A stretch of DNA of 64,000 bases, from assembly GCA_946408355.1 (NCBI GenBank), contig CAMJRX010000005.1, forward strand, positions 11,568-75,567. Reading direction: 5' to 3'. Shown piece after piece: positions 1 through 64,000 of this stretch. The position numbers and the translations under genes are program-made. The notes beneath the pieces are model-generated. The model ran no database searches and had not been told where the DNA came from. It worked only from the letters and a program-made list of their open reading frames with translations. The stretch is from an uncultured Selenomonadales bacterium (GTDB taxonomy: Bacteria; Bacillota; Negativicutes; Selenomonadales; Selenomonadaceae). Within the stretch, counting starts at the first letter, position 1. Every line of letters starts with the position of its first letter.

Positions 1-1
1 A

Positions 2-740
2 TTCCTTACCGACGCGGAAATTAATCGTCGATTTCAGTTTTTAGAGCAAAAGGCAACAACGCTAAGACAATATCTTGAACAAACATTCGACGCTGAATAT
101 CATCAAAAAAAAACTTTTTCGTAGCGTGCCGACATTGAGCACGACGAACTTCAAGAACTTTATCCGCTATCTAGTATGTTTTTTGTCTTATTGCGTTACA
201 GAACTTTTGTCAATGCGAACAACAAAAAATTCAAAGATAACATGAACAAAGGCAATAGCACCGTCTATTTGAATGTTCCTGAAATCGGTCGTATTGAACC
301 GCTCGAAACAAAAGACGTACTTGCGCGAATTCACAATGGAATAAATTCCGCCAAAAAAGAAATAGACATGTTGATTCCGTGGATGTACTGGGATAATATC
401 AGAGAAAATTTTCTCGAAGAATTTCGTTCCGCAATCAATCGTAATGTCACGATAAAAATTCATTACGGTTATCAAAAATCCAATTACGATGATACCAATA
501 CGGATAGCGATTTAGCCGCCGAAATGTTGATTAACGAACTTGGGTATCGATAAAATTCGATTCTTTCGCGAAGAAGACTACGGGAATCACGGGAAAATTT
601 TTATTTGCGACGATGAATATTGTGTTATAGGTAGTTTTAATTTCCTTTCAAATCGTGGTAAAACCAACGAAGAAGAGGCAGTGATTATTTATGACGAAAA
701 AACTTTATTGTACTATCGCGCAAAACTTTTCTATTTTTGA
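2..740 (+). pseudogene. PLD-family (HKD motif) nuclease-like gene, disrupted; 5' end lies outside the window
   Basis: Frame 2 is open from nt 2 to 553 except for one in-frame TAG at 122-124. A 1-nt frame change between about 531 and 553 continues into the 540-740 ORF. That ORF carries NHGKIFICDDEYCVIGSFNFLS (HxKx4D...GSxN), the phospholipase-D/Nuc-type HKD motif. Confidence 0.55.
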
Positions 741-749
741 TACGATACA

Positions 750-1520
750 ATGAACAACATATTTTTTAAAGACGAAAATTCTACGCTTTATTTTGCTAAT
801 TCGTTAGAGTTATTAGAAAGTTTTTCAGCCGAATTTGTCGATGTGATTTTTGCCGACCCGCCATATTTCCTGTCAAACGGTGGCATAACTTGCAAAGGCG
901 GTAAAATGACTTCGGTAAACAAAGGCAAATGGGATAAACTTTCTACGCTTGAGGATAAGCACGAATTTAATCGACGCTGGATTAGCCTTTGCAAAAAAAT
1001 TCTCAAGCCGAACGGAACGATTTGGATTAGCGGGACGCTCCACAACATTTATTCGGTTGGCATGGCTCTTGAGCAAGAGGGTTTCAAAATTATTAACAAT
1101 ATCACGTGGCAAAAGACTAATCCGCCGCCAAATTTGTCTTGCAAATATTTTACGCACAGCACCGAGACGATTCTTTGGGCAAAAAAAAATGCTAACGCTA
1201 AGCATTTTTTCAACTACGAGCTTATGAAAGAACTGAACGGCGGCAAGCAAATGAAAGACGTTTGGGAGGGAGCTTTGACGCCCCAACGCGAAAAAATTTT
1301 CGGCAAGCACCCGACGCAAAAGCCGCTTTACTTGTTGAAAAAAATTTTGCTGTCGTCCACTCGTGAGGGCGATTTAGTTTTAGACCCGTTCTGCGGTTCG
1401 GGCACGACGGGCGTCGCTTGCAAATTTTTGGGAAGAAAATTTATCGGGATTGACAACGACCGCGACTTCATTGCACTTGCTAAGGAAAGGTTGATACGCG
1501 CTGATGAGCAGAAACTTTGA
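750..1520 (+). CDS. Beta-class N6-adenine/N4-cytosine DNA methyltransferase (DpnA / M.MboI-like)
   Basis: FADPPYF (motif IV) lies N-terminal to DPFCGSGTTG (motif I), which is the beta-class order. The stop overlaps the next ORF by 17 nt. Confidence 0.85.
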   Translation: MNNIFFKDENSTLYFANSLELLESFSAEFVDVIFADPPYFLSNGGITCKGGKMTSVNKGKWDKLSTLEDKHEFNRRWISLCKKILKPNGTIWISGTLHNIYSVGMALEQEGFKIINNITWQKTNPPPNLSCKYFTHSTETILWAKKNANAKHFFNYELMKELNGGKQMKDVWEGALTPQREKIFGKHPTQKPLYLLKKILLSSTREGDLVLDPFCGSGTTGVACKFLGRKFIGIDNDRDFIALAKERLIRADEQKL

Positions 1521-2343
1521 GGATTGGCTTAAAACTTTTCGCGCCTCGATTAACGATTACGATTATTACACCGACTTTGCAAAGGTTTACGAAAATGCCG
1601 AGCGACTCAAGCCTGAAATTTATCTTTTGAATTCGCTGGTTGGTTCCAAAAATATTGAACGCGACTTTGAAAATCTTTTGGCAAAATACCCCGCGTGCTT
1701 GAAAGCAATTCCGATTCTTTTATCTGTCCGCGCAGAAGAAATTTTTTGTCGCGACGTGAATTATCGTTTCGACAAGCCGGCACAATCTGTTGAGCAATAT
1801 AAATATTTCATGCGGGCGACTGGACTTTTCGACTTGTTGCAGAATCATATTATTGCCAATTTGTATGATTACGTGACGGGCATTGAAGTCGGACTAGATT
1901 CAAACGGCAGGAAAAATCGCGACGGTCATCAAATGGAAAATCTCGTAGAAAAATTTTTGATTGAAGCGGTCGTTACTTATCATAAGGAAATGTATCTTGC
2001 TGACGTGGAAAAGATTTTCGAGCTTGACTTGTCTACAATTTCCGCTGAGGGAACTTCAACCAAGCGTTTTGATTTTGTCGTTAAGAATTCCAACAACGTT
2101 TTTGGTATCGAAACGAATTTTTATGCAAGCGGCGGTTCCAAACTCAACGAAACGGCGCGTAGTTATAAAATGCTTGCAGAGGAGTCCAAAAATATTAGCG
2201 GCTTTAAATTCGTTTGGATAACCGACGGCAACGGTTGGAAATCTGCGCGAAAAAATTTAAAAGAAACTTTTCTCGTTCTCAACACATTGTATAACATTAA
2301 AGACTTAGAGAACGGAATTTTTCGGGAGCTTTTCAATGATTGA
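1504..2343 (+). CDS. Type II restriction endonuclease, DpnII/MboI-like (probable GATC specificity)
   Basis: 279 aa. The N-terminus FEDWLKTF..INDYDYYTDF..LNSLVG and the size and layout match my recollection of the DpnII family. It is translationally coupled to the methylase. Confidence 0.7.
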   Translation: MSRNFEDWLKTFRASINDYDYYTDFAKVYENAERLKPEIYLLNSLVGSKNIERDFENLLAKYPACLKAIPILLSVRAEEIFCRDVNYRFDKPAQSVEQYKYFMRATGLFDLLQNHIIANLYDYVTGIEVGLDSNGRKNRDGHQMENLVEKFLIEAVVTYHKEMYLADVEKIFELDLSTISAEGTSTKRFDFVVKNSNNVFGIETNFYASGGSKLNETARSYKMLAEESKNISGFKFVWITDGNGWKSARKNLKETFLVLNTLYNIKDLENGIFRELFND

Positions 2344-3067
2344 ACGAGTAGAAATTTTAGGCGTGAAGGTTGACGCGGTGACAATGGCTCAAGCTGTCGA
2401 GCGCGTGGTAAATTTAATCGAGGAAAAAAATCCGTCGATAATCGCAACTGCCAATGCCGAAATGCTTTTGAACGCCACGCACGACGCTGAATTAAAAAAA
2501 ATTTTAAACGCGGCAAACTTAGTTGTACCTGACGGCGCAGGAACGGTTTGGGCGGCGCGTCACCTCGGAAAATTTATGCCGGAACGTGTCGCCGGTTTCG
2601 ACTTAGTTCAAGAGCTAATGAAGATTGCGCCTGCGCGGGATATAAAATTTTTCCTGTTCGGAGCCGCGCCCGGTATCGCCGATAAAGCCAAATTAAAAGC
2701 CGAATCACTTTATCCCGGCATAAAAATCATCGGAACGCGCGACGGTTACTTTAAAGCCGCCGATGAGCCGGAAATTATTTCGCAGATAAAAAATTCCCGC
2801 GCAGATATTTTATTGGCGGCATTGGGCGTACCTAAGCAGGAAAAATGGCTATTCAAATACAAAGACGAACTTAAAATTCCCGTGTCAATCGGCGTTGGCG
2901 GAACTTTCGACGTAATGGCGGGTGTCGTCAAGCGTGCGCCGTTATGGATGCAAAAAGCTCGTCTCGAATGGCTTTTCCGCGCAATGTTGCAACCCAGCCG
3001 CGCAGGAAGATTACTCGCCTTGCCGAAATTCGTTTGGAAAGTTCATAAACAAAAAGTCACCAGTTAA
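2336..3067 (+). CDS. WecG/TagA/CpsF-family glycosyltransferase (N-acetylmannosaminyltransferase-like)
   Basis: Family-typical pattern: ILGVKVD..IATANAEML..LVVPDGAGTVWAAR..LGVPKQEKW. The start overlaps the endonuclease stop by 8 nt. Confidence 0.8.
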   Translation: MIERVEILGVKVDAVTMAQAVERVVNLIEEKNPSIIATANAEMLLNATHDAELKKILNAANLVVPDGAGTVWAARHLGKFMPERVAGFDLVQELMKIAPARDIKFFLFGAAPGIADKAKLKAESLYPGIKIIGTRDGYFKAADEPEIISQIKNSRADILLAALGVPKQEKWLFKYKDELKIPVSIGVGGTFDVMAGVVKRAPLWMQKARLEWLFRAMLQPSRAGRLLALPKFVWKVHKQKVTS

Positions 3068-3186
3068 AATTATCGAATCTAGCAATGCGCAGCGTTGCGT
3101 ATGGACGCGGCGACAAAATCTAAATTGTCGACACGGCAAATCGCGACCGCTGTTTGCTACTTTTTAAAAGTAGGAGCGTGAAAAAC

Positions 3187-3816
3187 TTGAGTATAATCAA
3201 AGAAGGCTTTTATTTCGCGGGCGTCGCGCTCCTTATCGCGCTTTTTTTGGGCGTGCTGATAAGTCCCTACGCCGCGATTTTGCCCGCCGTCCTCGCTTGT
3301 TACTGCATTTATTTTTTCCGTAATCCCGAACGAAAAATTCCCGCCGACGAAAATTTAATAGTCTCGCCCGCTGACGGCACTGTCCAAGATGTGGTAGAAC
3401 TCGACGGCGACGACTTTGTTAAATCACCCTGTTGCCGCAAGGTTATAATCTTTTTGTCGGTTTTTGATGTCCACGTCAACCGCAGTCCCATTGCCGGCGA
3501 AATTAAAATTCAAAAATACATTTGCGGCAGATTTCGCCCCGCCTATAAAGATTCAGTCGGTTTTGAAAACGAACGGCATTTAATCGGCATTGAAAACGAC
3601 AAACTCCGCGTGACAGTCACTCAAGTTGCAGGGATTTTGGCGCGGCGAATTGTCAGCTGGGTCACACTCGACGATAAACTTGAGAAGGGCGAACTTTACG
3701 GCTTGATTCGTTTTGGTTCGTGTACGGAAATTGTTGTGCCCGATAACGTCGAAGTTTTGGTTAAGAAGGGCGATAAAGTGCATGGCGGCGAATCAATTAT
3801 CGGAAAAATAAAGTGA
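3187..3816 (+). CDS. psd: Phosphatidylserine decarboxylase proenzyme (short form)
   Basis: FLSVFDVHVNRSP and the C-terminal FGSCTEI (GS self-cleavage site). I chose the TTG start at 3187, 10 nt after AGGAG (3172-3176). The ORF-track start 3154 or GTG 3178 are alternatives. Confidence 0.8.
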   Translation: MSIIKEGFYFAGVALLIALFLGVLISPYAAILPAVLACYCIYFFRNPERKIPADENLIVSPADGTVQDVVELDGDDFVKSPCCRKVIIFLSVFDVHVNRSPIAGEIKIQKYICGRFRPAYKDSVGFENERHLIGIENDKLRVTVTQVAGILARRIVSWVTLDDKLEKGELYGLIRFGSCTEIVVPDNVEVLVKKGDKVHGGESIIGKIK

Positions 3817-3826
3817 GGTGGCGGCA

Positions 3827-4528
3827 ATGAAATGGATACTGCCAAACGCTTGCACGGCGGCAAATTTATTCTTCGGAATGTGTTCGATACTGGCGACGTA
3901 TGAGGGGAATTTTTTCAACGCGTCGATTTTTATTCTGCTCGCGCTGATAGCCGACGGTATGGACGGACGAGTTGCCCGCGCCTTAAATGCCGCTTCGGAA
4001 CTGGGCAAGGAAATGGATTCGCTGTGCGACTTAGGCTCGTTCGGAGTGGCTCCCGCGTTTTTGGCGTATGCTTTCTGTATGCACAATTACGGACTACTCG
4101 GCAAGGCGGCGGCGATAATTTTCGCGTTGTGCGGTATGTGGCGGCTCGCAAGATTCAATGTCAATACAAATGTTGTGCACGGATTTTTTATGGGGCTGGC
4201 AATTCCGGCGGGCGGTTGCATTGTCGCGACGACGACGCTTTTATTTTTGGCAATGGGAATTAAGCCTGAAGAATTCGGGCTTGTCTATCCAATAACAGTT
4301 ATAATCGTTGCTTATTTAATGGTTAGTCACGTGCATTATCCCGACTTCAAAGGTGACGGCGAAAAAATTTTCCTCGTTGCCAAAATTTTCGCGGCGGCAA
4401 TGTTCGCGGGAATAATTTACTTGACAAAAGAATTTCCCGTTCAAGGAGTATTGACGGCAATTTTCTCAACGTATGCAGTTTTTGGTATCGTAAATTCACT
4501 TTTTGCTTTGATGACACGCTCCCGATAA
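3827..4528 (+). CDS. pssA: CDP-diacylglycerol--serine O-phosphatidyltransferase
   Basis: CDP-alcohol phosphatidyltransferase motif DGMDGRVAR..G..MDSLCD and multiple transmembrane segments. ATG 3827 follows GAGGTG. Confidence 0.8.
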   Translation: MKWILPNACTAANLFFGMCSILATYEGNFFNASIFILLALIADGMDGRVARALNAASELGKEMDSLCDLGSFGVAPAFLAYAFCMHNYGLLGKAAAIIFALCGMWRLARFNVNTNVVHGFFMGLAIPAGGCIVATTTLLFLAMGIKPEEFGLVYPITVIIVAYLMVSHVHYPDFKGDGEKIFLVAKIFAAAMFAGIIYLTKEFPVQGVLTAIFSTYAVFGIVNSLFALMTRSR

Positions 4529-4552
4529 ATGAAAAAATTTTTAGAAAATATC

Positions 4553-4580
4553 TTGCAAACTGCGCCCAAAATGATATAAT
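4553..4580 (+). promoter_or_regulatory. Sigma70-like promoter upstream of eno
   Basis: TTGCAA (4553-4558), a 16-nt spacer, then TATAAT (4575-4580). Confidence 0.5.
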
Positions 4581-4599
4581 GCGCTGTAGTTAATTTTAA

Positions 4600-5964
<1,365 letters not shown>

Positions 5965-6000
5965 TCCATCGGCAATAATTTAACAACTGGTAAAATTAAA

Positions 6001-6031
6001 GGCACCTCCTCAATTCGGGGAAGTGCCTTTT
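6001..6031. terminator. Hairpin plus T-run between the convergent eno and diguanylate cyclase genes
   Basis: ggcacctcc..ggaagtgcc stem followed by ttttt, with an A-rich run upstream, so it is possibly bidirectional. Confidence 0.55.
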
Positions 6032-6045
6032 TCGTCGTTTTATGT

Positions 6046-7992
6046 TTATGTCCTCGCGGCTTTCATTGCCAATTTGTTTTCGTACATTTCTTTATCTGCC
6101 CGCTTGAAAACTTCATCAGCATTTTTATCTTTGTCAGGATCGTAAATTGCAACGCCGACCGCCGCTGAAACTTTTTCCCACAAGGCAAGCGATTCATTGG
6201 AAAGTTTGTGCTCCATTTCGGATTTGAATTGCGCCACGAAATATTTGCTCAACGAAACTTTATCGTCCGCCAAAATTACAACGAATTCATCACCGCCAAC
6301 ACGATAAACATTTTCCGCACCGAATACCGCACAAGTTAGACGGCAAGCATTTTTTAGATAAGTGTTGCCGATTTCATGCCCGTAAGTGTCGTTGACGCGC
6401 TTAAGATAGTTCACGTCAACCATAACGATACAAAATTCCGCCTCGCCTGCGGTAATTTTTTTATCCAGCTCGGCAATCTTTTCAACGTAGGAAGTTTTAT
6501 TTTTAACGCCCGTCAACGAATCTCTATGCGCAATCTCGTCCATAGCGAAAACTTTACCAATCATGTCGGCGACTTGAACTTTTGCCCGTTGTAAATGCTC
6601 CAAGTATCTCAAAAAATTTTCTGTCGTCCTAAGCAAGGAGCGATATAAATTTTCTATCTCGTCGCCCGTTTTTATCTGCAAGCTCTTAATACGCTCAATA
6701 TTTTTCTCGCGAGCCGCCACGCTGTCATAAGAAAAATTTCGAGCACAATATGCTATCGTGTTGACCGGTAAAATAATATTGTTTTCTACAAACGCCCGAC
6801 CAATCGCGAAGATAAATATAAAACAGCCCGCGAATAATGCTAGCAATTTAATTATAAAAACGTGCGTGTACTCAAGGAGCATATCCATAGAAAAATCAAT
6901 CGCGACGTAACATTGACACCTGCCCGCGCCGTCGTAAACAGGCTTGTAAAGCGTAAGCAAATAGCCGTATTCATCGTCGGTAATTATCGGCGGAATGGGT
7001 CTGCCCGCAATTAAATCATCTTTATAAGGCAAAAGACTTTTATCCAACTCAACAACTTGTCCGGGTTTATCGCCTTCAAGCATTGCTGTATTTAAATCAA
7101 AGACAACGTGACAGCCGTCCTCTAAAATTCTGTAAACGTAAAGATAACGGGCGTCGGTGGCACTGTTTTTTATCGCGTAAAGTCTTTCTTCTATATCTTT
7201 GTAACCAGCCGCCTCGCGCCCGAATTTTATATAGTTGTCGACTTGATAAGGATTAATTTCGCTGACGGCAACAGTTACCATGCCGTCGACAGTTTTAATC
7301 CGCTCGTCAACTGCGGCGTCCTTAAACAGAAGATAACTTATCAGCGCGATTGAACTCGACGCGAAAAGCGAACTCAACATTAAAATTGCAAGCGTCTTTG
7401 TACGTAGCGACGCCGATAAATAACTTTCCTCGCTGACGACACGTTTCATTTCTTCAGACAGCGGAGCTTGTCTTTGTCCCAACTCGCGAAAACTTTTTTC
7501 AATCTGCGCGGGCGTCAACTTCAACAACAAGAATGCTAACAAGACTGAAAAACTTTTGTCGAATGCCTCTGTAAAAATATTTTCCGTAAAGTCCGTTCCG
7601 AAATCGTTAACTGACTTTAAAAAGTTCGTCGAGTTCAGAAAATCTGCAATTAATAAATCTAGCGTTCCCGCTACAAACGTAAGCGAAGGGACTATTATCA
7701 GCAACTTGCCAACGTTTTTGAAAAAACCTCTTCGCGCAAAAAATGTTGTGAACATCGCGATAAACACGTTGACGGAACAAAAATACATTTGCGACGGTTC
7801 GAAGAAAGCTTTAAGTAAATTTGTAAAAAAACCAACCGCAATACCCGGAGCATAGCCGCCCAACGCCGCGATAAAAATTGTTCCGCTCGTGTCCAGATAA
7901 ATTGACAAATCAAAAGTTTCCGCAATCAAAGAACCAAACAGATTTAAAACTAATCCGCCTATGCAAATTAAAATAAGTTTTCCGTCAGACAC
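6046..7992 (-). CDS. Membrane-bound diguanylate cyclase (GGDEF domain)
   Basis: C-terminal GGDEF domain (RVGGDEFVV, YLKRVNDTYGH). N-terminal multi-transmembrane region plus a second transmembrane-flanked sensor region. GTG start after AAGGAAG. Confidence 0.85.
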   Translation of the reverse strand: MSDGKLILICIGGLVLNLFGSLIAETFDLSIYLDTSGTIFIAALGGYAPGIAVGFFTNLLKAFFEPSQMYFCSVNVFIAMFTTFFARRGFFKNVGKLLIIVPSLTFVAGTLDLLIADFLNSTNFLKSVNDFGTDFTENIFTEAFDKSFSVLLAFLLLKLTPAQIEKSFRELGQRQAPLSEEMKRVVSEESYLSASLRTKTLAILMLSSLFASSSIALISYLLFKDAAVDERIKTVDGMVTVAVSEINPYQVDNYIKFGREAAGYKDIEERLYAIKNSATDARYLYVYRILEDGCHVVFDLNTAMLEGDKPGQVVELDKSLLPYKDDLIAGRPIPPIITDDEYGYLLTLYKPVYDGAGRCQCYVAIDFSMDMLLEYTHVFIIKLLALFAGCFIFIFAIGRAFVENNIILPVNTIAYCARNFSYDSVAAREKNIERIKSLQIKTGDEIENLYRSLLRTTENFLRYLEHLQRAKVQVADMIGKVFAMDEIAHRDSLTGVKNKTSYVEKIAELDKKITAGEAEFCIVMVDVNYLKRVNDTYGHEIGNTYLKNACRLTCAVFGAENVYRVGGDEFVVILADDKVSLSKYFVAQFKSEMEHKLSNESLALWEKVSAAVGVAIYDPDKDKNADEVFKRADKEMYENKLAMKAART

Positions 7993-8037
7993 TTAACGCG
8001 CTTCCTTATCAGAAAATTTTTTCTATTATAGCACTGG

Positions 8038-8334
8038 TTACGGGGTTTTTGAAAGTACTTTGGTTGCCGCGTTGACTTTGTCGGTTGCCTCTTCCATTTG
8101 TTTTTCTACTACGTTCAAATCTTCTACTTCTGGTACTTGTTCCACGTCAATTCCAGCCTTTTTGAGCACGGGGGCGGCGACTTCTTTTGTCTTGGCAAAT
8201 AATTTTTGTTTATAACTGTCAACTGTTCCAGGAACATTGGGAATGTCGGGTGCCGTGCTTGTCATGCTGTAGGCAACCAATGCCGTCGCCATAACGAGGA
8301 TTAACGCGAAGAACTCCAAAAACTTTTTAACCAT
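8038..8334 (-). CDS. Small secreted or membrane-anchored hypothetical protein
   Basis: 98 aa with an N-terminal hydrophobic segment. Strong SD (GGGGGAG) before the ATG. Confidence 0.5.
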   Translation of the reverse strand: MVKKFLEFFALILVMATALVAYSMTSTAPDIPNVPGTVDSYKQKLFAKTKEVAAPVLKKAGIDVEQVPEVEDLNVVEKQMEEATDKVNAATKVLSKTP

Positions 8335-8354
8335 TTAAATCTCCCCCTAAGTTT

Positions 8355-9428
8355 CTAAGACAAAAACTCTTTTGCTGTATCGTCTAAACCTAAAATATTT
8401 CCCGCGTAATCAACTAAAATTGTTCCGACCTTCAACTCGCCGTAAACATAGCGTTCAGCGCGAAGACTTGCACGCGCCGCAATTTTTTTATATACACGCT
8501 CCAAATTGTTCGCCGAAATAATTTGCGCGGCGTCTTCAGTGGTGTTAGCGTCGAGGATTTTTTGAACTTCGCCCGCCGATAAACCTTCCGCCGCCGAATA
8601 AGCCGCTAAAGTTTCCAATCTGCAATCGGCAACGCGATTGTGCGTATGAAAAACTCCCGCCGCAACTTTAGCCAACTTTCCAAGATGTCCACACAAAATT
8701 ATTTGCTTAACTTGTCGCTCAACCGCCGCCTCCAACATAAAGCCTATAAAATTACTCGTCTGAATTATCGCGCCGTCAGCAAAACCAAATTTTTTTGCAA
8801 TCATCTCGCCGATTTTGCCCGGTACAAAAATTAACGTGTCAAAGCCCGCCGCCTTTGCTACGTCAATTTGTGGAACAAGTGAATTTTTAAAAGCCTCCTC
8901 GCTCATGGGGCGCAATACCCCCGTCGTGCCGATTATCGATAAACCGCCCTCGACGCCCAAAATCGGATTTAAAGTTTTCTTTGCAAGTTCGACGCCATCA
9001 GGAATTGAAATTTCCACTTCAAGCCCGCCGATTTTAAATTCTTCCGCGACATTTTTTATAAGTTGACGCGGCGCAGGATTAATCGCAGGTTCACCGACGG
9101 AAAGTTGAAGTCCAGTTTTTGTAATTTTCCCAACTCCTAAACCTGCGCGGAAAATAATTTCATTACCGGAAATGCGGCGCACCGTTGTAAAAATTGATAC
9201 ACCGTTGGTAATGTCAGGGTCGTCGCCAGAAAATTTTATGACTTCTGCGCGGACACCTTCAGATATTTTTTCGACACTTTTAACGGGAATTTTTAAAGGC
9301 GTGTCGTCAAGCGCAATGATTTCCACGTCGTCGACAATTTCGCCAGTCGTCATAAGAATCAACGCCGCCTTAACACCCGCCGCCGCGCAGGCTCCCGTTG
9401 TATAGCCACTACGCAAAAATTTTTTCAC
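8355..9428 (-). CDS. cbiD: Cobalt-precorrin-5B (C1)-methyltransferase
   Basis: N-terminal LRSGYTTGACAAA, with length and pattern typical of CbiD. No other cob/cbi genes are nearby. Confidence 0.85.
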   Translation of the reverse strand: MKKFLRSGYTTGACAAAGVKAALILMTTGEIVDDVEIIALDDTPLKIPVKSVEKISEGVRAEVIKFSGDDPDITNGVSIFTTVRRISGNEIIFRAGLGVGKITKTGLQLSVGEPAINPAPRQLIKNVAEEFKIGGLEVEISIPDGVELAKKTLNPILGVEGGLSIIGTTGVLRPMSEEAFKNSLVPQIDVAKAAGFDTLIFVPGKIGEMIAKKFGFADGAIIQTSNFIGFMLEAAVERQVKQIILCGHLGKLAKVAAGVFHTHNRVADCRLETLAAYSAAEGLSAGEVQKILDANTTEDAAQIISANNLERVYKKIAARASLRAERYVYGELKVGTILVDYAGNILGLDDTAKEFLS

Positions 9429-9778
9429 GCCGCACCTTTCGATGTAGGAAATTTCTCGGCAAGCATTTTCCTATAAGCGTCGGTGTCAGCCTTTATAAGT
9501 ATTACGAATGCGCTAGTAGAAAATTCATCGGGTTCGGCTTTAATTTGGTCAATCGGCGTCGGCTTAACGATTCTGTTGTTCATTGAAAAATCCAACTTCC
9601 CCGATTTGAAATCTTCATAAGTAACCAACATACTCGCAAGCACATCTTCCGCCATTTCTATAGCCTCGTAGAGGGATTTTGCGTCAGTGAAAGCACCTTC
9701 AACATCAGGGAAATTAATATACCAAAGTTCTTTTGTCTCTTTTGCTCTGCTGATAATTGCAGGATAAACGTATTTCAT
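9425..9778 (-). CDS. HicB-like (RNase H-fold antitoxin family) protein, with no adjacent HicA
   Basis: The N-terminus YPAII...WYINFPDVEGAFTDAKSLYEAIEMAEDVLA resembles the HicB antitoxin N-domain. Confidence 0.55.
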   Translation of the reverse strand: MKYVYPAIISRAKETKELWYINFPDVEGAFTDAKSLYEAIEMAEDVLASMLVTYEDFKSGKLDFSMNNRIVKPTPIDQIKAEPDEFSTSAFVILIKADTDAYRKMLAEKFPTSKGAA

Positions 9779-9790
9779 AAAAATTCCTCC

Positions 9791-10810
9791 TCAACGATTG
9801 TCGTACATTTTGGCGTAATAATTTTTATACTCGCCGCTGATAATTTTTTCCCACCAAGCGCGATTGTCCAGATACCACGCGACAGTTTTCTTTATTCCGT
9901 CGTCGAATTTAGTTTGTGGCGTCCAACCCAACTCGTTTGAAATTTTCGTCGGGTCAATGGCGTAGCGTTGGTCGTGCCCTTTCCTGTCAGTTACGAATTC
10001 GATTAAGTCCTCGCTCTTGCCAAGAATTTTAAGGATTGTTTTTACAACGTCCAAATTTGTGCGTTCGTTGTGCCCGCCGATATTGTAGACTTCCCCAACG
10101 GTTCCTTTGCGAATAATTAAATCAATCGCCGCGCAGTGATCCTCAACGTAAAGCCAATCGCGAACATTAATTCCTTTGCCGTAGACGGGCAACTTTTTAT
10201 CGTGGAGTGCATTAATAATCATGAGCGGAATTAATTTTTCGGGGAAGTGATAAGGTCCATAATTGTTGGAACAACGGCTAATCGTCGCTGGGATTTTATA
10301 CGTCCGTTGATAAGCTTGTACGAGCAAATCTGCGGCGGCTTTACTGGCGGAGTAAGGGCTTGACGTGTGCAAATTTGTCGTCTCCGTAAAAAATAAGTCA
10401 GGGCGGTCAAGCGGCAAGTCGCCGTAAACTTCATCGGTTGAAACTTGATGAAAACGTTTAATACCAAATTTTCTGCAGGCGTCAAGTAAAACACTCGTTC
10501 CGATAATGTTCGTGCGCAAGAAAAGTTCGGGATCTTCGATTGAGCGGTCAACGTGACTTTCCGCCGCGAAATTTACTACAACATCGGGTTTTTCTTTCTC
10601 AAAAAGTTTATAAACATCCTCGCGGTCGGCAATGTCTCCACGAACGAATTTAAAATTTTTATTAGTCTGCGCGTCCGCTAAAGTCTCAAGATTGCCGGCG
10701 TAAGTTAATTTATCCAAGCAAATAATTTTGTCGTCAGCATGATTCTTAAGCTCGTAATAAACAAAATTGCTACCGATAAAACCTGCGCCGCCCGTTACAA
10801 TAATAGTCAT
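9791..10810 (-). CDS. rfbB: dTDP-glucose 4,6-dehydratase
   Basis: GGAGFIGSN Rossmann motif, YSASKAA catalytic motif, and RfbB-like sequence throughout. Confidence 0.92.
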   Translation of the reverse strand: MTIIVTGGAGFIGSNFVYYELKNHADDKIICLDKLTYAGNLETLADAQTNKNFKFVRGDIADREDVYKLFEKEKPDVVVNFAAESHVDRSIEDPELFLRTNIIGTSVLLDACRKFGIKRFHQVSTDEVYGDLPLDRPDLFFTETTNLHTSSPYSASKAAADLLVQAYQRTYKIPATISRCSNNYGPYHFPEKLIPLMIINALHDKKLPVYGKGINVRDWLYVEDHCAAIDLIIRKGTVGEVYNIGGHNERTNLDVVKTILKILGKSEDLIEFVTDRKGHDQRYAIDPTKISNELGWTPQTKFDDGIKKTVAWYLDNRAWWEKIISGEYKNYYAKMYDNR

Positions 10811-10960
10811 GAAAATTTCCCTCCAAAATTTTTTCTAATGATAACAAAAAAAATCCTTCGCGACAATGATATTTCCATTGCAAAAGATTAAAATTTGCAA
10901 AAACAAAATCCCCCGGATTGAACCGTAGGGATTATGCTTGATTTCATTTTTATTTACACG

Positions 10961-11314
10961 TCAAATATTTTCCTTAGCAATGGCAACGAGCTTTTCAAAA
11001 GCCGCCGCGTCGTTTACTGCAAGTTCTGCCATCATTTTTCTATCGACGGCAACGCCCGCCTTAGTCAAGCCGCAAATTAATTTACTGTAAGAAATGCCGC
11101 TTAGACGAGCCGCCGCATTGATACGAGCAATCCACAGGCGACGGAATTCGCGCTTTTTAACTCTGCGGTCGCGGTGCGCGTATTGTCCCGCCTTCATGAT
11201 TGATTCGTTAGCTTTTTTAAATTGTTTACTCCTCGCGCCGCGATAACCTTTAGCGAGCTTGAGGATTTTTTTATGGCGTTTATGTGCTGTGACGCCGGTT
11301 TTTACTCTTGGCAA
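10961..11314 (-). CDS. rplT: 50S ribosomal protein L20
   Basis: [26 protein letters not shown]... Confidence 0.97.
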
Positions 11315-11369
11315 GATAATCTCCTCCGTTCTTTAGGTTAAAGCTAATAGCTAACAGCTACCAGCTAAA

Positions 11370-11567
11370 TCATGCGTAGGGAAGCATTTTCCTCACGCGA
11401 GCGCGGTCTGCCGCTGAAGCAAGCGTCGCTTTGCGGAGATTTCTCTTGCGTTTACGAGTTTTCTTTTCCAAAATATGGCTTTTATATGCTTTGTTGCGCT
11501 TGAATTCGCCGCTACCAGTCAAGTGGAAACGTTTAGCTGCTGCGCGATGCGTCTTGATTTTGGGCAC
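11370..11567 (-). CDS. rpmI: 50S ribosomal protein L35
   Basis: [14 protein letters not shown].. 65 aa. Confidence 0.95.
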
Positions 11568-12129
11568 CTGTGTCCCCTCCTTTTGTCGGTGTAGTCTTCT
11601 TTGTCTTTTGCGCCTTTTGTGCCTTAGGAGAGAGAATCATCGTCATATTTTTGCCCTCAAGCTTGGCGGCGCGCTCGACCGTCACGGTGTCTTTCAGAGC
11701 CTCGGCAAGCTTGTTCAAAACTTCGCTACCAAGTTCCGGGTGCGACAGCTCACGCCCGCGAAACATAATTGTCACTTTGACTTTGTTGCCCTCTTCTATG
11801 AAGCGTTGCGCGTTTTTGAGCTTGACTTCAAAGTCGTGTTGCTCGATGTTGGGACGGAGCTTGACTTCCTTAATCGTGATGATTTTCTGCTTTTTGCGGA
11901 CTTCCTTTTCGCGCTTTTGCTGTTCATAACGATATTTGCCGAAATCCATAATGCGGCACACCGGCGGTCTTGCTTTGGGCGCGACTTCCACCAAGTCAAG
12001 ATGTTTTTCTTCGGCAAGTCTAAGCGCGTCCCGCGTCAGCATAACGCCGAGTTGTTCTCCGTTCGCGTCGGTAACTCGAACTTCGCGAATACGAATCTCC
12101 TCATTGATTCTCAAAGTGTCCCTACTAAT
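11533..12129 (-). CDS. infC: Translation initiation factor IF-3 (ATT start)
   Basis: [23 protein letters not shown].. I placed the start at the ATT codon at 12129-12127, 9 nt after AGGAGG (12144-12139). A non-canonical start is typical of infC. The Lys-rich C-terminal tail overlaps the rpmI start. Confidence 0.88.
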
Positions 12130-12130
12130 T

Positions 12131-12304
12131 GAAATACACCTCCTGTGGCGCGTTGAAAAAAAATTAAAGGCGGCTTGTAAGCCACCCGCGATTCCCATAG
12201 AAAAATTCCTTGCGACCGCGCCAACTCATTTAAGGTCGACGGGTGAGAAGCGCAGGCTTCTGCTTAACGCGCAAAAGTTTATCACAGCGGCTAAACTCTG
12301 TCAA
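12131..12304 (-). promoter_or_regulatory. infC promoter plus leader with a terminator-like hairpin (possible L20-responsive attenuator)
   Basis: On the minus strand: TTGACA (12304-12299), a 17-nt spacer, TAAACT (12281-12276). A roughly 140-nt leader ends in GGUGGCUUACAAGCCGCC plus a U-run (12186-12156), just upstream of the SD. Confidence 0.4.
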
Positions 12305-12373
12305 GGCAACAGTCTTGCAACTAAAATAATTTAATGTTAAAATCGCGAAAAGTTTTTAAGCGGAGGCTGGAAA

Positions 12374-13153
12374 ATGACTGACAGTGAAAACGCTTATGCG
12401 GGCGCATTGTTTTTCGCGCTGGTTAGTTTAGGCGCGTTATTGAAGTTGAATGATATTGCTGGCTGTCTTATCGGCGCGGGTAGTGCTCTTTTGGCGGCGA
12501 TAAGTTTAAGGCGTGCACTCGTCAAGTCCGCGCAGGCAACAGAAGAAAATCATCAACGCATGGAAGTTCAATTCCAACAGCTCCGCAGTAAAATTATCGA
12601 AACTTCCGAAGTTAATATTACGGCAATGAATTCCGTAAACGCTGCCGCGCAACTCGTACAAGATAATATGCAAGTGATTCGTGTGTTGCTTGCCGACCTC
12701 GCTCACTTAACGCAATTCGCCGAATTAACCGAAGAATTTCAGTCAACCGTTGCAAGCCTCGACGAAAATTCTGCCGCACTCAATTTGACGTTGGAGAGGG
12801 AATTTGAAAAGCTCCGCACGATTGAAGAGACCAATAAAGAAAGCCTCCAAAATATCGTTGAACTTTTGCCGCTGTTAAATACAATGGACAATTCCGACGC
12901 GCTCAATTTAACACTGGCAAAAGAATTTGAAAAACTTCGTGCGATTGAAGAGACGAACATAGAAAGCCTCCAAAATATCTTGAAACTTTTGCAAGTATTA
13001 CAAAATCCGATTTATACAACAGACATGGAAAAAATTAATTCGTCGATTAATCAGCTCACCGAGCAATTTAAAAATATGCAAGCTGCAATTCAACCTGCCT
13101 TGAATCGTCAAGATTTGAGTATGCTAAAGAAAATCGCCGCGAAAATAAAATAA
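12374..13153 (+). CDS. Hypothetical coiled-coil protein with an N-terminal transmembrane segment and an internal 41-aa tandem duplication
   Basis: Good SD (GGAGG). The repeat is ALNLTLEREFEKLRTIEETNKESLQNIVELL / ALNLTLAKEFEKLRAIEETNIESLQNILKLL. Confidence 0.6.
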   Translation: MTDSENAYAGALFFALVSLGALLKLNDIAGCLIGAGSALLAAISLRRALVKSAQATEENHQRMEVQFQQLRSKIIETSEVNITAMNSVNAAAQLVQDNMQVIRVLLADLAHLTQFAELTEEFQSTVASLDENSAALNLTLEREFEKLRTIEETNKESLQNIVELLPLLNTMDNSDALNLTLAKEFEKLRAIEETNIESLQNILKLLQVLQNPIYTTDMEKINSSINQLTEQFKNMQAAIQPALNRQDLSMLKKIAAKIK

Positions 13154-13194
13154 ACGCGCCAAACTCGACGCGCATGAGTAAAGGAGCGGGAAAA

Positions 13195-13815
13195 ATGATT
13201 CTTACTGTGGAAGTTTTCGGCGTCATTGACGAGAACGCCTATTTTTTTATCGACGACGCTACTAATCACGGATTTTTAATTGACCCGGGCGCAGAGGCTG
13301 ACAGGCTTTTAAAAATCGCCAACGAGCGCAACTTCACTATTGAAAAAATTTTGCTGACGCACGGGCACTTTGATCATATCGGCGCAGTCAACGAAATTCA
13401 ACGCGCCTTGAAAATTCCCGTGTGCATGAGCAAGGGCGGCAATTACTACGCCAAAGATCCCGCGATAAATTGTTCCGCTTTTGTTGGCGATTCGATTATT
13501 CTCGACGATGTGACTTGCTTGCCCGATTACAGCGAAATTGCTTTGGACGCGAATAAAAATTTTAGCGTCAAGCTTATTCCTGCGCCTGGTCACACGCTCG
13601 ACGGAGCAATTTATTACAGTTCTAAAGAGGGCGTCGCGTTCGTCGGTGATACGATTTTTTGCGGCAGTTATGGACGAGTTGACTTGCCCGGCGGCAGTGG
13701 ACGCGATTTAATGACTACGATTAGAGATGTAGTTTTCGCCCTGCCCGATGAAACAATTTTATACACGGGGCACGGTTTAGAGACTACAGTTGCCGCTGAA
13801 AAAACGTGGTATTAA
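13195..13815 (+). CDS. MBL-fold metallo-hydrolase (glyoxalase II-like)
   Basis: THGHFDHIG motif. ATG 13195 lies 8 nt after AAAGGAG. Confidence 0.8.
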   Translation: MILTVEVFGVIDENAYFFIDDATNHGFLIDPGAEADRLLKIANERNFTIEKILLTHGHFDHIGAVNEIQRALKIPVCMSKGGNYYAKDPAINCSAFVGDSIILDDVTCLPDYSEIALDANKNFSVKLIPAPGHTLDGAIYYSSKEGVAFVGDTIFCGSYGRVDLPGGSGRDLMTTIRDVVFALPDETILYTGHGLETTVAAEKTWY

Positions 13816-14054
13816 ATATCAGCCTCGACGCCGTGATTGTCGAAGACGCCTAAAATTTCTCTGAGCTTAGTTTTACCGGGGTTGTAGTCAATAGTCGTTT
13901 CGCCGTCGTGCGCGTGAATGTGAACGTACAACACGCCCGCCAAACCTAGCAAACTTTTTTCGACAGCCTTCGCATTTTCTTGCGTATAACCTTTAGCGGT
14001 GAATTGCAAACGGGTATTGCCGCCAACTTCGCCGCAACCGCATTCTTTGCACAT
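13812..14054 (-). CDS. Small metal-binding protein: N-terminal CxxCGC motif plus an HMA-like fold
   Basis: MCKECGCGE at the N-terminus, followed by a pattern of about 65 aa that looks beta-alpha-beta-beta-alpha-beta. Confidence 0.5.
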   Translation of the reverse strand: MCKECGCGEVGGNTRLQFTAKGYTQENAKAVEKSLLGLAGVLYVHIHAHDGETTIDYNPGKTKLREILGVFDNHGVEADI

Positions 14055-14243
14055 AATTTAAACACCTCGCTGAAAATTTTTACTGCCGAATTATACAGCG
14101 CGAAAATTTCTTTCACAAGCCCCGCGCAGGGTTCAAGGAGGGCAACGTGACGTTGCATCCAGTTGACGCGATTTAGTTGACAAGATTTTTTAACTAATCA
14201 CCGCGCAGTATGAAATTTTTAGTCTAAAATTTTGGAGGATTGT

Positions 14244-14600
14244 ATGACAAAGCTTTTACTGGTATTTATCGGCGGCGGATTGGGAGCAGTATCACGCTTT
14301 TTAGTTACGACGGCATTATCTGGTAAGCTTGGCAACTTTCCATTGGGCACGCTTACGGCAAATTTTTTCGGTAGTTTGCTAATGGGCTTAGTCGTGGGAA
14401 TTTTGGCGGGGCGATTTGAATCTGTGCGTTTATTCGTCGCGGTAGGCTTTTTGGGCGGTTTTACGACGTTTTCGAGTTTTTCGGCTGAAACGCTTGCTTT
14501 GATTCAAGGTGGGCAAATTTTTTCTGCATTAGTTAATATTGTCGTCAACGTATTCGCAGGGTTGCTTGCGTGCGCTGTCGGCTTAAAAATAAGTGGCTAG
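14244..14600 (+). CDS. crcB: Fluoride ion channel CrcB/FluC
   Basis: GGGLGAVSRF and GFLGGFTTFSSF motifs. ATG 14244 follows GGAGG. Confidence 0.85.
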   Translation: MTKLLLVFIGGGLGAVSRFLVTTALSGKLGNFPLGTLTANFFGSLLMGLVVGILAGRFESVRLFVAVGFLGGFTTFSSFSAETLALIQGGQIFSALVNIVVNVFAGLLACAVGLKISG

Positions 14601-14623
14601 CTGTTAGAAAAGGAGATTTTAAA

Positions 14624-15154
14624 ATGGCAAAAGCTTTAATTATCATCGACATGCAAAATGATTTCGTGACGGGTGCGCTCGGCACAAAAGAGGCTCGCGA
14701 AATGGTTCCGCGTCTCGTTAAAAAGTTGGAGGCGATTGTCGAGGAGGGCGCGATTGATTTAATCTTCACGCAGGACACACACGCCGATAATTACTTGGAA
14801 ACGCAGGAAGGCAGAAATTTGCCCGTCAAACACTGCATAAAGAAAACCGACGGCTGGCAGATTATACCCGAATTGCAAAAATTTACGCCGAAAGCAAAGG
14901 CGGTTATCGAGAAAAAAGCGTTCGGATCAACGCGGTTGCCGTCCCTTATCAAGCCTTATGAAGTTATCGAGTTCGCGGGCGTGTGCACCGATATTTGCAT
15001 AGTATCGAACTCGCTTTTAGTTAAGGCGTTTTATCCGGAACAGCGCGTTCAAATCGACGCCGCTTGTTGTGCGGGCAGTTCCCCCGACGCTCATCAAAAA
15101 GCCCTTGACGTTATGAGAAATTGCCAGTGCAAAATTATTAATGAAGGAAAATAA
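14624..15154 (+). CDS. Isochorismatase-family cysteine hydrolase (nicotinamidase-like)
   Basis: ALIIIDMQNDF and a conserved Cys context (GVCTDICI). ATG follows AAGGAG. Confidence 0.8.
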   Translation: MAKALIIIDMQNDFVTGALGTKEAREMVPRLVKKLEAIVEEGAIDLIFTQDTHADNYLETQEGRNLPVKHCIKKTDGWQIIPELQKFTPKAKAVIEKKAFGSTRLPSLIKPYEVIEFAGVCTDICIVSNSLLVKAFYPEQRVQIDAACCAGSSPDAHQKALDVMRNCQCKIINEGK

Positions 15155-15205
15155 ATCTGCGCGGCGAAAATTAGCAAAAACTTTTTGAGAAAGGGAAGAA
15201 AGTTT

Positions 15206-16384
15206 ATGGGGGCTAACGATGCGGCAATTAAGGAGGCGTTAAAAAAACTTCGCCTGAATAGAGAACAACAAAAGGCGGCTGACGATGCGGCGATTAAAAA
15301 AGCCCTCGTCACGATAAAAGTAATCGGCGTGGGCGGCGGCGGTAATAGCGTCCTCAACAGAATTGCTGAAAGTGATTTTCTGGAGATTGAATTAATCGCG
15401 GTAAATACCGACGTGCACGCGCTAAGATATTCTAAAGAAAAAATTAGAACGGTGCAAATTGGCGAAAATATTACTAGAGGACGCGGTACAGGCGGTAAAG
15501 TTGAACTCGGCGAACAGGCTGCTAAAAGTGATTCCGAACGTCTCAAGGAAGTTATGGTCGGCGCGGACATGATTTTTATAACGGCGGGCATGGGCGGCGG
15601 CACGGGAACGGGTGCGGCTCCTGTCGTTGCGCGTTTAGCTAAGGAACTCGGTATGTTAACCGTTGGCGTCGTCACAGTTCCATTTGGCTTTGAAGGCGTT
15701 CGTAAACAGCGCATTGCCAACGAGGGTATCGTCCGCATGCAATCTTATATGGACGCGCTGATTGTCGTTAAGAATGATAACTTGATGAAGCTCCCTGAAA
15801 ACAAAAATATTAAAATGGTAGCGGCTTTTAATGCGGCGGATTCCGTTTTGCGGCAGGCGATTCGTTGCGTTGCTGAACTGATTTTGACAATCGGTGTTAT
15901 TAATGTTGACTTCGCTGACATGACGACGATTTTCCGTCAAAGTGAGTCGAGTGACGCGATACTTGGCATTGGGCGCAGTAATATCAGCGCGGTACAAGCC
16001 GTCAAAGAGGCGATTCATAGTCCTCTGATTGACAAATCGCTAAAAGGTGCACGCGGAATTATTTTGAACATTACCGGCGATGAAACGCTTCCGATTCATG
16101 ACGTTAACGCCGCCGCCAGTTACATTTTCAGCCAGACAGAAGACGACGTTAATATAATTTTGGGCACGGTTATTGATAAGAGTATGAACGGCACGATTCA
16201 AGCGACGATTATAGCGACGGATTTCGCCGATAGCCTCGCGCTTAAATCGCCAACAGTCGCCGTTCCAAAGTCAACAGTTACCGTGTCAAAAGGTTTTAAC
16301 TTTGAAGCACCGAAGCCCCCGTCTCAACCCGAAAATAAATTTCAAATGCCGACGTTCACTTTCCGCCCTCGTAACGACAAATGA
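15206..16384 (+). CDS. ftsZ: Cell division protein FtsZ
   Basis: GVGGGGNSVLNRI, GMGGGTGTGAAPVVA and NVDFADM. The N-terminal extension contains DAAIKEAL/DAAIKKAL. It is not in a dcw cluster. Confidence 0.92.
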   Translation: MGANDAAIKEALKKLRLNREQQKAADDAAIKKALVTIKVIGVGGGGNSVLNRIAESDFLEIELIAVNTDVHALRYSKEKIRTVQIGENITRGRGTGGKVELGEQAAKSDSERLKEVMVGADMIFITAGMGGGTGTGAAPVVARLAKELGMLTVGVVTVPFGFEGVRKQRIANEGIVRMQSYMDALIVVKNDNLMKLPENKNIKMVAAFNAADSVLRQAIRCVAELILTIGVINVDFADMTTIFRQSESSDAILGIGRSNISAVQAVKEAIHSPLIDKSLKGARGIILNITGDETLPIHDVNAAASYIFSQTEDDVNIILGTVIDKSMNGTIQATIIATDFADSLALKSPTVAVPKSTVTVSKGFNFEAPKPPSQPENKFQMPTFTFRPRNDK

Positions 16385-16516
16385 CAACTTTTAAAAAGTT
16401 GACAAACAGCGGTCGCGACGTACCTAACGACGATTTTAACGTTAACGCCGCGCCGGTACGCAACGCATGCGCATTGCTAGTTGAGATATTTTTAATTGGT
16501 AAAAGGACGAAAATTC

Positions 16517-17197
16517 ATGGACGGCAAATTTCAACGACTTAAACTTTTAATCGGCGAGGAAAATTTTTCTAAGCTCAATGCGTCAACGGTTGCAGTGTTC
16601 GGAGTGGGCGGAGTCGGCTCATTTGCGGCTGAAGCTTTAGCGCGTTCGGGCGTCGGGCATTTGGTTTTAATTGATAAAGATAATATTGACACGACAAATA
16701 TTAATCGGCAAATTCACGCGTTGAATTCGACTGTTGGCAAGTCTAAGGTTGAAGTTATGCGCGAACGAATTCACGAAATAAATCCTGCCGCGCAGGTCGA
16801 TGCAATTCAGAAATTTTTATTACTCGGCGAACCCGTCGAGAATTTTTTTATTTGCCAATACGATTATGTAGTTGACGCGATTGACACGTTGACGTCGAAA
16901 ATTTTTCTCGTCGAGGAGTGCAAGCGGCGTGGAATTAAAATTATTTCCAGTATGGGCGCGGGAAATAAATTAGACCCGACACGCTTTAAAGTCGCCGATA
17001 TTTTTCAAACGTCAGTTGACCCCGTAGCTAAAATTATGCGCAAGAAATTACGTGAACGCGGCATTAAAAATCTTAAAGTTGTTTGGTCGGACGAGCCGCC
17101 GCGCCCCGTGAAAGATTTTATCGGCAGTGTAGCGTTCGTGCCGAGTGTAGCAGGTTTGATTATGGCTGGCGAAGTCGTCAAAGATTTAATTGCGTAA
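16517..17197 (+). CDS. tcdA: tRNA threonylcarbamoyladenosine dehydratase (ThiF/HesA family)
   Basis: VFGVGGVGSFAAEALARSGVG.LVLIDKD..D.TNINRQ. Confidence 0.8.
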   Translation: MDGKFQRLKLLIGEENFSKLNASTVAVFGVGGVGSFAAEALARSGVGHLVLIDKDNIDTTNINRQIHALNSTVGKSKVEVMRERIHEINPAAQVDAIQKFLLLGEPVENFFICQYDYVVDAIDTLTSKIFLVEECKRRGIKIISSMGAGNKLDPTRFKVADIFQTSVDPVAKIMRKKLRERGIKNLKVVWSDEPPRPVKDFIGSVAFVPSVAGLIMAGEVVKDLIA

Positions 17198-17235
17198 AAA
17201 GTATAATAGCTGAAAATTTTTTAGGAGGGTGAATC

Positions 17236-17700
17236 ATGAACGAAAAACATACGCGCCCCGATTGGGACGAATATTTTTTAAATATAGCCCGCGAAGTCGG
17301 CAAGAGGGCAACTTGTTTGCGTCGACGCTACGGAGCGATTATCGTTAAGGACAAAATTATAATCAGCACAGGTTACAACGGGGCACCGCGTGGAGAGACT
17401 AATTGCATAGACAGCGGCATTTGCGAGCGCGAACGTCTACATGTACCTAAGGGCGAACGCTACGAATTGTGCGTTGCAGTGCATGCCGAACAAAACGCTA
17501 TCATCAATGCCGACCCAAATAAAATGGAAGGCTCAACAATTTATATTGCTGGCGTGAACTGCGCGGACGGCTCCAATGCTTCGGGCGAACCGTGCAAACT
17601 CTGCCGCCGCATGATTATCAACGCGAGGATTGCTAAAGTTGTCTACCTTGACCGCGACGGAAAAATTATTAGCAAAGCTCCAAGCGAAATTCAAAATTAA
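17236..17700 (+). CDS. dCMP deaminase (ComEB family)
   Basis: HAEQNAI and PCKLC zinc-ligand motifs. Confidence 0.85.
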   Translation: MNEKHTRPDWDEYFLNIAREVGKRATCLRRRYGAIIVKDKIIISTGYNGAPRGETNCIDSGICERERLHVPKGERYELCVAVHAEQNAIINADPNKMEGSTIYIAGVNCADGSNASGEPCKLCRRMIINARIAKVVYLDRDGKIISKAPSEIQN

Positions 17701-17754
17701 AGCAGGTTAATCTGCATTGACGCCGAATATTTTTTCGGCAAGGAGGTGGGCGCA

Positions 17755-18675
17755 ATGCTCTATGCAATGATTGACGTAGGCTCAAATACGATACGCATGG
17801 CAGTTTACGAAATTGACGGCGACCGCGTCGAAATGCTAATGAAAAGAAAACACACCGTCGGGCTTGCGTCATATGTGCGCGACGGCGTGATGCAGCGGCA
17901 AGGCATTGACAAGGTTGTTGAGATTATCGGCGAATACCGGCATTTTCTCGACGACTTTGGAATAACGCAAGTAACCGCTTTTACGACCGCCGCCCTCCGA
18001 AATGCAGTTAACGGTTCGCAAGCTGTCGACGAAATTTCTTTCCGCACTGGGATAAATATTTTGCTTATGAGCGGCGACGACGAGGCAACTTACGACTTTA
18101 TCGGCGCGACTCACGACCTAACTGACGAGAAAGGTTTGCTTATTGACATTGGCGGCGGCTCAACGGAAATTGTTTACTTTAAAGATCGCGAGATAAGAGT
18201 TAAAGCCAGTCTGCCAATCGGTTCGCTAAGTTTTCATACGCGATATACGGGCGTGCACATTTTGCCTAGTGCAGTTGAGATTGCGGAAATGTACGCTGAG
18301 GCGGAAGCTACAGTCAGCGCGGTGCAGGAATTTCAAGCCGTAAGCCACGCGCAAATTTGCGGTATCGGCGGTACGTTTAAGGGCGCAATGGCTCTTTACA
18401 ACGCAATGTACGGTATGACGCGGCAGAATATGCGTATGGAAGTACGACGTATTCAAGACATTTTGCACCGATTCCGCCGCGACCACGAATTAATTGTTCC
18501 TGATAAAATTTTGCTTATGAAAACCGTCCCCGAACGAATACATACGTTTATGCCGGGACTGGTAATTGCCGACGTGCTCGCTAAACGTTTCGGAAGTCTT
18601 CATATAATTTACAGCGATTCGGGCGTTCGAGAAGGTTACATTTACGACAAAATTATTGATAGAGACTACTTTTAA
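17755..18675 (+). CDS. Ppx/GppA-family phosphatase
   Basis: IDVGSNTIRM and DIGGGSTE motifs of the ASKHA fold. ATG 17755 lies 9 nt after AAGGAGG. Confidence 0.8.
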   Translation: MLYAMIDVGSNTIRMAVYEIDGDRVEMLMKRKHTVGLASYVRDGVMQRQGIDKVVEIIGEYRHFLDDFGITQVTAFTTAALRNAVNGSQAVDEISFRTGINILLMSGDDEATYDFIGATHDLTDEKGLLIDIGGGSTEIVYFKDREIRVKASLPIGSLSFHTRYTGVHILPSAVEIAEMYAEAEATVSAVQEFQAVSHAQICGIGGTFKGAMALYNAMYGMTRQNMRMEVRRIQDILHRFRRDHELIVPDKILLMKTVPERIHTFMPGLVIADVLAKRFGSLHIIYSDSGVREGYIYDKIIDRDYF

Positions 18676-18687
18676 GGAGTTGATAAA

Positions 18688-19590
18688 GTGATTTTAGCTG
18701 ATAAGAACACAAAAGTTATCGTGCAGGGTATCACGGGCAAGGCGGCAACCTTCCACACAAAACAAATGCTCGCTTATGGCACAAAGATTGTTGGCGGCGT
18801 TACTCCTGGCAAGGCAGGACAGACTGTAGAGGGAATTCCCGTTTTCAACACGGTAGAGGACGCTGTTAAGGTAACCGGTGCGACGGCGTCGGTTATCTAT
18901 GTACCCGCTCCCTTTGCTTCTGATTCTATTTTGGAGGCGGTTGACGCGGGACTTGACCTCGTTGTCTGCATTACCGAACACATTCCGGTTTTGGATATGG
19001 TAAAAGTTCGTCGCTACATGGAAGGCAAAAAGACACGCCTTATCGGACCGAATTGTCCCGGCATTATGACGACTGACGAAACTAAACTCGGTATTATTCC
19101 CGGCAACGTCCAAAAGAAAGGGCACGTCGGATTAGTTTCTCGCTCCGGAACTTTAACTTACGAGGCGGCTTTCCAGCTTATGAACGCGGGCATAGGCATT
19201 ACGACTTCTGTTGGTATAGGCGGCGATCCCGTCAAAGGTTCGGACTTCATTGACATTTTGCAACTTTTCAAAGAAGACAACGACACTAAGGCGGTACTTT
19301 TAATCGGCGAAATTGGCGGCACTGCTGAAGAGGACGCGGCTCGTTGGATAGCAGAGAATATGCCCGAAAAACCTGTTACGGCATTTATTGCAGGGCGTCA
19401 AGCTCCTCCAGGTAAACGCATGGGGCACGCGGGCGCAATTATCAGCGGTGGCAAGGGTACGGCGGCAGATAAGATTAAGGCTCTTAACGCGGTCGGAATT
19501 GAAGTTGCAGATACCGTTGCGCATATTGGAGATACCGTCGTTGACACGCTTAAACGCGCCGGCATTTACGAAATTTGTCATACGTGCTAA
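18688..19590 (+). CDS. sucD: Succinate--CoA ligase (ADP-forming) alpha subunit
   Basis: VIVQGITGK..., [16 protein letters not shown] (catalytic His). GTG start after AAGGAG. There is no sucC adjacent. Confidence 0.88.
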
Positions 19591-19610
19591 TTAATTTCCG
19601 ATAATAAAAA

Positions 19611-19644
19611 AATCCTCTGCGGTTGAGTTGCAGGGGATTTTTTG
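19611..19644. terminator. Hairpin terminator between the convergent genes
   Basis: aatcctctgc ggttgagtt gcaggggatt, flanked by an A-run and a T-run. Confidence 0.6.
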
Positions 19645-19658
19645 TTGCGAAAAATATT

Positions 19659-19916
19659 TTACTTCATAAGAACGGCAACAACCATTGCGCCGACGCCAAT
19701 TATGACGGTAATGAACATATTGCGCACGTTGCTGTTAAGACTTTGGCGAATTTCTCGCATATCCTCATCTTGCCGCGCCCGACTGCTTTGCATTTCGCTT
19801 ACAACCAAGTCGATTTTGTCCGATAGTGCGTCCACTTTTGTAGCCACGACTGCCACTTGCTTTTCCAAGCTCGTGACACGCTCATCGAGGTTTGCTCCAT
19901 TGTTGGTGGTTGACAT
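19659..19916 (-). CDS. Small coiled-coil protein with a C-terminal transmembrane helix (XhlA-like architecture)
   Basis: ATG 19916 lies 8 nt after AGGAAG. An N-terminal coiled coil is followed by a C-terminal hydrophobic helix, FITVIIGVGAMVVAVLM. Confidence 0.5.
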   Translation of the reverse strand: MSTTNNGANLDERVTSLEKQVAVVATKVDALSDKIDLVVSEMQSSRARQDEDMREIRQSLNSNVRNMFITVIIGVGAMVVAVLMK

Positions 19917-19931
19917 GACAATCACTTCCTG

Positions 19932-20312
19932 CTAGCCAATTTTAGCCGTCCAAAGACCATGCAGGTTACAGAATTCATAAGCGGCAATGGGTTCGTCGCC
20001 GTCGGCAACAATAAATTCAGCTTCGGGCTTATCGGCGGCGGTTAAGTGAACGTATTGCCCGCCCTTTTTAGTTTGGAGATAAATCCATTGAATTAAATGC
20101 GCTTCGGTCATGGGGTGTTCGACGCTACCGACTTTAACGGAAATTTTTTTGCCGTCTACGGTTACTTGCGGGACGTGTTTTTCCTGCGCGGCGTCGGTTG
20201 TGTTAGCCTTAAGAAAATTCATCGGCTTACCGTCGCAAGAAATATCCGCTCCACCGCCGCTAATCAGCATGATAACAGATTTTTTATCGTCCGAAATTAA
20301 AAGCCTGCTCAT
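19932..20312 (-). CDS. Superoxide reductase (desulfoferrodoxin family; N-domain lacks the Cys4 site)
   Basis: EKHVPQV, VEHPMT..H, and C-terminal CNLHGLW (centre II ligands). The N-terminal domain has only one Cys. Confidence 0.8.
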   Translation of the reverse strand: MSRLLISDDKKSVIMLISGGGADISCDGKPMNFLKANTTDAAQEKHVPQVTVDGKKISVKVGSVEHPMTEAHLIQWIYLQTKKGGQYVHLTAADKPEAEFIVADGDEPIAAYEFCNLHGLWTAKIG

Positions 20313-20324
20313 AAATCATTCCTC

Positions 20325-21275
20325 CTAAAATTTATTCGTCAATCCAAGTTCCGAAATCAATTTTAAATCGCTTTTGATATTCGTATTCGACGTAGTGAGC
20401 ATATTTCCTGTAATTGCGGCGGAGGCTCCGTGCAAAAACGCCGACGCTCCGTTATCAGGCAAAAATTTTCTTCCTGCGGCTAATCTGACATTTGCAGTCG
20501 GATTTATGTATCGGAAAATTGCAATCGTGCGAAAAATGTCTTCAGGCGCGAGCAGTGGCAGATTTTCAAGCGGCGTCCCTTTAATCGGATTCAAAACGTT
20601 AATTGGAATGGATTTTATATTAAGCGCGGCAAGTTCAAATGCCAAATCAATTCTATCTTGCCAATTTTCGCCCATACCGATTATCCCGCCGCTACAAACT
20701 TCCAAACCAGCGGCTTGCGCAAGTTTAATCGTCCTGATTCTGTCGTCGAAAGTGTGCGTCGTGCAAATGTGCGGAAAATATCTGCGCGAAGTCTCCAAAT
20801 TGTGATGATAACGCTTAACGCCCGCCGCCCGTAATTTTTTTAGCTGTTCATAAGTCAAAATACCATGCGAGGCGCAAAGTTCAAGCTTAACTTTATCGCG
20901 TAAAACTTTATAAGCCTCAATCGCCCGTTCAAAATTTTTTTCGTCAAGATTGCGACCGCTTGTCACTATAGAAAATCTGTTAACGCCTGCTTGTTCATCA
21001 GCCAATGCAACTTCTAAAATTTTTTCTGTCGGCAAGAAGTTATATTCGTTGACGCCGGTTTTGTGCCGCGCAGATTGAGCGCAATATTTGCAATCCTCGC
21101 CGCAACGACCGCTTTTGCCGTTAATAATCGTGCACAAGTCGATATGCTTGCCGCAAAATTTTTTCTGAATCAATGCCGCGCCTTTTTGCAAATCTTCAAG
21201 CGGCGTCGTCAATAAAAATTTTAAATCGTCGTTGGGTTTAAGGCGTTCGCCGCTAATAATTTTTTCTGCAATCAA
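20325..21275 (-). CDS. bioB: Biotin synthase
   Basis: Radical-SAM motif CGEDCKYCAQS. BioB-like throughout. TTG start. Confidence 0.9.
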   Translation of the reverse strand: MIAEKIISGERLKPNDDLKFLLTTPLEDLQKGAALIQKKFCGKHIDLCTIINGKSGRCGEDCKYCAQSARHKTGVNEYNFLPTEKILEVALADEQAGVNRFSIVTSGRNLDEKNFERAIEAYKVLRDKVKLELCASHGILTYEQLKKLRAAGVKRYHHNLETSRRYFPHICTTHTFDDRIRTIKLAQAAGLEVCSGGIIGMGENWQDRIDLAFELAALNIKSIPINVLNPIKGTPLENLPLLAPEDIFRTIAIFRYINPTANVRLAAGRKFLPDNGASAFLHGASAAITGNMLTTSNTNIKSDLKLISELGLTNKF

Positions 21276-21305
21276 AATTATCGCCTCTCCAAAAATTTTT
21301 AGCTG

Positions 21306-21348
21306 TTGTTAACGCGCCGATTATACATTGACTGATTGTTAACGTCAA
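21306..21348 (-). promoter_or_regulatory. bioB promoter with two TTGTTAACG boxes (candidate BirA operator)
   Basis: On the minus strand: TTGACG (21348-21343), a 17-nt spacer, TATAAT (21325-21320). Identical 9-mers TTGTTAACG sit at 21306-21314 and 21336-21344, each containing the palindromic core GTTAAC. Confidence 0.4.
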
Positions 21349-21373
21349 TGAATTTAATTGTTTACTTTAAGCA

Positions 21374-21414
21374 TAAAAAAATAGAGCGCGTCTCCGCATT
21401 TGGAAACGTGCTCT
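21374..21414 (-). terminator. Rho-independent terminator after the biotin-carrier gene
   Basis: On the minus strand, AGAGCACGU..ACGCGCUCU forms a stem of about 9 bp and is followed by a U-run. Confidence 0.55.
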
Positions 21415-21432
21415 TTAATTTACGAAAAATTT

Positions 21433-21828
21433 TTAGCCGAGAATAACGAGCGACTCGTGGGCTTTGACGCTTTGACCTGCCGCGACGTTGAATTTTTTAA
21501 CGGTGCCGTCGGCGTCAGCAGTGATTTCGTTCTGCATTTTCATAGCTTCGAGGATAAGGAGGACATCGCCCGCTTTGACTGCTGAACCTTCAGCCGCAAC
21601 GAGTTTGATAACTTTGCCGGGCATTGGGGCGTCGATTGAATGTTCGCCTGCGCCCGCCGCAACTTTGGGAGCCGCCGCAGGAGCTGCCGCTTTCGGTGCG
21701 GGAGCAGGAGCCGCCGCTTTGGGAGCAGGAGCCGCTACTTTCGGTGCACCGCCCGCCGCTTTTACTTCCTCGACCTCAACTTCATAAGTCGTGCCGTTTA
21801 CAGTGACGTTGAATTTTTTTGTTGCCAT
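21433..21828 (-). CDS. Biotin carboxyl carrier subunit (1.3S/gamma-type) with an Ala/Pro-rich linker
   Basis: EAMKMQNEI biotinylation motif. (AAPAPK)n linker. Confidence 0.85.
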   Translation of the reverse strand: MATKKFNVTVNGTTYEVEVEEVKAAGGAPKVAAPAPKAAAPAPAPKAAAPAAAPKVAAGAGEHSIDAPMPGKVIKLVAAEGSAVKAGDVLLILEAMKMQNEITADADGTVKKFNVAAGQSVKAHESLVILG

Positions 21829-21846
21829 TGAAATTTTACCTCCGAA

Positions 21847-21984
21847 TTAACGATTAATCTTGGACGCCAACGCCCAGTTGTCATTGCGTTTAATTTTGAC
21901 TGCGACGACTTTACCGCCGCCACATACAGCTTGAACCGCCGCCGTGATTGCCGCGATAATTTCCGGTTTAATTTTTTCAGCCAC
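21847..21984 (-). CDS. Small (45 aa) ORF between the carboxyltransferase and biotin-carrier genes (OadG/Mmd small-subunit-like?)
   Basis: Not in the ORF track in this form. GTG at 21984 lies 8 nt after AAGGAGG. It translates to AEKIKPEIIAAITAAVQAVCGGGKVVAVKIKRNDNWALASKINR. It fits the gap exactly, whereas the 21798-22058 track ORF overlaps both neighbours. Confidence 0.45.
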   Translation of the reverse strand: MAEKIKPEIIAAITAAVQAVCGGGKVVAVKIKRNDNWALASKINR

Positions 21985-21996
21985 AGTAACTCCTCC

Positions 21997-23526
21997 TTAG
22001 AGCGGAATGTTGCCGTGTTTTTTAGCGGGACCGACTTCGCGCTTGCTTGCGAGGGCATTTAACGCCGTGATAATGAGCGGACGAGTTTCTTTTGGCTCAA
22101 TAACCATGTCAGCATAGCCGCGTTCAGCCGCTTTGTAAGGTGTTGCAAACTCTTCGACGTATTCGGCAGTCTTCTTGTCCTTTTCGGGGTCTTTTCGGAA
22201 AATAATGTTCGCCGCGCCTGCAGGTCCCATAACCGCAATTTCTGCTGAAGGCCACGCCATAACTTGATCTGCGCCCAATTCACGACAGCACATCGCGATA
22301 TACGAGCCGCCATAAGCCTTGCGCGTTATAACCGTAACTTTCGGAACTGTTGCTTCGGAATAAGCGTAAAGCATTTTCGCGCCGTGACGGATAATGCCGT
22401 TATATTCTTGGTCGACGCCGGGCAAGAATCCAGGAACGTCAACTAAATTCACGAGCGGCAGATTAAAGGCGTCGCAGAAACGAATAAACCGCGCAGATTT
22501 ATCAGAGGCGTCAACGTCTAAGCAACCCGCCATAACCGCCGGCTGATTCGCGATAATGCCAACACTGCGTCCACCGAAACGCGCAAAGCATGTGATAATA
22601 TTCGTTGCGAAGTGCTGATGAACTTCGTAGAATTCGCCGTTGTCGACAATCATGCGAATAACGTCTTTCATGTCGTAAGGCGCGTTGGGATTGTCGGGAA
22701 TAATCGTGTTGAGTTCCTCGTCTTGACGGTCGGGGTCGTCGTCATTGTAAACAAGAGGCGCGTCCTCTAAGTTGTTGCTGGGCAGGAAACTAAGCAGATA
22801 ACGGATTTGCTCAATGCAATCTTTTTCGTCTTCTGCCGCGAAGTGTGCAACGCCCGAACGAGTGTTATGCGTCATTGCGCCGCCGAGTTCCTCTGCAGTG
22901 ACTTCTTCAGCCGTAACGGATTTAATAACCGCAGGTCCCGTAATAAACATCTGGCTGGTATTTTTAACCATGTAGATAAAATCGGTGATTGCAGGGGAAT
23001 AAACCGCACCGCCCGCGCAAGGTCCCATAATTACGGAAATTTGCGGAATGACGCCTGAAGCCGCCGTATTGCGGAAGAAAATTCCTGCGTAACCGCTAAG
23101 TGCGTCGACAGCCTCTTGAATACGTGCGCCGCCCGAATCGTTAATGCCGATAAGCGGTGCGCCCATTTTCATTGCCAAATCCATGACTTTCCAAATTTTA
23201 TGCGCGTGTTTTTCACCGAGAGAGCCGCCTTCAACTGTGAAGTCTTGAGCGAACGCATAAACCAAACGTCCGTCAACAGTACCGTAACCAGTGACGACGC
23301 CTTCGCCAGGTAATTCTTTTTTCTCTTGTCCAAAATTGGTGCAACGGTGCTTAACAAACATATCGAGTTCAACGAAAGTACCCTCATCGAAAAACATTTC
23401 GATACGTTCGCGAGCAGTCATCTTGCCTTTTTCGTGCTGTTTATCAATTCTTACCTTGCCGCCGCCTTGAAGAATATGTTCCTTCTTGGAGTGCATTAAG
23501 GCAATTTTTTCTTGAACTGTCGCCAT
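21997..23526 (-). CDS. Methylmalonyl-CoA carboxyltransferase / decarboxylase alpha (PccB/12S family)
   Basis: 509 aa. Carboxyl transferase family pattern throughout (GGARIQE, MGPCAGGAVYSPA, ...). Confidence 0.9.
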   Translation of the reverse strand: MATVQEKIALMHSKKEHILQGGGKVRIDKQHEKGKMTARERIEMFFDEGTFVELDMFVKHRCTNFGQEKKELPGEGVVTGYGTVDGRLVYAFAQDFTVEGGSLGEKHAHKIWKVMDLAMKMGAPLIGINDSGGARIQEAVDALSGYAGIFFRNTAASGVIPQISVIMGPCAGGAVYSPAITDFIYMVKNTSQMFITGPAVIKSVTAEEVTAEELGGAMTHNTRSGVAHFAAEDEKDCIEQIRYLLSFLPSNNLEDAPLVYNDDDPDRQDEELNTIIPDNPNAPYDMKDVIRMIVDNGEFYEVHQHFATNIITCFARFGGRSVGIIANQPAVMAGCLDVDASDKSARFIRFCDAFNLPLVNLVDVPGFLPGVDQEYNGIIRHGAKMLYAYSEATVPKVTVITRKAYGGSYIAMCCRELGADQVMAWPSAEIAVMGPAGAANIIFRKDPEKDKKTAEYVEEFATPYKAAERGYADMVIEPKETRPLIITALNALASKREVGPAKKHGNIPL

Positions 23527-23553
23527 TAAATAATCAACACCCTTTCAAACGCC

Positions 23554-23970
23554 TTATTTAATCGGTTGACAAAGCTCCAAAAGGACGCCGTGAGTTGCTT
23601 TCGGGTGAATGAACGCAATCATCTTGTTGCCGGCACCTTTGCGCGGTTTTTCGTCGATAAGCTTAACGCCTTTTTCCTTGAGGTCGGCAAGTGCCGCTTC
23701 CAAATCGTCAACGAGCAATGCGATATGTTGAATGCCGCCGCGTCCGCCTTGTTTTTCCATGAACTTTGCAATCGGGCTGGATTCTTCCGTAGCAACGAGC
23801 AATTCAATTTCGCTGCCATTGGGCGTAGGATAAAAACCCGTCGTAACTTTCTGCTCAGCAACGGTTTCTTCGCCGGTCGACTTCAAGCCGAGCAATTCCC
23901 AGAACGCGCCGACTTCCGCTAAATCTTTTGCCGCAATGCCAATGTGGTCTACGCCAAGAACTTTGAACAT
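23554..23970 (-). CDS. mce: Methylmalonyl-CoA epimerase (VOC family)
   Basis: 138 aa. LGVDHIGIA...IQHIAL...HP VOC pattern, plus its context next to the carboxyltransferase. Confidence 0.8.
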   Translation of the reverse strand: MFKVLGVDHIGIAAKDLAEVGAFWELLGLKSTGEETVAEQKVTTGFYPTPNGSEIELLVATEESSPIAKFMEKQGGRGGIQHIALLVDDLEAALADLKEKGVKLIDEKPRKGAGNKMIAFIHPKATHGVLLELCQPIK

Positions 23971-23999
23971 TTCATTAAAACCTCCTAAAATATTATCTG

Positions 24000-24602
24000 T
24001 TAAATTTCCCTAAAAATTTTTACGCGAGTGCCCGTCGGAACTTTTTCAAGCGGCTCCGGCTCTTCCAACTTTTCGCCGAAAACGAGTTGGGCAACCAAAT
24101 CCCAGCTTTCAGGGAGGTCGAAAATCTGTTTAATCGGCTCGTCAATCAGCGGGTTGTAGTGCTGAAGGTTCGCGCCCAGTCCCAAGTCCTCAAGTGCCGT
24201 CCAAACCGCGAACTGCAACATACCGTTAGCCTGCATTGCCCAGCCGGGGAAATTGTGCTTGTATTCGGGGAATTGATCTTGCATGGCCTTAATCATATTG
24301 CTTGATTCAAAGAAAAGAATCGTGCCGTAAGCCGCCTCGAAACTGTCAAGTTTTGCTTTCGTGTCAGCGAATTTGCTTGCAGGGATAATAGCCTTGAGTA
24401 CGTTATTGGCGCAGTGCCAAACGTTTTCGTGATGCTCAAGCATTGTCACTACGACGCGAGCCGATTGCATATGAAACGCCGACGGAGTGTCTTTAGTCAT
24501 GCGCTCAACCGCCGCGATTATTTCCGACTGAAGAACGGGAATATTTCTGCCGAGCTTGTAAATTGAACGGCGGCTTTTAACTGCTTCTTGAAAAATCTTC
24601 AT
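24000..24602 (-). CDS. Nitroreductase-family protein
   Basis: N-terminal RRSIYKL motif, with size and pattern matching the family. Confidence 0.7.
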   Translation of the reverse strand: MKIFQEAVKSRRSIYKLGRNIPVLQSEIIAAVERMTKDTPSAFHMQSARVVVTMLEHHENVWHCANNVLKAIIPASKFADTKAKLDSFEAAYGTILFFESSNMIKAMQDQFPEYKHNFPGWAMQANGMLQFAVWTALEDLGLGANLQHYNPLIDEPIKQIFDLPESWDLVAQLVFGEKLEEPEPLEKVPTGTRVKIFREI

Positions 24603-24639
24603 TTTAACTTCTCCTTACCCACTAACCCCAAAATTTTTT

Positions 24640-24924
24640 CTATTCGATAAAAGCTTTTCCGTTGGACTTTGCGCCCATAGCGATTGCCGGATTAATCCAA
24701 TTTCCATTTGAATCGTAGCTCATCATTCGGTTTTTTATCGCCTGCGGATTGGTATAAGCAATGCCGTTGCCCGCCGATTGCTCCATAGAAGAAATAACAA
24801 CTTTATAAGCCTTGCTATTGGTGTCTATTTCTGCGTCCTGCAATTTTTTTATTCCGGCTTTGCTTTTAATTGATTCGCCTTGCATTTGCCGAATAAAATC
24901 GCTTACGTCCCTAACCATTAACAT
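24640..24924 (-). CDS. Hypothetical protein (94 aa)
   Basis: An ORF preceded by AAGGAGGAG. I recognise no domain. Confidence 0.45.
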   Translation of the reverse strand: MLMVRDVSDFIRQMQGESIKSKAGIKKLQDAEIDTNSKAYKVVISSMEQSAGNGIAYTNPQAIKNRMMSYDSNGNWINPAIAMGAKSNGKAFIE

Positions 24925-24966
24925 AAAAACTCCTCCTTGAGTAAATTTGCTCCTGACGTATCAGAT

Positions 24967-26472
24967 TTATTTGCGCATATCTCCTGTCTCAAGGAAGCGC
25001 GTATGGAAACTCAATGCCTCGTGCAAAAGGTGCGGCGTGGCTGCTTTCTTCGTCGCGGCAAGTGCGCGTTCGTAATAATCAAGCAACATCGGACGATAAT
25101 CGGGGTGTGCGCATTTGTTAATAACTTCCAAAGCGCGTGTTCTCGGCTCAAGTCCGCGCAGGTCAGCGATACCGTATTCGCTGATGATAATGTCCACGTC
25201 GTGTTCGGTGTGGTCGATATGCGAGCAGAACGGAACGATTGAACTAATCTTGCCGCCCTTAGCTGTCGACGGCGTGTAAAAAATTGTCAAGTAAGCATTG
25301 CGAGCGAAGTCTCCACTGCCGCCGATACCGTTCATCATTTTGGTACCGGTAACGTGCGTTGAATTAATATTGCCGTAAATGTCGACTTCAAGCGCGGTGT
25401 TCATAGCGATAACGCCGAGACGGTGCACGACTTCGGGAGAGTTGGAAATTTCTTCGGGACGAAGTAAAATATATTTGCGATATTTGTCGATTCCCTTATA
25501 GAATCTTTCCATGCCGGCGGGCGACGGGCTAAACGCTGTGCCGCTTGCGAATTTGAGTTTGCCCGCGTCGATAAGGTCAAGCATTGCGTCTTGAATAACT
25601 TCCGTGTAGACAACCAAATCCGTCATGTCGCCTTCGACGAAACCTTCCAAAACCGCATTAGCAACGTTGCCGACGCCCGATTGAAGCGGCAAAAGTCCTT
25701 TAGGCATACGACCGGCTTTAATTTCCGCCCGCAAAAGTTCAAGCGTGAACGCCGCCATTTTCTTAGAGTTTTCGTCAATCGGCGAGAGGTCGCGAGTATG
25801 GTCTTTCACGTCGCAGGGAACGATGTACTTAATTTTGTCGGGCGTGCAAGGGATAAACGTCGTGCCGATTCTGTCATCGGCGTGAACAATCGGTATCGGC
25901 AAGCGATTTGGCGGGTCAAGCGGAATATAAACGTCATGCATACCCTCAAGCTCAAGCGGCTGCGTGGTGTTGATTTCGACGACGACAGTATCCGCATTTT
26001 GAACGTAACTTGCCGCATTGCCCAATGAAGTCGTCGGGATTAAATTTCCTTCCTCAGTAATTGCGCAAGCTTCAACCAACGCGAAATCGGGTTTCTTTTT
26101 GATAAAGCCGGTGCGGGTGAGTTGTGCGCTTTCAGAGAGGTGCAAGTCGAGGTAATCAACAGTGCCGTCGTTAATTTCGGGGCGGAGTTTGCTGTCCGTT
26201 TGATAGGGCAGACGCTGTTTAATGCCTTTGACTTCGGCAAGTGCGCCGTCGAGTTCGGGACCTGTCGACGCGCCTGTCCAAATATTGACTTGAAAGGGGT
26301 CTTTTTTCATGCGCTCGGCAAGGGCAAGTGGAACTGCCTTAGGATAAGCACTCGCCGTAAATCCACTGCAAGCAATCGTCCAGCCTGGCTGAATCCAATT
26401 TGCCACTTCCTCCGCGCTAACTATCTTGCTCAACAAATCTTTGTTGCGCACTCTGTCGGTAATATCAATCAT
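24967..26472 (-). CDS. Acetyl-CoA hydrolase/transferase family (succinate CoA-transferase-like)
   Basis: 501 aa. Family pattern (GIGGSGDF, SE.GIADLRG). Confidence 0.85.
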   Translation of the reverse strand: MIDITDRVRNKDLLSKIVSAEEVANWIQPGWTIACSGFTASAYPKAVPLALAERMKKDPFQVNIWTGASTGPELDGALAEVKGIKQRLPYQTDSKLRPEINDGTVDYLDLHLSESAQLTRTGFIKKKPDFALVEACAITEEGNLIPTTSLGNAASYVQNADTVVVEINTTQPLELEGMHDVYIPLDPPNRLPIPIVHADDRIGTTFIPCTPDKIKYIVPCDVKDHTRDLSPIDENSKKMAAFTLELLRAEIKAGRMPKGLLPLQSGVGNVANAVLEGFVEGDMTDLVVYTEVIQDAMLDLIDAGKLKFASGTAFSPSPAGMERFYKGIDKYRKYILLRPEEISNSPEVVHRLGVIAMNTALEVDIYGNINSTHVTGTKMMNGIGGSGDFARNAYLTIFYTPSTAKGGKISSIVPFCSHIDHTEHDVDIIISEYGIADLRGLEPRTRALEVINKCAHPDYRPMLLDYYERALAATKKAATPHLLHEALSFHTRFLETGDMRK

Positions 26473-26564
26473 CTAAATCCTCCTTTGCATAATCAGCGAT
26501 TATAATTATCTTTGAATCGATTTATTTAAGTTTAACACGTCGATACTTCAAAATCAACTGTTGC

Positions 26565-26593
26565 AAAAAAAAATCCCGCCGAACTTTTCGACG
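26565..26593 (-). terminator. Terminator of the seven-gene operon
   Basis: On the minus strand, CGUCGAA-AAG-UUCGGCG is followed by GGA and then a U-run of nine (plus-strand A-run 26565-26573). Confidence 0.5.
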
Positions 26594-26639
26594 AAATTTT
26601 AATCATTAGAATTCCAATTCGTTTATATAGGCTTTTGGT

Positions 26640-29282
26640 TCATTTAAATTTACCAGTAATACCTAGTACCTCAACACTGCGTTTATCTCCGCGCTCTGCT
26701 GCCGTCTGCCACCATTCTAGCGCACGAGAATAACATTTTAAATTCCAAAAAATTCCTCCGAGTTCGCTGACTGAATCATTATCGCCAAGACAACTTGCAT
26801 CTAGACAGCTTTCAATCGCCGCGTGAATATTTTTCAGCGTGCCTAAACCGTTCTGGTACATGTACGCCAAATATTTAATAGATTCGACATGCCCCATTGC
26901 CGCCGCACGAGAAAAACTATTCAAAGCATTTGCGTATTTCTTTTTGTTAAAAGCCGTCTTGCCTAAAGAGAAATCATCATTTGCAGTTGAATGTTTACGC
27001 GGCTTGCCAATTTTAGGAGGCAAAAATTTTTCCGCTGATAAATTATTTTGGGCATCATTATCCAAAGTTATATCGAGCAACTGATTTTTTCTTTCGAGCA
27101 TATCATCTAAAAAATTATCCGTAGAATTTTCCGAACTAAAAACTTTACTGCTTTGTTTAGGGCAAATTAATCGCCAATTATTATAAAAATTTTTCAATGC
27201 AGAGCTTATTTTTTCCATAACAACAAAATCTTGATTCAAGAAGTCAATTTTATTGTAAATATCCTCTGCATGTTGACGAAAAATATTCAAGCAAGATTCG
27301 CGCTGATTCCGGCAAAGTGTCGATACCTGCGTAAAATATTCAATCGTTGAGGCGAAAAACTTTTGTCGCAAATTTTTTTCTAGCGCGTTGATTTTATCTT
27401 TAAAAATTTCCTCTAAATGCTGTCGTAATTCTCTGCGAAATGTTCCTGCCAAATAAAAATTTTCAAGCAACTGTTTGCGATTCGCTTTGAAGAAATGCCA
27501 ATCTCCCTCTACTTCCTGCGTACAAAGGATTCGCGTACAACGTTTAACGAGTTCCGACAATTTATCGCGTGAAAAACTTTCTGATATTCCCACGTCGAAG
27601 GGCAACATGTTAATTTTTATTTCCGGCAAATTTACACCTAAACGGGACGCACTTGAAAATGTAGAGCAAACACAATCGATAAATTCTTTTGCTTGCGTTT
27701 TATGCTCGTCAATAATTTTTTTTGTCAGATTGATTAATTGTTTTGTCTGCTCGTTGTATTCGCTTTGCAACTGATTTTCCACAGTGGCGACGGAATTTTT
27801 AAGCTCCGTAGAAATTTTCCCTTGATACAAAAGGGGCATTTTTTCTGCAGAAAAGTCCTCGCTAGCAATTAATTCATCAAAAATATTGCTAACGACCGAA
27901 TTAATCGCCTGAATAAAATTATTTATCGCGTTGCTTACGTCATATATGAGAGCTTTAGCAACTGCATTTCCGCTAATAGTTTTTTCTTGCATTGCGATTA
28001 ACAAGATTTTTTCGCGAAAAATTTCAGCTTGATGAGCGTCGACAGAAAGTTTTTTCGTTTGAATCAGTCGCATATTTTTTAAAGTATCGTCATCAATAAA
28101 CGCAACGGCGCGTTCAACTTGTCTTAATAATTTTTCTGTTGTCGACGAATTTTTTTTGAGCGATTGACGAAGATAATTTTCAAGATACGGCACGCCAGTT
28201 TTTTGTAGGAGCGATTTGCTTGACGGATTAGGCAACGCCTCAAAAAATTTTTCAAGGAAATTTGTCGTAAAAAATTCCTCGCGACCGGTTAAGCCAAGAG
28301 CCTCCGTGATTTCAGCGACAGTAAGCCATTCATCGCCGCTTGTATAGACCGTCAAAAAAACTTCGGGCGCGTCGAGGAAAAATATTGGCGCGTCGTTAAA
28401 TCCGTTTGCGTCCAGAATTTTTGCAAAGTCAAAAAAGATTTTCGCGGAATTTATCGCCACTTCTTGTTCACGCACGGCAGGACAAATCAACACAAAAATA
28501 ATTTTATTTTTATCCGGCGCATCGGCAACGGTTGCTAAAAAATTTTCCGTCCGTGCAAAGTCATTGTTCAAAGCATTAACAGCGAAGACGCAAGCATTAC
28601 AATTCGGCAAATTTTTAGCGACTTCAGCGTCAGATAAAATTTCCGTATCAAAATTCAGCCGCTCAAAAATTTTCGCTAAATGCTCGTGTTCGCCTGTAAG
28701 GATTAGTTTTATTGGCTTGTTGAAACTTTGCAAATATTTTTCGAGTTTCTCCGTTGCCGATAAAAATTCTTTAACGTAAGAAATATTTTCCTGCAATTTT
28801 AATTCGTCTGTTTTATCCTGTAAATTTTTCACGCCGTCAAGTTCTTTAAGAAGGTTAGTTGCATTGTCCATTAACTTTTGCTCAACAGCGATTGCTGAAA
28901 ATTCTTCCTCTGAACAAATTTCAAGCGGCACTTGCAGAAATGAACATTGCCGTTTAACCGCGTTCGCCACGTCAATAAAACCTTGCGGCACTACTAAAAA
29001 ATTTTTCCCCGTCGCCATAAAGTTTTCGTCATATGAAATAGCGTCTAACGCGGCGGATAAAGTTTCAACCTCAAATTCCCCCGACGCAGAAATTAATTTC
29101 GCCGCGCAAGGAAATTTAATCTCTTGAGCAACGCGGGCAGAAATTTCCGCGTCAAAATCTGGTAACAGATAAATTTTATTCGGATTGGCGTTAATGTATG
29201 CAAGTATTTCAGCTTTGACTTCGCGCAAAAATTCTTCCGGAACGGCGACGCATTTTTTATTGCTCCAAGCCAAAAGATTCAT
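26640..29282 (-). CDS. Operon gene G: large protein with C-terminal Sel1/TPR-like repeats
   Basis: 880 aa. C-terminal AAAMGHVESIKYLAYMYQNGLGTLKN.. and ..WWQTAAERGD are Sel1-type repeats. The ATG overlaps the stop of gene F (ATGA). Confidence 0.75.
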   Translation of the reverse strand: MNLLAWSNKKCVAVPEEFLREVKAEILAYINANPNKIYLLPDFDAEISARVAQEIKFPCAAKLISASGEFEVETLSAALDAISYDENFMATGKNFLVVPQGFIDVANAVKRQCSFLQVPLEICSEEEFSAIAVEQKLMDNATNLLKELDGVKNLQDKTDELKLQENISYVKEFLSATEKLEKYLQSFNKPIKLILTGEHEHLAKIFERLNFDTEILSDAEVAKNLPNCNACVFAVNALNNDFARTENFLATVADAPDKNKIIFVLICPAVREQEVAINSAKIFFDFAKILDANGFNDAPIFFLDAPEVFLTVYTSGDEWLTVAEITEALGLTGREEFFTTNFLEKFFEALPNPSSKSLLQKTGVPYLENYLRQSLKKNSSTTEKLLRQVERAVAFIDDDTLKNMRLIQTKKLSVDAHQAEIFREKILLIAMQEKTISGNAVAKALIYDVSNAINNFIQAINSVVSNIFDELIASEDFSAEKMPLLYQGKISTELKNSVATVENQLQSEYNEQTKQLINLTKKIIDEHKTQAKEFIDCVCSTFSSASRLGVNLPEIKINMLPFDVGISESFSRDKLSELVKRCTRILCTQEVEGDWHFFKANRKQLLENFYLAGTFRRELRQHLEEIFKDKINALEKNLRQKFFASTIEYFTQVSTLCRNQRESCLNIFRQHAEDIYNKIDFLNQDFVVMEKISSALKNFYNNWRLICPKQSSKVFSSENSTDNFLDDMLERKNQLLDITLDNDAQNNLSAEKFLPPKIGKPRKHSTANDDFSLGKTAFNKKKYANALNSFSRAAAMGHVESIKYLAYMYQNGLGTLKNIHAAIESCLDASCLGDNDSVSELGGIFWNLKCYSRALEWWQTAAERGDKRSVEVLGITGKFK

Positions 29283-31942
29283 GCTACTCTCTCCAGCTTA
29301 TCGACGACTTTACGGACGCTCTCGACGATATTTTTCTTAGTTTGATTTTCAAGATTCCTTTGGTCAAGCCCTCTGAACTCGTCCTCTTTTACCTTGCGAA
29401 TATTATCGGTTATCCACTTGTCGAAAAGTTTTGCGCCGTCGGAAGTTTCCTCGTCCTTGCGAATTATGTTTATATTTTTCGTCATAACGGAAACAAACGC
29501 TTGCTCCAGCCCGATTGCGTAGATAATCGCCTCAAGCGTAAATTGCCGCAAGATTTCAATGTCCTCGTTCAATACACGCAACATATCGTCTTCGTTAGAA
29601 ATTTGCATTTGCCGACTTAACTCGTGCATTTTGCGCAATTTATCCACAGTCACCTTGCCCGAAAAACCGGATTTGTTCTTTGAATAAGTGTCGATTGTAT
29701 CGTTCAAGCGGTTAATGCGTTCATCTTTGCTTAAGTTCGACCAGTCGTTTTTATAAAAAGTCCCTTGAAGTTTACCTCTTAAATCGTTGGGAACTTCGTT
29801 AGCTTTAATGCCGGCGCGCAAAAGCATTTTCGCCCATTTACCCATAGGCAACAATTCAACGGCAAAAGATAGCCCCGCGCATATGGCGTCTTTATTGGCT
29901 TTGAAGAAATTTTCCAGACCGCTTTTAATCTCCGTGCTCGCCGAAACATTATCGTGCAAAAGAATTTTCGCAAAAAAATCTGTGTAACGATCTTCGCCGT
30001 CGCTGTGACTGACAACGGGGGAATTTTCATAGTAAGTCGCCAACGAAAGGAATTCCGGAAAAGATTTTTCACCTGTGACTTGCTGAAAACGTTCCGAAGA
30101 ACCGAACGGTCGCCAAATTAAAACTTCCAACAGCCGCGAAGTAAATCTTTCTACCAGCGAATTGAAGCGGCATTTATCAGCGTTCTTTATCCACAGCGAA
30201 TGGAATAATTCCGTAACGCTTTTGGTGAGTTCCTCTTTGTATTGAGAGTTATCCGGCATGCCCATTACTTCGAGGAATTTTGCAATGATTTTGTCGTAAA
30301 TTTCCTGTTCCTTTTTTTCGGTTGCTTCTGCCGTTCTTTGTACGAGGTTGCGCAAAAATTCCCGTTGCAATTCCTCGCGGAATTTTGCATCTATCGCGGT
30401 AAGCGGTAAAGGTCCACTGCCCTCAAGGTTTCCACTGCGTTTAATTTCCGCAAGCAGTTCAGAGTTCTCATCTTGATTGGGATAAAAAGTCTCGATATTA
30501 TCGCGAATCATTGAGCTAAAAGGTTCCTCTAAAAGGATTTGACTATTATACGATTTAGCAATGTCGTAAGCTTCTACTTTAAATTTTCTAAGATTCCGGA
30601 TTGCCTCTAAATAATATTCGCCGCCCGTCTCGATTGGTTGCCACTGCGCGGACTCATACTTCTTTAAAATGCCGTCCAAAAAATTTCTTGCGTCAGCGAT
30701 TGTGTTTTCTGCGCGGCGTTTCAAAACTTCAAAGCGGTCGTTGTTGTAATACTCCGTCATGCTCTCCCAAAGTTCAACGATACCATAAGCCATTCCCCAT
30801 GCGTCCATTTTGTCACGCGACGCCGTCGAACCTTTAAGTAATTCGTCGCTCGATTCAATGTCGTTACTTTCCAGATAAGCCTTCGCCGCCCCAACGAAAA
30901 TGTGATTGTCCTTTGCAATGCGATTTTCCACAGATTCTTTACGCAAAACGGCGGCATTTCTTTTAGCAATTTCAGAATTAGTTGCGCGGTCAATCTGATT
31001 ACCAAAAATAAATGCCTTGTCGCTCAACGGGATATTTTCTTCATCGCGACCGCTCCTCAATATGCCAAGTTGCGAACGATCCAAATTTGGATTTACGCCG
31101 ACATTAGTCACCAAAATTATCGCGTCCGCCTCGCGCAACATTTCCAAAGTCTGCTTTTCGTGCAATTCGGTTGGCGAATTAAAGCCTGGCACGTCGTAGA
31201 GAACGATATCTTTCATTGAGCCGAGATTCGCCGATTCAATTATGACTTTCTCAACGGCGTAAGGGTGCGCCGAACGTATCGCCGAACCGTCAGCATTTTT
31301 CCCAACTATGCCCGTTATAAATGTTTTGAATTCTTTGCTTTCGAGGTCGTCGCCGAAAAATTCTTGAGCCTTTTGACCGAGCAACCCGCGAATTATATTC
31401 CTGTCTTTCAACATAGTTTTAATATCTTCGGCGGTTTTGGTGTTATGCTTTTCGTACAAGTCGGGATTTTTATCCGCCATAGACTCCCACCACCTGCTGA
31501 AGGTAGACAAATCCAGCGTTTCAAAGTCAGCAGTTTGCGGATATTGAAGAACGTTTTTAAGCGTATCGGCGAAATTATTTTTGAATTGCTCCCTGTTGTA
31601 GAAAAAAATTTTACCGCAATCCTCGTTGCCCGCGCAGATTTTTGTAGTCGTGTAAGTGCAACGTTCCGTATACTCCGGCAAAATATTTCTTTTGAGAAGG
31701 GCATTACCGAGCGTACTTTTGCCCGCCTTCTCCAAACCGACGACAGCCACAGTAAATTCTCGCGTGCGCAACTTATTTAAAACTTTTTGATTGCGTTTTC
31801 TCAAGCGTTCCAATTCGATGCGCTCTTCGCCGAAGGGAATAACCATGCCGTTGGGGTCTTTTTGAATTATCTCATCAAAAATCCCGTCGGTTTCGTCCAA
31901 CTTCGTGATAAATTTTTGTTGCTCTTCGCTCAATGTACTCAA
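29279..31942 (-). CDS. Operon gene F: dynamin-like GTPase
   Basis: G1 VVGLEKAGKST, G3 LYDVPG, G4-like FGNQID, followed by long helical regions. TTG start 8 nt after AGGAGG. Confidence 0.8.
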   Translation of the reverse strand: MSTLSEEQQKFITKLDETDGIFDEIIQKDPNGMVIPFGEERIELERLRKRNQKVLNKLRTREFTVAVVGLEKAGKSTLGNALLKRNILPEYTERCTYTTTKICAGNEDCGKIFFYNREQFKNNFADTLKNVLQYPQTADFETLDLSTFSRWWESMADKNPDLYEKHNTKTAEDIKTMLKDRNIIRGLLGQKAQEFFGDDLESKEFKTFITGIVGKNADGSAIRSAHPYAVEKVIIESANLGSMKDIVLYDVPGFNSPTELHEKQTLEMLREADAIILVTNVGVNPNLDRSQLGILRSGRDEENIPLSDKAFIFGNQIDRATNSEIAKRNAAVLRKESVENRIAKDNHIFVGAAKAYLESNDIESSDELLKGSTASRDKMDAWGMAYGIVELWESMTEYYNNDRFEVLKRRAENTIADARNFLDGILKKYESAQWQPIETGGEYYLEAIRNLRKFKVEAYDIAKSYNSQILLEEPFSSMIRDNIETFYPNQDENSELLAEIKRSGNLEGSGPLPLTAIDAKFREELQREFLRNLVQRTAEATEKKEQEIYDKIIAKFLEVMGMPDNSQYKEELTKSVTELFHSLWIKNADKCRFNSLVERFTSRLLEVLIWRPFGSSERFQQVTGEKSFPEFLSLATYYENSPVVSHSDGEDRYTDFFAKILLHDNVSASTEIKSGLENFFKANKDAICAGLSFAVELLPMGKWAKMLLRAGIKANEVPNDLRGKLQGTFYKNDWSNLSKDERINRLNDTIDTYSKNKSGFSGKVTVDKLRKMHELSRQMQISNEDDMLRVLNEDIEILRQFTLEAIIYAIGLEQAFVSVMTKNINIIRKDEETSDGAKLFDKWITDNIRKVKEDEFRGLDQRNLENQTKKNIVESVRKVVDKLERVA

Positions 31943-31956
31943 GCCGATTACCTCCT

Positions 31957-32562
31957 TTAATTTGTATTATGTTTTTGACTTAATTCACGCCACGCCTCAG
32001 CAATATCTACGGAAGTTGCCGAATTTTTTTTACGGGCGGGCGACGGCGCAAATTTTTCTGGTTTAGGCGATTTAGAATTTAGATTATAATTTATCGGTAG
32101 AATTTTTTGCTTTTCTATTGAAGGATACGGCTTGTCGAGGGTGCCGATTAAAAATCTTTGCCCGCCTTCCGTCTTAACGCGGAGAATAGTGCTGTCGAGT
32201 GGTAATTTCAATTTCGACTGGAGCTGGCGGTCTGTAAACGAAAAAAATTTTTCTATATCCTCGTTCGTCCAAGTCGTCGGTGATACGGTTTGAACGTTGG
32301 CTGATTTCCCTGCGATGAAAAATTTTTCGACGTTAAAACCTTCGCGCCAAATAACACAAATATCTGTTGAATCTTCGGAGGTATGTCCGGTTTCTTGCTC
32401 CCATTGCCGCCAATAGTCTGCGGCGTTTGTGCCGTTTAAGTTATAAGTTTCGCCGCCGTGCAAGCGCAAAACAATAAAATTTTCGCGCTCAAAAGAATAA
32501 GTCTTAACAATTTGTTCGTCGAGACATTCGATTAAGTATTTGTAAATCGTCAAAGCCTTCAC
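31957..32562 (-). CDS. Operon gene E: hypothetical protein (201 aa)
   Basis: The GTG start overlaps the stop of gene D (GTGA). I recognise no domain. Confidence 0.6.
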   Translation of the reverse strand: MKALTIYKYLIECLDEQIVKTYSFERENFIVLRLHGGETYNLNGTNAADYWRQWEQETGHTSEDSTDICVIWREGFNVEKFFIAGKSANVQTVSPTTWTNEDIEKFFSFTDRQLQSKLKLPLDSTILRVKTEGGQRFLIGTLDKPYPSIEKQKILPINYNLNSKSPKPEKFAPSPARKKNSATSVDIAEAWRELSQKHNTN

Positions 32563-32963
32563 CTACCTTTTGTTTTTTTCTGAAGAAATTTTTGGTGCAA
32601 TTCGGCTTTCTTTTTTGCGAACGAGGATTTTCTTTCATAAAGATTTGTTTCAAGTACCATTTGTTCAGCTAAGATTCGCCGTGATTTTTCTTTTTGTTCC
32701 GCGAGGATTTTTTCGCCCTCTTTTGTCAAGCCGTCGGGGAAAGGAATTACGTCTAACTTTGTATCCGTCGGCGTCTTCAATGCTAAAAAGTCACGTTGAA
32801 TATTTTGCCGTTCCTGTTCAACTTCTTGACTGTCACGTTTTATTTTAGTTTCGAGGACGCTTATTTTTTTATCAAATTTTTTGACCGGCTCTTGGGATTC
32901 TCTCTCGAGAAATTGCATTGAGATAACTTTTTGCTGAATTTCTTTAAACTTGCCGCCGTTCAT
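32559..32963 (-). CDS. Operon gene D: highly charged coiled-coil protein (134 aa)
   Basis: The ATG overlaps the stop of gene C (ATGA). Lys/Glu/Gln-rich, heptad-like sequence. Confidence 0.6.
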   Translation of the reverse strand: MNGGKFKEIQQKVISMQFLERESQEPVKKFDKKISVLETKIKRDSQEVEQERQNIQRDFLALKTPTDTKLDVIPFPDGLTKEGEKILAEQKEKSRRILAEQMVLETNLYERKSSFAKKKAELHQKFLQKKTKGR

Positions 32964-33922
32964 GACGTAGCCTCAACTTTTGACGTATCTTTAAAGTCAA
33001 CGTCGTCCAAAATTTTTTCCGCGTCTTCGGGAAGTTCGCCATTCTGTCGTGCCTGCTGAAATTCCGCGCCGTATTCTTTTTGCAAATCATCTTTATAAAC
33101 GGACGCCAAAACTTTATCGTCGCTGTTAGAAACTTTGCGCATTTCGTTTAGCCGCGTAAGTAAATCCAGCTCGCTTTTTTCCGGAAAATAAAACTTCAAC
33201 GAATCCAAAAGCGCGGCGGTTATACGTTCCAATTCACCGGCGGGCAATGTTCCTTTTAAATATTCGCTGATGTTCAAATTTTTATAACCCAGCTCGTCGA
33301 ACGCCCGAATGAACGCTTGCACTTCCTTAACTTCCATTGCAGTGCGACCAATTTCAATCAGCGTCGTTTTCGGAATGCGCAAGCCAAATTTTTCTTCAAG
33401 CGCACTAACTTCCGCCTGCATACCTAAAACAGAATACATGCCAATATTTTTTTGCAGTTGAAGTGTATCGATTTCCTCTGCAGGAATTTGTTCCTTCAAA
33501 TAGGCGTAATACTCTTTAAACGACTTAAAATCATCGCGTTTTTTCCAGTCTTCGTGCTTGTCGGCTTCCTCTAAGCGATAACCGATTTCCTCTGGCTTTT
33601 CGTTTTTCTCGACGACTTCATTTTCCTCAGCGATTTTAGAAATTACTTTAACCACCAACTTAACGAGCAAATCAACGATTATCGGACCCAATATCGGTCC
33701 CAGAGGTCCTGTCATAATTCCGCTTAAACCTTTAAGAAGTCCAAACGCTTTACCCGCAATCGAACCTAAAAAACCAGAAATCGCTTTGCTCGCCAAATTT
33801 CCAATCGTGCTTATCGCTCCGGTTACTGCCGACGCAATGCCGCTTGCAATCCTGCCAATAGCACTTCCAACGCTACTAATAGCACTTCCGATGGCACTTC
33901 CAATAGAACTAAAAAATCCCAT
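32960..33922 (-). CDS. Operon gene C: protein with an N-terminal Gly/Ser/Ala/Ile-rich glycine-zipper membrane region and an acidic C-terminal domain
   Basis: The first roughly 100 aa read GFFSSIGSAIGSAISSVGSAIGRIASGIASAVTGAISTIGNLASKAISGFLGSIAGKAFGLLKGLSGIMTGPLGPILGPIIV. The ATG lies 1 nt after the stop of gene B, and its SD AAAGGAGGG sits inside the end of gene B. Confidence 0.7.
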   Translation of the reverse strand: MGFFSSIGSAIGSAISSVGSAIGRIASGIASAVTGAISTIGNLASKAISGFLGSIAGKAFGLLKGLSGIMTGPLGPILGPIIVDLLVKLVVKVISKIAEENEVVEKNEKPEEIGYRLEEADKHEDWKKRDDFKSFKEYYAYLKEQIPAEEIDTLQLQKNIGMYSVLGMQAEVSALEEKFGLRIPKTTLIEIGRTAMEVKEVQAFIRAFDELGYKNLNISEYLKGTLPAGELERITAALLDSLKFYFPEKSELDLLTRLNEMRKVSNSDDKVLASVYKDDLQKEYGAEFQQARQNGELPEDAEKILDDVDFKDTSKVEATS

Positions 33923-33923
33923 G

Positions 33924-36900
33924 CTAATTCCCTCCTTTTAAACGCAGAACACCCATAATTTCGCGCTGAATTTTTAAGAGTACCGAATCAAAATTATCAT
34001 CATCGGCTGATAAAATTTCTTCGACGACGCCGCAAAACTTTTCAAAAATTTTCTGATCATACGGCTCGTACAGATTGCAGAAAAGCCACGTTTGCCACAC
34101 ATCGCGCCCAACAGTTTTTTCAACGTGATTAACTTCGCGTTGGAAAGTTTTTAGCGCGTTTTCTGTTGTGTCATTGTCGAACAGGCTACGATATTTTTTC
34201 TTAAGCGAATAGCCGCCGCGCATAATCCAAAGATATTGGCGGATAATTTCTTTAGAAATTTCTGCAGGGAAATGTTCAATGCCGCGCAGAACGCCGCTTG
34301 CAATAACTTTCGGCTCGGTGTAATAGTTTTCGGCAATGTCGCGAATTTCTTCCGGCTCAATTTCCCGTTGCTCCGTCGTAGATACTTCCTGTTTAATTTT
34401 GACTTGCATAGCTTTAACTTGTCCTTGCGAAAAAATAATCGCCCTGCCCGTCGGAAGTTTAGACAAAAAAGTTTTCTGTTCGTCGGAAAGGGCAATCGTA
34501 TCGCCTATTGCGTCTTTATCGTCGCGGGCAAATAATTTGTGCACAATTTTTGTATTCGTATTCTTTAAAACTTCGGGCGTCATCTTGTCGGGAATTTGAT
34601 CGACAATAATCAACGACTCGCCATATTTGCGAACCTCCGCTAACATGTCGGAAAAAACTTCGACGCCCTGTTTTTTATTCATGCTATCGCCTGGAACGTA
34701 TCGGCTTAACAATCTGTGCGCCTCTTCTATCAACGTAATGTGTTGGAAGGCGGGATTTTTTCTGTGACGATATTGCACCGCTTGCAAAAGATTTGTAAGT
34801 ATAAATCCCATGAGCAAAGATTTTTCCGAGCCGTTTTTAATCTCTTCGAGTTCGATAACAACTTTGCGCTCAACTAAATCAAAAAAATTTATCGAACGCG
34901 CCGTATCAAACATCATGCCTTTCGCGCCGACTAAAAGGCTTTCTATTCGCGCCTTCAATGAACCCATATATTCATCTTGCAGACGTTCGCCGAAGCCCTC
35001 TTCCTTTGTAACTTTTTTTACTGCCTCCCAAAAATCAGACATTGTCGGGAAAGGATAAACTCCCGCGTCGAAAGGATTTTGCGGTTCGTCGTTGCCGTTA
35101 ATTGTTGGTCGCCATTCGTTTGTGCGAATATCCCAGCCCTTTTCCTCATAAGCGCGATAAACTCCCGTCTCCAAAATTTGCGGGATCGCCGCCTCCATGT
35201 CAAAGGACGCCTCTAACGTCGCCTTAATCATGTCAGCGCGTCCGGTTATCGCCTCGCCAGGAAATAATTCAAATGGATTCAAGAAAAACGGCGCGATATT
35301 TTGTTTGCCCGGCGTAAAGAAAATTAATTCGGGGCAACGTTCTTTCAATATGCGATATTCAGTCTTCGCCGGCTCAATTACCAAAAACGGCAACCCGCTG
35401 TTAATCAAAATGTTTTGGCAAGTCGTAGTTTTGCCGCTCCCAGTCACGCCCGTAATAAAAGTATGTTTGTTGAGGTCGCGCCTGTCCAAAGACACGGGCA
35501 AATTGCGTTCGGTGCCGTCTTGTACTAAATTTCCGAGCGGCAATTTATATTCGTCAGCGACGGGCTTAAAGTTCAAACCAAATTCAACTTCCTCGCGCAA
35601 GGCAAGACCAGGAATTTCTTTTTTGGGCAACGCCGCGATAACGCTCAATTCCTCTACCGAAAACCAATTCCCGCACCAGCCAACGCGATTTCCTGTCCAA
35701 CTCGAAAGTATTGCCGAATATTTTTTTTCGTTAGGCTCAAGGAACGAGGGAATTTGCATATTTTGCAGAGCGTGCAAACAACCAGCCTCCGACTTTGAAA
35801 ACTCGTGGAAACTCAACGGTCGCCGATTGCCTTTCGTGCCACTGTAAAGTGAAATTGCTGTATTGGCGAGGCGGTGGAGCATTGCCGGTTGCGCCGCGAA
35901 AAGATACGCACAACATAAAAAAAGCCCCTTGCCTCTGCCACAATCGAGGCGCGGAAATAAAATTTCGTCGATATATTTAATCCACTGCGCGGCGGTTTTA
36001 GTGTCAACTTCCATTTGCTCAACTTGCGCCGTGTTGCTTGACGTGGATTCTGTGGTCGCGTTCGTTTTATTTTCTATTGTCGTCGACGAAATATTTTCCG
36101 ACGAACTTTGACTTGCGCTTTCGCTGTTCTGCGTACTTTTGCTCGTGTTGTCAGTCGAGGAAACTTGATAGCCGAAAACATACGACGTTTGATTTTGTGC
36201 GGAATAATTTGCGCCTGAAGAAATTCCGCCGCTTTGCTCCTTTGATTTGTTTTCGTCCTCCGACTTCTTGACGACGTTATTATTATCTTTTTCCGTAACA
36301 AGATTTTTATTGTTGGCGTTACGTTCACTGCTATTAGAACTGCTACTTATGCTGTGCTGTCTACCGGAAGTTTGCCCCGCCGTTGCCTGTTGCTGATTGG
36401 AAATATTTTTTTGCTCGCTTTGACTTGTCGTTTCGATTTTGTTGCTTGAAGAATTTTTACTTTCCTGCGTCGATTCGGTTATTTGCGTGCCGTTGCTGGT
36501 GTTTACACTTGAATTATTAGCCGTTCCCGTTGACTTCGTGCGCTGAAAAGAATGACGAGCAATCGGCGACAGCGCGTCGGCAATCTCAATCAGCACATCT
36601 TCCAATTTGTTAACTTCCGCGCCAACCAACGGACGAGCTATAACCATAAATCCGAATTCATCGCCCGCCATAACGTTAATCAATCTGTCCACGCCTTGAA
36701 AATTTTCGTTGTCTTTCTCGGTGCCTGGTACGCCCGTCAAAATCCCCGCGCAGGAAATATTTTTCAAGCGTTTTATAACTTCGCGTTTATCTGCGTTAGT
36801 CAGCTCGCGAATTTGACAGCCGCGAAAATTTCCTTGAATACTCGGTTTAAGCAAGTCGCCGCCGATTGTAGGCGCAGAAAGATTTTCCGCTTTTTCGTGT

Positions 36901-37205
36901 GCAAAATCTTTCGCTATCCCAAAATAAAATTTAACGTCCTGCCCACTGCCCAATATCAAATAAATAAAACTCATGCCCTCAAGGTCGCGAAAAGTGCTCA
37001 AAACATTTTCCATAGCCTCGCGACGCGGTGCCTTCTCCTCAAATGTCAATTCCTCAATCTGAAAGAAACAACATTCGCGCAAAATAATTTCTCGCTCCGT
37101 GCCTAGCCATTCGCGCTCACGAATAAAAAAATTTCCCTTCGCAACGTCAGAAAGCCCGCTAACTACCGCTTGACCATTTTTTATTGCCTCGTCTATCTCC
37201 CGCAT
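33924..37205 (-). CDS. Operon gene B: HerA/FtsK-superfamily P-loop ATPase with a long low-complexity insert
   Basis: Walker A HTFITGVTGSGKTT (about 35425-35455). Walker B-like HITLIEEAHRLL. Ser/Asn/Thr/Gln-rich segment at about 36020-36540. SD AAGGGGA before the ATG. Confidence 0.8.
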   Translation of the reverse strand: MREIDEAIKNGQAVVSGLSDVAKGNFFIREREWLGTEREIILRECCFFQIEELTFEEKAPRREAMENVLSTFRDLEGMSFIYLILGSGQDVKFYFGIAKDFAHEKAENLSAPTIGGDLLKPSIQGNFRGCQIRELTNADKREVIKRLKNISCAGILTGVPGTEKDNENFQGVDRLINVMAGDEFGFMVIARPLVGAEVNKLEDVLIEIADALSPIARHSFQRTKSTGTANNSSVNTSNGTQITESTQESKNSSSNKIETTSQSEQKNISNQQQATAGQTSGRQHSISSSSNSSERNANNKNLVTEKDNNNVVKKSEDENKSKEQSGGISSGANYSAQNQTSYVFGYQVSSTDNTSKSTQNSESASQSSSENISSTTIENKTNATTESTSSNTAQVEQMEVDTKTAAQWIKYIDEILFPRLDCGRGKGLFLCCAYLFAAQPAMLHRLANTAISLYSGTKGNRRPLSFHEFSKSEAGCLHALQNMQIPSFLEPNEKKYSAILSSWTGNRVGWCGNWFSVEELSVIAALPKKEIPGLALREEVEFGLNFKPVADEYKLPLGNLVQDGTERNLPVSLDRRDLNKHTFITGVTGSGKTTTCQNILINSGLPFLVIEPAKTEYRILKERCPELIFFTPGKQNIAPFFLNPFELFPGEAITGRADMIKATLEASFDMEAAIPQILETGVYRAYEEKGWDIRTNEWRPTINGNDEPQNPFDAGVYPFPTMSDFWEAVKKVTKEEGFGERLQDEYMGSLKARIESLLVGAKGMMFDTARSINFFDLVERKVVIELEEIKNGSEKSLLMGFILTNLLQAVQYRHRKNPAFQHITLIEEAHRLLSRYVPGDSMNKKQGVEVFSDMLAEVRKYGESLIIVDQIPDKMTPEVLKNTNTKIVHKLFARDDKDAIGDTIALSDEQKTFLSKLPTGRAIIFSQGQVKAMQVKIKQEVSTTEQREIEPEEIRDIAENYYTEPKVIASGVLRGIEHFPAEISKEIIRQYLWIMRGGYSLKKKYRSLFDNDTTENALKTFQREVNHVEKTVGRDVWQTWLFCNLYEPYDQKIFEKFCGVVEEILSADDDNFDSVLLKIQREIMGVLRLKGGN

Positions 37206-37216
37206 TGTTTTTCCCC

Positions 37217-37380
37217 TTTAAATTCGATTTCATCGGGCGAAATTAAATAAAAACACTCGCGCAAAATAATTTCTCGTTCGCGAACAAAAAATTTTATCTT
37301 TAAATTCGACTTCATAAGGCAAATTAAAGAAATATCACTCGCGCAAAATAATTTCTCGCTCGCGAACAAAAAATTTTATC
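37217..37380. repeat. Two tandem 82-bp repeat units in the gene A - gene B intergenic region
   Basis: Units 37217-37298 and 37299-37380 are roughly 88-90% identical by eye. They contain copies of sequence from both flanking genes; see findings. Confidence 0.85.
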
Positions 37381-37408
37381 TTTATGTCTACTGCATTGTT
37401 TTTAAACT

Positions 37409-40405
37409 TTAATTAGGAAACTTTTTTGTATAAATTTTCCCGTCAAAGTCTTCGCTCTCAAAATCTTCCGCTCTTCCAACCGCATATTCGATTTCATCGG
37501 GCGAAATTTTCCTTATATATACAGAAATATCCCTGTCGCGGCTGACTTCAGCCTTGTCGAGGCTACAACGAACTACGTTTACTTCATTTCTTTTTAAATT
37601 TCCGCTAATCGCTACTGCCTCTTCCGTAAAATAAATCTCAAACTTCCGCGCATTGGCATAAGTAAACCTCGTCCACTGATTATACGGTATGTCAAGCTTA
37701 ATTTTGACTTGAAAACAGTCGTTAGCGTCAATTTGCCCCAAATAAAACTTAAACGGAGCTTCTTCTTCCGCGCCACCGATAATTTCAACATCACTGCCGC
37801 CCTCGCGACTGCGCAAAAGCCCAAATGCTACTCCAGTTTTGCCCGTGCGAAGTCTTTCGTAGTTTTGATTCGTTTCTTGCTCGGTTTCGTCGGCGTCATG
37901 TACTTCTGCGGCTCTTTTTTCTGCCTCGTCGGGATCAAATCCAAGAGGCATGTGCAATACAAAAATATTTGAGACGTTTTTATCCTCTCCGGTGTTGCGC
38001 GAAATGATTTCCTCAAGTTTTTGTTCGTTCTCACGGATTTTTTCCTCAAAAAGATTCCGCACGATTGTAGATTTACAAGAATTGCCCGCTAAAAGAATGT
38101 GAATCGGTAAAACTTCAGGCTTTTTAAACGCGCCAAGCAAAGCCTCAAAGAAATTATCGACGCCACGACGAATTCTTTCTTTTAAACACTCTTCAAGCCG
38201 TTGTCTGTTCAATTTTAACTCGACAGGAATAATTTTGTCTTCCGTTTGAGAATAAAGCTTTAATTTTTGCGGCGTATCAAAAAGTTCGTTGCTCTCTTCG
38301 ATATTTTCTTCCCAAAACGGTCTCAAAAGCTCCGCAATACGTTTTCTATTGACATAAGCCTCTTTTGTCTTGAGAATTATCGTTTGTGCACCGTCGACAG
38401 CAATACATTCATAAGGCAACGCAAAGGGAATTTGTTTTTCGCGCATAGTCGACAGATTATTTTTATAAACTTCGTAAGCGATAAGGTTTAAAAGGTTTTC
38501 GCCGCCTAAATATGGGTCGCCGCGTCCAGTATTTGTATATTGTTCTATCACAAACTTGGAAAATCCGTCTACAGGAACACTTTCGACGCCAAAATCAAAA
38601 TCAGTGGTGCCTCCGCCGAAATCGAACACCGCATAAGCAGTTTTTTCGCCAGCTTTAGGTTGTAATTTCAATTCGCCAAGCGCACAACTCGCATAAGCAG
38701 CCGGTTCACTCGCTCCAGCGTAAATAATAAAGTCTTCCATTAACTCTTCGTCGTTTAAAATCGAGGGAGGTAGCGATTTTTTAATTCCGCGCTCAAAACT
38801 TTGCAGAATTTTTTCGCGAACAGCCTTTTCATACGTCACCGGAAACGAAAACATATACTCAAGGCAAATTCCATTGTGCATATTGTTAATATAAAGCCCT
38901 AAATAATAAGCGTAAAGCTCAATCGGGTCAAAATCATCATCTTCAAGTTGCAAATACGGATTAAGCTCAACTAAATTCTTTTTTCTGTCCTGCAAATACA
39001 TGCGCAAATCTTTATCGTTAGCCCATTGTTTTAATTCGCCGAATACCGAATAAAAAACCGAACTATCTATGCTGGTATCCTTTTCCGCGTCATTTAAAAC
39101 TGCGGCGGCGGTGTGCGAAAACGTTGCATCGTCCCATTGCGTGAAAGGTCGACCGTCACGAGATAAATATGCCGCCTTAAATGATTCATAATCGCGCAAT
39201 TCTATGACTGTCGGGTTCTCATAATCTTTTTTTTCGGGTGCTTTGGCATAATTGCCCTCGCCAATTCGCAAAAGTTTTTCGTCAGTGCCAACTTGACGCA
39301 CTACAACCGTTGCTTTCGTGCCAAAATCAATCGCAACTATGCCGTCGGTAACGTCCATTTGCGGAGGACGTCCAAAAAATGGCTCGTTTTCCGGTAATTC
39401 TATAATTTCTGCGTCTTGTGGCGGTTCCTCGAAAAGTTCCCAATGTCCGATTTTCGGATCTGTCAAAATTTTAACGTCGTAAGGATGAATATTCGCCCGA
39501 ATGTAATCGCATTGACAAAGCTCCTCGCGAACTTGATTAATCGGATTTTGTACGTCATCTTTTTTGGCTTTAACGTTCGGCAAATCATTTTTACTTTTGC
39601 CAAAACCTTTTGCGACAAGATTTTCAAAATCAATTATGCCGCGTTCAGCCTCGCGATTAAATAAATTAAAATCAAGCGTCAACTTCCGCGTAATCATTCG
39701 CACGTAGCGTTGAATATGCGGGAAAATGTTCATCAAAAAAATATAAGCCTTCTTAGCTTGCGGCGATAAACCTTCAGGAACCAATTCATTCGTCAGCCAA
39801 GCATTTACTGTTTTGCCGTATTGCGCGTTTGTAGAATTTACTCCGGTCAATCTGAAAATCGGCACCATTGTAATTTTGTCGGAGTCCGAATAAATATTTA
39901 TTTGCCCGCTGGAGGTTACACAATAAGATTTACTGCCTTTCCAACCCGAAACTAAAATAATTTTCTTGAGGGCCGTAGGAAAATATTTAAAATTGCCGTC
40001 CTCGTCCAAATATGGATTTTCCATACCGACGATAAAACTTTTCAAGCATTCTTCAGGCGTCATGGGCGTAAAAGTAAAGCCTTCAAACGACCAACCCGAA
40101 TAATTGTAAAGCGGACGACCAACCGTCGCAAAACTCGGAAGTTCAACCGCCTCGAAACGCGGAAAAATACCACCTGTCGCTCTGTCGAACCAAACTTTTT
40201 TATTTTCCATCATCACGTAAGGCGCATCTTTGAATTTTTCAAGCTCGTCGATTGCAAACGTAACGTAAGCTTCAAATTCGTCCAGAGAAATGCTTTTTTT
40301 CGCAGAAGTTTTTGGCGTGCTGTCAATATTTTTTAAATTGCCCCGCAAAGCTACTTCATAACAAGGGCACGTGCGGTCTTTTGCTCTAGTGTCTATTATT
40401 CCCAT
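37409..40405 (-). CDS. Operon gene A: giant Hsp70/actin-fold (DnaK-like NBD) ATPase with novel N- and C-terminal regions
   Basis: DGIVAIDFGTKATVV (phosphate-1, about 39318-39347). AVFDFGGGTTDFDF (phosphate-2, about 38603-38632). HILLAGNSCKSTIV (adenosine motif). ATG 40405 follows AAGGAGAG; the track start at 40453 lacks an SD. Confidence 0.8.
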   Translation of the reverse strand: MGIIDTRAKDRTCPCYEVALRGNLKNIDSTPKTSAKKSISLDEFEAYVTFAIDELEKFKDAPYVMMENKKVWFDRATGGIFPRFEAVELPSFATVGRPLYNYSGWSFEGFTFTPMTPEECLKSFIVGMENPYLDEDGNFKYFPTALKKIILVSGWKGSKSYCVTSSGQINIYSDSDKITMVPIFRLTGVNSTNAQYGKTVNAWLTNELVPEGLSPQAKKAYIFLMNIFPHIQRYVRMITRKLTLDFNLFNREAERGIIDFENLVAKGFGKSKNDLPNVKAKKDDVQNPINQVREELCQCDYIRANIHPYDVKILTDPKIGHWELFEEPPQDAEIIELPENEPFFGRPPQMDVTDGIVAIDFGTKATVVVRQVGTDEKLLRIGEGNYAKAPEKKDYENPTVIELRDYESFKAAYLSRDGRPFTQWDDATFSHTAAAVLNDAEKDTSIDSSVFYSVFGELKQWANDKDLRMYLQDRKKNLVELNPYLQLEDDDFDPIELYAYYLGLYINNMHNGICLEYMFSFPVTYEKAVREKILQSFERGIKKSLPPSILNDEELMEDFIIYAGASEPAAYASCALGELKLQPKAGEKTAYAVFDFGGGTTDFDFGVESVPVDGFSKFVIEQYTNTGRGDPYLGGENLLNLIAYEVYKNNLSTMREKQIPFALPYECIAVDGAQTIILKTKEAYVNRKRIAELLRPFWEENIEESNELFDTPQKLKLYSQTEDKIIPVELKLNRQRLEECLKERIRRGVDNFFEALLGAFKKPEVLPIHILLAGNSCKSTIVRNLFEEKIRENEQKLEEIISRNTGEDKNVSNIFVLHMPLGFDPDEAEKRAAEVHDADETEQETNQNYERLRTGKTGVAFGLLRSREGGSDVEIIGGAEEEAPFKFYLGQIDANDCFQVKIKLDIPYNQWTRFTYANARKFEIYFTEEAVAISGNLKRNEVNVVRCSLDKAEVSRDRDISVYIRKISPDEIEYAVGRAEDFESEDFDGKIYTKKFPN

Positions 40406-40442
40406 TAAATTCTCTCCTTTATAATGAATTTTCTCGAAACAA

Positions 40443-40471
40443 AGTATACGCAAATACTATCCATAAGTCAA
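40443..40471 (-). promoter_or_regulatory. Promoter of the seven-gene operon
   Basis: On the minus strand: TTGACT (40471-40466), a 17-nt spacer, TATACT (40448-40443). Confidence 0.5.
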
Positions 40472-40487
40472 TCGAAGAATTTTTGCC

Positions 40488-40516
40488 TTGACGCTGTGCA
40501 AGTCGATTAATATAAT
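40488..40516 (+). promoter_or_regulatory. Divergent promoter of the TPR gene
   Basis: TTGACG (40488-40493), a 17-nt spacer, TATAAT (40511-40516). Confidence 0.55.
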
Positions 40517-40546
40517 TAAACAAGAAATTTTTAGGAGGGCGGGCTT

Positions 40547-42046
40547 ATGAGGTGGAAAAAATTTTTTCAACGCGGCTTAATTATCATTTCAGCCGTATTT
40601 TTTTTGCTCGGTGCTAGTTTTGTCGGCGCAGCTGTCCAAATTTTCGACGGAAGCGGTCAATATATCATGAGCGACGACGGTAATCACGAATTCGGCAAAA
40701 AAAGAGCGCAACAACGCGCCGAACGCGACGCACAAAAGAAAGCTGGCATTTATTTAACAACTTTTTCGCGTTCAGTCAACGCAATTCTAACCGATGACGA
40801 AATTTCTGCCGTCACGAATAATATTATTAAAGTTTCTGACGTAAAAATTGTTCCGGTGCCATTTGAGACGCAGGGCGAAGCCGGTCTCATGTACAAAGCC
40901 ACTTTAAAGGCGACAATCGACACTGACGGGATTTTTTCTTGGATAAATCGCAACGACAACGAAAAAATTACTATCATTAAACAAAATAATAATTTGCAAG
41001 CAGAAATTCAAAAAAATGACGCCCTCGACGAGAATTTAAAGGAAAAATACAAGGGCGCAACCACTCAAGCGGAGAAAAATACCCTTCGCAAGCAAATGGA
41101 AGAATCAGACCGCGATTTTTTAGCTAATCAGAAACTCGAAGAGGGAAATAAACTTTATTACGCCAAAAATTATGACGGCGCGGCAAAATTTTATGGTGAA
41201 GCTCTCGGATTAAAGCCGAATTGGGATTGGGCGTACAATAATCGCGGTGCCGCTTATAACGAAATCGGAAAATATCAGCTGGCAATTCAAGATTTAAATA
41301 AAGCAATCGAATTAAATCCGAATAATTCGGAGGTTTATAATAATCTCGGAAATTCTTATCTCTATTTGCAACAATATCAGCAGGCAATTTCTTACTACAA
41401 CAAGGCAATTCAGCTAAATTCTAACGATTCAAAGCTTTATAATAATCGTGGCGAGGCTTATCGTTACTTAAATCAATTCGATTCGGCAATTTCTGATTAC
41501 AATAATGCGCTTAAAATTAATCCGAATTTTGCAGAGGCGTATAATAATCGCGGAGTTGCTTACATGGACGGTTTTAAACAGTATGATAGGGCAATTTCCG
41601 ATTATAACAAGGCGATTCAACTAAATTCTAATTACGCCGAAGCTTATTACAATCGTGGAAATGCTTATATTAACCAAAATCAATTAGATTCGGCGATTTC
41701 TGATTACAATAATGCGCTTAAACTCAATCCGAATTTTTATCAAGCCTATTATAATCTCGGAATTATTTACTACAACCAGAAAAAATACGAATTAGCGATT
41801 CAAAATTACTCTAAAGCCATTGAATTTAATCCGAATTTTTTCGCGGCGTATCTAAATCGCGGACTTAATTACGCTTTGACTGGAAATTTGCAATATGCGA
41901 TTGCCGACGCGAACAAAGCCATTCAACTTAATCCGAATTCTGGCGAAAGTTATTATTTGCGTGGAGTCTTTTATCAGGAACTCGGCGACATGCAAAAAGC
42001 TCAAGACGATTTCGCAAAAGCTAAACAGCTTGGCTACAACGGTTGA
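40547..42046 (+). CDS. Secreted or lipoprotein-like TPR-repeat protein
   Basis: N-terminal signal-like hydrophobic segment. At least 8 consecutive TPR units (..AYNNRG.AY......AI.DYNKAI.LNPN..). Confidence 0.8.
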   Translation: MRWKKFFQRGLIIISAVFFLLGASFVGAAVQIFDGSGQYIMSDDGNHEFGKKRAQQRAERDAQKKAGIYLTTFSRSVNAILTDDEISAVTNNIIKVSDVKIVPVPFETQGEAGLMYKATLKATIDTDGIFSWINRNDNEKITIIKQNNNLQAEIQKNDALDENLKEKYKGATTQAEKNTLRKQMEESDRDFLANQKLEEGNKLYYAKNYDGAAKFYGEALGLKPNWDWAYNNRGAAYNEIGKYQLAIQDLNKAIELNPNNSEVYNNLGNSYLYLQQYQQAISYYNKAIQLNSNDSKLYNNRGEAYRYLNQFDSAISDYNNALKINPNFAEAYNNRGVAYMDGFKQYDRAISDYNKAIQLNSNYAEAYYNRGNAYINQNQLDSAISDYNNALKLNPNFYQAYYNLGIIYYNQKKYELAIQNYSKAIEFNPNFFAAYLNRGLNYALTGNLQYAIADANKAIQLNPNSGESYYLRGVFYQELGDMQKAQDDFAKAKQLGYNG

Positions 42047-42186
42047 CAGCGAAAATCCAGTATAGCGGATTTTTGCAATCAGAATGTTAAAATTACCCCA
42101 AAAAATAAGGGGTTTTTTTGTACCTCCAACAAACCCGCATAATGACGCCATTTTTTGAAGTGTAAAAATCTCTTTTATGAGATTTT

Positions 42187-42410
42187 CCGTTTTGGACTTC
42201 AAAAACGCCACTCAAACCCCTTTTCAAGCTCCAAAATCACTTTCAAACAAAAATTTTAGCCTTTGCAGTCGATTTCAAGACTTCAAAGCCGTTTCAAATA
42301 AAAATTTCAACCTACGAAGTTGATTTCAAAACTTCAAACACGTTTCAAACAAAAATTTTGCTCGCGTAGTCGATTTCAAGGCTCCAAAACCGTTTCAAGC
42401 AACAAAAAAA
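42187..42410. repeat. Non-coding tandem array: about 4.5 copies of a roughly 50-bp unit rich in TTTCAA
   Basis: Unit starts at about 42218, 42268, 42319 and 42369 (periods 50-51 bp). Consensus is roughly gtcgatttcaag(a/g)cttcaaa(g/a)ccgtttcaaacaaaaatttt plus 9-11 variable nt. Confidence 0.8.
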
Positions 42411-42432
42411 TCCTCCGCACATCGCAGAGGAT
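42403..42432 (-). terminator. Rho-independent terminator after the 42444-43322 gene
   Basis: On the minus strand, AUCCUCUGC-GAUGU-GCGGAGGAU forms a 9-bp stem and is followed by seven U. Confidence 0.7.
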
Positions 42433-42443
42433 TAATTTTTTTA

Positions 42444-43322
42444 TTACAGCAGACGATTTCCATTGTCGAAGTCGTATAAACTTTCCGCCTCGTCGATTAT
42501 TTCTTCTAATTCAGCCCGCGCAGAATATTTTTTCATGTTGCGCCAGAAATTTTCCCTGTGAACCACTACCGAACGTATGAATGCCGCCGCATAATCAGAA
42601 AAAATTCCTTTCGCGTCGAATAATCGCCAAAAATTTGCTACGTTTTCTTCTGTTGCAATGTCATATTCGATTCGGTGTAAAATTCTCGATAATTCTGCGC
42701 GGATTTCGGGTGTGAACATCGATTTTAACAGCGCGAGTTCCGGCATCGACCGTGACGCACGCACTAACCAGAATTCCGTTTGTAAATCGTCGTCAAAATT
42801 GTCGAATCCGCAATTTATCAGTCGCTCAAGCAATTCCGGCGGCGAATTTTTTTTCAACGGCAAAACTTGCACTTCTTTATAAAAAGAGGCGTATAAAAGT
42901 CGCTCAAATTCCGTTCGCGTGTACAATCTCGACACTATTCCGCCAAATGCCCCGCGCATTAGCCGTTCTAATATTTTCCAGTGCCGGATATTTCTAAAAC
43001 TCGTCAGCCAACAGCCCGTTTGCTTTAAAAATGTCGAAAATCCCGCCGCAATGTCTTGAGGATTCGTTACGACTTCCAAAGTTAAATCGCCGATTATTAA
43101 ATCGAAAAATTCTTTCGGAAATGGCAAGCATTCCTCGCGATAATCCAAATAAATTGTGTTCGGATATTTTAAATCTTCGTTTGAAGTTACAAAAAAAATT
43201 TCAGACGCCGGAAATTTCTCGCGCAACGGCTCAATGTACGCAAAACTTTCCACAACCAATATTTTCTCGAAAAAATCTTCTCCTGATATAAATTCTGTTA
43301 AACTAGGCTTAATTTCTTCCAT
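42444..43322 (-). CDS. Hypothetical protein (possible degenerate methyltransferase-like fold)
   Basis: ATG 43322 lies 6 nt after AGGAGA. FDLIIGDLTLEVV is reminiscent of post-motif-II methyltransferase regions, but I saw no GxGxG. Confidence 0.5.
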   Translation of the reverse strand: MEEIKPSLTEFISGEDFFEKILVVESFAYIEPLREKFPASEIFFVTSNEDLKYPNTIYLDYREECLPFPKEFFDLIIGDLTLEVVTNPQDIAAGFSTFLKQTGCWLTSFRNIRHWKILERLMRGAFGGIVSRLYTRTEFERLLYASFYKEVQVLPLKKNSPPELLERLINCGFDNFDDDLQTEFWLVRASRSMPELALLKSMFTPEIRAELSRILHRIEYDIATEENVANFWRLFDAKGIFSDYAAAFIRSVVVHRENFWRNMKKYSARAELEEIIDEAESLYDFDNGNRLL

Positions 43323-43353
43323 AAATTTTTCTCCTATCATTAATTTTTAATTG

Positions 43354-43381
43354 AAAAACCCTTCGACTCGCCGCCGAAGGG
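43354..43381 (-). terminator. Terminator after brnA (copy 1 of the repeated terminator module)
   Basis: On the minus strand, CCCUUCG-GCGGCGAGU-CGAAGGG followed by a U-run. Confidence 0.65.
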
Positions 43382-43387
43382 CTTTTT

Positions 43388-43576
43388 TTAACTTGCTACG
43401 TTCTGTTTTTGTTTACGGAGCCGCGCTGGTCTAAATTTTGATAATTCTTCCTTTGTCATGCGCGGTATATCGCTAAAATCTATGTCGTCGTCGGATTTTG
43501 GCTTATTTTCTTCTAACCTGCGAATTTGTTCTTCTGTCAACGGCGGCATTCCCTTATAAATTCGGATACTGCCCAT
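43388..43576 (-). CDS. brnA: BrnA-family antitoxin
   Basis: DDDIDFSDIPRMTKEEL..F is typical of BrnA. ATG 43576 lies 8 nt after GAGGAGGA. It overlaps the end of brnT. Confidence 0.75.
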   Translation of the reverse strand: MGSIRIYKGMPPLTEEQIRRLEENKPKSDDDIDFSDIPRMTKEELSKFRPARLRKQKQNVAS

Positions 43577-43856
43577 AATATTCGTCCTCCTCTTCTTTAG
43601 TCGCATATCGCGCTGATATTATTCGATACTTTTCAACTCGTTCTGTGTATATTACTGCCAAAATATTTTTAACTTTACCTATTACTTTCCAACGTTCCTC
43701 GTAATCGCTGTGAATTTCATCATAATTTTCTATTCTGTAATCGTCAAGAAAGATATATGCGGCATCTTCAAAATAAATCTTATGTTTTTTCCAATTTAAC
43801 TCGGCTTTGTTGTCGTCCCACTCAACTATATACTCGCCAACTTCTATTTCCCCCAT
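43554..43856 (-). CDS. brnT: BrnT-family toxin (DUF497 ribonuclease)
   Basis: EWDDNKAELNWKKHKIYFEDAAYIFLD...RIISARYATKEE matches the BrnT signature (FEWD..KA..N..KHG..FE.A..VF.D ... IISAR.A...E). Confidence 0.8.
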   Translation of the reverse strand: MGEIEVGEYIVEWDDNKAELNWKKHKIYFEDAAYIFLDDYRIENYDEIHSDYEERWKVIGKVKNILAVIYTERVEKYRIISARYATKEEEDEYYGQYPNL

Positions 43857-43875
43857 AAAATCATCTCCGAACGCG

Positions 43876-43904
43876 ATTTTAGCAAAAAAATTTCATTCAG
43901 TCAA
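43876..43904 (-). promoter_or_regulatory. brnTA promoter (copy 1 of the repeated promoter module)
   Basis: On the minus strand: TTGACT (43904-43899), a 17-nt spacer, TAAAAT (43881-43876), with an extended -10 TGC. Confidence 0.55.
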
Positions 43905-43907
43905 CGA

Positions 43908-43935
43908 AAAAACCCTCCGACGCGCCGCCGAAGGG
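43908..43935 (-). terminator. Terminator after the GG-leader peptide gene (copy 2 of the terminator module)
   Basis: On the minus strand, CCCUUCG-GCGGCGCGU-CGGAGGG followed by a U-run. It is near-identical to the hairpin at 43354-43381. Confidence 0.65.
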
Positions 43936-43965
43936 CTTTTTGGTTGCTTGCGTTGAAATATTTTT

Positions 43966-44145
43966 TTATTTTCCAATCTCGAATTTGAATAATTTATTAG
44001 GATGAAACTCAGTACCTATACCTGATATACTGTCAAAATCCACAAGTTTCCCAGTTTTTCCGCCCGTAACCTTTTCGAGTTCCTCGTCGCTCAATTTTTC
44101 GAGTTCAGCATTGATTTTCTTGATGTTTTCTTCGCGTGTTTCCAT
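43966..44145 (-). CDS. Double-glycine-leader peptide precursor (bacteriocin or signalling-peptide-like), 59 aa
   Basis: METREENIKKINAELEKLSDEELEKVTGG | KTGKLVDFDSISGIGTEFHPNKLFKFEIGK. LSDEELEKVTGG fits the LSxxELxxIxGG leader consensus. ATG 44145 lies 9 nt after GGAG. The longer track ORF starts at a TTG inside the promoter -35 box. Confidence 0.6.
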   Translation of the reverse strand: METREENIKKINAELEKLSDEELEKVTGGKTGKLVDFDSISGIGTEFHPNKLFKFEIGK

Positions 44146-44206
44146 TTCTATCATCTCCAAATTGTTTTCTGTAGATTTATACGCAAGAATTACGATTTCG
44201 TTACAT

Positions 44207-44235
44207 ACTTTAGCAAAAAATTTTTCTTCCGTCAA
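44207..44235 (-). promoter_or_regulatory. Promoter of the GG-leader peptide gene (copy 2 of the promoter module)
   Basis: On the minus strand: TTGACG (44235-44230), a 17-nt spacer, TAAAGT (44212-44207). Confidence 0.5.
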
Positions 44236-44246
44236 CGAATTGCGAT

Positions 44247-44930
44247 TTAAATTTCCGGATTAAGTTCTGCGCCGTATTCTTGCAAGAAAATTTTCTGATA
44301 GCGGCGATATTTTGGGTCAAGCGGCTTTTCTTTCGGGCAATGTATGCACCAAAAATCTTTTTCTTGATTGGGAATCGCAACTTTATAACCTGCGCGGCTC
44401 ATTTCCTTACAAAGCGAAGTATCGTAAAGGTGCCAGCCGTCAAATAAGTCCTCGCGCCAGTGCAAATCGTATTGAGTCGCCAAAAATAATCCGTCAACCG
44501 ACTCAACAACTTGATAATCGCCGTCAGGCTCGTTGCAATGCGAATCAACGACGCTTTCCGGCTCACAAGCGTGCAAAACTCGCCCGTAAGGTCGCATTCC
44601 GTCCCACCAAACGCCCGTCGACGGCAAATTTACGCAACCAATCATTCCTACGACGCCAATAGACTTATCAGCGAAAATTTTAAGCAAATCGGCGATTAAA
44701 TTCTTATTTACAACGAAAGTATCTTGGTGCAAATAAATTTTATACTTTGCGTTGGACGATTTCATTGCGCGATTATAGCCTGAAGTCATAGATTTTGCGT
44801 CGCGAATATCAATAAATTCTGCAGTCATATTTTCGGGGATTTTTAAATGTTTAAGATACAAAATGCATTCTGAATACCAATAATCGCTATTTACGCAGGT
44901 TATAAACGCAATTTTTTTATCATCAAGCAA
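44247..44930 (-). CDS. Glycosyltransferase-like protein (GT2-related family)
   Basis: KIAFITCVN...GYNRAM..S.AKYKIYLHQD resembles the stand-alone GT-A fold family. Confidence 0.6.
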   Translation of the reverse strand: MLDDKKIAFITCVNSDYWYSECILYLKHLKIPENMTAEFIDIRDAKSMTSGYNRAMKSSNAKYKIYLHQDTFVVNKNLIADLLKIFADKSIGVVGMIGCVNLPSTGVWWDGMRPYGRVLHACEPESVVDSHCNEPDGDYQVVESVDGLFLATQYDLHWREDLFDGWHLYDTSLCKEMSRAGYKVAIPNQEKDFWCIHCPKEKPLDPKYRRYQKIFLQEYGAELNPEI

Positions 44931-45429
44931 AATTTTTTCCCTCCAACTTCAATCGCATAACAAATTCCAATTCAGTTTCGCCTAAAACTTCGCCGACGAC
45001 TTCAAAACCAAGCCGCTCATAAAATTTTTTAGTTTTTGGAATAGATTTTTGAACGGAAAGAGAGACTTGCTTAAAATTTTTATTAGCGAGGCGTGTCAAC
45101 ATGGTTTTAATAAGCGTAGAGCCGATACCTTTTCCGCAAAAATCGGGATAAAGGGCGATAACAAGGGAAGGAGTTTCGTCATCAATATGGCTGAAGTCGT
45201 TCATAATGCGAACCCAGCACGCGCCGACGATTTTCCCTTCGATTTCGACGACAAGACAATCATCAGCGGGTTTTGTTCCGAAATTTTTAGTATAAAGTTG
45301 GAGTTCGGGCAGTTTTAGAATATCCCGCGAATGTTTAACGCCTCCTTCTGGCGCGTGAATTGCCTCGTACAAAAAATTTTCGAGTTCGCCGTATTCTTCT
45401 GGTTTCATTTCGCGAATTTTGAATTTCAC
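44923..45429 (-). CDS. GNAT-family N-acetyltransferase
   Basis: LYPDFCGKGIGSTLI (acetyl-CoA motif A). GTG 45429 lies 8 nt after GGGAGG. Confidence 0.8.
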   Translation of the reverse strand: MKFKIREMKPEEYGELENFLYEAIHAPEGGVKHSRDILKLPELQLYTKNFGTKPADDCLVVEIEGKIVGACWVRIMNDFSHIDDETPSLVIALYPDFCGKGIGSTLIKTMLTRLANKNFKQVSLSVQKSIPKTKKFYERLGFEVVGEVLGETELEFVMRLKLEGKNFA

Positions 45430-45457
45430 TAATAAATTCCTCCCAAAAAATAAAATT

Positions 45458-46594
45458 TTAGCCGCTTTTTTCGCCTTGCTTGCCGACATTTACTAAAATT
45501 CCAATCGCCGCCATAGTTATAATTAACGAGGTGCCGCCGTAACTAATAAACGGCAACGGAACGCCGACAACGGGAATTAAACCGCCGACCATAAGCAAAT
45601 TTGCAATAGCTTGCCCGACGATAAGAATCATAATGCCCATTGAAAGAATTTGCCCGTATTCGTCCTTAGATTTGTTAGCAATGCGTGCGGCGTAGACTGC
45701 AAACGCTGAAAATAATAAAAATACGAAAATCGCGCCCAAAAAACCATTTTCTTGACAAAAAATCGCAAAAGCAAAGTCGGTGTGAGCTTCAGGCAAATAA
45801 TCGTACTTAGAAACGCCAACGCCAAGCCCCATGCCGGTTAATTCGCCGGAACCAATAGCCGAAAGCGATTGAACCGTTTGATAACCGTAATTTTGAGCGT
45901 CAGACCAGGGGTCATAAGTAATTTTGAGGCGTTCAAGTCGATAAGGCTCTTTAAGAATCAACGCGGCTATTGCGGCTAAACCTAAACCGCATACAGTCAA
46001 AACTTCGCGTTTTTCAAGCCCCGAAATTATCAACATTAATATAGGAATGCCCAAAATAATTGACGCGGTGCCCATATCTGGTTCCAATTCGGTTAGGAAA
46101 AATAATAAGCCGATAATAACAGCTTGCACGGATAAAAGTTCGAGTTTTCGCTGTAATTTTAATCTGTTGGCGATATAAGCGGCGGCAATCATGATTGAAA
46201 CGAGTTTAGCGAGTTCAGCGGGTTGAAATTGGACAAAAACTAATGGGAGCCAACGTTTTGCGCCGTTAACAACGGGACCGACGATTAAAACTGCTATTAA
46301 AGCGATAACTGTAAAGCCGAGAACGACGACAATCCACCTGCGCCAAACGTGATAATCGAAATGCAAGCACACGCCGAACGCAATTAGCCCAATGAAGACG
46401 TTTAGAATGTGTCGTTTAAGAAAAAAATACGGCGTATCGAATTCAGCCTCCGCGAAGATAAAACTTGAGCTGAAAACATTAATTGTACCGAGAATTAGCA
46501 ACACGAGCGTTATAGCAATAATAGCCTCCATGTCATTTGTCCAAAATTTTTTCTTTTCGCCTTGATTAAGTTCGCGTTTTTGAACTTTAGCCAT
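45458..46594 (-). CDS. SEDS-family peptidoglycan polymerase (FtsW/RodA)
   Basis: About 10 transmembrane segments. FQPAELAKL, PEAHTDFAFA and PLPFISYGGTS motifs. Confidence 0.88.
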   Translation of the reverse strand: MAKVQKRELNQGEKKKFWTNDMEAIIAITLVLLILGTINVFSSSFIFAEAEFDTPYFFLKRHILNVFIGLIAFGVCLHFDYHVWRRWIVVVLGFTVIALIAVLIVGPVVNGAKRWLPLVFVQFQPAELAKLVSIMIAAAYIANRLKLQRKLELLSVQAVIIGLLFFLTELEPDMGTASIILGIPILMLIISGLEKREVLTVCGLGLAAIAALILKEPYRLERLKITYDPWSDAQNYGYQTVQSLSAIGSGELTGMGLGVGVSKYDYLPEAHTDFAFAIFCQENGFLGAIFVFLLFSAFAVYAARIANKSKDEYGQILSMGIMILIVGQAIANLLMVGGLIPVVGVPLPFISYGGTSLIITMAAIGILVNVGKQGEKSG

Positions 46595-46606
46595 AAAATC
46601 ACCTCC

Positions 46607-48154
46607 TTAAATATTATTTCGGAAAATAATTGGCAAAGTTTTAATGCGTAGCCGATTTTTAATCAGCCAAACAGTCATCAAACGTTCGGAAATAAGACCA
46701 ACGACACGTTTTTTCCTTGAATTATTAATTTCGGCGATATTTGTTTTAGCAATAACTTCCTCCGTAACGTCAACAATAAAAGAAAATAGCCATTCGCAAT
46801 AAGAATCAAAAATTTTATGGCGCGTAATGAACATTTCGTACATAAATTCGGCGTAACTGCTAGAAACGTAGTCAAAAGCGTCGAGATAATCGGGTTGCTT
46901 GCGACTAATATGATCACGGAAAATTTTTTCGACAAAATTATTGAGTTCGTCGCCACAAACGGCAGATTTCAAAGCGTGTTGCGTAAAAGGAAAAAATTTA
47001 CCCTTAACAACAATCACGTCACAGCCGCGCAGAATTTCCCGCGCTTTAGTTTCGGTTAAAATATTTTTGCCGTCGGTGGTAAAAAATCGTCTGTAGTGGC
47101 AAAGCCCAATAATTTCGTGCGAAGTATTTTTCCAAATCCAATAAAGCGCGGTTATTTCGTTCAAATAAAGGTTGAGGCGGCTAATATTATCGCCCGAATC
47201 GTCGCCAAGATAGCCAAAATCTTTTTTAGCGAGCGCGTGCCCTGCGTGAATAATTTCGTAGCCGTCTGGGAGCGTCGGGAGTTTAACTTCTTTGTGTGTT
47301 ACGACGTAAATTTTAAAATCTGCGCGGACAAATTTTTTAATAAGAATCCAGTTGCCGTTGACGGCTTGGAAACGCGAAATTTTTTCAAAAGCATTTTCGT
47401 TAGCGGCTAAAAAACTTTCAATCGCGGAATTTTTCCTCACGAACGCAAAAATTTTCTCTGATAAGGCGTCAGTATCAATCATCGCGTCGATAAATTCAGC
47501 GGGCGAGCGTTCAGCAGTCAATAAAATGGCGTCATAATTTTTAAAACGGCATTCATCGAGGGACGAATAAATATTTTTATAAAGATTTTCGGCGACGGGG
47601 AATTTTTTAGCGAAAAAATTTTTATCTACGGCGTCAGCGTCAATATTGAACACATCATAAAAGAAATCATTCTTAGCGAGGAAATTATCAACGTCAAGCA
47701 GACTAAAAATTTTCTGTTCGCGAAGGAGATTAATTAAGTTTGAATTATTTTTTAGCGAGTAGAAATTATCAGCCGCGTATTTCATCAAAGTTTCCTGCGT
47801 AATAAATCTATCAAACAAACCGAGCTGATAAAGTTCGTTGAAACGGCAAGTAATTTCTTCGTCGGTTTCAAAAACGATATAATCTACTGCATTTTCCATA
47901 ATTTTTTTTAGCGCGGTGCAAGAAATTTCTTTATCGTCCAAAAAAATATGGAAATCAGCATCGTTGAAAGGCAATCTATCCAAATCACTAACACATTTAA
48001 ATATACGAAATTCTCCGCGTTCCGCCGCGCCATTGAAAGCAATTTTTCCTAAAATATTAATGGTTCGTCCATGCGTCGCCGCTAAAAATTTTTTCAAGTC
48101 GCCGCATAAAAGTATTCGTGGAATATACAAATTTATCACCACCTCAGACATCAT
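46607..48154 (-). CDS. DUF4422-type glycosyltransferase-like protein (paralog 1)
   Basis: The C-terminal half, FKIYVVTHK..., LNEITALYWIWKN and HYRRFF, matches the DUF4422 pattern as I recall it. The N-terminal half is shared with its neighbour. Confidence 0.7.
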   Translation of the reverse strand: MMSEVVINLYIPRILLCGDLKKFLAATHGRTINILGKIAFNGAAERGEFRIFKCVSDLDRLPFNDADFHIFLDDKEISCTALKKIMENAVDYIVFETDEEITCRFNELYQLGLFDRFITQETLMKYAADNFYSLKNNSNLINLLREQKIFSLLDVDNFLAKNDFFYDVFNIDADAVDKNFFAKKFPVAENLYKNIYSSLDECRFKNYDAILLTAERSPAEFIDAMIDTDALSEKIFAFVRKNSAIESFLAANENAFEKISRFQAVNGNWILIKKFVRADFKIYVVTHKEVKLPTLPDGYEIIHAGHALAKKDFGYLGDDSGDNISRLNLYLNEITALYWIWKNTSHEIIGLCHYRRFFTTDGKNILTETKAREILRGCDVIVVKGKFFPFTQHALKSAVCGDELNNFVEKIFRDHISRKQPDYLDAFDYVSSSYAEFMYEMFITRHKIFDSYCEWLFSFIVDVTEEVIAKTNIAEINNSRKKRVVGLISERLMTVWLIKNRLRIKTLPIIFRNNI

Positions 48155-49625
48155 TTCGGAAAATAATTGGCAAAGTTTTAATGCGCAAACGGTTTTTAAT
48201 CAGCCAAACTGTCATTAAATGTTCAGCGACAAAGCTAATTGCCCGATAAATGAGCGGGTCGTCGGAATTTGCAATATCAGTTATCGCTAAAATTTCTTCC
48301 GTAGCGTCGATTATAAACGAAAAGAGCCATTCGCAATAGGAATTAAAAATTTCGCGGCGCGTGATAAAAATTTCGTAGCAGAAGACACCAAAACTATTAT
48401 TAACTCTGTCGTAAGCGGCAAGATAATCTGGTTGACGGAGCGCGATATATTTTTTTATCGTATTGATGACGTATTCGGCGAGATTTCTTGTACTTAAAAC
48501 GGCTTTCCAGTCGCGCAGAGGAATATAACCGTATTCGCAACCATTAACAATTATATCAGATTCGCGCAAAATTTTTTTAGCGGCGTCCGTAGAGAGAAAA
48601 TTTTTGCCGTCGGTGGTAAAAAATCGCCTGTAGTGCACGAAACCAATAAAATTATAGTTTGTATTCTTCCAAATCCAATAAAGCGCGGTTATTTCGTTCA
48701 AATAAAGATTGAGTCGACTGATATTATCGCCCAAATCGTCGCCTAAATAGCCAAAATCTTTTTTAGCGAGCGCGTGCCCTGCGTGAATAATTTCGTAGCC
48801 GTCTGGGAGCGTGGAAAGTTTAGCGTCTTTGTGAGTTACGACATAAATTTTAAAATCTGCGCGGACAAATTTTTTTATATGGAGCCAGTTGCCATTAACG
48901 GCAGGAAAGCGCGAAATTTTTTCAAAAGCAAATTCGTTAGCGGCCAAAAAATTTTCAAGCGCGGAATTTTTTCTTACAAACGCCCAAATATTTTCCGTTA
49001 AAGCGTCAGTATCAATTAAAATGTCGATAAATTCAGCGGGCGAGCGTTCATTAGTAAGTAAAAGCGCGTCAAAAAATTTAAAACGGGCGTCATCAAGCGT
49101 AGAATAAGTTTCTTTGTAGAAATGATAATCTACGTCGATAATGCCCGCGATTTTGTGATTCAAATCGGGGAACATGTAATAATCGTTCTTGATAAAATAG
49201 CCGTCAACGTCAAGAATTCGTTGCGCGTGAATTAATTTAAAAATTTGTATGGCATTATTTAGCGAAAAAAAATTATCCGCCGCGTAATTTAACAACGTCG
49301 GAACGGTAATAACTCTATCAATTAATTTTAGCGCGTATAATTCTCTGAAACGGGCAAGATATTCGTCGTGATTTTCAAAAACAATATAGTCAGCGGAATT
49401 TTCCAGCAGTCCGCGCAGATTTTCGATAGAAATTTCCACACCGTTGATAAAAATTTTAAAATCCTCCGCGTTGAGTTTAAAATTATTTGCTACTGCCGCA
49501 TTATTTGGTACGATAAATTCTCCACGTTCCGCCGCGCCTTTAAATTTTATCAAGCCAACGATTTTAACATTTAAGTTTAGAAAATTTTTCACGTTGCCGC
49601 ATAAAAATATTCGCGGGATATACAA
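48144..49625 (-). CDS. DUF4422-type glycosyltransferase-like protein (paralog 2)
   Basis: Homologous to 46607-48154 over its full length. Several stretches are near-identical at the nucleotide level. Confidence 0.7.
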   Translation of the reverse strand: MYIPRIFLCGNVKNFLNLNVKIVGLIKFKGAAERGEFIVPNNAAVANNFKLNAEDFKIFINGVEISIENLRGLLENSADYIVFENHDEYLARFRELYALKLIDRVITVPTLLNYAADNFFSLNNAIQIFKLIHAQRILDVDGYFIKNDYYMFPDLNHKIAGIIDVDYHFYKETYSTLDDARFKFFDALLLTNERSPAEFIDILIDTDALTENIWAFVRKNSALENFLAANEFAFEKISRFPAVNGNWLHIKKFVRADFKIYVVTHKDAKLSTLPDGYEIIHAGHALAKKDFGYLGDDLGDNISRLNLYLNEITALYWIWKNTNYNFIGFVHYRRFFTTDGKNFLSTDAAKKILRESDIIVNGCEYGYIPLRDWKAVLSTRNLAEYVINTIKKYIALRQPDYLAAYDRVNNSFGVFCYEIFITRREIFNSYCEWLFSFIIDATEEILAITDIANSDDPLIYRAISFVAEHLMTVWLIKNRLRIKTLPIIFRNDV

Positions 49626-49635
49626 ATTTTTCGCC

Positions 49636-52600
49636 TCACTTCAAGTATTTATTCAACGTCTCAAGTAATTTCGGAATATCAAGCGGCTTTGCAAGGTGAT
49701 CATTCATGCCGCATTTAAGCGCGTTTTCTTTATCTTCCTCGAAAGCGTTTGCCGTCATCGCGACAATCGGAACGGTATGTGCGTCCATGCGATTTAGGGC
49801 GCGGATATTTTTTGTTGCGTCGTAGCCGTTCATAACCGGCATTTGCACATCCATTAAAATTATATCGTAGTGATTCGGCGGCGAATCATTGAACATTTTA
49901 ACCGCGTCGGAGCCGTCGCTCGCGTCCTCAACGTCAAGTCCAATCTCTGTCAAAATCGCCTTTGCAATTTCGCGATTAACTTCAATATCCTCAACCAATA
50001 AAACGCGCTTGCCGTTAAAATTCGTTGATGATAAATCGTCGTGTTGATTATTTTCCTCGCGACCGCTTATCGCTCGTGAAAGTGCGTTTTTCAAGTCCGA
50101 CATGAACAGCGGCTTAGTACAAAAAGTCGTAACGCCAGCCGCTTTAGCTTCCTGCTCAATATCGGAGTAATCATAAGCCGTCAAAATAATTACCGGCGCA
50201 GTATGTCCAACGACGCGGCGAATTTGGCGTACAGTTTCAATACCGTTTTGGTCAGGCATAAGCCAATCGACGATATACGCGCTGAATGGGTCGTCGTCGA
50301 GTGCACGCCCTGCGCGAAAAACAGCCTCACGCGGCGAAGTCGTCCACTCTGAACGCATGCCCATTTGCTTAAGCATAGTTGTAACGGATTCGCAAGTATT
50401 AAAGTCGTCGTCGACAATCAAAGCGCGTAAATTTTTCAGCTCTTGAATCGGAATTTGTTTAACTTTCTGCTGGAGTTTCAAATCCAAAGTTACGGTGAAC
50501 TCACTGCCTTTATCTTTCTCGCTTTCAACGGAAATATCGCCGCCCATAAGCTCAACCATTTTTTTAGTTATCGACATGCCCAGCCCCGTGCCTTGAATAC
50601 CGCTTTTAGTCGACGTTTCCTCGCGTTCAAAGGCGTCAAACACGTGCTTTAAAAATTCTTTGCTCATGCCCAGCCCGTTATCTTTAATTCGGAACTCGTA
50701 TTTAGCACAGCCGGGAATTTGTGATTCGTATTGGGAAATGCGGAAGAAAATCGAGCCTGTCGACGGCGTATATTTAACGGCATTGCTCAAAATATTTATC
50801 AACACCTGATTAATCTTGAGTTGGTCGGCGAAAACGTCCTCATTTTTAACTTTAAATGCGTCAATGTGAAATTTTTGTTGCTTAGCGGTGACTTGCGGCT
50901 GAATAATATGTATCAAGTTGTGGATAAGGTCGGAAAGGTTGCATTCTTGTTCGGCGACTTCAACGCGCCCGCTCTCAATGCGGCTCATGTCGAGAATATC
51001 ATTAATCAAGCCGAGCAAATGATTACTTGACGACAAAACTTTTTCCAACGAGTCCTTAACTTGCGTGCGATTTTCAAAGTGGCGCAGAGCCATTGACGTA
51101 AAACCGATAATGGCGTTCATGGGCGTGCGTATGTCGTGGCTCATATTGGAAAGGAAAGTAGTTTTAGAGGCGTTAGCGTGTTGAGCTTGGGCAAGAGCCT
51201 CCGCCAATTCCTGATTCCGAGCTAAAGTTTCTCGCGTCTCCTCGTCAACGTTAGCAAAGCCAATGCAAACTTCTTTAAGCCCCTCGTCAATACGCGCAAT
51301 GCGCAACATCATAAAATGTTCCTCGCTAAATCTAAACATAACGTAGCGATGCGAAATAATTTCCTCGTTGGCAAGGCGGGCACGAATATTTTCCGGCTTG
51401 ATAAAGTTCAAAAGTTCCTCGCGGTCATTTGGCGCAACGTATTCGCGCACATAATTTTTCATTGCCGCTTGGAATTTCACAACGTCACCTTGCTTGCGAT
51501 TTAACAGAGCAGTTATTTCCGGCTCAACGCGATAACAAACTGCCTCGTCCAAATCCAAATTCAAATGATAGACAAGCCGATAATCTACCGTCAACGCCTG
51601 AATCATTCCGCTTTGACGCAACCGCCGCCGTTCCTCGTCAAGTAATTGCGTCTGCAAACGGAGTTTTTCTTCCATAGTTTCCTGTTTGATTCGGCTTTCG
51701 GTTTCGGCTAAATTTTTCTGGTGCAGGAGCTGTGTATTTTTGCGCGTCTGTGAAATTATCAGCGCGAACAATATGAGCAATGCCGCAACGGTTAAAAATG
51801 TTTGCAACGTTGAGCGGTCGCGAATTCTCGTTGTTACGGTTGAAATTTCTTCCTGCAATTTTTCTTCGCGAATCAGATACGACAGCATCCAGCTCGTCCC
51901 CTTAACCGGCTGATAAAATAAAGATTCTTTGTCGCCGTGATAATTAAACGAAACTAAACCTTGCCGCAAATTTCTAAAATCGTTAATGACTTGCTCCTTA
52001 GAAGAGCCGACATCGAAAGTTGCATTGTTGAGCGCGGTAAAAAGATTCGTTCCGCTGTTTTTATCGGCAAGCACCCAATTAGTCAGCGTTTCGCCGTTGG
52101 TTTTATACAGATTAAAAAAAGTCCTCTCAACGGGCGTCGTCTCAATTAAAATTCCGTCCAGCAAAGTTACAACGCCAACCTGCGCAAAACAACTTTTAAT
52201 CGGCACGCCCTGAAAAGTCACGCCCTCGACAGGCACGATAATTGAAACGATTTCCTCGCCGGTAAAAATTTTCGACTCGCTAATATTTTCCTTAGCAAAA
52301 GAATATTTTTCTGCGTCGACGACACCATCGGGCGTAAAAATTGTTCCGTTAACATTGACAAAAGCAATTTGGTCGACATTGTTGGCTAACTTAACTTTAC
52401 CGAGAAATTCGCTTAAAGCCTCGACGCTTTGCAAATCTGTAGCAACCAAAAGCCTGGGCGCGGAATTTATTTTATCGACGGTTCGTCTAAGCCAAGCTTG
52501 AATGACTTGTTCGCGGCGGTCAGTCAGCTCGCGCAGATAAATTTCGCTCACGGAATGAACGGTTGCTTTCGTGTCGCTCTGCGTGCGTTGATTTATCCAT

Positions 52601-52704
52601 AGCGTCGACAAAGTTAACAGCACGGCAATTATCGCGCCACCGACAATCGCCAACGAAATTGTTCGTCTACCTTTTTTATCTGCCGTTGAATTTTTTTCTT
52701 CCAT
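49636..52704 (-). CDS. Hybrid sensor histidine kinase with two receiver domains
   Basis: N-terminal transmembrane segment, periplasmic region, second transmembrane segment. H-box SHDIRTPMNAIIG. HATPase (GTGLGMSI). Two REC domains (DWLMPDQNG; LMDVQMPVMNG). Confidence 0.9.
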   Translation of the reverse strand: MEEKNSTADKKGRRTISLAIVGGAIIAVLLTLSTLWINQRTQSDTKATVHSVSEIYLRELTDRREQVIQAWLRRTVDKINSAPRLLVATDLQSVEALSEFLGKVKLANNVDQIAFVNVNGTIFTPDGVVDAEKYSFAKENISESKIFTGEEIVSIIVPVEGVTFQGVPIKSCFAQVGVVTLLDGILIETTPVERTFFNLYKTNGETLTNWVLADKNSGTNLFTALNNATFDVGSSKEQVINDFRNLRQGLVSFNYHGDKESLFYQPVKGTSWMLSYLIREEKLQEEISTVTTRIRDRSTLQTFLTVAALLILFALIISQTRKNTQLLHQKNLAETESRIKQETMEEKLRLQTQLLDEERRRLRQSGMIQALTVDYRLVYHLNLDLDEAVCYRVEPEITALLNRKQGDVVKFQAAMKNYVREYVAPNDREELLNFIKPENIRARLANEEIISHRYVMFRFSEEHFMMLRIARIDEGLKEVCIGFANVDEETRETLARNQELAEALAQAQHANASKTTFLSNMSHDIRTPMNAIIGFTSMALRHFENRTQVKDSLEKVLSSSNHLLGLINDILDMSRIESGRVEVAEQECNLSDLIHNLIHIIQPQVTAKQQKFHIDAFKVKNEDVFADQLKINQVLINILSNAVKYTPSTGSIFFRISQYESQIPGCAKYEFRIKDNGLGMSKEFLKHVFDAFEREETSTKSGIQGTGLGMSITKKMVELMGGDISVESEKDKGSEFTVTLDLKLQQKVKQIPIQELKNLRALIVDDDFNTCESVTTMLKQMGMRSEWTTSPREAVFRAGRALDDDPFSAYIVDWLMPDQNGIETVRQIRRVVGHTAPVIILTAYDYSDIEQEAKAAGVTTFCTKPLFMSDLKNALSRAISGREENNQHDDLSSTNFNGKRVLLVEDIEVNREIAKAILTEIGLDVEDASDGSDAVKMFNDSPPNHYDIILMDVQMPVMNGYDATKNIRALNRMDAHTVPIVAMTANAFEEDKENALKCGMNDHLAKPLDIPKLLETLNKYLK

Positions 52705-52850
52705 GTTAGAACCTCACGCTTTTTGCTAATTAAATCCCTGCGCAGATTTTATTAGAATTGATAGAAGATAGCAAGCGTTATTTTGAACGTCGATACTGGT
52801 GCCTTGAATAGTTGAAAATTTCCACAAGTTAATCTGCTTATAGTTTTTTA

Positions 52851-52879
52851 TTGCACGCAGAAAATTTCTGTGCTAAAAT
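52851..52879 (+). promoter_or_regulatory. Promoter with an extended -10
   Basis: TTGCAC, a 17-nt spacer, TAAAAT, preceded by TGC. The same layout occurs at 55191-55219. Confidence 0.5.
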
Positions 52880-52910
52880 CTGCGCGAAAAAATTTAATGG
52901 AGGTTTGCTT

Positions 52911-54107
52911 ATGGACGATAAGCTTTTTGTTAAACTTCGCGATTGTTTCACAGCAGGTTACACACTCCCGCAATATTGCATTGACAATGAGATAAAGAAA
53001 CCACTTTTTGTTTCCGAGAAAAAATTTTTAAATTTTGTTTGGGAAATTTATGCACAATTCCGCTACGATAAAAGAATGTTAGCTCAATTCAGTTTCTTGG
53101 ATATGCCGTCCGGAGAAATAAATCTTTCAATATACGGTACACTTACAAGTTTAATTTTCTATAATATTTCTGAGGTAAATGTAAATAATTTCGACAAAAT
53201 TTTTTTATTGACGAGCGAAAAATTAACATCACATATGGAAAAATCTATTTATCTTAGTGAATTAACGGATAGTTTTGCGCGTAAAATCTACGCTGAAATT
53301 CCTTTAATCCATTTTTTACAACGCAATCCTAAAGTTAAATTATTTATGACAAAACTTCCAAACCATATCGAAAAATATGAGGGCGGCAACGAATTTGGCA
53401 ATACTCTTATTGCAACACACCTGCTTAGCAAAAAAATTATAAAAAACGTTGGTAAACCTCTCGAAACTCCTTTAGACAAATTTGGTTACACGAATCAAGA
53501 GGTTAATAAAATGATACATGTAGCAATAAACGGAATAAAAACCGATGCCAACGGCTTAACGACAATGAATGATTGTAGCGATTCTTTGATACAAATTAAA
53601 AACGGCAAACGAGTAACCGCTTATCAGCCTGAAAAATTTTTGAACAAAATTTATTTCGTCGGACCATGTTATTATATGGGTTCCTATGCGCCCTTTCACA
53701 AAACAATCGAAAGCTACTTGCAAAAAATGCTGAACGAAAGCAATTTGCCTTACCGCGTAGAAAATGAAGCTCAAACTTATTGGGGACGTTATCAGGATAT
53801 GCTTTATAATCTCAATGCACTTCAACTTCAACCCAATGACATTATTTTTATTTACGTTGATAATTTATCTGTGGACGTTCTGCCGCTTTTTGATTTAAGT
53901 GCTGCTTTTGATTCGCCAAATGACTACAGGGAAATTTTTGTCGACAGATCGCATATAAATGAAATCGGCTATAAAATTTTAGCGGAAAAATATTTTAAGT
54001 TTCTTACGGAGAATAATTTTTTCCGCAAGGTAGAATTTAATTATCCAATACCCCCCCCATTTATCATAGATATGGTATACCTCCTTGGGTCGAGCAGGGC
54101 GGCGTAA
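52911..54107 (+). CDS. Hypothetical protein; probable N-terminal part of a gene split at a poly-C tract
   Basis: ATG 52911 follows GGAGG. The reading frame ends 49 nt after the C8 tract (54051-54058). The +1 frame continues openly into the next ORF. Confidence 0.6.
   Translation: MDDKLFVKLRDCFTAGYTLPQYCIDNEIKKPLFVSEKKFLNFVWEIYAQFRYDKRMLAQFSFLDMPSGEINLSIYGTLTSLIFYNISEVNVNNFDKIFLLTSEKLTSHMEKSIYLSELTDSFARKIYAEIPLIHFLQRNPKVKLFMTKLPNHIEKYEGGNEFGNTLIATHLLSKKIIKNVGKPLETPLDKFGYTNQEVNKMIHVAINGIKTDANGLTTMNDCSDSLIQIKNGKRVTAYQPEKFLNKIYFVGPCYYMGSYAPFHKTIESYLQKMLNESNLPYRVENEAQTYWGRYQDMLYNLNALQLQPNDIIFIYVDNLSVDVLPLFDLSAAFDSPNDYREIFVDRSHINEIGYKILAEKYFKFLTENNFFRKVEFNYPIPPPFIIDMVYLLGSSRAA
54051..54058 (+). 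repeat. Homopolymeric C8 tract at the junction of two overlapping open frames
   Basis: A run of cccccccc. Frame 0 stops at 54105-54107. Frame 2 is open from 54041 through 55150. Confidence 0.9.
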
Positions 54108-54178
54108 ATACTCCAGTCAACGAAGAGCTGGAAACTTACAAACGAACTTTACGCCCGAAAAAACTTCCTGTCGGCGCG

Positions 54179-55150
54179 TTGGTTATGAATTGCAATCCGT
54201 TCACGCTAGGACATTTACACTTAGTTGAGTATGCGGCGGCTAAAGTCGTTAAGCTTTATATTTTCGTTGTAGAAGAAGACAAAAGCGAATTCCCCTTTGC
54301 AGACAGGATAGAACTCGTGCGGCAAGGCGTGAAGAATTTTTCTAACGTCGAAGTTTTGCCGAGCGGGAAATTTATAATTTCTCAACAAACATTTTCCGGT
54401 TACTTTAACAAGGCGTCGTTACAAGACGTAGCTGTTGATTCGAGCGAGGATGTTGAGATTTTCGCTAAAGAAATTGCGCCGACGTTGGGAATTACAATCC
54501 GTTTTGCGGGCGAAGAACCTAAAGATAACGTCACACGACAATACAACGAAAACATGAAAAAAATTCTTCCGCGCTATGGCATTGAGTTTTGCGAAATTCC
54601 GCGTAAAGAATTGGATGACGAGCCGATAAGCGCAAGCACAGTTCGTGCGGCTCTTAAGAATGGCGACTTTGACAAAGTTAAAAGATTCGTGCCGGATACG
54701 ACTTTTAATTATCTTCTTAAACATCATGCGGAACTTAAACTTCATTCTACTGCCAGAGTAGATATTAAATTAGCGACAACGACAGGTGACTTTCTATTAC
54801 TGTCCATATCAGACGAAAATGCGGAAATGTGGAAGCCTACCGCGTGGCAACAAAAAGGCGATATTGGTTATCAGATTGAGTCTTACGCTGGGAAATTGGA
54901 ATTCATAACTAAATCGACAGTGGAAGGTCAAGTTATTTTATCGCTTTTGGGATTAGATGTTCGTACACCAGAGGATTACTCTAAACGAATTCCTTACTGG
55001 ATTGACTACACGAAACTGATAGTGAACGGGCAGAAAATATTTAATACCGTCACTCCTGCTTGGCACGATAAGCCTTACCGTTATAACATTAACGCAAAAG
55101 CCGACGAGGAAATTAAAATACAAATTGAATGGTTACCACATAACAAATAA
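54179..55150 (+). CDS. Citrate lyase ligase (CitC)-like cytidylyltransferase-fold domain protein; probable C-terminal part of the split gene
   Basis: NCNPFTLGHLHLVEYAA (HxGH nucleotidyltransferase motif) and ISASTVR. There is no SD before the 54179 TTG. Confidence 0.7.
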   Translation: MVMNCNPFTLGHLHLVEYAAAKVVKLYIFVVEEDKSEFPFADRIELVRQGVKNFSNVEVLPSGKFIISQQTFSGYFNKASLQDVAVDSSEDVEIFAKEIAPTLGITIRFAGEEPKDNVTRQYNENMKKILPRYGIEFCEIPRKELDDEPISASTVRAALKNGDFDKVKRFVPDTTFNYLLKHHAELKLHSTARVDIKLATTTGDFLLLSISDENAEMWKPTAWQQKGDIGYQIESYAGKLEFITKSTVEGQVILSLLGLDVRTPEDYSKRIPYWIDYTKLIVNGQKIFNTVTPAWHDKPYRYNINAKADEEIKIQIEWLPHNK

Positions 55151-55164
55151 GCGGAAATAATTGG

Positions 55165-55189
55165 CGGGGTCTTCGGGCTCCGTTTTTTT
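55165..55189 (+). terminator. Rho-independent terminator
   Basis: cggggtc-ttcg-ggctccg followed by ttttttt. Confidence 0.6.
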
Positions 55190-55190
55190 A

Positions 55191-55219
55191 TTGCGCACAG
55201 AAAAATTCTTTGCTAAAAT
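55191..55219 (+). promoter_or_regulatory. Promoter with an extended -10
   Basis: TTGCGC, a 17-nt spacer, TAAAAT, preceded by TGC. Confidence 0.5.
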
Positions 55220-55243
55220 CATAAAAATTTTGGAGGTGTTAAA

Positions 55244-56344
55244 ATGGCTGATTCATCGGTTAGTTATAAATGTCCGAATTGCGGTGCGCCGCTTAGCTTT
55301 TTACCCGGCAAAAAAACTGTTACCTGCGAATACTGCGGCACGGAATTTGAAGTCAGCGCGATTGAGGAGTTATTCCGCGCTAAACAAGAAATGGCGGTTC
55401 AAGCGGCAGAGGCTCAAGAATCTAAATGGGAGATTGAAGACGCCGGCTCGGAATGGTCAAGCGACGAGGCTAAAGCTCTTCATGCGTTTACCTGCTCAAG
55501 TTGTGGCGCAGAACTCGTTTGCGACGAAAATACTATGGCGACTGAATGCGTTTATTGCGGCAACCCAACAATGATTCCAAAACGTTTCGACGGCATGTTA
55601 AAGCCCGATTTCGTTATTCCGTTTAAAAAAACCAAACAAGACGCCGTTAACGCACTTAAGGAATTTTACAAGGGTCATATGCTCTTGCCCAGCAATTTTA
55701 CTGCTAACAATCGCGTAGAGGCTATTCAACCTATGTACGTGCCATTTTGGCTATTCGATTCTAAAATCACCGCGCAGGCTGAATTCCGCGCCGAAAAACA
55801 CCATATCATTAGTACGTCTGATGAAGTTATCACCGAGATAAGCGTTTACAACTGCCGCCGCAAAGGCGTTATGAGTTTTGAACGAATTCCCGTTGACGGC
55901 TCCAAGAAAATGGACGATGCCTATATGGAGAGCATTGAGCCTTTCGACTACAGCGACCTTGTTGAGTTCAGTGCGGCTTATTTTACAGGCTATCTTGCCG
56001 ACAAATACGACGTGACTGCTGAGACCTCTTCAGCTCGCGCAAATAGACGAGTTGAGAATAGCGCGATTGAAGTCTTGAAAAGTTCCGTAGAAAATTTTGA
56101 CGACGTGCAACTCGAAAGTGCCGCCGTTAAAAAAGATGTCGGCAAGGTAAGCTATGCTATGGTGCCAGTGTGGATTTTGACTACGCGCTACAACGACAGA
56201 CCCTATACTTTTATGATGAACGGACAAACCGGTAAAGTTGTCGGCTCGTTGCCCTATGACAAGACGAAAGCTTTTATTTATCCCGCGCTGTGCTCGCTGG
56301 TGCTTGCGCCAATTCTGTATTTTATAATCAGTGCTTTGCTTTAA
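55244..56344 (+). CDS. Zinc-ribbon protein with a C-terminal transmembrane helix (hypothetical)
   Basis: Two CxxC...CxxC ribbons (CPNCG..CEYCG; CSSCG..CVYCG). Hydrophobic C-terminus. Confidence 0.6.
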   Translation: MADSSVSYKCPNCGAPLSFLPGKKTVTCEYCGTEFEVSAIEELFRAKQEMAVQAAEAQESKWEIEDAGSEWSSDEAKALHAFTCSSCGAELVCDENTMATECVYCGNPTMIPKRFDGMLKPDFVIPFKKTKQDAVNALKEFYKGHMLLPSNFTANNRVEAIQPMYVPFWLFDSKITAQAEFRAEKHHIISTSDEVITEISVYNCRRKGVMSFERIPVDGSKKMDDAYMESIEPFDYSDLVEFSAAYFTGYLADKYDVTAETSSARANRRVENSAIEVLKSSVENFDDVQLESAAVKKDVGKVSYAMVPVWILTTRYNDRPYTFMMNGQTGKVVGSLPYDKTKAFIYPALCSLVLAPILYFIISALL

Positions 56345-56359
56345 TAAGGAGGTGGCGTC

Positions 56360-57112
56360 ATGTTAAAAAAATTTTTAAGTTTGATTGCGATGATTCTGCT
56401 GATAAGTTTTTTTTCTATGGCAAGTGCCGCGCAGTCCGTCACTGATAAGGCGGGAGTTCTTAAAGGTACCGAGATTGAATTGCTTAATCAAAAAATTCAC
56501 GAGATTGAACGGGCGCATAAAATAAAAATCGGCGTCTCCTTTGTCAAATCTTTAGACGGGCGCGATATAGTTCAGGCGTCTGATGATATTTTATACCAAA
56601 ATTTTTCCAACGGCAAAAACGGCGGGATTGTCCTTTTAGTCGATATGAATGACCGTAAATATGAAATGGCTACGGATACGCGCATGCTTGAGCAAATTAC
56701 GGACAGTGACGGCATACCGTTTTTGAAAGATAAATTTACTTCCGACTTGAGCGCGGGCAATTACTACGGCGCAGTTAATAATTTTGCTGACGGCGTTGAT
56801 GAGCTTATGACTTATTACGAAACGAACGGCGTTGCTTACGGGCAGAGGATGCCTGGCGAAATTGATCCTATGGCGGCAGGTTTAGCCGTCATTATTGCAA
56901 TTTTTCTCGGCGTGATGATTCGTTCGATACTTATTGGTTTGATGAGCAATGTTCATCACGCTACGGCGGCGAGTGATTATCTCAAGAAAAATACCGTCAA
57001 GATTTTTGACAATCACGACACCTTCCTATTTATGACTGTTAAACGTCGTCCGAAAAGTAGCAGTAGTCGAAGTGGCGGTCACAGCGGCGGCGGAGGCGGC
57101 GGCAGTTTCTAA
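56360..57112 (+). CDS. TPM-domain protein (YgcG-like) with a Gly-rich tail
   Basis: Signal peptide, TPM-like domain (V.D.AGVL...E...L), transmembrane helix, C-terminal GGHSGGGGGGSF. Confidence 0.7.
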   Translation: MLKKFLSLIAMILLISFFSMASAAQSVTDKAGVLKGTEIELLNQKIHEIERAHKIKIGVSFVKSLDGRDIVQASDDILYQNFSNGKNGGIVLLVDMNDRKYEMATDTRMLEQITDSDGIPFLKDKFTSDLSAGNYYGAVNNFADGVDELMTYYETNGVAYGQRMPGEIDPMAAGLAVIIAIFLGVMIRSILIGLMSNVHHATAASDYLKKNTVKIFDNHDTFLFMTVKRRPKSSSSRSGGHSGGGGGGSF

Positions 57113-57131
57113 ATTATTTGTTTTAACGAAA

Positions 57132-57166
57132 AATCTTCTGCGCATTTTAACGTGGAGGATTTTTTG
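57132..57166 (+). terminator. Putative terminator after the TPM gene
   Basis: aatcttc...gaggatt followed by ttttt. The loop is large, so confidence is moderate. Confidence 0.4.
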
Positions 57167-57217
57167 TTGCATGAATGATTCGCTATCTGCTAAAATAATT
57201 TAAGAGGAGGTTTTAAC

Positions 57218-58129
57218 ATGGGATTTTTTGACAGACTAAAAGCGGGCTTGACTAAAACCCGCGAGAAATTTATTGACAAGATTGACGAAATCCTCCACAG
57301 CTCGACGAAAATTGACGAAGACCTTTTAGACGAGTTGGAGGAAACTTTGATAACTTCTGATGTTGGCATGGCGACGACGGAAAAATTAATCGCTGGACTT
57401 CGCAAGGGCGTGCGCAAAGCTGAAATAAAATCGCCCGCCGACGTGAAAAATTTTTTGTCGAATCAAATTCGCGATATACTTACAGAGGAAGAAGGCACAT
57501 TAATCAATGTCGAACCGCCGCGAGTAATTTTGATGATAGGCGTAAACGGCGCGGGAAAAACTACGACTATTGGCAAGCTCGGCGCGTATTACAAGTCGCA
57601 AGGCAAAAAAGTTATGATGGCGGCGGCTGATACTTTCCGCGCAGGAGCGATTGACCAACTTGAGATTTGGGCGCAACGAACGGGTGCGGCGTTTATCAAA
57701 CACTCCGAAGGCTCCAATCCGTCAAGCGTGGCTCTCGATGCCGCAAGAAGTGCCGTTGCTCAAAAAATGGACGTGCTGTTAGTCGACACGGCTGGACGCT
57801 TGCAAAATAAGTATAATTTAATGGAAGAGCTTAAGAAAATTAATCGTATACTCGGCAAGGGAATTCACGGTGCGCCGCATGAAGTTTTACTCGTCCTCGA
57901 CGCGACGACTGGTCAAAATGCTTTGCGGCAAGCGGAATTATTTTCGCAGACGGCGGGCATAACAGGCATTGTCTTAACCAAACTCGACGGCACGGCTAAG
58001 GGCGGAATGATTATCGGCATAAAAGAACATCTCAAAATTCCAGTCAAATGGGTTGGCGTTGGTGAACGGCTTGACGATTTGAGACCATTTAACGCTAAAG
58101 AATTTGCAGATGCGTTGTTTGGACTTTAA
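57218..58129 (+). CDS. ftsY: Signal recognition particle receptor FtsY
   Basis: GVNGAGKTTTIGKL, DTAGR, TKLDGTAKGG. Confidence 0.95.
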   Translation: MGFFDRLKAGLTKTREKFIDKIDEILHSSTKIDEDLLDELEETLITSDVGMATTEKLIAGLRKGVRKAEIKSPADVKNFLSNQIRDILTEEEGTLINVEPPRVILMIGVNGAGKTTTIGKLGAYYKSQGKKVMMAAADTFRAGAIDQLEIWAQRTGAAFIKHSEGSNPSSVALDAARSAVAQKMDVLLVDTAGRLQNKYNLMEELKKINRILGKGIHGAPHEVLLVLDATTGQNALRQAELFSQTAGITGIVLTKLDGTAKGGMIIGIKEHLKIPVKWVGVGERLDDLRPFNAKEFADALFGL

Positions 58130-58701
58130 AAGCTGTGAGTGTAGCCTATTGAAAATCCAAGCGTGTTATAGCCGGGGTTGTGCCTGTGTAGACCGTTGGA
58201 AAAATGACTGAAATAATAGCCCAGACTGATTGAATCGTCTTCGCGGAATTGCCACGTGAGGCGCGGACCTAATCGCCATAAAAAACCATAGGCGCGACCG
58301 TCATAGGGGTGAGCTTTATTGTATAGCATAAACGAGCCGGAAAAATCTAACGAGCCGTGAAGTTTACCCGAAACTTTTTTATCCCAACGCACCATGAACG
58401 CAGGACCTAATCCGACGCCTTGACTGTCGTGGTGAACGCCGCCGTCCTTGCGCGGATTTGTATAGCCGAGTGCTCGCGTAAAAGTTAAGCCGCGCCAATA
58501 ACTCATGACGCCGTTATCTGTGACTTTCTCGAAAAAATGGGCGTTATAATTGTTGACGTGGCGTTGACTGAACGTTTTGCCTTCAAGATATTCCAGTTGA
58601 ATTTCGTTGGCGTCCTCGAAAATTTTTTCTCCGACGTCTTCGGCACTCGCAACAGAACCGCTTATCAAACAAATTGTAAGTAGTGACAAAAATTTTTTCA
58701 T
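58126..58701 (-). CDS. PagL-like / acyloxyacyl hydrolase-family outer-membrane beta-barrel protein
   Basis: Signal peptide MKKFLSLLTICLISGSVASA and a C-terminal ...GYTHSF (terminal Phe). ATG 58701 follows GGAGG. Confidence 0.6.
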   Translation of the reverse strand: MKKFLSLLTICLISGSVASAEDVGEKIFEDANEIQLEYLEGKTFSQRHVNNYNAHFFEKVTDNGVMSYWRGLTFTRALGYTNPRKDGGVHHDSQGVGLGPAFMVRWDKKVSGKLHGSLDFSGSFMLYNKAHPYDGRAYGFLWRLGPRLTWQFREDDSISLGYYFSHFSNGLHRHNPGYNTLGFSIGYTHSF

Positions 58702-58782
58702 GCATCGCCGCCTCCTAATTTTTTTTACAAGTTTATCGCAACGAAAATTTTTTGGCAACGTGAATTTTACTGAGGTGATACT

Positions 58783-59535
58783 TTGAATATATTATTGACG
58801 AATGACGACGGGATTAAAGGCGCGGGGCTTTGGGCGTTGGCTAATGCGCTGAAAATTCGCGGACATGAGGCTACAATCGCCGCGCCGCTCAATCAGCAAA
58901 GCGGAATGTCTCATGCGTTGGGGCTTATGCGCGAAATTGAATATAAACGTTTCAACAATCCCGACTTTGAGGCGTGGACTTTTGACGGTACGCCAACTGA
59001 TTGCGTAAAAATTTATTTGGAAGGCATGAGCAATAAAAAATTCGACGCGCTGATTTCCGGCATAAATGACGGCGCGAATCTTGCGACTGATGTTTTATAT
59101 TCGGGGACGGTTGGTGCGGCGATTGAGGGCTTTCTTCATGCGATACCGTCGCTTGCCGTGTCCTTGAATAAAAATTCGGCGATAACTTTCGACACGTCGG
59201 CAGAGGCGACAATTAACTATCTGGAAAAAATTTTAGCCGTTAAGCACGAACCATTCTTGCACAATTTAAATTTCCCAAAAAGATTCCGCGCAGATAAGCC
59301 CGAATTCATCAGCACGCGACTTGGACAACGCGATTATATCAACGCCTTCACAAGCCACACCGACGACACGGGACGCGCTTATTTTAAAATCGGCGGAACA
59401 ATCGTTGACTTAGACGCGGGCGAGGGCACTGACATTTATGCGACTGAACACGGCTTTGTTTCGATTACGCCGCTCCATTGCGACACCGCCGATTACGAGG
59501 CGATTGTTGAGCTACGTAAAATTTTCAGAGGTTAA
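58783..59535 (+). CDS. surE: 5'/3'-nucleotidase SurE
   Basis: ILLTNDDGI, GINDGANL, YSGTVGAA. Confidence 0.92.
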   Translation: MNILLTNDDGIKGAGLWALANALKIRGHEATIAAPLNQQSGMSHALGLMREIEYKRFNNPDFEAWTFDGTPTDCVKIYLEGMSNKKFDALISGINDGANLATDVLYSGTVGAAIEGFLHAIPSLAVSLNKNSAITFDTSAEATINYLEKILAVKHEPFLHNLNFPKRFRADKPEFISTRLGQRDYINAFTSHTDDTGRAYFKIGGTIVDLDAGEGTDIYATEHGFVSITPLHCDTADYEAIVELRKIFRG

Positions 59536-59537
59536 AG

Positions 59538-60713
59538 ATGGACGATTATACTTGGCGAAAACGACTTGAGGCGCGGCGCAGGCGTCGACAGCAGGAAAGA
59601 TTATTCGCATTGGCATTGCTGGTTATGATTTTGACTGCCGCGTTCTTGTACTTTTCTGTCTACACTAAAACGCCCGAATACGCAATGCGCGAAATGGTTG
59701 AGGCTTATCGTTCGGGCGACGCTGAAACTTTCCGTCGTCACGTCGATTTGAATTCAATCACGCTTACCGCTTATGACGATTTGACGAGCGACTTGTTTAA
59801 ATACGACACGCAACTTTCTGACCGTGAGCGCAGTTTGTTTGAAAATTTTTACGTGCTGATTCGGCGGCAAATGTGCAACGGCGCGGTTAAAGTTATCAAC
59901 GATTACATTGACACGCGAGAATGGACATTGCCGGGCGGAATTTTAAAGGGGCGGCAATTGGGCATTGACTACGATTTATTGCTTGACCGTTCGTTGATTC
60001 GGCACACGTCGTTTATTGATTTAGAGGGCGTAGAACATCACGGCGACGAGGCGACAGCAAGTTTTAGCATTGTCGAGGATTATTCGCAGGTGCCGTTCGT
60101 ATTGAAAGTTACGCTTAAAGATTTGGCAAACGAGAGCTTTAACATTGGCGGCAACGAGTTTGAAATTTTTGGCAAGAAGTTAAAATTTCCAGGTTTCACG
60201 TTCAATTTGAGCGGTAGCGATTGGAAGATTGTCAGCGTTGATAATTATCGCGGTTATCTTGATGCGGCGTCGCCGATTCTGCGGAAAAATTTGGCGGATT
60301 ATATCGACGCGACGGAAGAAATTATTTATCGCTACAATCGGGCGTTCGAGGCGGAGCAGAATAATTTTATTTCCTTGCAGAGGTCGCCGTATGGAATTAT
60401 GTTGGCGAATCAGCGCACGGAAACTTCAAACTACATAACGAACACGATAATTCCCTCGCTAGAAAGTAGACAGGCGGAACTTGATGAAATTCCCGTGCCA
60501 GAGGGCGCACAATTTTTAGCGAACTTGCGCAAAGAGTCGACGCGGGTGACAATTTTGGCATGGCAGTCGTATATTAAAGGAATTACAGAGAACAGCGCGG
60601 CAGATTTAGACACGGCAGAAAGTTTGCATAAACAAGAACTCGTACTTGATCAGCGCATAGAAGAAATTGTTCACAACTCGGCGATTGCAAGGAATTTGCC
60701 CGAATTACCATAG
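59538..60713 (+). CDS. Membrane-anchored hypothetical protein
   Basis: Arg-rich N-terminus followed by one transmembrane helix. I recognise no domain. Confidence 0.55.
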   Translation: MDDYTWRKRLEARRRRRQQERLFALALLVMILTAAFLYFSVYTKTPEYAMREMVEAYRSGDAETFRRHVDLNSITLTAYDDLTSDLFKYDTQLSDRERSLFENFYVLIRRQMCNGAVKVINDYIDTREWTLPGGILKGRQLGIDYDLLLDRSLIRHTSFIDLEGVEHHGDEATASFSIVEDYSQVPFVLKVTLKDLANESFNIGGNEFEIFGKKLKFPGFTFNLSGSDWKIVSVDNYRGYLDAASPILRKNLADYIDATEEIIYRYNRAFEAEQNNFISLQRSPYGIMLANQRTETSNYITNTIIPSLESRQAELDEIPVPEGAQFLANLRKESTRVTILAWQSYIKGITENSAADLDTAESLHKQELVLDQRIEEIVHNSAIARNLPELP

Positions 60714-60773
60714 ACGACAATAAAAAATGACAGCCGCGAATTTTCTCGTGACTGTCAAATTTTTTTGCCGTTA

Positions 60774-62192
60774 TTAAAGAATAAACTGGGACAAATCTCG
60801 ATTTTTGGCAATTTCCTTTAGTCGCTCATCGACATATGCCGCGTCGATAACGACTTCCGTTTTGCCGTCCTTAACCATATCGGGAGCCTCAAATGAAATT
60901 TCCTCAAGCAATTTTTCAAGCAACGTGTGCAAGCGACGTGCGCCAATATCTTCCGATTGCTCGTTGACGTTTTCGGCAAGCTCGGCAATGCGTTCGATTG
61001 CCTCCGGTTGAAAATCTAATGCAAGACCTTCCGTCTGCAAAAGCGATTTATATTGTTTAAGTAATGCGTTTTGCGGTTCCGTCAAAATTTTCTCAAAGTC
61101 AGCTTTAAGCAATGATTTAAGCTCGACGCGAATCGGGAAACGTCCTTGCAATTCTGGGATAAGGTCGGAAGGCTTAGCCGTATGGAACGCGCCCGCCGCG
61201 ATAAACAAAATGTAATCTGTCTTGACGGGACCGTATTTAGTCATGACGGTGGAGCCTTCGACAATGGGCAGAATATCACGTTGCACGCCCTCGCGGCTTA
61301 CGTCCGGACCGGAGCTTGAGCCTTTGACGGCAACTTTATCAATCTCGTCAAGAAAGACAATTCCACTGCGTTCAGCAAGCTCGACGGCGGCTTCAGAGAC
61401 TTCCTCCATGTCGATAAGTTTTTCTGCTTCTTCCTGCTCAAGAATTTTTCGGGCGACGGCGACGGTAACTTTACGTTTACGCATACGCTTAGGCATGAGA
61501 CTTGACACCATGTCTTGAAGATTATCGCCCATGCCCTCCAAGCTTGAACCTGAAAACATTCCGACCATTGGTTTTGCGTGGTCAGCAACTTCAAGCTCGA
61601 TAACTTGATCCTCCAATTTGCCCGCCAACAATCTTTTACGAATAAATTCGCGTCCGGGCTTTTTAGAAGTGTCCTCTTCGACGGGTTGCGGTTCAGAATC
61701 AGCATTGCCGAAAAGTTTACCCAACGGATTTTGAGAACGTTTAGGTTCGGGGACAAGCACGTCTAAAAGCCGCTCCAAAGCATTGGCGGCGGCTTTTTCT
61801 TTAACTTCTTCGGTTTTCTGCTTGCGAACCATGCGCACGGCAGTTTGAACGAGGTCGCGAATCATTGAATCAACATCGCGCCCGACGTAGCCGACTTCCG
61901 TAAATTTGGTTGCCTCGACTTTAACAAACGGTGCTTTGACGAGCTTAGCAAGGCGACGCGCAATTTCAGTTTTGCCGACGCCGGTTGAGCCAATCATCAA
62001 AATATTTTTCGGGATAACGTCGTCTTTCATGTCTTCGGGCAGATTGTGACTGCGCCAACGATTTCTAAGGGCTATAGCGACAGATTTTTTTGCCTCGTTT
62101 TGACCGACGATAAATTTATCAAGTTCGGCGACAATCTCGCGTGGCGTCTGATCGTTCAGCCCAAGTTGAGTAGTAGATTTTTTTACGTCCAA
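60774..62192 (-). CDS. hslU: ATP-dependent protease ATPase subunit HslU
   Basis: [42 protein letters not shown] start 8 nt after GGAGG. No hslV is adjacent. Confidence 0.93.
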
Positions 62193-62262
62193 AAAAAAGA
62201 CCTCCGTCTAGTTTTTTTTAGAATTTATGAAATTATACAGCAAGCGGCGTGCACTGTAAAGA

Positions 62263-63015
62263 TTAATCATCGACGCTTATATTTCTGTCAGCAAGTAGAT
62301 TCATAGAAGCGATAACTTCTGCGCGTTCGTTCAAATTAATTTCCGCAGTTAAAATTTCCTCGCCGCGTCCGCTCTCGACGACGACTTCACCACGCGGATT
62401 GACGACCTCCGACTTGCCGGAACTATTCGCGAAGACTATAAAAATTTGATTCTCAATCGCCCGTGCCTTAGTCAAAATTTGTCGTGGCGTTAAACGTTTC
62501 AAACTCCATGTGGCAGGAATAAAAATAATTTCCGCGCCCGCCAAAGCAATCTTCCTAAAAAATTCGGGGAAACGCAAATCGTAACAAATTGCCAATCCGC
62601 ACCTCACGCCGTCCAATTCGACAATGGAAATTTTATTGCCCGCGCTGAAAACTTTATCTTCTTGCGCAAAGCTGAACAAATGCGTTTTGTCGTAAGTCGC
62701 TACAATTTCCCCTTGACGATTGATGACGATACAGCGATTAAAAATCTTGCCACCGCTGTCGACAATAACTGAACCGCCGATTATATTTACGGAAAATTTT
62801 TTAGCCGCCGCGCAGAGAAATTGTTTTGTGCGTTCGCCGTCAACGTCAGCGAAATTTTCAACAGGCGTAGGATAATAACCCGTCGACCAAAGCTCCGGTA
62901 AAAGTATCACGTCTGAATTTTGCGCCGCCTCGATTAATCTTGCCGCCGTTGAAAAATTTTCTGTAATCTTTCCAAGCTCTGATTTAAATTGTGCGATTGA
63001 AATTTTCATTTTCAA
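62263..63015 (-). CDS. Carbon-nitrogen hydrolase (nitrilase superfamily)
   Basis: LPELW, the catalytic Cys context GLAICYDLRFPE, and a Glu-Lys-Cys triad pattern. Confidence 0.85.
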   Translation of the reverse strand: MKMKISIAQFKSELGKITENFSTAARLIEAAQNSDVILLPELWSTGYYPTPVENFADVDGERTKQFLCAAAKKFSVNIIGGSVIVDSGGKIFNRCIVINRQGEIVATYDKTHLFSFAQEDKVFSAGNKISIVELDGVRCGLAICYDLRFPEFFRKIALAGAEIIFIPATWSLKRLTPRQILTKARAIENQIFIVFANSSGKSEVVNPRGEVVVESGRGEEILTAEINLNERAEVIASMNLLADRNISVDD

Positions 63016-63422
63016 AACACCGGAATTTGAGCCGCGCCTCTGTCTGTCGTAAGCCGAATGTCAAACGTGACACCGCGTCTCACGAAACGCCGAAAAGCTT
63101 TTTGATACCGCGAAAGAGCTTCGGGAATCCACTTGTCGGTAAAAAGGACAACTTTCCGTTGCGGAAAAAGCCGGTCAGTATCGTTGAGCCATTTATAAAT
63201 GTGTGCAAGAATTTTTTCAAAAGTGTGTGGGTCTTCGCAAATCGTGAACAAGACGGGATAAAGTTTATTCGAGGGCGTGCCCATAGGATAAGTGTTGATT
63301 TCTTCTTCGCCGCCGCCTTCGCCAAAAATTTCATCAAAAGCTTCAATCGGCGACAAACCTTCGGCAATTATATCGGCAACTCTGTCGACAGCGCCATCAA
63401 AATCACTGTAATAGTTTCTCAT
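63012..63422 (-). CDS. Hypothetical protein (136 aa)
   Basis: An ORF with SD GAGGAGG upstream. Its stop overlaps the next start. Confidence 0.5.
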   Translation of the reverse strand: MRNYYSDFDGAVDRVADIIAEGLSPIEAFDEIFGEGGGEEEINTYPMGTPSNKLYPVLFTICEDPHTFEKILAHIYKWLNDTDRLFPQRKVVLFTDKWIPEALSRYQKAFRRFVRRGVTFDIRLTTDRGAAQIPVF

Positions 63423-63461
63423 GAAAATGCCTCCTCAAAAAATAATTCGCCGAAAAAAATC

Positions 63462-64000
63462 CTATAAATGAGCCTTCATCTTTAAAATCCTGCGAACTGA
63501 TTCGTTAATGCGTTCTTCTGAAATTTCGCCGCGTTTAACTGCCGCCAAAATGCTGTTGTAAACAATTTGCTGGCTTTCGTAGTTGTGGCAGACGAGCGCA
63601 ATATCGCCGCCCGCCAAAATCATTTTCACGCCTAACGACGGCAAATCGGTATTATTTTTTATCGCGCCCATTTCCAAATCGTCGGTTATAACAACGCCTT
63701 TAAAACCAAGTTCGTTGCGCAAAAGTCCAGTCATGACAGCGGGCGACAAGCTTGCAGAGTTCACGGGGTCAAGGGCGTCGTATTTTAAATGCCCAACCAT
63801 AATCATAAACTTTGAATTGTCATGCCAACGAATAATTTTTTTGAACGGCAAAATGTCTTCAGCGTCTAAAACTTCTTTGCTGACTTCGACGCTAGAAACT
63901 TCTTTGTGCGGGTCAATTTTGCTTCTGCCAATGCCGGGGAAATGTTTCAACGTGTAAAGGAAATTTTCTGCCTCGTAGCCCTGCGCGGCGGCGTCGACGA
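63462..64000 (-). CDS. nagZ: Beta-N-acetylhexosaminidase (GH3, NagZ-like), 5'-truncated by the window edge
   Basis: TLKHFPGIGRS..DPH motif and VITDDLEMGA. The frame stays open to nt 64000. Confidence 0.8.
   Translation of the reverse strand, partial: VDAAAQGYEAENFLYTLKHFPGIGRSKIDPHKEVSSVEVSKEVLDAEDILPFKKIIRWHDNSKFMIMVGHLKYDALDPVNSASLSPAVMTGLLRNELGFKGVVITDDLEMGAIKNNTDLPSLGVKMILAGGDIALVCHNYESQQIVYNSILAAVKRGEISEERINESVRRILKMKAHL

Follow-up and report, generated by a model that had tools for sequence, protein, structure and literature searches.

A seven-gene operon uniting Hsp70-like, HerA-clade and dynamin-like NTPases in a Selenomonadales bacterium: a candidate composite conflict system

The question raised by the locus described here is whether seven closely spaced genes, encoding among others an Hsp70-like protein, a HerA-clade ATPase and a dynamin-like GTPase, constitute one functional system and, if so, whether this system serves in conflict with invading elements or in the upkeep of the cell itself. 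The genes occupy positions 26640-40405 of a 64,000-nucleotide stretch of the genome of an uncultured Selenomonadales bacterium (Selenomonadaceae), which we refer to as the window. In this analysis we find that they comprise a widespread uncharacterised five-gene core (A-E) and a lineage-specific dynamin pair (F-G), and we infer that the operon as a whole most likely represents a new system directed against phages or plasmids.

All seven open reading frames are intact, lie on the minus strand and are densely packed (Table 1). As calculated from the coordinates, the junctions measure 203 nt (A/B), 1 nt (B/C) and 14 nt (E/F), with 4-nt overlaps at C/D, D/E and F/G. Both these coordinates and a signal search confirm the initial annotation of a co-directional, tightly spaced gene set between promoter-like and terminator-like sites, the former being a consensus match only, in a region not enriched in such sites, and the latter, 3' of gene G, likewise a consensus match only. 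Gene A starts with an ATG preceded by the ribosome-binding site AAAGGAGAG, and a database protein of the same 998 aa is 100% identical to its product. The ratio dN/dS, determined against the relative L007, is 0.08-0.30 across all seven genes, all of which are thus real and under purifying selection. The one large gap, between A and B, is indeed occupied by a repeat, as had been noted. This tandem duplication occurs only once within the window, matches no Rfam family at the gathering score and is predicted to fold into a long hairpin (z = -2.8); it is missing from L007 (86% identical), where the A-B gap is 12 nt.

Table 1. Genes, candidate expression signals and repeat of the seven-gene locus, in window coordinates
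Feature	Position	Strand	Description
Gene A	37409-40405	-	998 aa
Gene B	33924-37205	-	1093 aa
Gene C	32960-33922	-	320 aa
Gene D	32559-32963	-	134 aa
Gene E	31957-32562	-	201 aa
Gene F	29279-31942	-	887 aa, TTG start
Gene G	26640-29282	-	880 aa
Sigma-70-like promoter candidate upstream of gene A	40443..40471	-	TTGACT, 17 nt, TATACT; 10/12 consensus matches
Intrinsic-terminator-like hairpin downstream of gene G	26570..26600	-	14 pairs, 4 G-C, then TTTTT
Tandem duplication filling the A-B gap	37216..37384		unit 82 nt, 2.1 copies, 87-90% identical

The product of gene A matches nothing in Pfam (E<=0.01), PADLOC or NCBIfam, and since it fails the Pfam HSP70 model (PF00012) it represents a highly divergent branch and not a canonical Hsp70. 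Its original designation as Hsp70-like holds nonetheless on several grounds. The gene A profile finds the DnaK nucleotide-binding domain in the PDB at 8.6e-6, and the best Foldseek matches of the AlphaFold2 model (pLDDT 78) are all full-length DnaK, Hsc70 and BiP structures (E ~3e-15, ~670-690 columns), with viral Hsp70 homologues also among the matches. The phosphate-1, phosphate-2 and adenosine motifs of the actin-fold nucleotide-binding domain are all present, and D360-F-G-T-K, E567-P, D595-F-G-G-G-T-T-D and G774-N-S show no variation among 28 homologues. In the predicted architecture a variable N-terminal domain (~1-340) is followed by the Hsp70-type nucleotide-binding domain (~355-830) and this in turn by a substrate-binding-like beta-sandwich domain (~870-998), the last corresponding to a beta-rich region of the model (873-995), whose resemblance to substrate-binding domains is at the level of fold only. 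As judged from motifs and model, gene A is thus predicted to encode a member of the Hsp70/DnaK superfamily by fold, with both a nucleotide-binding and a beta substrate-binding domain. The family is large (543 clusters at 50% identity, E<=1e-30), the majority of matches spanning residues ~290-990 only, and the N-terminal domain is the least conserved part of the protein. A coiled-coil gene, X, precedes A in 47 of ~80 loci and is not present in the window. The C-terminal segment of X aligns weakly with the GrpE beta-domain (hhalign E 0.0034, probability 9.6%), suggestive of a possibly GrpE-like protein, and HMMER detects no match of X to the GrpE C-terminal domain. Pfam profiles detect no DnaJ or J-domain in any of the seven proteins.

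Gene B, which had been described as a HerA/FtsK-type ATPase, retains that description. It is predicted to encode an N-terminal domain, a 190-aa low-complexity segment rich in S/T/N/Q, which is found in all homologues, and a HerA-clade P-loop ATPase domain (~553-940), in which the Walker A (GVTGSGKTT) and EEAH motifs are invariant among homologues. Over the ATPase domain it matches the PADLOC model mad8 (5.6e-27) and several HerA models (down to 1.3e-17), all partially; NCBIfam likewise returns partial CedD and HerA matches, and Pfam DUF87 scores 22.6 bits, slightly under its cut-off of 23.2. Against the PDB, the gene B profile retrieves HerA structures only (4.6e-16 to 1e-8); some of these entries, listed only as HerA, helicase or ATP-binding protein, we take to be HerA defence complexes. 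A hydrophobicity scan reveals no transmembrane segment in this HerA-clade ATPase.

The small genes are of a different character. The product of gene C has a small-residue (G/S/A) periodic, amphipathic N-terminal region, a hydrophobic segment (69-99) and then a conserved helical domain, and it alone of the seven proteins has a hydrophobic window of transmembrane strength. This, together with 26 small-xxx-small pairs in residues 1-100, sustains its annotation as a glycine-zipper membrane protein. It has no match in Pfam or PADLOC, no similarity to a known pore-former was detected, and in PHROGs it matches hydrophobic stretches of tape-measure proteins. The C gene lies directly 3' of B in 29 loci; its product is a putative membrane effector, the toxicity of which is assumed. 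Gene D encodes a charged helical protein without a family match in Pfam, PADLOC or NCBIfam and with poor sequence conservation; its dN/dS is 0.30. Where a C homologue is present, it is mostly followed by a small open reading frame (95-199 aa) in the place of D, but the Bacillales/Clostridia variants L075, L078, L079 and L083 have none. Gene E has no Pfam, PADLOC or PDB match, and its product combines a conserved N-terminal globular domain of ~140 aa (motifs YWxWW and DICF, and W98) with a linker rich in Pro and Lys and a short tail that is again conserved; sequence clustering places homologues in 16 loci, and gene position points to others.

The identification of gene F as a dynamin-like GTPase is upheld by a Pfam Dynamin_N match well over its cut-off (1.5e-14, 54.9 bits, cut-off 27), by intact G1 (GLEKAGKST), G3 (DVPG) and G4 (NQID) motifs and by the invariance of GKS, DxPG and NxxD in the alignment; a partial PADLOC LeoBC match (3.7e-11) covers model positions 55-160 of 601. 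From its intact motifs gene F, with 557 homologues, many of them solitary, is predicted to encode an active dynamin. Gene G had been described simply as a protein with C-terminal Sel1 repeats. These repeats (~770-880) stand, being recovered by the profile against PDB Sel1 proteins at 8.4e-16 although below cut-off in a single-sequence Pfam search, but they are not the whole of the protein. Its AlphaFold2 model (pLDDT 74) retrieves in Foldseek the bacterial dynamin BDLP (2j68) first, at 8e-6, followed by IniA, SynDLP and Campylobacter DLP1/2, PADLOC gives a partial LeoBC match (positions 255-442, 1.2e-5), and the P-loop is degenerate (LTGEHEHLAK) in all five orthologues. The dynamin-like fold together with the degenerate G1 motif marks gene G as a probable dynamin member by fold and a pseudo-enzyme, an aspect of the predicted structure that is new relative to the initial annotation. 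The family is narrow (17 clusters).

How far do these genes travel together? Of 77 loci, ~30, spread over several phyla, show the arrangement A-B-C-(D)-E, with A, B and C co-occurring in Negativicutes, Bacilli, Clostridia, Zetaproteobacteria and Gammaproteobacteria, usually together with the upstream gene X and one to three A paralogues whose N-termini vary. The pair F-G accompanies A-E solely within a Selenomonadaceae/Anaerovibrio subclade, represented by the window, L007, L009, L012 and L013. Within this group the order of A-E and F-G is maintained across relatives with A proteins 53-86% identical, and in L012 and L013 gene F seems to be broken up or interrupted. Elsewhere, F-like dynamins occur alone, often amid housekeeping genes, or in a WYL-regulated operon of their own. 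Accordingly, the expectation that A, B and F would co-occur in other genomes is realised for A and B (with C) in the ~30 loci but for F only in this narrow subclade, and the notion of F and G as part of a conserved system is not borne out. The core itself is also divisible. Much of the gene A family occurs without B and C; X-A pairs stand alone in Bacillaceae, and in oral Selenomonas an N-truncated A is found in conserved, housekeeping-like synteny. The latter speaks against all members being purely defensive, and both are compatible with a cellular chaperone role. Conversely, in the locus L088 B and C are present and A is absent.

Genomic context provides a mixed picture. On one side of the operon lie genes for a BrnT toxin, glycosyltransferases and a TPR protein, on the other those for propionate-pathway enzymes, so that the earlier comparison of the setting with a defence island is weak, the flanks being mostly housekeeping with a single toxin nearby; housekeeping genes are also common beside cassettes elsewhere. 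Other homologues are carried on mobilisable or conjugative plasmids. An Acinetobacter plasmid has the arrangement WYL-B-C-X-A-A-HEPN-dynamin fragment-integrase-HipA, and another cassette (L005) adjoins a relaxase, a resolvase and MmeI. The B-C pair of Photobacterium damselae plasmid p1 (L088) directly follows genes for an SF1 helicase (AAA_11/AAA_12), a DUF2357 protein and two unknown proteins, the whole forming a CnuH-helicase/DUF2357 CoCoNuT-type locus with B-C at its 3' end and Csm6 nearby; its B homologue is 47% identical over the ATPase half and 33% in the N-terminal domain, and gene A has no detectable sequence relationship to the DUF2357 protein. Immediate neighbours of 27 cassettes (n=131; raw counts, without a background rate) include four to five WYL regulators, AbiLi, AriA, NERD-UvrD, nSTAND3, CARF-HEPN, GajB and transposases. 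In the position of C, B-like ATPases elsewhere have other genes: an HNH endonuclease on Lactococcus and Exiguobacterium plasmids, followed in Exiguobacterium by a gene for a SMI1/KNR4-family protein, and in Ruminococcus albus a different protein with a C-terminal glycine zipper. In Lactococcus a dynamin pair adjoins the B-like ATPase.

The explanation that we favour, with a confidence somewhat short of even, is that the operon constitutes a composite two-module NTPase-driven anti-phage or anti-mobile-element system, with C as its membrane effector. Beyond the observed folds and motifs, gene linkage, purifying selection and modular distribution, its steps are conjectural. Gene B, as a hexameric motor of the HerA clade extended by a large N-terminal region, would be the hub, and the gene directly 3' of B would be an effector slot, occupied here by C, whose glycine-zipper, hydrophobic N-terminus would insert into and permeabilise the cytoplasmic membrane. 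The product of A, a presumably catalytically competent Hsp70-like ATPase, would act as sensor or gate: either its substrate-binding domain may keep C (or B) inactive, or its variable N-terminal domain may recognise foreign or misfolded protein, and its ATP cycle would license B to release C, resulting in abortive infection. D and E could be small adaptors or inhibitors. The heterotypic dynamin pair F-G, a GTPase and a Sel1-tailed pseudo-GTPase, would have been recruited in one Selenomonadaceae/Anaerovibrio lineage and may act at the membrane by organising or limiting the lesion, or by delaying lysis, as other bacterial dynamins do. With X missing from the window, the proposed Hsp70 cycle would be incomplete here.

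A role in conflict is suggested by the linkage of A-B-C-(D)-E in ~30 loci across distant phyla, a patchy spread typical of mobile cargo, and by the presence of B-C in a CoCoNuT-type locus, the carriage on plasmids and the WYL regulators and defence genes among the neighbours. The HNH or other glycine-zipper proteins in the position of C beside B-like ATPases support the abortive-infection mechanism, while the variable N-terminal domain and the several A paralogues per locus point to A as a sensor, and the Lactococcus pair and the Acinetobacter fragment to a recurrent dynamin link. Against this role count the missing X, the failure to detect a J-domain partner or a pore-former related to C, and the lack of defence-model matches for A, C, D and E; so do the housekeeping flanks of the window and of many cassettes, the large part of the A family without B and C, and the F-like dynamins often alone among housekeeping genes. 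The last three observations could instead be accommodated by a module of membrane or envelope homeostasis with no link to invaders, in which A and B insert, extract or assemble C, and F-G remodels or repairs the stressed membrane. The conserved synteny around the oral Selenomonas A homologues favours this alternative, hydrophobic segments are the usual Hsp70 substrates, and bacterial dynamins, such as DynA and IniA, are linked to membrane repair and fission. We nevertheless regard it as unlikely, given the patchy cross-phylum distribution, the plasmid-borne cassettes beside integrases and relaxases, the frequency of WYL regulators and defence neighbours, and the incorporation of B-C into a CoCoNuT-type restriction locus; moreover, the HNH nucleases found in the position of C fit an effector slot, not a structural membrane client.

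Two further readings appear distinctly improbable. One, with a comparably low likelihood to the other, is a translocation or secretion apparatus, in which B, as an FtsK/VirB4/CedD-related motor, would move C as a bacteriocin-like toxin, or DNA, with A as substrate chaperone, in the service of inter-bacterial competition or mobile-element transfer. Partial matches of gene B to CedD, TrwB, FtsK and terminase, the homologues on mobilisable or conjugative plasmids, the resemblance of the C N-terminus to bacteriocins and tape-measure proteins, and a DUF4280 gene, presumably PAAR-like, adjoining an X-A pair (L066) are in keeping with this, as is the suggestion of conjugation or secretion as possible roles of the related 'EccE3-HerA' ATPase (PMC11090510). 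However, gene B has no transmembrane segment and its best solved relatives are HerA, not VirB4 or EssC; an immunity gene for a secreted toxin is not evident; and, since Pfam, PADLOC and NCBIfam matches are confined to B, F and G, no channel, relaxase, WXG100-type substrate or exporter is recognised in the cassette. The other reading denies that there is a single unit: F-G would be a system independent of A-E, and A possibly one independent of B-E, their adjacency and common orientation being due to chance. The absence of F-G from most cassettes, the separate F-like operons, B-C without A in L088, X-A without B-C, the window-specific hairpin-forming repeat that parts A from B, and the apparent interruption of gene F in L012 and L013 all accord with such independence. 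It is countered by the short E-F gap and F/G overlap with the sole terminator-like site after G, by the gene order maintained among relatives, by dynamins independently placed beside B-like ATPases on Lactococcus and Acinetobacter plasmids, and by purifying selection on all seven genes.

How, then, does the putative composite conflict system relate to known ones? No model in PADLOC, Pfam or NCBIfam describes the cassette, PADLOC returning nothing for A, C, D and E and only partial matches for B (mad8, HerA), F and G (LeoBC), so that the set is not placed in a named system, and a description uniting these parts was not found in the literature. The initial proposal of an undescribed system thus stands for the whole set, but not wholly for the B-C pair, which has a homologue in a CoCoNuT-type locus. 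MADS (mad1-mad8) is rejected, as only gene B matches mad8 and the other six proteins match no mad model. With Sir2-HerA and DUF4297-HerA the locus shares a HerA-type ATPase gene adjoining that of a putative effector, but gene B is about twice as long, with an extra N-terminal domain and the S/T/N/Q-rich segment, the putative effector is a membrane protein and not a Sir2 or DUF4297 nuclease, and the neighbouring genes include those for an Hsp70-like ATPase and two more small proteins; as Pfam and PADLOC detect no Sir2 or DUF4297 domain anywhere in the operon, membership is rejected. Eleos (LeoA + LeoBC) is likewise rejected: gene F partly matches LeoBC, but LeoA has no match, and the partial LeoBC matches are confined to the G-domain region in F and, in G, to a segment of the stalk. 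The overlap of the F and G genes recalls bacterial dynamin pairs (Nostoc BDLP, Campylobacter DLP1/DLP2, Bacillus DynA), from which the present pair differs in that the P-loop of G is lost and Sel1 repeats have been added, and that F-G is joined to an Hsp70-like/HerA-like cassette.

Similarly, gene A has the fold and the conserved ATPase motifs of DnaK in the DnaK-GrpE machine, and its family partner X is a coiled coil with a weak GrpE alignment, but gene A carries a 340-aa N-terminal extension, the window is without X, and no J-protein was found. The DO-GTPase/GAP1 systems (Kaur et al., eLife 2020, PMC7159879), interpreted as NTP-dependent thresholding conflict systems, combine paired GTPases with HSP70 and GrpE and have as their hallmarks a distinct TRAFAC GTPase family and a GAP1 protein, with DnaJ/FNIII partners. 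Paired GTPases with an Hsp70 are common to both, as may be, through the family partner X, a GrpE-type exchange factor; here, however, a HerA-like ATPase is central, Pfam, PADLOC and NCBIfam give no DnaJ or FNIII match among the seven proteins, and the placement of gene F in the dynamin family by Pfam argues against membership. The closest published counterpart is the 'EccE3-HerA plus small helical protein' extension of CoCoNuT loci (PMC11090510), an FtsK/HerA-superfamily ATPase with a variable-length insertion and a small helical partner, occasionally at the 3' end; Type III-A CoCoNuT systems also contain an Hsp70-like nucleotide-binding/substrate-binding unit. The B-C arrangement of L088 fits this extension, and since the L088 accessions do not appear in the accessible part of the PMC11090510 supplements, identity with the published family is drawn from architecture. 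Assignment of the window operon to CoCoNuT Type III-A is rejected: by Pfam, PADLOC and NCBIfam the window is without McrB-like GTPase (CnuB), DUF2357 (CnuC), helicase and VWA genes, and D, E, X, the A paralogues and the dynamin pair fall outside the published description. With CnuB and CnuC absent here and homologues of B and C in L088, what the window shares with these loci is the B-C module and not the CoCoNuT system.

The operon resolves into a core cassette, A-B-C-(D)-E, and an add-on module, F-G. Gene clustering over about 80 non-redundant loci encoding a homologue of the Hsp70-like ATPase A showed that the order A-B-C-(D)-E is common to about 30 of them, while F and G follow E in the window, in its 86%-identical relative L007, in L009 (Anaerovibrio) and in two further loci, L012 and L013. 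The initial annotation had described a single seven-gene system; the genes do adjoin one another, but the A-E core is separable and the F-G pair is lineage-specific. Carriers of the cassette comprise Selenomonadaceae, Veillonella, Megasphaera, Phascolarctobacterium, Bacillales (Evansella, Neobacillus), Natroniella, Lachnospiraceae and Zetaproteobacteria, and an Acinetobacter plasmid bears it in rearranged order. Species-representative genomes hold the core cassette at 450 or more sites; cultured bacteria of the human mouth and gut (Veillonella, Megasphaera), Selenomonadaceae of the rumen and Bacillaceae of soil are among the carriers. Cultured strains with a cassette include Neobacillus dielmonensis FF4 (L079), Evansella tamaricis (L075), Natroniella acetigena (L078), Megasphaera massiliensis NP3 (L029) and Veillonella infantium (L069), besides the Acinetobacter piscicola plasmid (L089). 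Most cassette loci encode one to three A paralogues, and four of the five core proteins matched no curated family.

In the window the seven ORFs run head-to-tail on the minus strand and are as closely packed as initially proposed, the junctions calculated from the coordinates being 1 nt at B/C, -4 at each of C/D, D/E and F/G, 14 nt at E/F and 203 nt at A/B. The ATG of A at 40405 is preceded by a AAAGGAGAG ribosome-binding site, and a database protein of 998 aa is identical to A. Likewise, the proposal that the operon has its own promoter and terminator agrees with a promoter-like site and a terminator-like hairpin, recognised as consensus matches only, which bracket it. In comparison with L007, dN/dS ranges from 0.08 to 0.30 for all seven genes, which are therefore real and under selection. 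The nearest homologues place the source organism in the Selenomonadaceae (Negativicutes). The A-B gap is filled by a tandem repeat, which folds as a long hairpin (z = -2.8), has no second copy within the window and matched no Rfam family; in L007 the gap is 12 nt and lacks this repeat, which may be a recent insertion affecting A-B coupling.

Coordinates of the operon genes and of other features discussed in the text (window positions unless a locus handle is given)
Feature	Location	Strand	Remark
A	37409-40405	-	
B	33924-37205	-	
C	32960-33922	-	
D	32559-32963	-	
E	31957-32562	-	
F	29279-31942	-	
G	26640-29282	-	
S/T/N/Q/G-rich segment of B	36006-36575		B residues about 211-400
Tandem repeat in A-B gap	37216-37384		82-nt x2.1
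Promoter-like site	40471-40443		
Terminator-like hairpin	26600-26570		
TPR gene	40547-42046	+	
Tandem array	42222-42402		51-nt x3.6
298-aa ORF	42444-43340	-	
BrnT-family toxin gene	43554-43856	-	Pfam 6e-24
pB26B seven-gene set	L090:293-9076		also on near-identical dairy plasmids; conjugative
Ureibacillus xyleni A-family setting	L066:1869-9940		
WYL-regulated dynamin operon	L093:8581-19342		
F orthologue	L013:8157-10805		internal stop
F orthologue	L012:12266-14573		fragmented

Gene A matched nothing in Pfam, PADLOC or NCBIfam. A PDB search with a 28-sequence A profile recovered the DnaK nucleotide-binding domain (8.6e-6), the AlphaFold2 model (pLDDT 78) resembles full-length DnaK, Hsc70 and BiP (E about 3e-15 over about 680 columns) and also viral Hsp70 homologues, and the ATPase motifs do not vary (DFGTK, EP, DFGGGTTD, GNS). 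From the profile match, the model match and these motifs, A has three domains: one at the N-terminus that is peculiar to the family (about 1-340), then an Hsp70 nucleotide-binding domain, and last a domain of beta substrate-binding-like type. Conservation is lowest in the first of these and, since most of the 543 family members (E<=1e-30, 1.84 billion cluster representatives searched) match residues about 290-990 only, we conclude that the N-termini are exchanged. A phage origin was rejected, as there was no A homologue in 50,697 phage records and PHROGs matches were generic only.

In 47 of the about 80 loci A is preceded by X, a coiled-coil protein, which is missing from the window and L007. 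The expected segments of the X C-terminus and of the E. coli GrpE beta-domain align weakly (hhalign E 0.0034, probability 9.6%), and HMMER searches against the PDB with full-length X and with its C-terminal 140 aa returned coiled-coil or chance matches only, so that the identification of X as GrpE is retained as a lead and not as a finding. In oral Selenomonas and Centipeda (L035-L055) A homologues that are N-truncated (885-910 aa) stand in conserved synteny by a ComFB-like gene, with X, B and C all missing; their inheritance seems vertical, which points to a role other than defence for that branch. A distinct multi-gene setting for the A family is that of Ureibacillus xyleni, where a Hsp70-VWA fusion (699 aa), a 1084-aa unknown protein and a DUF4280 protein, presumably PAAR-like, lie upstream of an X-A pair.

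The HerA-clade ATPase occupies the C-terminal half of B. Its Walker motifs are invariant, a PDB profile search with B returned HerA proteins only, and B matched mad8 (5.6e-27) and many HerA models in PADLOC as well as, partially, CedD and HerA in NCBIfam. All B homologues, plasmid-borne and HNH-associated ones included, share a segment of 100-190 aa, variable in length and composed to 50-67% of S/T/N/Q/G. A tblastn search of B against plasmids, followed by annotation look-ups, revealed five contexts. On Photobacterium damselae p1 (L088) an SF1 helicase (AAA_11/AAA_12), two unknown proteins and a DUF2357 protein (McrC N-terminal) are directly followed by homologues of B and C, with Csm6 close by, and an Acinetobacter piscicola plasmid has the order WYL-B-(78 aa)-C-(310 aa)-X-A-A-HEPN-dynamin fragment-integrase-HipA. 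On Lactococcus cremoris pB26B (L090) two dynamins precede a pair of small paralogous proteins, of which one has a glycine zipper at its C-terminus; a B-like ATPase comes next, followed by an HNH endonuclease and a protein of 125 aa. PADLOC gave this set partial LeoA/LeoBC/HerA matches only, and it is a candidate phage-resistance determinant of industrial strains. An Exiguobacterium plasmid encodes a 658-aa protein, then a B-like ATPase, an HNH endonuclease and an SMI1/KNR4 protein, and in Ruminococcus albus pRUMAL01 a protein of 515 aa whose C-terminus bears a glycine zipper comes directly after the B-like ATPase. Because of these five contexts, the gene after the B-like ATPase would act as an effector slot, taken by a membrane protein or a nuclease, and B, judged by gene order, appears to behave like a hub, of which dynamins and Hsp70-like proteins are recurring partners.

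Among the seven proteins, C alone has a hydrophobic window of transmembrane strength (69-99), preceded by a stretch with a four-residue periodicity of small residues; its PHROGs match is to the hydrophobic parts of tape-measure proteins. The remainder of C is a conserved helical domain, for which a relaxed Pfam scan found no known relatives. Members of the C family nearly always start with MG, mostly followed by F/W-x-S, and many have Cys-rich N-terminal stretches; this N-terminus could be a conserved processing or membrane-anchoring signal. D is a charged helical protein, while in E a Pro/Lys-rich linker joins a conserved N-terminal domain (about 140 aa) to a short tail. Neither matched anything in Pfam, PADLOC, NCBIfam or relaxed Pfam searches, nor did E in a PDB profile search, and relaxed Pfam scans of the A N-terminus, the B N-terminal half and the G N-terminal region likewise gave nothing credible.

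F belongs to the dynamin family of GTPases, and its motifs are intact. For G, the C-terminal Sel1 repeats of the initial annotation stand (8.4e-16), but the protein is also dynamin-like by model: its first 700 residues model as a bacterial dynamin-like protein, with BDLP 2j68 the best Foldseek match (8e-6), alongside IniA, SynDLP and Campylobacter DLP1/DLP2. Profile-profile comparison of G with F was weak (E 0.095), and the matter was settled through structure prediction and Foldseek. Since the F motifs are intact and G combines a dynamin-like fold with a P-loop degenerate in all orthologues, the two are an active/inactive dynamin pair. The F family has 557 matches and the G family is tiny (17 clusters). 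The defects of the F orthologues in L012 and L013 are either decay of the dynamin module or assembly errors in metagenome-assembled genomes. Elsewhere a WYL-regulated operon (L093) encodes two dynamins, one of them F-like (45% identical), together with two paralogues of about 240 aa, of which one has a Gly-rich transmembrane segment, and a dynamin-Sel1 protein whose P-loop is intact; MoxR-like AAA, PARG and PHP genes lie nearby, and this may be an independent dynamin-based system.

In its strong form, the initial view that the setting resembles a defence island was rejected after Pfam annotation of the flanks, which make a weak case: propionate-pathway genes (CoA transferase, methylmalonyl-CoA epimerase-like, carboxyltransferase) on one side, and on the other a TPR protein, beyond which come an unknown ORF, a BrnT toxin and glycosyltransferases. 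Besides the gene of the BrnT-family ribonuclease toxin, none close to the operon is clearly of toxin-antitoxin or defence type; a tandem array lies between the TPR gene and the unannotated 298-aa ORF. In raw counts, the 131 immediate neighbours of 27 cassettes include four to five WYL regulators, HTH control proteins, AbiLi/AAA_21, AriA, NERD-UvrD, nSTAND3, CARF-HEPN, GajB and transposases, and also tRNA synthetases and metabolic genes; L005, one of the loci compared, is adjoined by a relaxase, a resolvase and MmeI.

We regard a composite conflict system as the best reading of the operon, with a likelihood approaching, but below, even. The HerA-like motor B would control the deployment of C, a putative membrane effector; A would be a sensor or gate, acting via its variable N-terminus and substrate-binding domain, with X as partner in relatives; D and E would be adaptors; and the F-G pair would be a lineage-specific accessory acting on the membrane. 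The folds, the motifs, the linkage, the selection and the modularity are demonstrated by the analysis, and the defence role, the toxicity of C and the gating step are inferred. The more specific proposal, which we hold rather doubtful, is that a dedicated Hsp70 cycle of a highly divergent kind serves as immune trigger, A being joined in most relatives by a possibly GrpE-like X and having swappable N-terminal sensor domains. On binding a phage protein, or when itself titrated away, A would license the motor to deploy a glycine-zipper membrane toxin, the active and dead dynamins of one lineage shaping or containing the membrane lesion.

That the operon is a membrane-homeostasis machine is unlikely; in favour of it, F-like genes also occur singly, surrounded by housekeeping genes, and metabolic genes stand beside defence-type genes in the neighbour counts. 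A translocation or secretion device is improbable. Equally improbable is that independent modules happen to adjoin one another; in favour of this, X-A pairs without B-C stand alone in many genomes.

If the chaperone-trigger proposal holds, the operon would be the first known case of abortive infection gated by a chaperone, and the B-like '1000-aa HerA' would be a general hub connecting diverse NTPase sensors (Hsp70-like, dynamins, CoCoNuT) to effectors that can be swapped (membrane proteins, HNH nucleases). Were the operon a defence system of whatever kind, an Hsp70-type chaperone would join the immune sensors, three NTPase classes would be tied into one pathway, the function of the 'EccE3-HerA' extension of CoCoNuT would be explained, and a B-like ATPase with a swappable downstream gene would provide a simple genomic rule for finding effectors. 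Were it instead a membrane-homeostasis machine, it would represent a new client-specific bacterial Hsp70 system.

The contention that the set fits no described system is borne out, since by their membership tests the operon falls outside Eleos, MADS, Sir2/DUF4297-HerA and CoCoNuT, and in the literature we found thematic relatives only, with no description of the A-B-C-D-E cassette or of its union with dynamins. For CoCoNuT, an 'EccE3-HerA ATPase plus small helical protein' is a published extension (PMC11090510, section 10), and the type so extended also has an Hsp70-like unit (PMC11090510); an EccE-like fold has been reported for the CoCoNuT-associated relatives of B. The B-C module is shared with this extension, and the p1 locus, whose B-C pair fits it, is CoCoNuT-type in layout; its protein accessions did not turn up in the supplement files searched for that paper (PMC11090510). 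Kinship of A with the Hsp70-like part of the p1 DUF2357 protein was rejected, there being no A-family HMM match at E<=10. Common themes are also shared with the DO-GTPase/HSP70/GrpE systems (PMC7159879). In kind, the operon would be an NTPase-regulated, HerA-centred conflict system, part of which had been noticed earlier; it is mechanistically unusual, and its 'seven-gene' unity is lineage-specific.

Follow-up and report, generated by a model that had tools for sequence, protein, structure and literature searches.

A glycine-zipper protein encoded beside a HerA/FtsK-like ATPase is a candidate membrane-acting output of an undescribed bacterial conflict system

A minus-strand operon in a 64,000-nucleotide stretch of DNA from an uncultured Selenomonadales bacterium (the window) encodes a 320-residue protein immediately downstream of a large ATPase. 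An earlier note on this DNA took the product, here called GZ for its glycine-zipper head, to be a membrane protein and the candidate effector of the operon. The question raised by the locus is whether GZ is the component that acts on a target membrane or a working part of the machine with which it is encoded. The features of the operon are listed in the order of transcription, with the segments of GZ given separately.

37409..40453 (-): giant Hsp70-fold ATPase, 1014 aa, opening the operon (translation contains phosphate-1 and phosphate-2 motifs)
33924..37205 (-): HerA/FtsK-like ATPase, 1093 aa, with an insert rich in Ser, Asn, Thr and Gln (DUF87, PADLOC, NCBIfam, PDB)
32960..33922 (-): GZ, 320 aa, with a glycine-zipper head, a hinge helix and an acidic all-alpha domain (ORF and translation)
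33713..33922 (-): GZ residues 1-70, a conserved N-terminal tip (MGFFSSIGSAIS) and a charge-poor, heptad-patterned Gly/Ser/Ala/Ile zipper (column statistics, model)
33623..33712 (-): GZ residues 71-100, a near-invariant G-P-L-G-P-I-L-G-P hinge and an amphipathic helix with Lys 88, 92 and 96
32963..33622 (-): GZ residues 101-320, the acidic all-alpha domain (alignments; net charge -16)
32559..32963 (-): charged helical protein, 134 aa, overlapping the GZ stop (ATGA)
31957..32562 (-): protein of a conserved family, 201 aa (BLAST links, alignment, AF2 pLDDT 79)
29279..31942 (-): dynamin-like GTPase, 887 aa (Pfam Dynamin_N 1.5e-14; PADLOC LeoBC 3.7e-11)
26640..29282 (-): degenerate dynamin-like protein, the second of the pair, 880 aa, ending in a Sel1/TPR tail (LeoBC 1.2e-5; Sel1 below cutoff)

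The GZ reading frame is present at 32960-33922, and its translation is exactly the sequence quoted in the earlier note. Residues 1-100 comprise 17 Gly, 16 Ile, 15 Ser, 12 Ala, 10 Leu, 7 Val and 6 Lys, with three acidic residues and a net charge of +4. This composition, together with 26 [GAS]xxx[GAS] pairs, bears out the description of the region as small or hydrophobic residues in GxxxG-like spacing. Six strict GxxxG motifs can be read from the sequence: G8-G12, G19-G23, G75-G79 and a consecutive run, G53-G57-G61-G65, that contains the GxxxGxxxG repeat of transmembrane glycine zippers. Approximately 57 consecutive residues of the head are nearly charge-free. The acidic part of about 220 residues said to follow is found as residues 101-320. 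A repeat at the DNA level had also been pointed out; it exists but is modest (at 33852-33912 a 28-nt unit occurs three times, with 71-75% identity) and is simply the coding sequence of the GSAIG-type peptide repeat. The GZ start codon lies 1 nt past the ATPase stop (TAG-c-ATG). The junction sequence, AGGAGG-gaattagc-ATG, places the GZ ribosome-binding site inside the ATPase gene. This confirms a tight coupling to the ATPase, which the earlier note had deduced from the arrangement and called stoichiometric; the adjacency is also kept in related loci (see below).

Residues M1 and G2 are 99% conserved, and the tip is better conserved than the remainder of the head. Across 70 aligned homologues, the head keeps hydrophobic residues at a/d-type positions and small residues elsewhere. 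The hinge is marked by G72 (96%), L74 (88%), P76 (89%) and G79 (91%). Within residues 101-320, Y138 is invariant and E111, G114, A120, F132, Y141, L142, G167, E200 and P247 are nearly so. Purifying selection acts on the head (dN/dS 0.13-0.43), and the ratio is lower still in residues 71-100 (at most 0.11) and in the C-terminal domain (0.07-0.09). The AF2 model (pLDDT 89.6, pTM 0.87) is a compact single body in which residues 1-20 are disordered, helices span residues 21-46 and 51-70, and residues 71-100 have pLDDT values of 93-98. We propose that the acidic all-alpha domain docks onto the ATPase. Foldseek gave no fold match at E<1 in PDB or BFVD, and these searches brought up no colicin-like, Bcl-2-like or holin-like fold. 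Eukaryote-type N-myristoylation (MGxxxS) was considered and dropped: the Ser that is conserved in GZ is residue 5, and we know of no bacterial N-myristoyltransferase.

GZ is a member of a large, unnamed and uncharacterised protein family. The first homologue search gave 106 clusters, and a profile search extended the family to 809 (50% identity). Of 138 representatives new to the profile search that were examined (IDs P0107 onward), 85 begin with MG and most keep the head. The spread is patchy, with copies in 25 of 262 genomes in the taxonomic family and 9 of 401 in the phylum sample. No Pfam-A family was matched at E<=0.01 by hmmscan, and this includes the Gly-zipper_Omp, Gly-zipper_YMGG, Rick_17kDa_Anti and Bacteriocin_IIc profiles. 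NCBIfam and PADLOC likewise gave no match at E<=0.01, a PDB sequence search gave chance-level matches only, and tblastn against phage and plasmid collections gave none; plasmid-borne copies were reached only via the ATPase. Homology to a structural anchor family, which according to the earlier note would refute the effector idea, was not found in Pfam, NCBIfam, PDB or Foldseek searches. Tandem and decayed copies of GZ occur. There are also mini-GZ peptides of 61 to 85 aa that carry the same N-terminal tip and retain part of the C-terminal domain. The tip common to adjacent genes led us to consider an amyloid-signalling motif, but the mini-peptides look like truncated GZ paralogues.

The ATPase was placed by several partial matches. 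Its Pfam DUF87 match is below the cutoff. In PADLOC it matches mad8 (5.6e-27) and, over residues 780-940, HerA models at 1.3e-17 and weaker, the HerA matches being partial and below threshold only. A partial match to NCBIfam CedD was also obtained, and the closest PDB sequences to the ATPase domain are HerA/DUF87 chains. It has an N-terminal extension and a 170-aa polar insert that contains no hydrophobic hairpin. The 1014-aa Hsp70-fold protein gives weak DnaK matches and forms a conserved core with the HerA-like ATPase and GZ; related loci have one or two copies of this Hsp70-like gene. A small protein at the position of the 134-aa gene is kept in long-type loci and in two CoCoNuT-like loci (L017 and L024), with weak homology across the groups. 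The 201-aa protein consists of a beta-rich domain, a Pro-rich linker and a short C-terminal helix; its fold search returned only non-significant RNase H/ASKHA-like matches (E>=0.04), and a SUKH-like identity was ruled out by Pfam and fold searches. Neither downstream protein matched an immunity family in Pfam or NCBIfam, and neither has a hydrophobic segment (best windows +17.8 and +12.5 kcal/mol). Pfam, PADLOC and NCBIfam identified no recognisable toxic domain in the other genes of the operon.

GZ directly follows a HerA/FtsK-like ATPase in 28 of the 29 loci with upstream sequence, and these adjacencies span Negativicutes, Acinetobacter and Photobacterium. Giant Hsp70-like ATPases usually accompany the pair. 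At times the pair lies within CoCoNuT/TerY-P operons, where other effectors (HEPN and others) are already present, and some GZ copies are found in islands or on plasmids beside WYL, HEPN, type III R-M, Mrr and SocA/Panacea genes. In its own ATPase clade no other effector takes the place of GZ. A system combining Hsp70, HerA and glycine-zipper proteins was not found in the literature searched; the GTPase-tubulin-Hsp70 systems of Kaur et al. (2020) are different from that of the window.

A sister clade of ATPases provides the closest comparison. These enzymes are homologous to the window ATPase over residues 300-950 (31-33% identity), carry the same polar insert, and are encoded with dynamin-like partners and an output protein in the downstream position. 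The output there is swappable and consists of Colicin-DNase/WHH, LHH, HNH or transglutaminase-like proteins, whereas in the window it is GZ, with no recognised immunity protein. In two of the four sister cassettes a SUKH immunity gene lies 3' of the toxin (WHH 8.1e-16 then SUKH 1.1e-25; LHH 7.3e-22 then SUKH 1.8e-14). A small membrane adaptor gene is located upstream of the sister ATPases, and an Hsp70-like protein matching that of the window was not detected in these cassettes. The glycine-zipper hairpin can belong to the ATPase itself: sister ATPases L043 and L044 carry one in cis inside the Ser/Thr-rich insert, L045 and L046 have no clear hairpin, and none is found in the eight full-length GZ-paired ATPases examined. 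A docking domain common to GZ and the sister-clade toxins was unsupported (best E 0.034 for the GZ profile against the toxin N-terminal parts). We found no paper on cassettes of dynamin, HerA-like ATPase, swappable toxin and immunity protein.

The occupation of the same position by swappable nuclease or transglutaminase-like proteins in the sister clade supports reading GZ as an effector. The candidacy advanced in the earlier note thus gains from the toxin-equivalent gene position and from the lack of another toxic domain in the operon, and loses from the constancy of GZ in its own clade, from the cis hairpins of the sister ATPases and from the failure to recognise an immunity-like protein downstream. 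The patchy spread, the island, plasmid and CoCoNuT/TerY-P settings and the decayed copies are signals of a conflict system. We regard GZ as the component most likely to kill or to form a channel in such a system, one not described so far. The specific form that we favor, with a rough probability of 0.45, is an ATPase-loaded, conditionally inserting pore former that would be the output subunit by which a HerA-type ATPase machine acts on the membrane. Pore formation and toxicity are what we infer from its sequence and position.

Insertion energies bear directly on this reading. The best 19-residue window of GZ has a Hessa sum of +5.0 kcal/mol, compared with -4.45 for an FtsW-like control using the same window; the family median is +3.5, and the sum is 1 or less in 18 of 244 members. 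The Kyte-Doolittle maximum is 2.07 for GZ, and many homologues have clearly hydrophobic segments (up to 2.6). The prediction of transmembrane segments suggested earlier yields no head segment that scores as a classical transmembrane helix, only marginal hydrophobicity, and the label of membrane protein goes further than the insertion energy and the compact AlphaFold body allow. The head is too polar for a translocon-type helix, so conditional insertion suits it better than constitutive insertion, and we consider that the charge-free, Gly/Ser-rich head probably does insert. It resembles, in sequence, glycine-rich segments of phage tape-measure proteins, with weak matches to PHROG tape-measure models (E 2.5e-6 to 1.8e-3). 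The compact model would fit a purely soluble bundle of helices just as well. GZ might then never visit the membrane and would be a regulator or adaptor whose small-residue helices form a tight protein-protein packing surface, with the floppy tip either serving as a handle that the Hsp70-like ATPase recognises or being threaded through HerA. The positive insertion energy agrees with such a role, as do the preferential conservation of the tip and its presence in the mini-peptides. We nevertheless judge it improbable: a run of some 57 near-chargeless residues would be very unusual for a soluble surface, and the more hydrophobic homologues, including those with low insertion sums, point away from it.

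The main rival, which we hold to be possible but not probable, is that GZ is a non-toxic structural subunit, a membrane adaptor or channel that anchors an otherwise soluble ATPase hexamer at the membrane or lines a passage for a DNA or protein cargo. It would be the counterpart in trans of the cis hairpin of L043 and L044, much as VirB3 acts with VirB4 or GspL with GspE. The cis zipper in two sister ATPases and its absence from the GZ-paired enzymes may mean that the GZ zipper is a tether or channel, and such hairpins fit a machine part as well as a toxin. The constancy of GZ would be expected of a core part of a machine; the ATPase-GZ unit also persists inside CoCoNuT-like operons that have their own effectors, and secretion or mobilisation was suggested for a similar ATPase cassette (Bell et al., 2024; PMC11090510). 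Under this explanation, however, the window operon would have no recognisable effector or cargo, and the head is not a stable transmembrane anchor by its Hessa sum. L045 and L046 have no clear hairpin either, and GZ occupies the toxin position, while the small adaptor of the sister cassettes is encoded upstream of the ATPase. Export is a further alternative: GZ could be a bacteriocin-like membrane toxin against rival bacteria, with the ATPase as export motor and the 134-aa or 201-aa protein as immunity. Glycine zippers are common in class II bacteriocins, the WHH and LHH sister cassettes with SUKH immunity look like polymorphic toxin loci, the downstream genes are tightly coupled, and GZ is tandemly duplicated in L017. 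GZ has no signal peptide or double-glycine leader, however, the hosts are diderm and the operon has no outer-membrane component. Its neighborhoods are of defence rather than secretion type, and the downstream proteins, unlike the usual immunity proteins to pore formers, have no hydrophobic segment. We consider export quite unlikely.

If GZ is an ATPase-loaded pore former, its alpha domain would dock on the ATPase hexamer, and in the resting state the marginally hydrophobic head would be folded back or chaperoned, leaving the protein soluble. Sensor NTPases (the Hsp70-like protein and, in the window, also the dynamin-like proteins) would register an invader and cause the ATPase to fire. At least six heads would be released side by side and, inserting post-translationally in the cytoplasmic membrane, would form an oligomeric pore of glycine zippers; the membrane potential would collapse and the infection would be aborted. 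The 134-aa and 201-aa proteins may be safety or adaptor factors. More broadly, and tentatively, a HerA-type hexamer gated by dedicated Hsp70-like (plus dynamin-like) NTPases might hold at least six soluble, folded-back GZ subunits and template their simultaneous insertion on alarm, while the same motor family, with the zipper in its own loop, handles swappable nuclease toxins in the sister cassettes. Together these would make up a phylum-spanning class, not described before, of machines that deploy toxins by means of an ATPase, for defence or as a new export route; we view this extension as possible but not probable. The contrast between cis and trans zippers gives experiments a direct way into the question of how membranes are engaged by these motors.

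The effector-on-hexamer arrangement is borrowed from the Sir2-HerA and DUF4297-HerA systems, in which the effector assembles on a HerA hexamer. The window shares with them a HerA-type ATPase adjoining its partner (1-nt gap) and a defence-island context. It differs in that the partner has no enzymatic domain and has a new fold, and that the ATPase is twice as long; GZ gave no Pfam, PADLOC or fold match to a Sir2 or DUF4297 nuclease effector. To our knowledge, the effectors of HerA-based immunity are so far all enzymes, and an ATPase-loaded pore former would be a new effector type there. With the channel-forming zippers (the VacA N-terminus, class II bacteriocins and tape-measure proteins) GZ shares GxxxG runs, marginal hydrophobicity and an N-terminal location. 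It lies outside their sequence families (Pfam, NCBIfam, E<=0.01), its pattern is heptad-like (hydrophobic residues at a/d, small ones at the other positions), and its head comes with a 220-aa domain of cytoplasmic type and with an ATPase partner.

Type III-A CoCoNuT systems can carry an attached cassette of an 'EccE3-HerA' ATPase and a small helical protein (Bell et al., 2024; eLife, PMC11090510, section 10). The likeness lies in a distinct FtsK/HerA-family ATPase and a small helical protein, function unassigned, in one operon. GZ members directly follow such an ATPase in three places: in L017, next to McrB/DUF2357 genes; in L024, next to VWA-PP2C-kinase-helicase genes; and on a Photobacterium damselae plasmid, after a DUF2357 protein. 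CoCoNuT systems also hold Hsp70-like domains; the DUF2357 protein of L017 and the window Hsp70-like protein showed no pairwise similarity. The operon context of McrB-like GTPase, DUF2357 (CnuC/CnuCD) and TerY-P is present in L017, L024 and L063 but absent from the window, which has no McrBC, TerY-P, HEPN or CARF genes and in which the companions of the ATPase-GZ pair are giant Hsp70-like and dynamin-like proteins encoded as separate units. The glycine-zipper head is not described in Bell et al. (2024; PMC11090510), where 'Gly_zip' denotes another protein beside a SpoVK ATPase. Our reading, if true, would explain the cassette left uninterpreted there, link it to wider Hsp70/dynamin/HerA operons recurring in rumen, gut and Acinetobacter genomes and plasmids, and assign a role to a family whose sequence clusters, at least 800 in number, match no Pfam, NCBIfam or PADLOC model.

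The dynamin-like pair is accessory and was found only in the four closest loci. Compared with Eleos/Leo dynamin-type defence, the two proteins match LeoBC (3.7e-11 and 1.2e-5) over partial length only. The 880-aa dynamin-like gene is the last ahead of a terminator-like hairpin, and the operon is bounded by this site (26600-26570) and by a promoter-like site at 40471-40443.

The glycine-zipper protein (GZ) is encoded directly 3' of the HerA/FtsK-like ATPase gene:

32960-33922, reverse strand, GZ, 320 residues (head, approximately residues 1-70; hinge, 72-80; acidic domain, 101-320)

Translation reproduced precisely the N-terminus quoted in the earlier note, and the small, hydrophobic head described there was recovered: residues 1-100 contain 17 Gly, 16 Ile, 15 Ser, 12 Ala, 10 Leu and 7 Val, with only seven basic and three acidic residues. 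The acidic domain said to follow has a net charge of -16 (residues 101-320). On reading the sequence, the GxxxG/AxxxG-like repeats appear as 26 [GAS]xxx[GAS] pairs in residues 1-100, with a canonical run at G53-G57-G61-G65. The reported DNA reiteration is a 28-nt unit in three imperfect copies, which is a mere mirror of the peptide repeat. The TAG of the ATPase gene lies one base 5' of the GZ start codon, as claimed, within AGGAGG-8 nt-ATG, and the gene 3' of GZ is joined by an ATGA overlap. In ORF, composition and junction, the original observation is confirmed as a whole. Seven same-direction genes are flanked by promoter-like and terminator-like sites (40471 to 26570). The 203-bp gap between the Hsp70-like and ATPase genes (37206-37408) is the sole long intergenic space of the operon.

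GZ belongs to a real, large and unnamed family. A word-indexed search gathered its relatives into 106 clusters, none with a Pfam domain on record, and GZ itself gave no match to Pfam, NCBIfam or PADLOC at E ≤0.01. Among 1.84 billion representatives, the GZ profile matched 809 proteins at E ≤1e-3, 529 at ≤1e-10 and 147 at ≤1e-30, mostly of 220-320 aa and aligning from profile position 1. Column statistics were taken from an alignment of 70 members. M1 and G2 are 99% conserved, and the tip, MG[FLW][FL]S..IGSxIS, is the best-conserved portion of the head. Bulky hydrophobic side chains return with a spacing of three and four residues (positions 11, 15, 18, 22, 25, 29, 33, 40, 43, 51, 55, 62, 66 and 69); the remaining head positions are nearly all Gly, Ser, Ala, Cys or Thr, and there is almost no charge until approximately position 57. 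The hinge, G-P-L-G-P-I-L-G-P, is near-invariant; the helix that comes next has Lys at positions 88, 92 and 96. In comparisons of close orthologues, dN/dS is 0.13-0.43 for the head, at most 0.11 for the hinge helix and 0.07-0.09 for the C-terminal domain, indicating purifying selection on all three. Since the head evolves faster yet is still under purifying selection, the constraint is on pattern and composition rather than on exact sequence.

An AlphaFold2 model built from the 70-sequence alignment (pLDDT 89.6, pTM 0.87) predicts that residues 1-20 are unstructured, followed by helices 21-46, 51-70 and 75-100 and a twelve-helix acidic domain. Foldseek comparison with PDB and BFVD gave no match below E 1. 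GZ had been described as a membrane protein. The transmembrane prediction does not indicate a classical integral membrane protein, because the head is only marginally hydrophobic: its best 19-mer has an insertion energy of +5.0 kcal/mol (position-independent Hessa sum), compared with -4.45 for the FtsW-like control of the window and approximately +6.6 for soluble neighbors. Across the family the median is +3.5, with 18 of 244 members at or below 1. Two explanations suit these data: a zipper that inserts conditionally, or a soluble bundle whose surface is unusually bare. The N-terminus of VacA is of the conditionally inserting type. Weak PHROG matches of the head to glycine-rich segments of phage tape-measure models (E 2.5e-6 to 1.8e-3) are taken as compositional only.

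The sampled loci come from rumen Selenomonadaceae, Quinella, Selenomonas, Megasphaera, gut metagenomes, Acinetobacter radioresistens and plasmids of Acinetobacter piscicola and Photobacterium damselae. GZ lies directly 3' of a HerA/FtsK-like ATPase of 790-1145 aa in 28 of the 29 loci with upstream DNA. The sole exception (L029) has an Hsp70-like gene and a 61-aa mini-GZ 5' of GZ, beyond which the contig ends. GZ is akin to glycine-zipper membrane-active proteins but departs from them in this HerA-type partner (28/29 loci), in the heptad-type pattern of its zipper and in a helical domain that is new. Most loci encode one or two giant Hsp70-fold ATPases within the same operon; in long-type loci, two genes lie 3' of GZ, one for a small, charged, helical protein and one for a protein of the 201-aa family. 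Only the four closest loci have the window's dynamin pair. Distribution is patchy (25/262 genomes and 8/40 genera of the bacterial family); in a phylum sample of 401 genomes, the ATPase was present in 9. Decayed operon copies in rumen Selenomonadaceae (L050, L051, L061 and L062), with the ATPase split or the dynamin gene in five to seven pieces, suggest frequent loss of function. The surroundings (WYL regulator, HEPN, resolvase and type III R-M in Acinetobacter; DEAD/HD, Mrr and SocA/Panacea genes elsewhere) are typical of mobile or defense regions.

At three loci, the ATPase-GZ pair sits inside a CoCoNuT-like operon:

L017, pair 3' of McrB-like and DUF2357 genes
L024, pair 5' of VWA-PP2C-kinase-SF1 helicase genes
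Photobacterium plasmid, pair 3' of a 1247-aa DUF2357 protein; a 213-aa neighbor scores 3.3e-23 against the GZ profile

These agree with the third Type III-A CoCoNuT extension, which is the ATPase cassette (Bell et al., 2024; PMC11090510). That study leaves the ATPase partner unanalyzed, and its glycine-zipper label refers to another protein. We found no description in the literature of a combined Hsp70, HerA and glycine-zipper system, which appears undescribed except for this passing note. L017 also carries tandem full GZ paralogues of 315 and 294 aa 3' of its ATPase (9576-11420) and sits on an integrative element that encodes a MobA/MobL relaxase, topoisomerase and Mutator-family transposase.

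In a sister clade of more distantly related ATPases (31%-33% identity over residues 300-950), the cassettes include dynamin-like GTPases, and L043 and L044 additionally encode a small TM protein 5' of the ATPase gene. The gene directly 3' of the ATPase varies:

Output 1, Colicin-DNase/WHH nuclease (2.6e-28), then SUKH protein (1.1e-25)
Output 2, LHH nuclease (7.3e-22), then SUKH protein (1.8e-14)
Output 3, HNH protein
Output 4, transglutaminase-like protein

GZ therefore occupies what is a variable toxin position in the sister clade, and this homology of position is the strongest comparative support for an effector. Within its own ATPase clade, GZ is never exchanged for another output gene. 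In L045, three paralogues of 131-143 aa with signal-peptide-like N-termini (..CCVGCMCFFAG..) lie 3' of the LHH toxin and SUKH gene (12169-13452); none has a Pfam match.

Our preferred reading, to which we assign a probability of roughly 0.45, is that the heads of docked GZ are released by the motor and form a depolarizing glycine-zipper pore. Sir2-HerA and DUF4297-HerA provide precedents for partner docking on a HerA hexamer. By analogy, the acidic domain would dock on the ATPase hexamer, with the head folded back until sensor NTPases fire the motor; clustered heads would then insert, and the pore would depolarize the cell. The earlier idea of a candidate effector is partly supported, by toxin position, coupling and context; docking, triggering, insertion and lethality are steps that we infer. 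The main rival, a non-toxic tether or channel subunit, is somewhat unlikely but draws on the sister ATPases themselves. Two of them, both from nuclease-toxin cassettes (L043:4286-7552 and L044:1225-4401), carry a glycine-zipper hydrophobic hairpin in a Ser/Thr/Asn-rich insert (e.g., APIGMGIGAIIGSIVAPGIGTAAGAAIGGAIGG), whereas none of the eight full-length GZ-paired ATPases examined has one, and all eight keep the polar insert (36020-36540 in the window). Because the hairpin is present there and absent here, the zipper is supplied in cis in sister ATPases and perhaps in trans by GZ, a possible exchange of a membrane element. A soluble adaptor, on which the conserved tip would give the Hsp70-like or HerA ATPase a handle, seems improbable, as does an exported bacteriocin-like toxin.

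Short ORFs of 61-85 aa precede GZ at some loci, between it and the ATPase or Hsp70-like gene:

L006:9722-9979, mini-GZ
L064:11079-11315, mini-GZ
L029:5729-5914, mini-GZ, 61 aa, between the Hsp70-like gene and GZ

In both Acinetobacter loci, such a peptide lies between ATPase and GZ. Mini-GZ peptides carry the GZ tip (MGFFSSI..) and then a polar acidic tail; those of Acinetobacter also retain part of the C-terminal domain (YxxYxAEIKNF..D). They resemble truncated paralogues and may have a function. These peptides show the tip to have its own function, which does not discriminate among the readings of GZ. Further downstream in the window operon is the 201-aa protein:

31957-32562, reverse strand, confident beta-alpha domain (1-150), disordered Pro-rich linker and short conserved C-terminal helix

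It is not recognizable as an immunity protein, because its fold matches only RNase H/ASKHA-like proteins (YeaZ, EpsL and terminase nuclease), at non-significant levels. In metagenomic L029, a RelA/SpoT-type small alarmone synthetase and a 279-aa coiled-coil protein (1293-3467) lie 5' of the Hsp70-like gene and GZ.

Follow-up and report, generated by a model that had tools for sequence, protein, structure and literature searches.

A divergent, lidless Hsp70-family protein from the Selenomonadaceae and its GrpE-like, HerA-like, and glycine-zipper partners

Three types of Hsp70 are recognised in prokaryotes, namely DnaK, HscA, and HscC (Mayer 2021, PMC8215388). HscA and HscC (YbeW) are specialised Hsp70s that have an altered substrate-binding domain (SBD) and lid and work with co-chaperones of their own, and they provide examples of systems devoted to dedicated clients (PMC8215388). 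In the HSP70-GrpE theme of the GAP1-N2-type DO-GTPase systems, which are predicted conflict systems, paired GTPases are found with an Hsp70 and GrpE and sometimes with an SBD-less Hsp70 paralogue (Kaur, Burroughs, Iyer, Aravind 2020, PMC7159879). These systems have DO-GTPases and GAP1 as their defining components, alongside FNIII, DnaJ, or TPR proteins (PMC7159879). In type III CoCoNuT systems, predicted to be defensive, CnuD has an Hsp70-like nucleotide-binding domain (NBD) and SBD without classical co-chaperones (Bell et al. 2024, PMC11090510). CoCoNuT superoperons also include FtsK/HerA-family ATPases, glycine-zipper proteins, and small helical proteins, one extension being “EccE3-HerA” plus a small helical protein (PMC11090510).

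We examined gene A, the Hsp70-like gene of an operon (genes A to G) within a window of 64,000 nt from an uncultured Selenomonadales bacterium. Gene A resembles DnaK in its NBD fold, in keeping all catalytic residues, and putatively in a short linker that leads into a beta-rich domain placed like SBD-beta, and the C-terminal 140 residues of the family's partner protein align with the helical-bundle and beta domain of GrpE. Gene A differs from DnaK, however, in its ~13% identity, large NBD insertions, and lack of a Pfam HSP70 match, in carrying an N-terminal module of 345 aa and a conserved segment ahead of the NBD but no lid or tail, and in having no J-domain partner and no conserved equivalent of R167. 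The partner is set apart from GrpE by long, variable coiled coils and falls under the Pfam GrpE cut-off, and the family differs from DnaK-GrpE in its tandem paralogues and its linkage to a HerA-type ATPase. HscA and HscC are also unlike gene A, as they are ~550–620 aa long, match Pfam HSP70, retain the lid, use J-domain proteins, and do not use GrpE-like factors. With a GrpE-like helper of its own and a HerA-type motor often alongside, the gene A family may represent a fourth, as yet undescribed type of Hsp70 system in bacteria, possibly with a use in defence.

The Hsp70-type nucleotide-binding domain of gene A

Gene A is read on the minus strand, and the plus-strand reading of 37409-40405 is packed with stops. 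Its ATG (40405-40403) is preceded by a ribosome-binding site, AGGAG (40418-40414), 8 nt upstream, and its stop codon occupies 37409-37411 (Table 1). A longer, TTG-initiated version of the ORF, extending to 40453, found no support, as orthologues are 997–998 aa long and align from residue 1. The first-pass annotation had proposed a DnaK-like NBD for this ORF from three motifs; the ORF is genuine, and all three were found in its product, with VAIDFGTKATVV (phosphate-1) starting at residue 357, FDFGGGTTDFDF (phosphate-2) at residue 594, and ILLAGNSCKS (adenosine motif) at residue 770.

Table 1. Features of the gene A operon, with positions in the window
Feature	Position	Strand	Basis
Gene A, divergent lidless Hsp70-family protein (predicted ATPase), 998 aa	37409-40405	minus	ORF and translation; Foldseek; hhalign
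N-terminal module of gene A, residues 1-345	39371-40405	minus	AF2 model, pLDDT 86
Hsp70-type NBD of gene A, residues ~353-867	37805-39349	minus	hhalign alignment to DnaK and invariant columns
C-terminal beta-sandwich of gene A, residues 868-998, in putative SBD-beta position	37412-37804	minus	AF2 model, Foldseek
Putative promoter-like site 5' of gene A, TTGACT-17-TATACT (sigma-70-like, consensus match only)	40443-40471	minus	Consensus scan 10/12 and direct reading
Gene B, HerA/FtsK-superfamily ATPase, 1093 aa; P-loop half ~550-945, large N-terminal region	33924-37205	minus	Profile and PDB matches
Gene C, 320 aa; N-terminal glycine-zipper hydrophobic region, acidic helical remainder	32960-33922	minus	Sequence
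Gene D, 134 aa, coiled-coil-like	32559-32963	minus	ORF/locus comparison
Gene E, 201 aa	31957-32562	minus	ORF/locus comparison
Gene F, dynamin-like GTPase, 887 aa	29279-31942	minus	Pfam Dynamin_N E 1.5e-14; PADLOC LeoBC E 3.7e-11
Gene G, degenerate paralogue of F with Sel1/TPR repeats, 880 aa	26640-29282	minus	PADLOC LeoBC E 1.2e-5

The proposed NBD was borne out by structure and profile comparison. Searching with the AlphaFold model of gene A, Foldseek returned Hsp70 chains for all of its top 50 matches (E 1e-16 to 4e-12), and hhalign aligned the family with DnaK at a probability of 95.5% (E 1.5e-8); the likeness to Hsp70 is therefore far beyond chance. A phmmer search of the PDB gave DnaK only, as a weak match, and the protein matched no Pfam (at E<=0.01), NCBIfam, or PADLOC model. 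Phosphate-1 reads D360-G-T-K and phosphate-2 reads D595-x-GGG-T600-x-D602, while E567-P corresponds to the NEPTAA motif, GD..LGGE lies at 629-636, and the adenosine motif LLAGNS is at 771-776. In the hhalign alignment, D360, E567, D595, and T600 fall on DnaK D8, E171, D194, and T199; D602 is equivalent to D201, and K459 is the putative catalytic lysine, its equivalence to K70 being drawn from position and not from a confident alignment. D360, K459, E567, D595, T600, D602, G634, G635, and E636 are invariant in 145/145 representatives of 50% clusters. An acidic, low-confidence insert (~826-850) is followed by the last NBD helix, which carries TGKTGVAFGLL (854-864). Collectively, the core of gene A is a true Hsp70-type NBD, and the protein appears to be an extremely divergent, catalytically competent member of the Hsp70 superfamily, with ATPase activity predicted from its sequence.

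Only the shared NBD fold speaks for an ordinary HscC/YegD-type or DnaK-paralogue Hsp70 with known chaperone flanks, and we find this reading scarcely credible. At 998 aa, gene A is far from the ~450–620 aa of such proteins, and it yields no Pfam HSP70 match at E<=0.01, whereas in the same genome DnaK and a paralogue of HscC length score 280–727 bits (727 bits for DnaK). A separate, Pfam-HSP70-positive paralogue of 547 aa is encoded in the source genome at G000:C3. Assignment to the HscC/YegD type (~450–560 aa, with a Pfam HSP70 match and without a large N-terminal module), which the first-pass annotation had named as the outcome that would make gene A ordinary, was rejected, given that gene A is Pfam-negative, has no lid, and begins with 345 aa that match nothing.

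The N-terminal module and the C-terminal beta domain

Some 340 aa of unrecognised sequence had been described ahead of the NBD and some 200 aa after it. The first region is indeed unrecognised, though the NBD begins only after ~350 residues; of the ~220 residues past the adenosine motif, ~90 still belong to the NBD, and the separate domain comprises only ~130 (868-998). The N-terminal module contains a confidently folded alpha/beta domain at residues ~40-275 (39581-40288), followed by the conserved pre-NBD segment (residues 288-352) with GHWEL and RPPQxDV motifs. A CPC motif singled out in the earlier annotation sits at residue 13 and is not conserved across the family. In agreement with that annotation, which had recognised no motif in this region, residues 1-345 matched no solved structure in the PDB (best E 0.27, with C-type lectins weak at TM ~0.3), and a Pfam scan of the module in 45 family members found no family in any. 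BFVD gave no match at E<=1e-3, the best being uncharacterised phage proteins, DUF6273, DUF1566, and C-type lectins. The domain also stands alone in 519–676-aa proteins of other genomes. The module is family-specific and possibly C-type-lectin-like, and a role as a sensor or effector is possible.

The C-terminal domain was modelled as nine strands (DSSP) at pLDDT 80–93 and follows a linker-like DV-x-II segment (DVEII, residues 872-876). Foldseek alignments of gene A covered 660–700 columns on two-domain Hsp70s (E ~1e-16) versus 446–524 on NBD-only chains (E ~4e-12), so that targets with SBD-beta lengthened the alignment by ~150–230 columns and improved E by 3–4 orders. F885, G890, and W911 are nearly invariant in the 145 representatives. 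It had been suggested that a beta-rich C-terminus replaces the SBD. These alignment lengths, on which the assignment rests, suggest instead that the domain sits where SBD-beta sits, although profile comparison with DnaK SBD-beta found no sequence similarity. The EEVD tail is missing, as had been noted, and so is the alpha-helical lid: beta strands close the model, and the last residues are ...KKFPN.

Partner genes and distribution of the gene A family

Gene A belongs to a large family, with 895 clusters at 50% identity and with GrpE-like, HerA-like, and glycine-zipper partners; its named members are all annotated as hypothetical. The usual partner is a coiled-coil protein with a C-terminal GrpE-like domain, encoded adjacent to the Hsp70-like gene in 41 of the 64 loci with sufficient upstream sequence. 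Its C-terminal 150 aa aligned with canonical GrpE by hhalign (95.0%, E 3.6e-8, 139 columns), and Pfam GrpE gave sub-threshold matches in 8/32 partner proteins. The earlier observation that a GrpE partner is missing thus holds for the gene A operon but not for the family. In the source genome, two copies of the GrpE-like gene lie on another contig (C1), each 5' of a gene A paralogue, and a sister genome (locus L012) has such genes side by side with the operon, in the order GrpE-like, paralogue, A, B, C, D, E, F, G. We assume that the GrpE-like factors of contig C1 act in trans on the gene A product.

The operon had also been described as lacking a J-domain, and no DnaJ family was found among the Pfam/NCBIfam matches of the operon proteins or the proteins of the contig C1 locus, though a cryptic J-like fold in genes C to E is possible. 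The column equivalent to DnaK R167, a J-domain contact, is occupied by A, Q, E, or G. The lack of conservation here and the lack of a J-domain weigh against the reading of gene A that we favour below. These two observations would suit a scaffold or RNA-binding module that binds nucleotide but essentially does not hydrolyse it, the role put forward for CnuD of CoCoNuT, and such action is predicted for Hsp70-like NBD/SBD units without co-chaperones (PMC11090510). We nevertheless consider this very improbable for gene A. Nucleotide motifs (Walker-A-like) are degenerate in CnuD, whereas all 145 diverse members examined of the gene A family keep every catalytic residue unchanged; a conserved nucleotide-exchange factor makes sense only with turnover, and a GrpE-like partner has not been described for CnuD; furthermore, McrB, McrC (DUF2357), vWA, HEPN, and cold-shock domains are absent from the gene A operon. 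Assignment to CoCoNuT type III itself (CnuB/CnuC with CnuD) was rejected, with no McrB, McrC, or DUF2357 match in any operon protein.

No terminator-like site was found between genes A and B. Gene B matched HerA chains in the PDB (E 5e-9) as well as models for mad8 and HerA (PADLOC), CedD and HerA (NCBIfam), DUF87 (Pfam), and TrwB/FtsK-type proteins. A HerA-like gene follows the Hsp70-like gene in 18/56 loci, and gene C accompanies gene B in 18/18 loci having B and enough flank. Genes D and E are conserved in sequence only in close relatives, with similar-sized ORFs at the same position in distant loci. A HerA/FtsK-family neighbour matching CedD and TrwB/FtsK-type models, the occurrence of the module on a mobilizable plasmid, and a fold superfamily common to actin-like ATPases would be expected of a cytomotive or segregation ATPase (ParM/MreB/FtsA-like) working with an FtsK/HerA-like pump that moves DNA for maintenance or transfer of a mobile element. 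This we judge improbable, as no ParM, MreB, or FtsA chain occurs in the top 50 Foldseek matches, the Hsp70-specific motifs GD..LGGE, EP, and DxGGGT are invariant, a beta domain follows the NBD in Hsp70 fashion, and a dedicated GrpE-like partner is specific to Hsp70 biology.

Genes F and G resemble Eleos LeoA/LeoBC and B. subtilis DynA in being paired dynamin-like proteins (PADLOC LeoBC matches were weak), a likeness of the neighbours rather than of gene A itself. Eleos and DynA are both dynamin-based systems, and neither is known to include Hsp70, GrpE, or HerA. The dynamin pair is missing from most loci of the gene A family; among the loci fetched, it was present only in L011–L013, and F and G are a lineage-specific add-on. 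Outside this lineage, a dynamin fragment flanks the module on the Acinetobacter plasmid NZ_CP048660.1. The operon also appears to differ from the DO-GTPase systems, in that its GTPases are dynamin-like (Dynamin_N) and confined to this lineage, its constant partners are HerA-like and glycine-zipper proteins, and neither GAP1 nor DnaJ was recognised, the absence of DO-GTPase/GAP1 being judged by domain matches and gene sizes only.

Within the Selenomonadaceae, the source's own family, gene A homologues were found in 55/201 genomes and 10/40 genera (at most 5 matches in a genome), and the three paralogues of the source genome fall in three deep lineages. In one genus, a shorter form without a GrpE-like neighbour is present in 23/23 genomes, a pattern suggestive of a cellular function passed on vertically. 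The operon is flanked in the window mostly by housekeeping genes, and rpsO-pnp, leuS, or argG borders the cluster in several other genomes. The family was found in 2/72,556 plasmid records and not in phages. On the mobilizable Acinetobacter plasmid, HerA-like, C-like, GrpE-like, and two Hsp70-like genes occur in a different order, beside a HEPN protein, the dynamin fragment, an integrase, and HipA toxins.

The housekeeping flanks in the window and several other genomes, the fixation in one genus (23/23 genomes), the rarity on plasmids, and the absence from phages count against a conflict role, and they would suit a specialised cellular chaperone system that, in the manner of HscA-HscB or HscC-DjlC, folds, holds, or inserts a dedicated client in the course of normal physiology, with the glycine-zipper membrane protein and the HerA ring as candidate clients. 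An intact catalytic site and a GrpE-like exchange factor, as for a working chaperone cycle, would fit as well. Set against this reading, which we think rather unlikely, are the patchy occurrence across the genera of the Selenomonadaceae, recurrent lineage-specific duplications, swappable accessories (HerA module, dynamins, HEPN), and the shuffling of the N-terminal domain into other proteins, one of them beside a helicase-nuclease.

Proposed function

On balance, we favour reading gene A as a divergent, lidless Hsp70 with a GrpE-like partner in a HerA/glycine-zipper module, for which a role in conflict or defence is likeliest because the distribution is patchy, mobile, and paralogue-rich and the plasmid-borne module keeps company with HEPN, integrase, and toxin-antitoxin genes. 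None of the known defence models in PADLOC matches gene A. We infer that, within a mobile and previously uncharacterised Hsp70-GrpE-HerA module, the gene A product is probably the subunit that binds clients or acts as a switch, driven by ATP.

The ancestral supercluster would have comprised, in order, GrpE-like, paralogue, GrpE-like, paralogue, A, HerA-like, C, D, E, and the dynamin pair. In the source genome, it would have split, with gene A staying with the HerA and dynamin half and the GrpE-like genes and paralogues placed on contig C1. ATP would be bound and hydrolysed in the NBD and the cycle reset by the GrpE-like factor, with the lidless beta domain opening and closing on a client or partner segment and the N-terminal module serving in targeting or sensing. 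The gene A product may in this way load, hold, or release parts of a membrane-associated HerA/glycine-zipper machine, here joined by dynamins. More tentatively, the family could be a fourth class of prokaryotic Hsp70 machine that serves in immunity or membrane surveillance, in which lectin-like modules sense an invader or envelope ligand, an ATP/GrpE-driven clamp licenses the HerA ring and glycine-zipper effector, and the dynamins remodel or reseal the membrane.

This large family, with its 895 clusters, is recognised by no annotation model and merits one in annotation databases. Its members keep the Hsp70 active site and a GrpE-like factor of their own, no longer have the lid or the residue at which a J-domain docks, and have gained a front domain without a recognisable relative among solved structures. 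Should the module turn out to work in defence or as a machine of the membrane, it would represent use of the Hsp70 cycle as a switch outside protein folding, and the family would offer a tractable bacterial model for J-independent Hsp70 regulation.

Hsp70 identity and domain layout of gene A

An ORF scan placed gene A, which encodes a 998-aa Hsp70-family protein, in a single open frame. The first-pass annotation had located the gene correctly, but it is encoded on the minus strand; read on the plus strand, the frame is riddled with stops. The ATG at 40405 is the likely start, with AGGAG 8 nt upstream of it and a promoter-like TTGACT-17-TATACT, identified by consensus match, also upstream; orthologues of 997-998 aa align starting from residue 1. 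No terminator-like site was found between gene A and gene B (HerA-like ATPase), and the 203-nt spacer that separates them contains two tandem ~82-nt copies (...aaagataaaattttttgttcgcga[g/a]cgagaaattattttgcgcgagtg...). Divergent from gene A is a gene for a protein made up almost entirely of TPR repeats, a position kept in L011, the nearest relative (94% identity), and not elsewhere.

Scans of gene A with Pfam, NCBIfam, and PADLOC models returned nothing, and phmmer against the PDB yielded DnaK matches that were only weak (E 0.08-0.4). Using hhalign, we compared the gene A family alignment A1 (39 sequences) with 25 aligned DnaKs taken from related genomes, giving a profile-profile probability of 95% (E 3e-8), or 95.5% for the nucleotide-binding domain (NBD) part of A1 alone. 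When the AlphaFold2 model of gene A (pLDDT 77, pTM 0.62) was searched against the PDB with Foldseek, the top 50 matches were exclusively Hsp70s (DnaK, Hsc70, BiP, Ssb, and mortalin; E 1e-16 to 4e-12). In the hhalign alignment, D360 pairs with DnaK D8, E567-P with the NEPTAA motif (E171), D595-x-GGG-T600-x-D602 with DnaK D194/T199/D201, and GD..LGGE (629-636) with the Hsp70 GDTHLGGDDFD motif. The DnaK-like core proposed from sequence is therefore borne out by profile, fold, and residue pairing, and the three motifs originally quoted for it are all present, starting at residues 357, 594, and 770.

Among 145 representatives, each from a different 50%-identity cluster of the family, D360, G362, T363, K459, E567, D595, G597, G598, T600, D602, G634, G635, and E636 were invariant (145/145), which argues that the site is under strong selection to stay catalytic. 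We infer that K459, within an invariant ELKQW motif, is the counterpart of DnaK K70. DnaK R167 contacts the J-domain HPD loop; the matching column in the 145 representatives varies among A, Q, E, and G. Gene A differs from recognized Hsp70 types in Pfam threshold, lid, and J-domain site, and it is not an HscC/YegD-like protein.

The NBD runs to about residue 867, including an acidic low-confidence insert and an invariant TGKTGVAFGLL helix. It is followed in the model by a DVEII segment and nine beta strands (868-998, pLDDT 80-93), with neither lid helices nor a C-terminal tail, the latter consistent with the earlier reading that there is no EEVD tail. Foldseek alignments to NBD-only chains covered 446-524 columns (E ~4e-12), whereas those to chains that also contain the Hsp70 substrate-binding beta domain (SBD-beta) covered 660-700 columns (E ~1e-16); the beta domain therefore adds score at the SBD-beta position. 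With hhalign, residues 850-998 gave a probability of ≤0.2% every time against DnaK or SBD-beta alone, in local and global modes and with 39 or 142 sequences. Gene A probably has a lidless Hsp70 layout.

Residues 1-345, modeled alone with 45 homologous N-termini (alignment A4), gave a confident fold (pLDDT 86), with an alpha/beta domain at ~40-275 followed by a loop of low confidence and then by a helical segment ahead of the NBD. In this pre-NBD segment, R303, Y309, G320, and W322 are invariant across A4, and H321, L324, E326, and R346-P-P are additionally invariant within A1. Foldseek found no significant match to the N-terminal model in the PDB (best E 0.27, with scattered C-type lectins at TM ~0.3), and the viral library BFVD returned only borderline matches, none at E 1e-3, to uncharacterized phage proteins, DUF6273, DUF1566, and herpesvirus C-type lectins. 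No Pfam family matched any of the 45 members (0/45). We therefore describe the N-terminal module as being without recognized relatives; the first-pass annotation likewise recognized no motif in it. Its core is tentatively C-type-lectin-like, judging from the weak Foldseek matches. The "CPC" pointed out in that annotation falls at residue 13 and is not conserved in the family, and a zinc site was ruled out because there are just two cysteines, both unconserved.

By exhaustive search, the part common to the whole family is residues ~290-985. The N-terminal domain of gene A is modular: in other genomes, residues ~30-275 head proteins of 519-676 aa that lack the rest of gene A. Next to one such protein, in L154, lies a 1514-aa protein in which a superfamily-1 helicase is joined to an MTES_1575 restriction-endonuclease-like domain.

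Family neighborhoods and the GrpE-like partner

For the gene A family, clustering of scored candidates at 90% identity gave at least 2730 clusters; at 50% identity there were 895 with E≤1e-3, 543 of them at E≤1e-30. Every named member is annotated "hypothetical protein," and a full-text search of the accessible literature found no published description of the family or its module. Neighborhoods were examined at 77 loci from species genomes, with ORFs labeled by BLAST and by HMMs built in this analysis; as these loci were picked via two conserved peptide patterns, the counts describe a sample and no census.

A GrpE-like partner, a coiled-coil protein of 230-470 aa, lies directly upstream in 41 of the 64 loci whose flank was long enough. 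The C-terminal 150 residues of this protein show a pattern resembling G-D-x-F-D-x-D-x-H ... Q-G-x-I-x-x-V-x-L-x-G-Y-x-N ... K-I-I-x-K-S-I-V-x-V and matched aligned canonical GrpE sequences over 139 columns (profile-profile probability 95.0%, E 3.6e-8); Pfam GrpE matched 8/32 members, below threshold. Against the PDB, the matches of the whole-partner profile were dominated by the coiled coils of myosin and tropomyosin, and a profile of the C-terminal 150 aa had no significant match. The profile-profile comparison shows the partner to be GrpE-homologous, in a family whose Hsp70-type ATPase site is kept intact. The earlier statement that a GrpE partner is missing holds for the gene A operon, where no GrpE-like gene was found, but not for the family. 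Loci that lack a GrpE-like neighbor mostly belong to one clade, an 885-910-aa form missing approximately the first 190-200 residues, which is present in 23/23 genomes of one genus.

Further Pfam GrpE matches in related genomes were considered as gene A partners and rejected, since they belong to a different pair that is BLAST-unrelated to the family. That pair consists of a protein of 360-390 aa, whose C-terminal GrpE domain scores above the Pfam cut-off (35-48 bits), and, adjacent to it, a Pfam-positive Hsp70 of 487-490 aa, too short for a full SBD plus lid.

Downstream, a HerA-like ATPase (~1000-1160 aa) and a glycine-zipper protein, always as a pair, were tightly linked to the family in 18/56 loci. 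Family loci hold one to three Hsp70-like paralogues in tandem, and the dynamin pair is confined to the three closest loci. The ~1080-aa upstream proteins of L001 and L003, at first candidates for dynamins, are actually tandem Hsp70-like paralogues.

Features of the gene A locus and of related loci
Feature	Sequence	Coordinates (strand)	Remarks
Gene A	window	37409-40405 (-)	998 aa
Promoter-like site	window	40471-40443 (-)	
A-B spacer	window	37206-37408 (-)	
TPR-repeat protein	window	40547-42046 (+)	499 aa
Second family locus of G000	contig C1, L009	8239-18441	
Extra Hsp70 homologue of G000	C2	51453-52052	
Extra Hsp70 homologue of G000	C3	23951-25015	
Dynamin gene F	L012	12154-14550	five ORF pieces
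Lone N-domain protein	L154	4920-6479	519 aa; C-terminal half unrecognized
Lone N-domain protein	L155	4622-6652	676 aa; C-terminal half unrecognized
Lone N-domain protein	L156	276-1916	546 aa; C-terminal half unrecognized
Different GrpE/Hsp70 pair (example)	L118	5495-8031	related genome
Different GrpE/Hsp70 pair (example)	L119	4437-7073	related genome
Different GrpE/Hsp70 pair (examples)	L121-L123		related genomes
Plasmid module	L157, Acinetobacter piscicola plasmid NZ_CP048660.1	33722-46926	whole module, mobilizable plasmid

Arrangement in G000 and sister genomes

The operon in the window reads A, B (HerA-like), C (glycine zipper), D, E, F (dynamin), and G (degenerate dynamin-like, Sel1/TPR). 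Its genome, G000, carries two further paralogues on contig C1, one 49% identical to gene A over residues 292-982 and the other 40% over 164-726, each preceded by a GrpE-like gene (234 or 436 aa). The two GrpE-like genes occupy L009 10178-10882 and 14202-15512. The order at this second locus is a 365-aa protein, DUF6734 (278 aa), GrpE-like (234 aa), Hsp70-like (1129 aa), GrpE-like (436 aa, a coiled-coil protein with ~14-residue repeats), and Hsp70-like (997 aa), with argG-argH downstream.

In the L012 genome, which holds a 70% orthologue, a single contig runs GrpE-like, paralogue, A, B, C, D, E, F (fragmented), and G; the broken F reflects either decay of an accessory dynamin or a MAG assembly error. 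In another MAG, a C1-type locus (L056) breaks off within an A-type gene where its contig ends, and a second contig (L013) begins inside A and continues with B-G. From these sister-genome orders, we conclude that the ancestral state was one supercluster, which is split in G000 and its nearest relative (L011/L062), so an exchange factor for gene A would have to work in trans.

In a tree of 88 family members, the three G000 paralogues fall in three deep lineages. Where tandem pairs precede HerA (L036, L061, and L012), the GrpE-proximal and HerA-proximal copies sit in different clades, and gene A belongs with the HerA-proximal copies. Their placement hints that the two kinds may function as a set. 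The genus of G000 is unusually Hsp70-rich, a single genome having as many as 19 matches to Pfam HSP70. Besides a 547-aa paralogue of HscC length, G000 has a separate 977-aa ORF whose Pfam HSP70 match is restricted to HMM positions 107-272 (79 bits).

Possible role and proposed cycle

A mobility search for the family gave no phage match and just two plasmid records. One plasmid carries the whole module in a different gene order: HerA-like, then small proteins (one of them C-like), GrpE-like, and two Hsp70-likes, each annotated as hypothetical or "ATP-binding protein." Beyond these come genes for a HEPN-domain protein, a fragment of the dynamin family, and a tyrosine recombinase (integrase), with HipA toxins nearby. 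The family is patchy and paralogue-rich, with one copy on a mobilizable plasmid. Hsp70-like units occur in predicted conflict systems (PMC7159879, PMC11090510). Given these precedents, the swappable accessories, and the HEPN and toxin-antitoxin genes that accompany the plasmid copy, we favor a conflict or defense function, at about an even chance if the Hsp70 identity is right. Against such a function stand the housekeeping genes that flank gene A, the fixation of the family in one genus, its absence from phages and rarity on plasmids in our search, and the lack of a match to any known defense model.

Known Hsp70-containing conflict themes are built differently. The DO-GTPase HSP70-GrpE theme has a core of DO-GTPase and GAP1, unlike the gene A module, and CoCoNuT has a McrBC core and a CnuD with degenerate nucleotide motifs, whereas the motifs of gene A are invariant. 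We propose that the gene A protein works like DnaK-GrpE. It would run an Hsp70-like cycle in which nucleotide state governs the lidless beta domain and the GrpE-like factor resets the cycle, and the trigger for hydrolysis is presumably not a classical J-domain. The N-terminal module may serve in targeting or sensing, and the output of the cycle would be control of the HerA/glycine-zipper machine at the membrane and, in this operon, of the dynamins.
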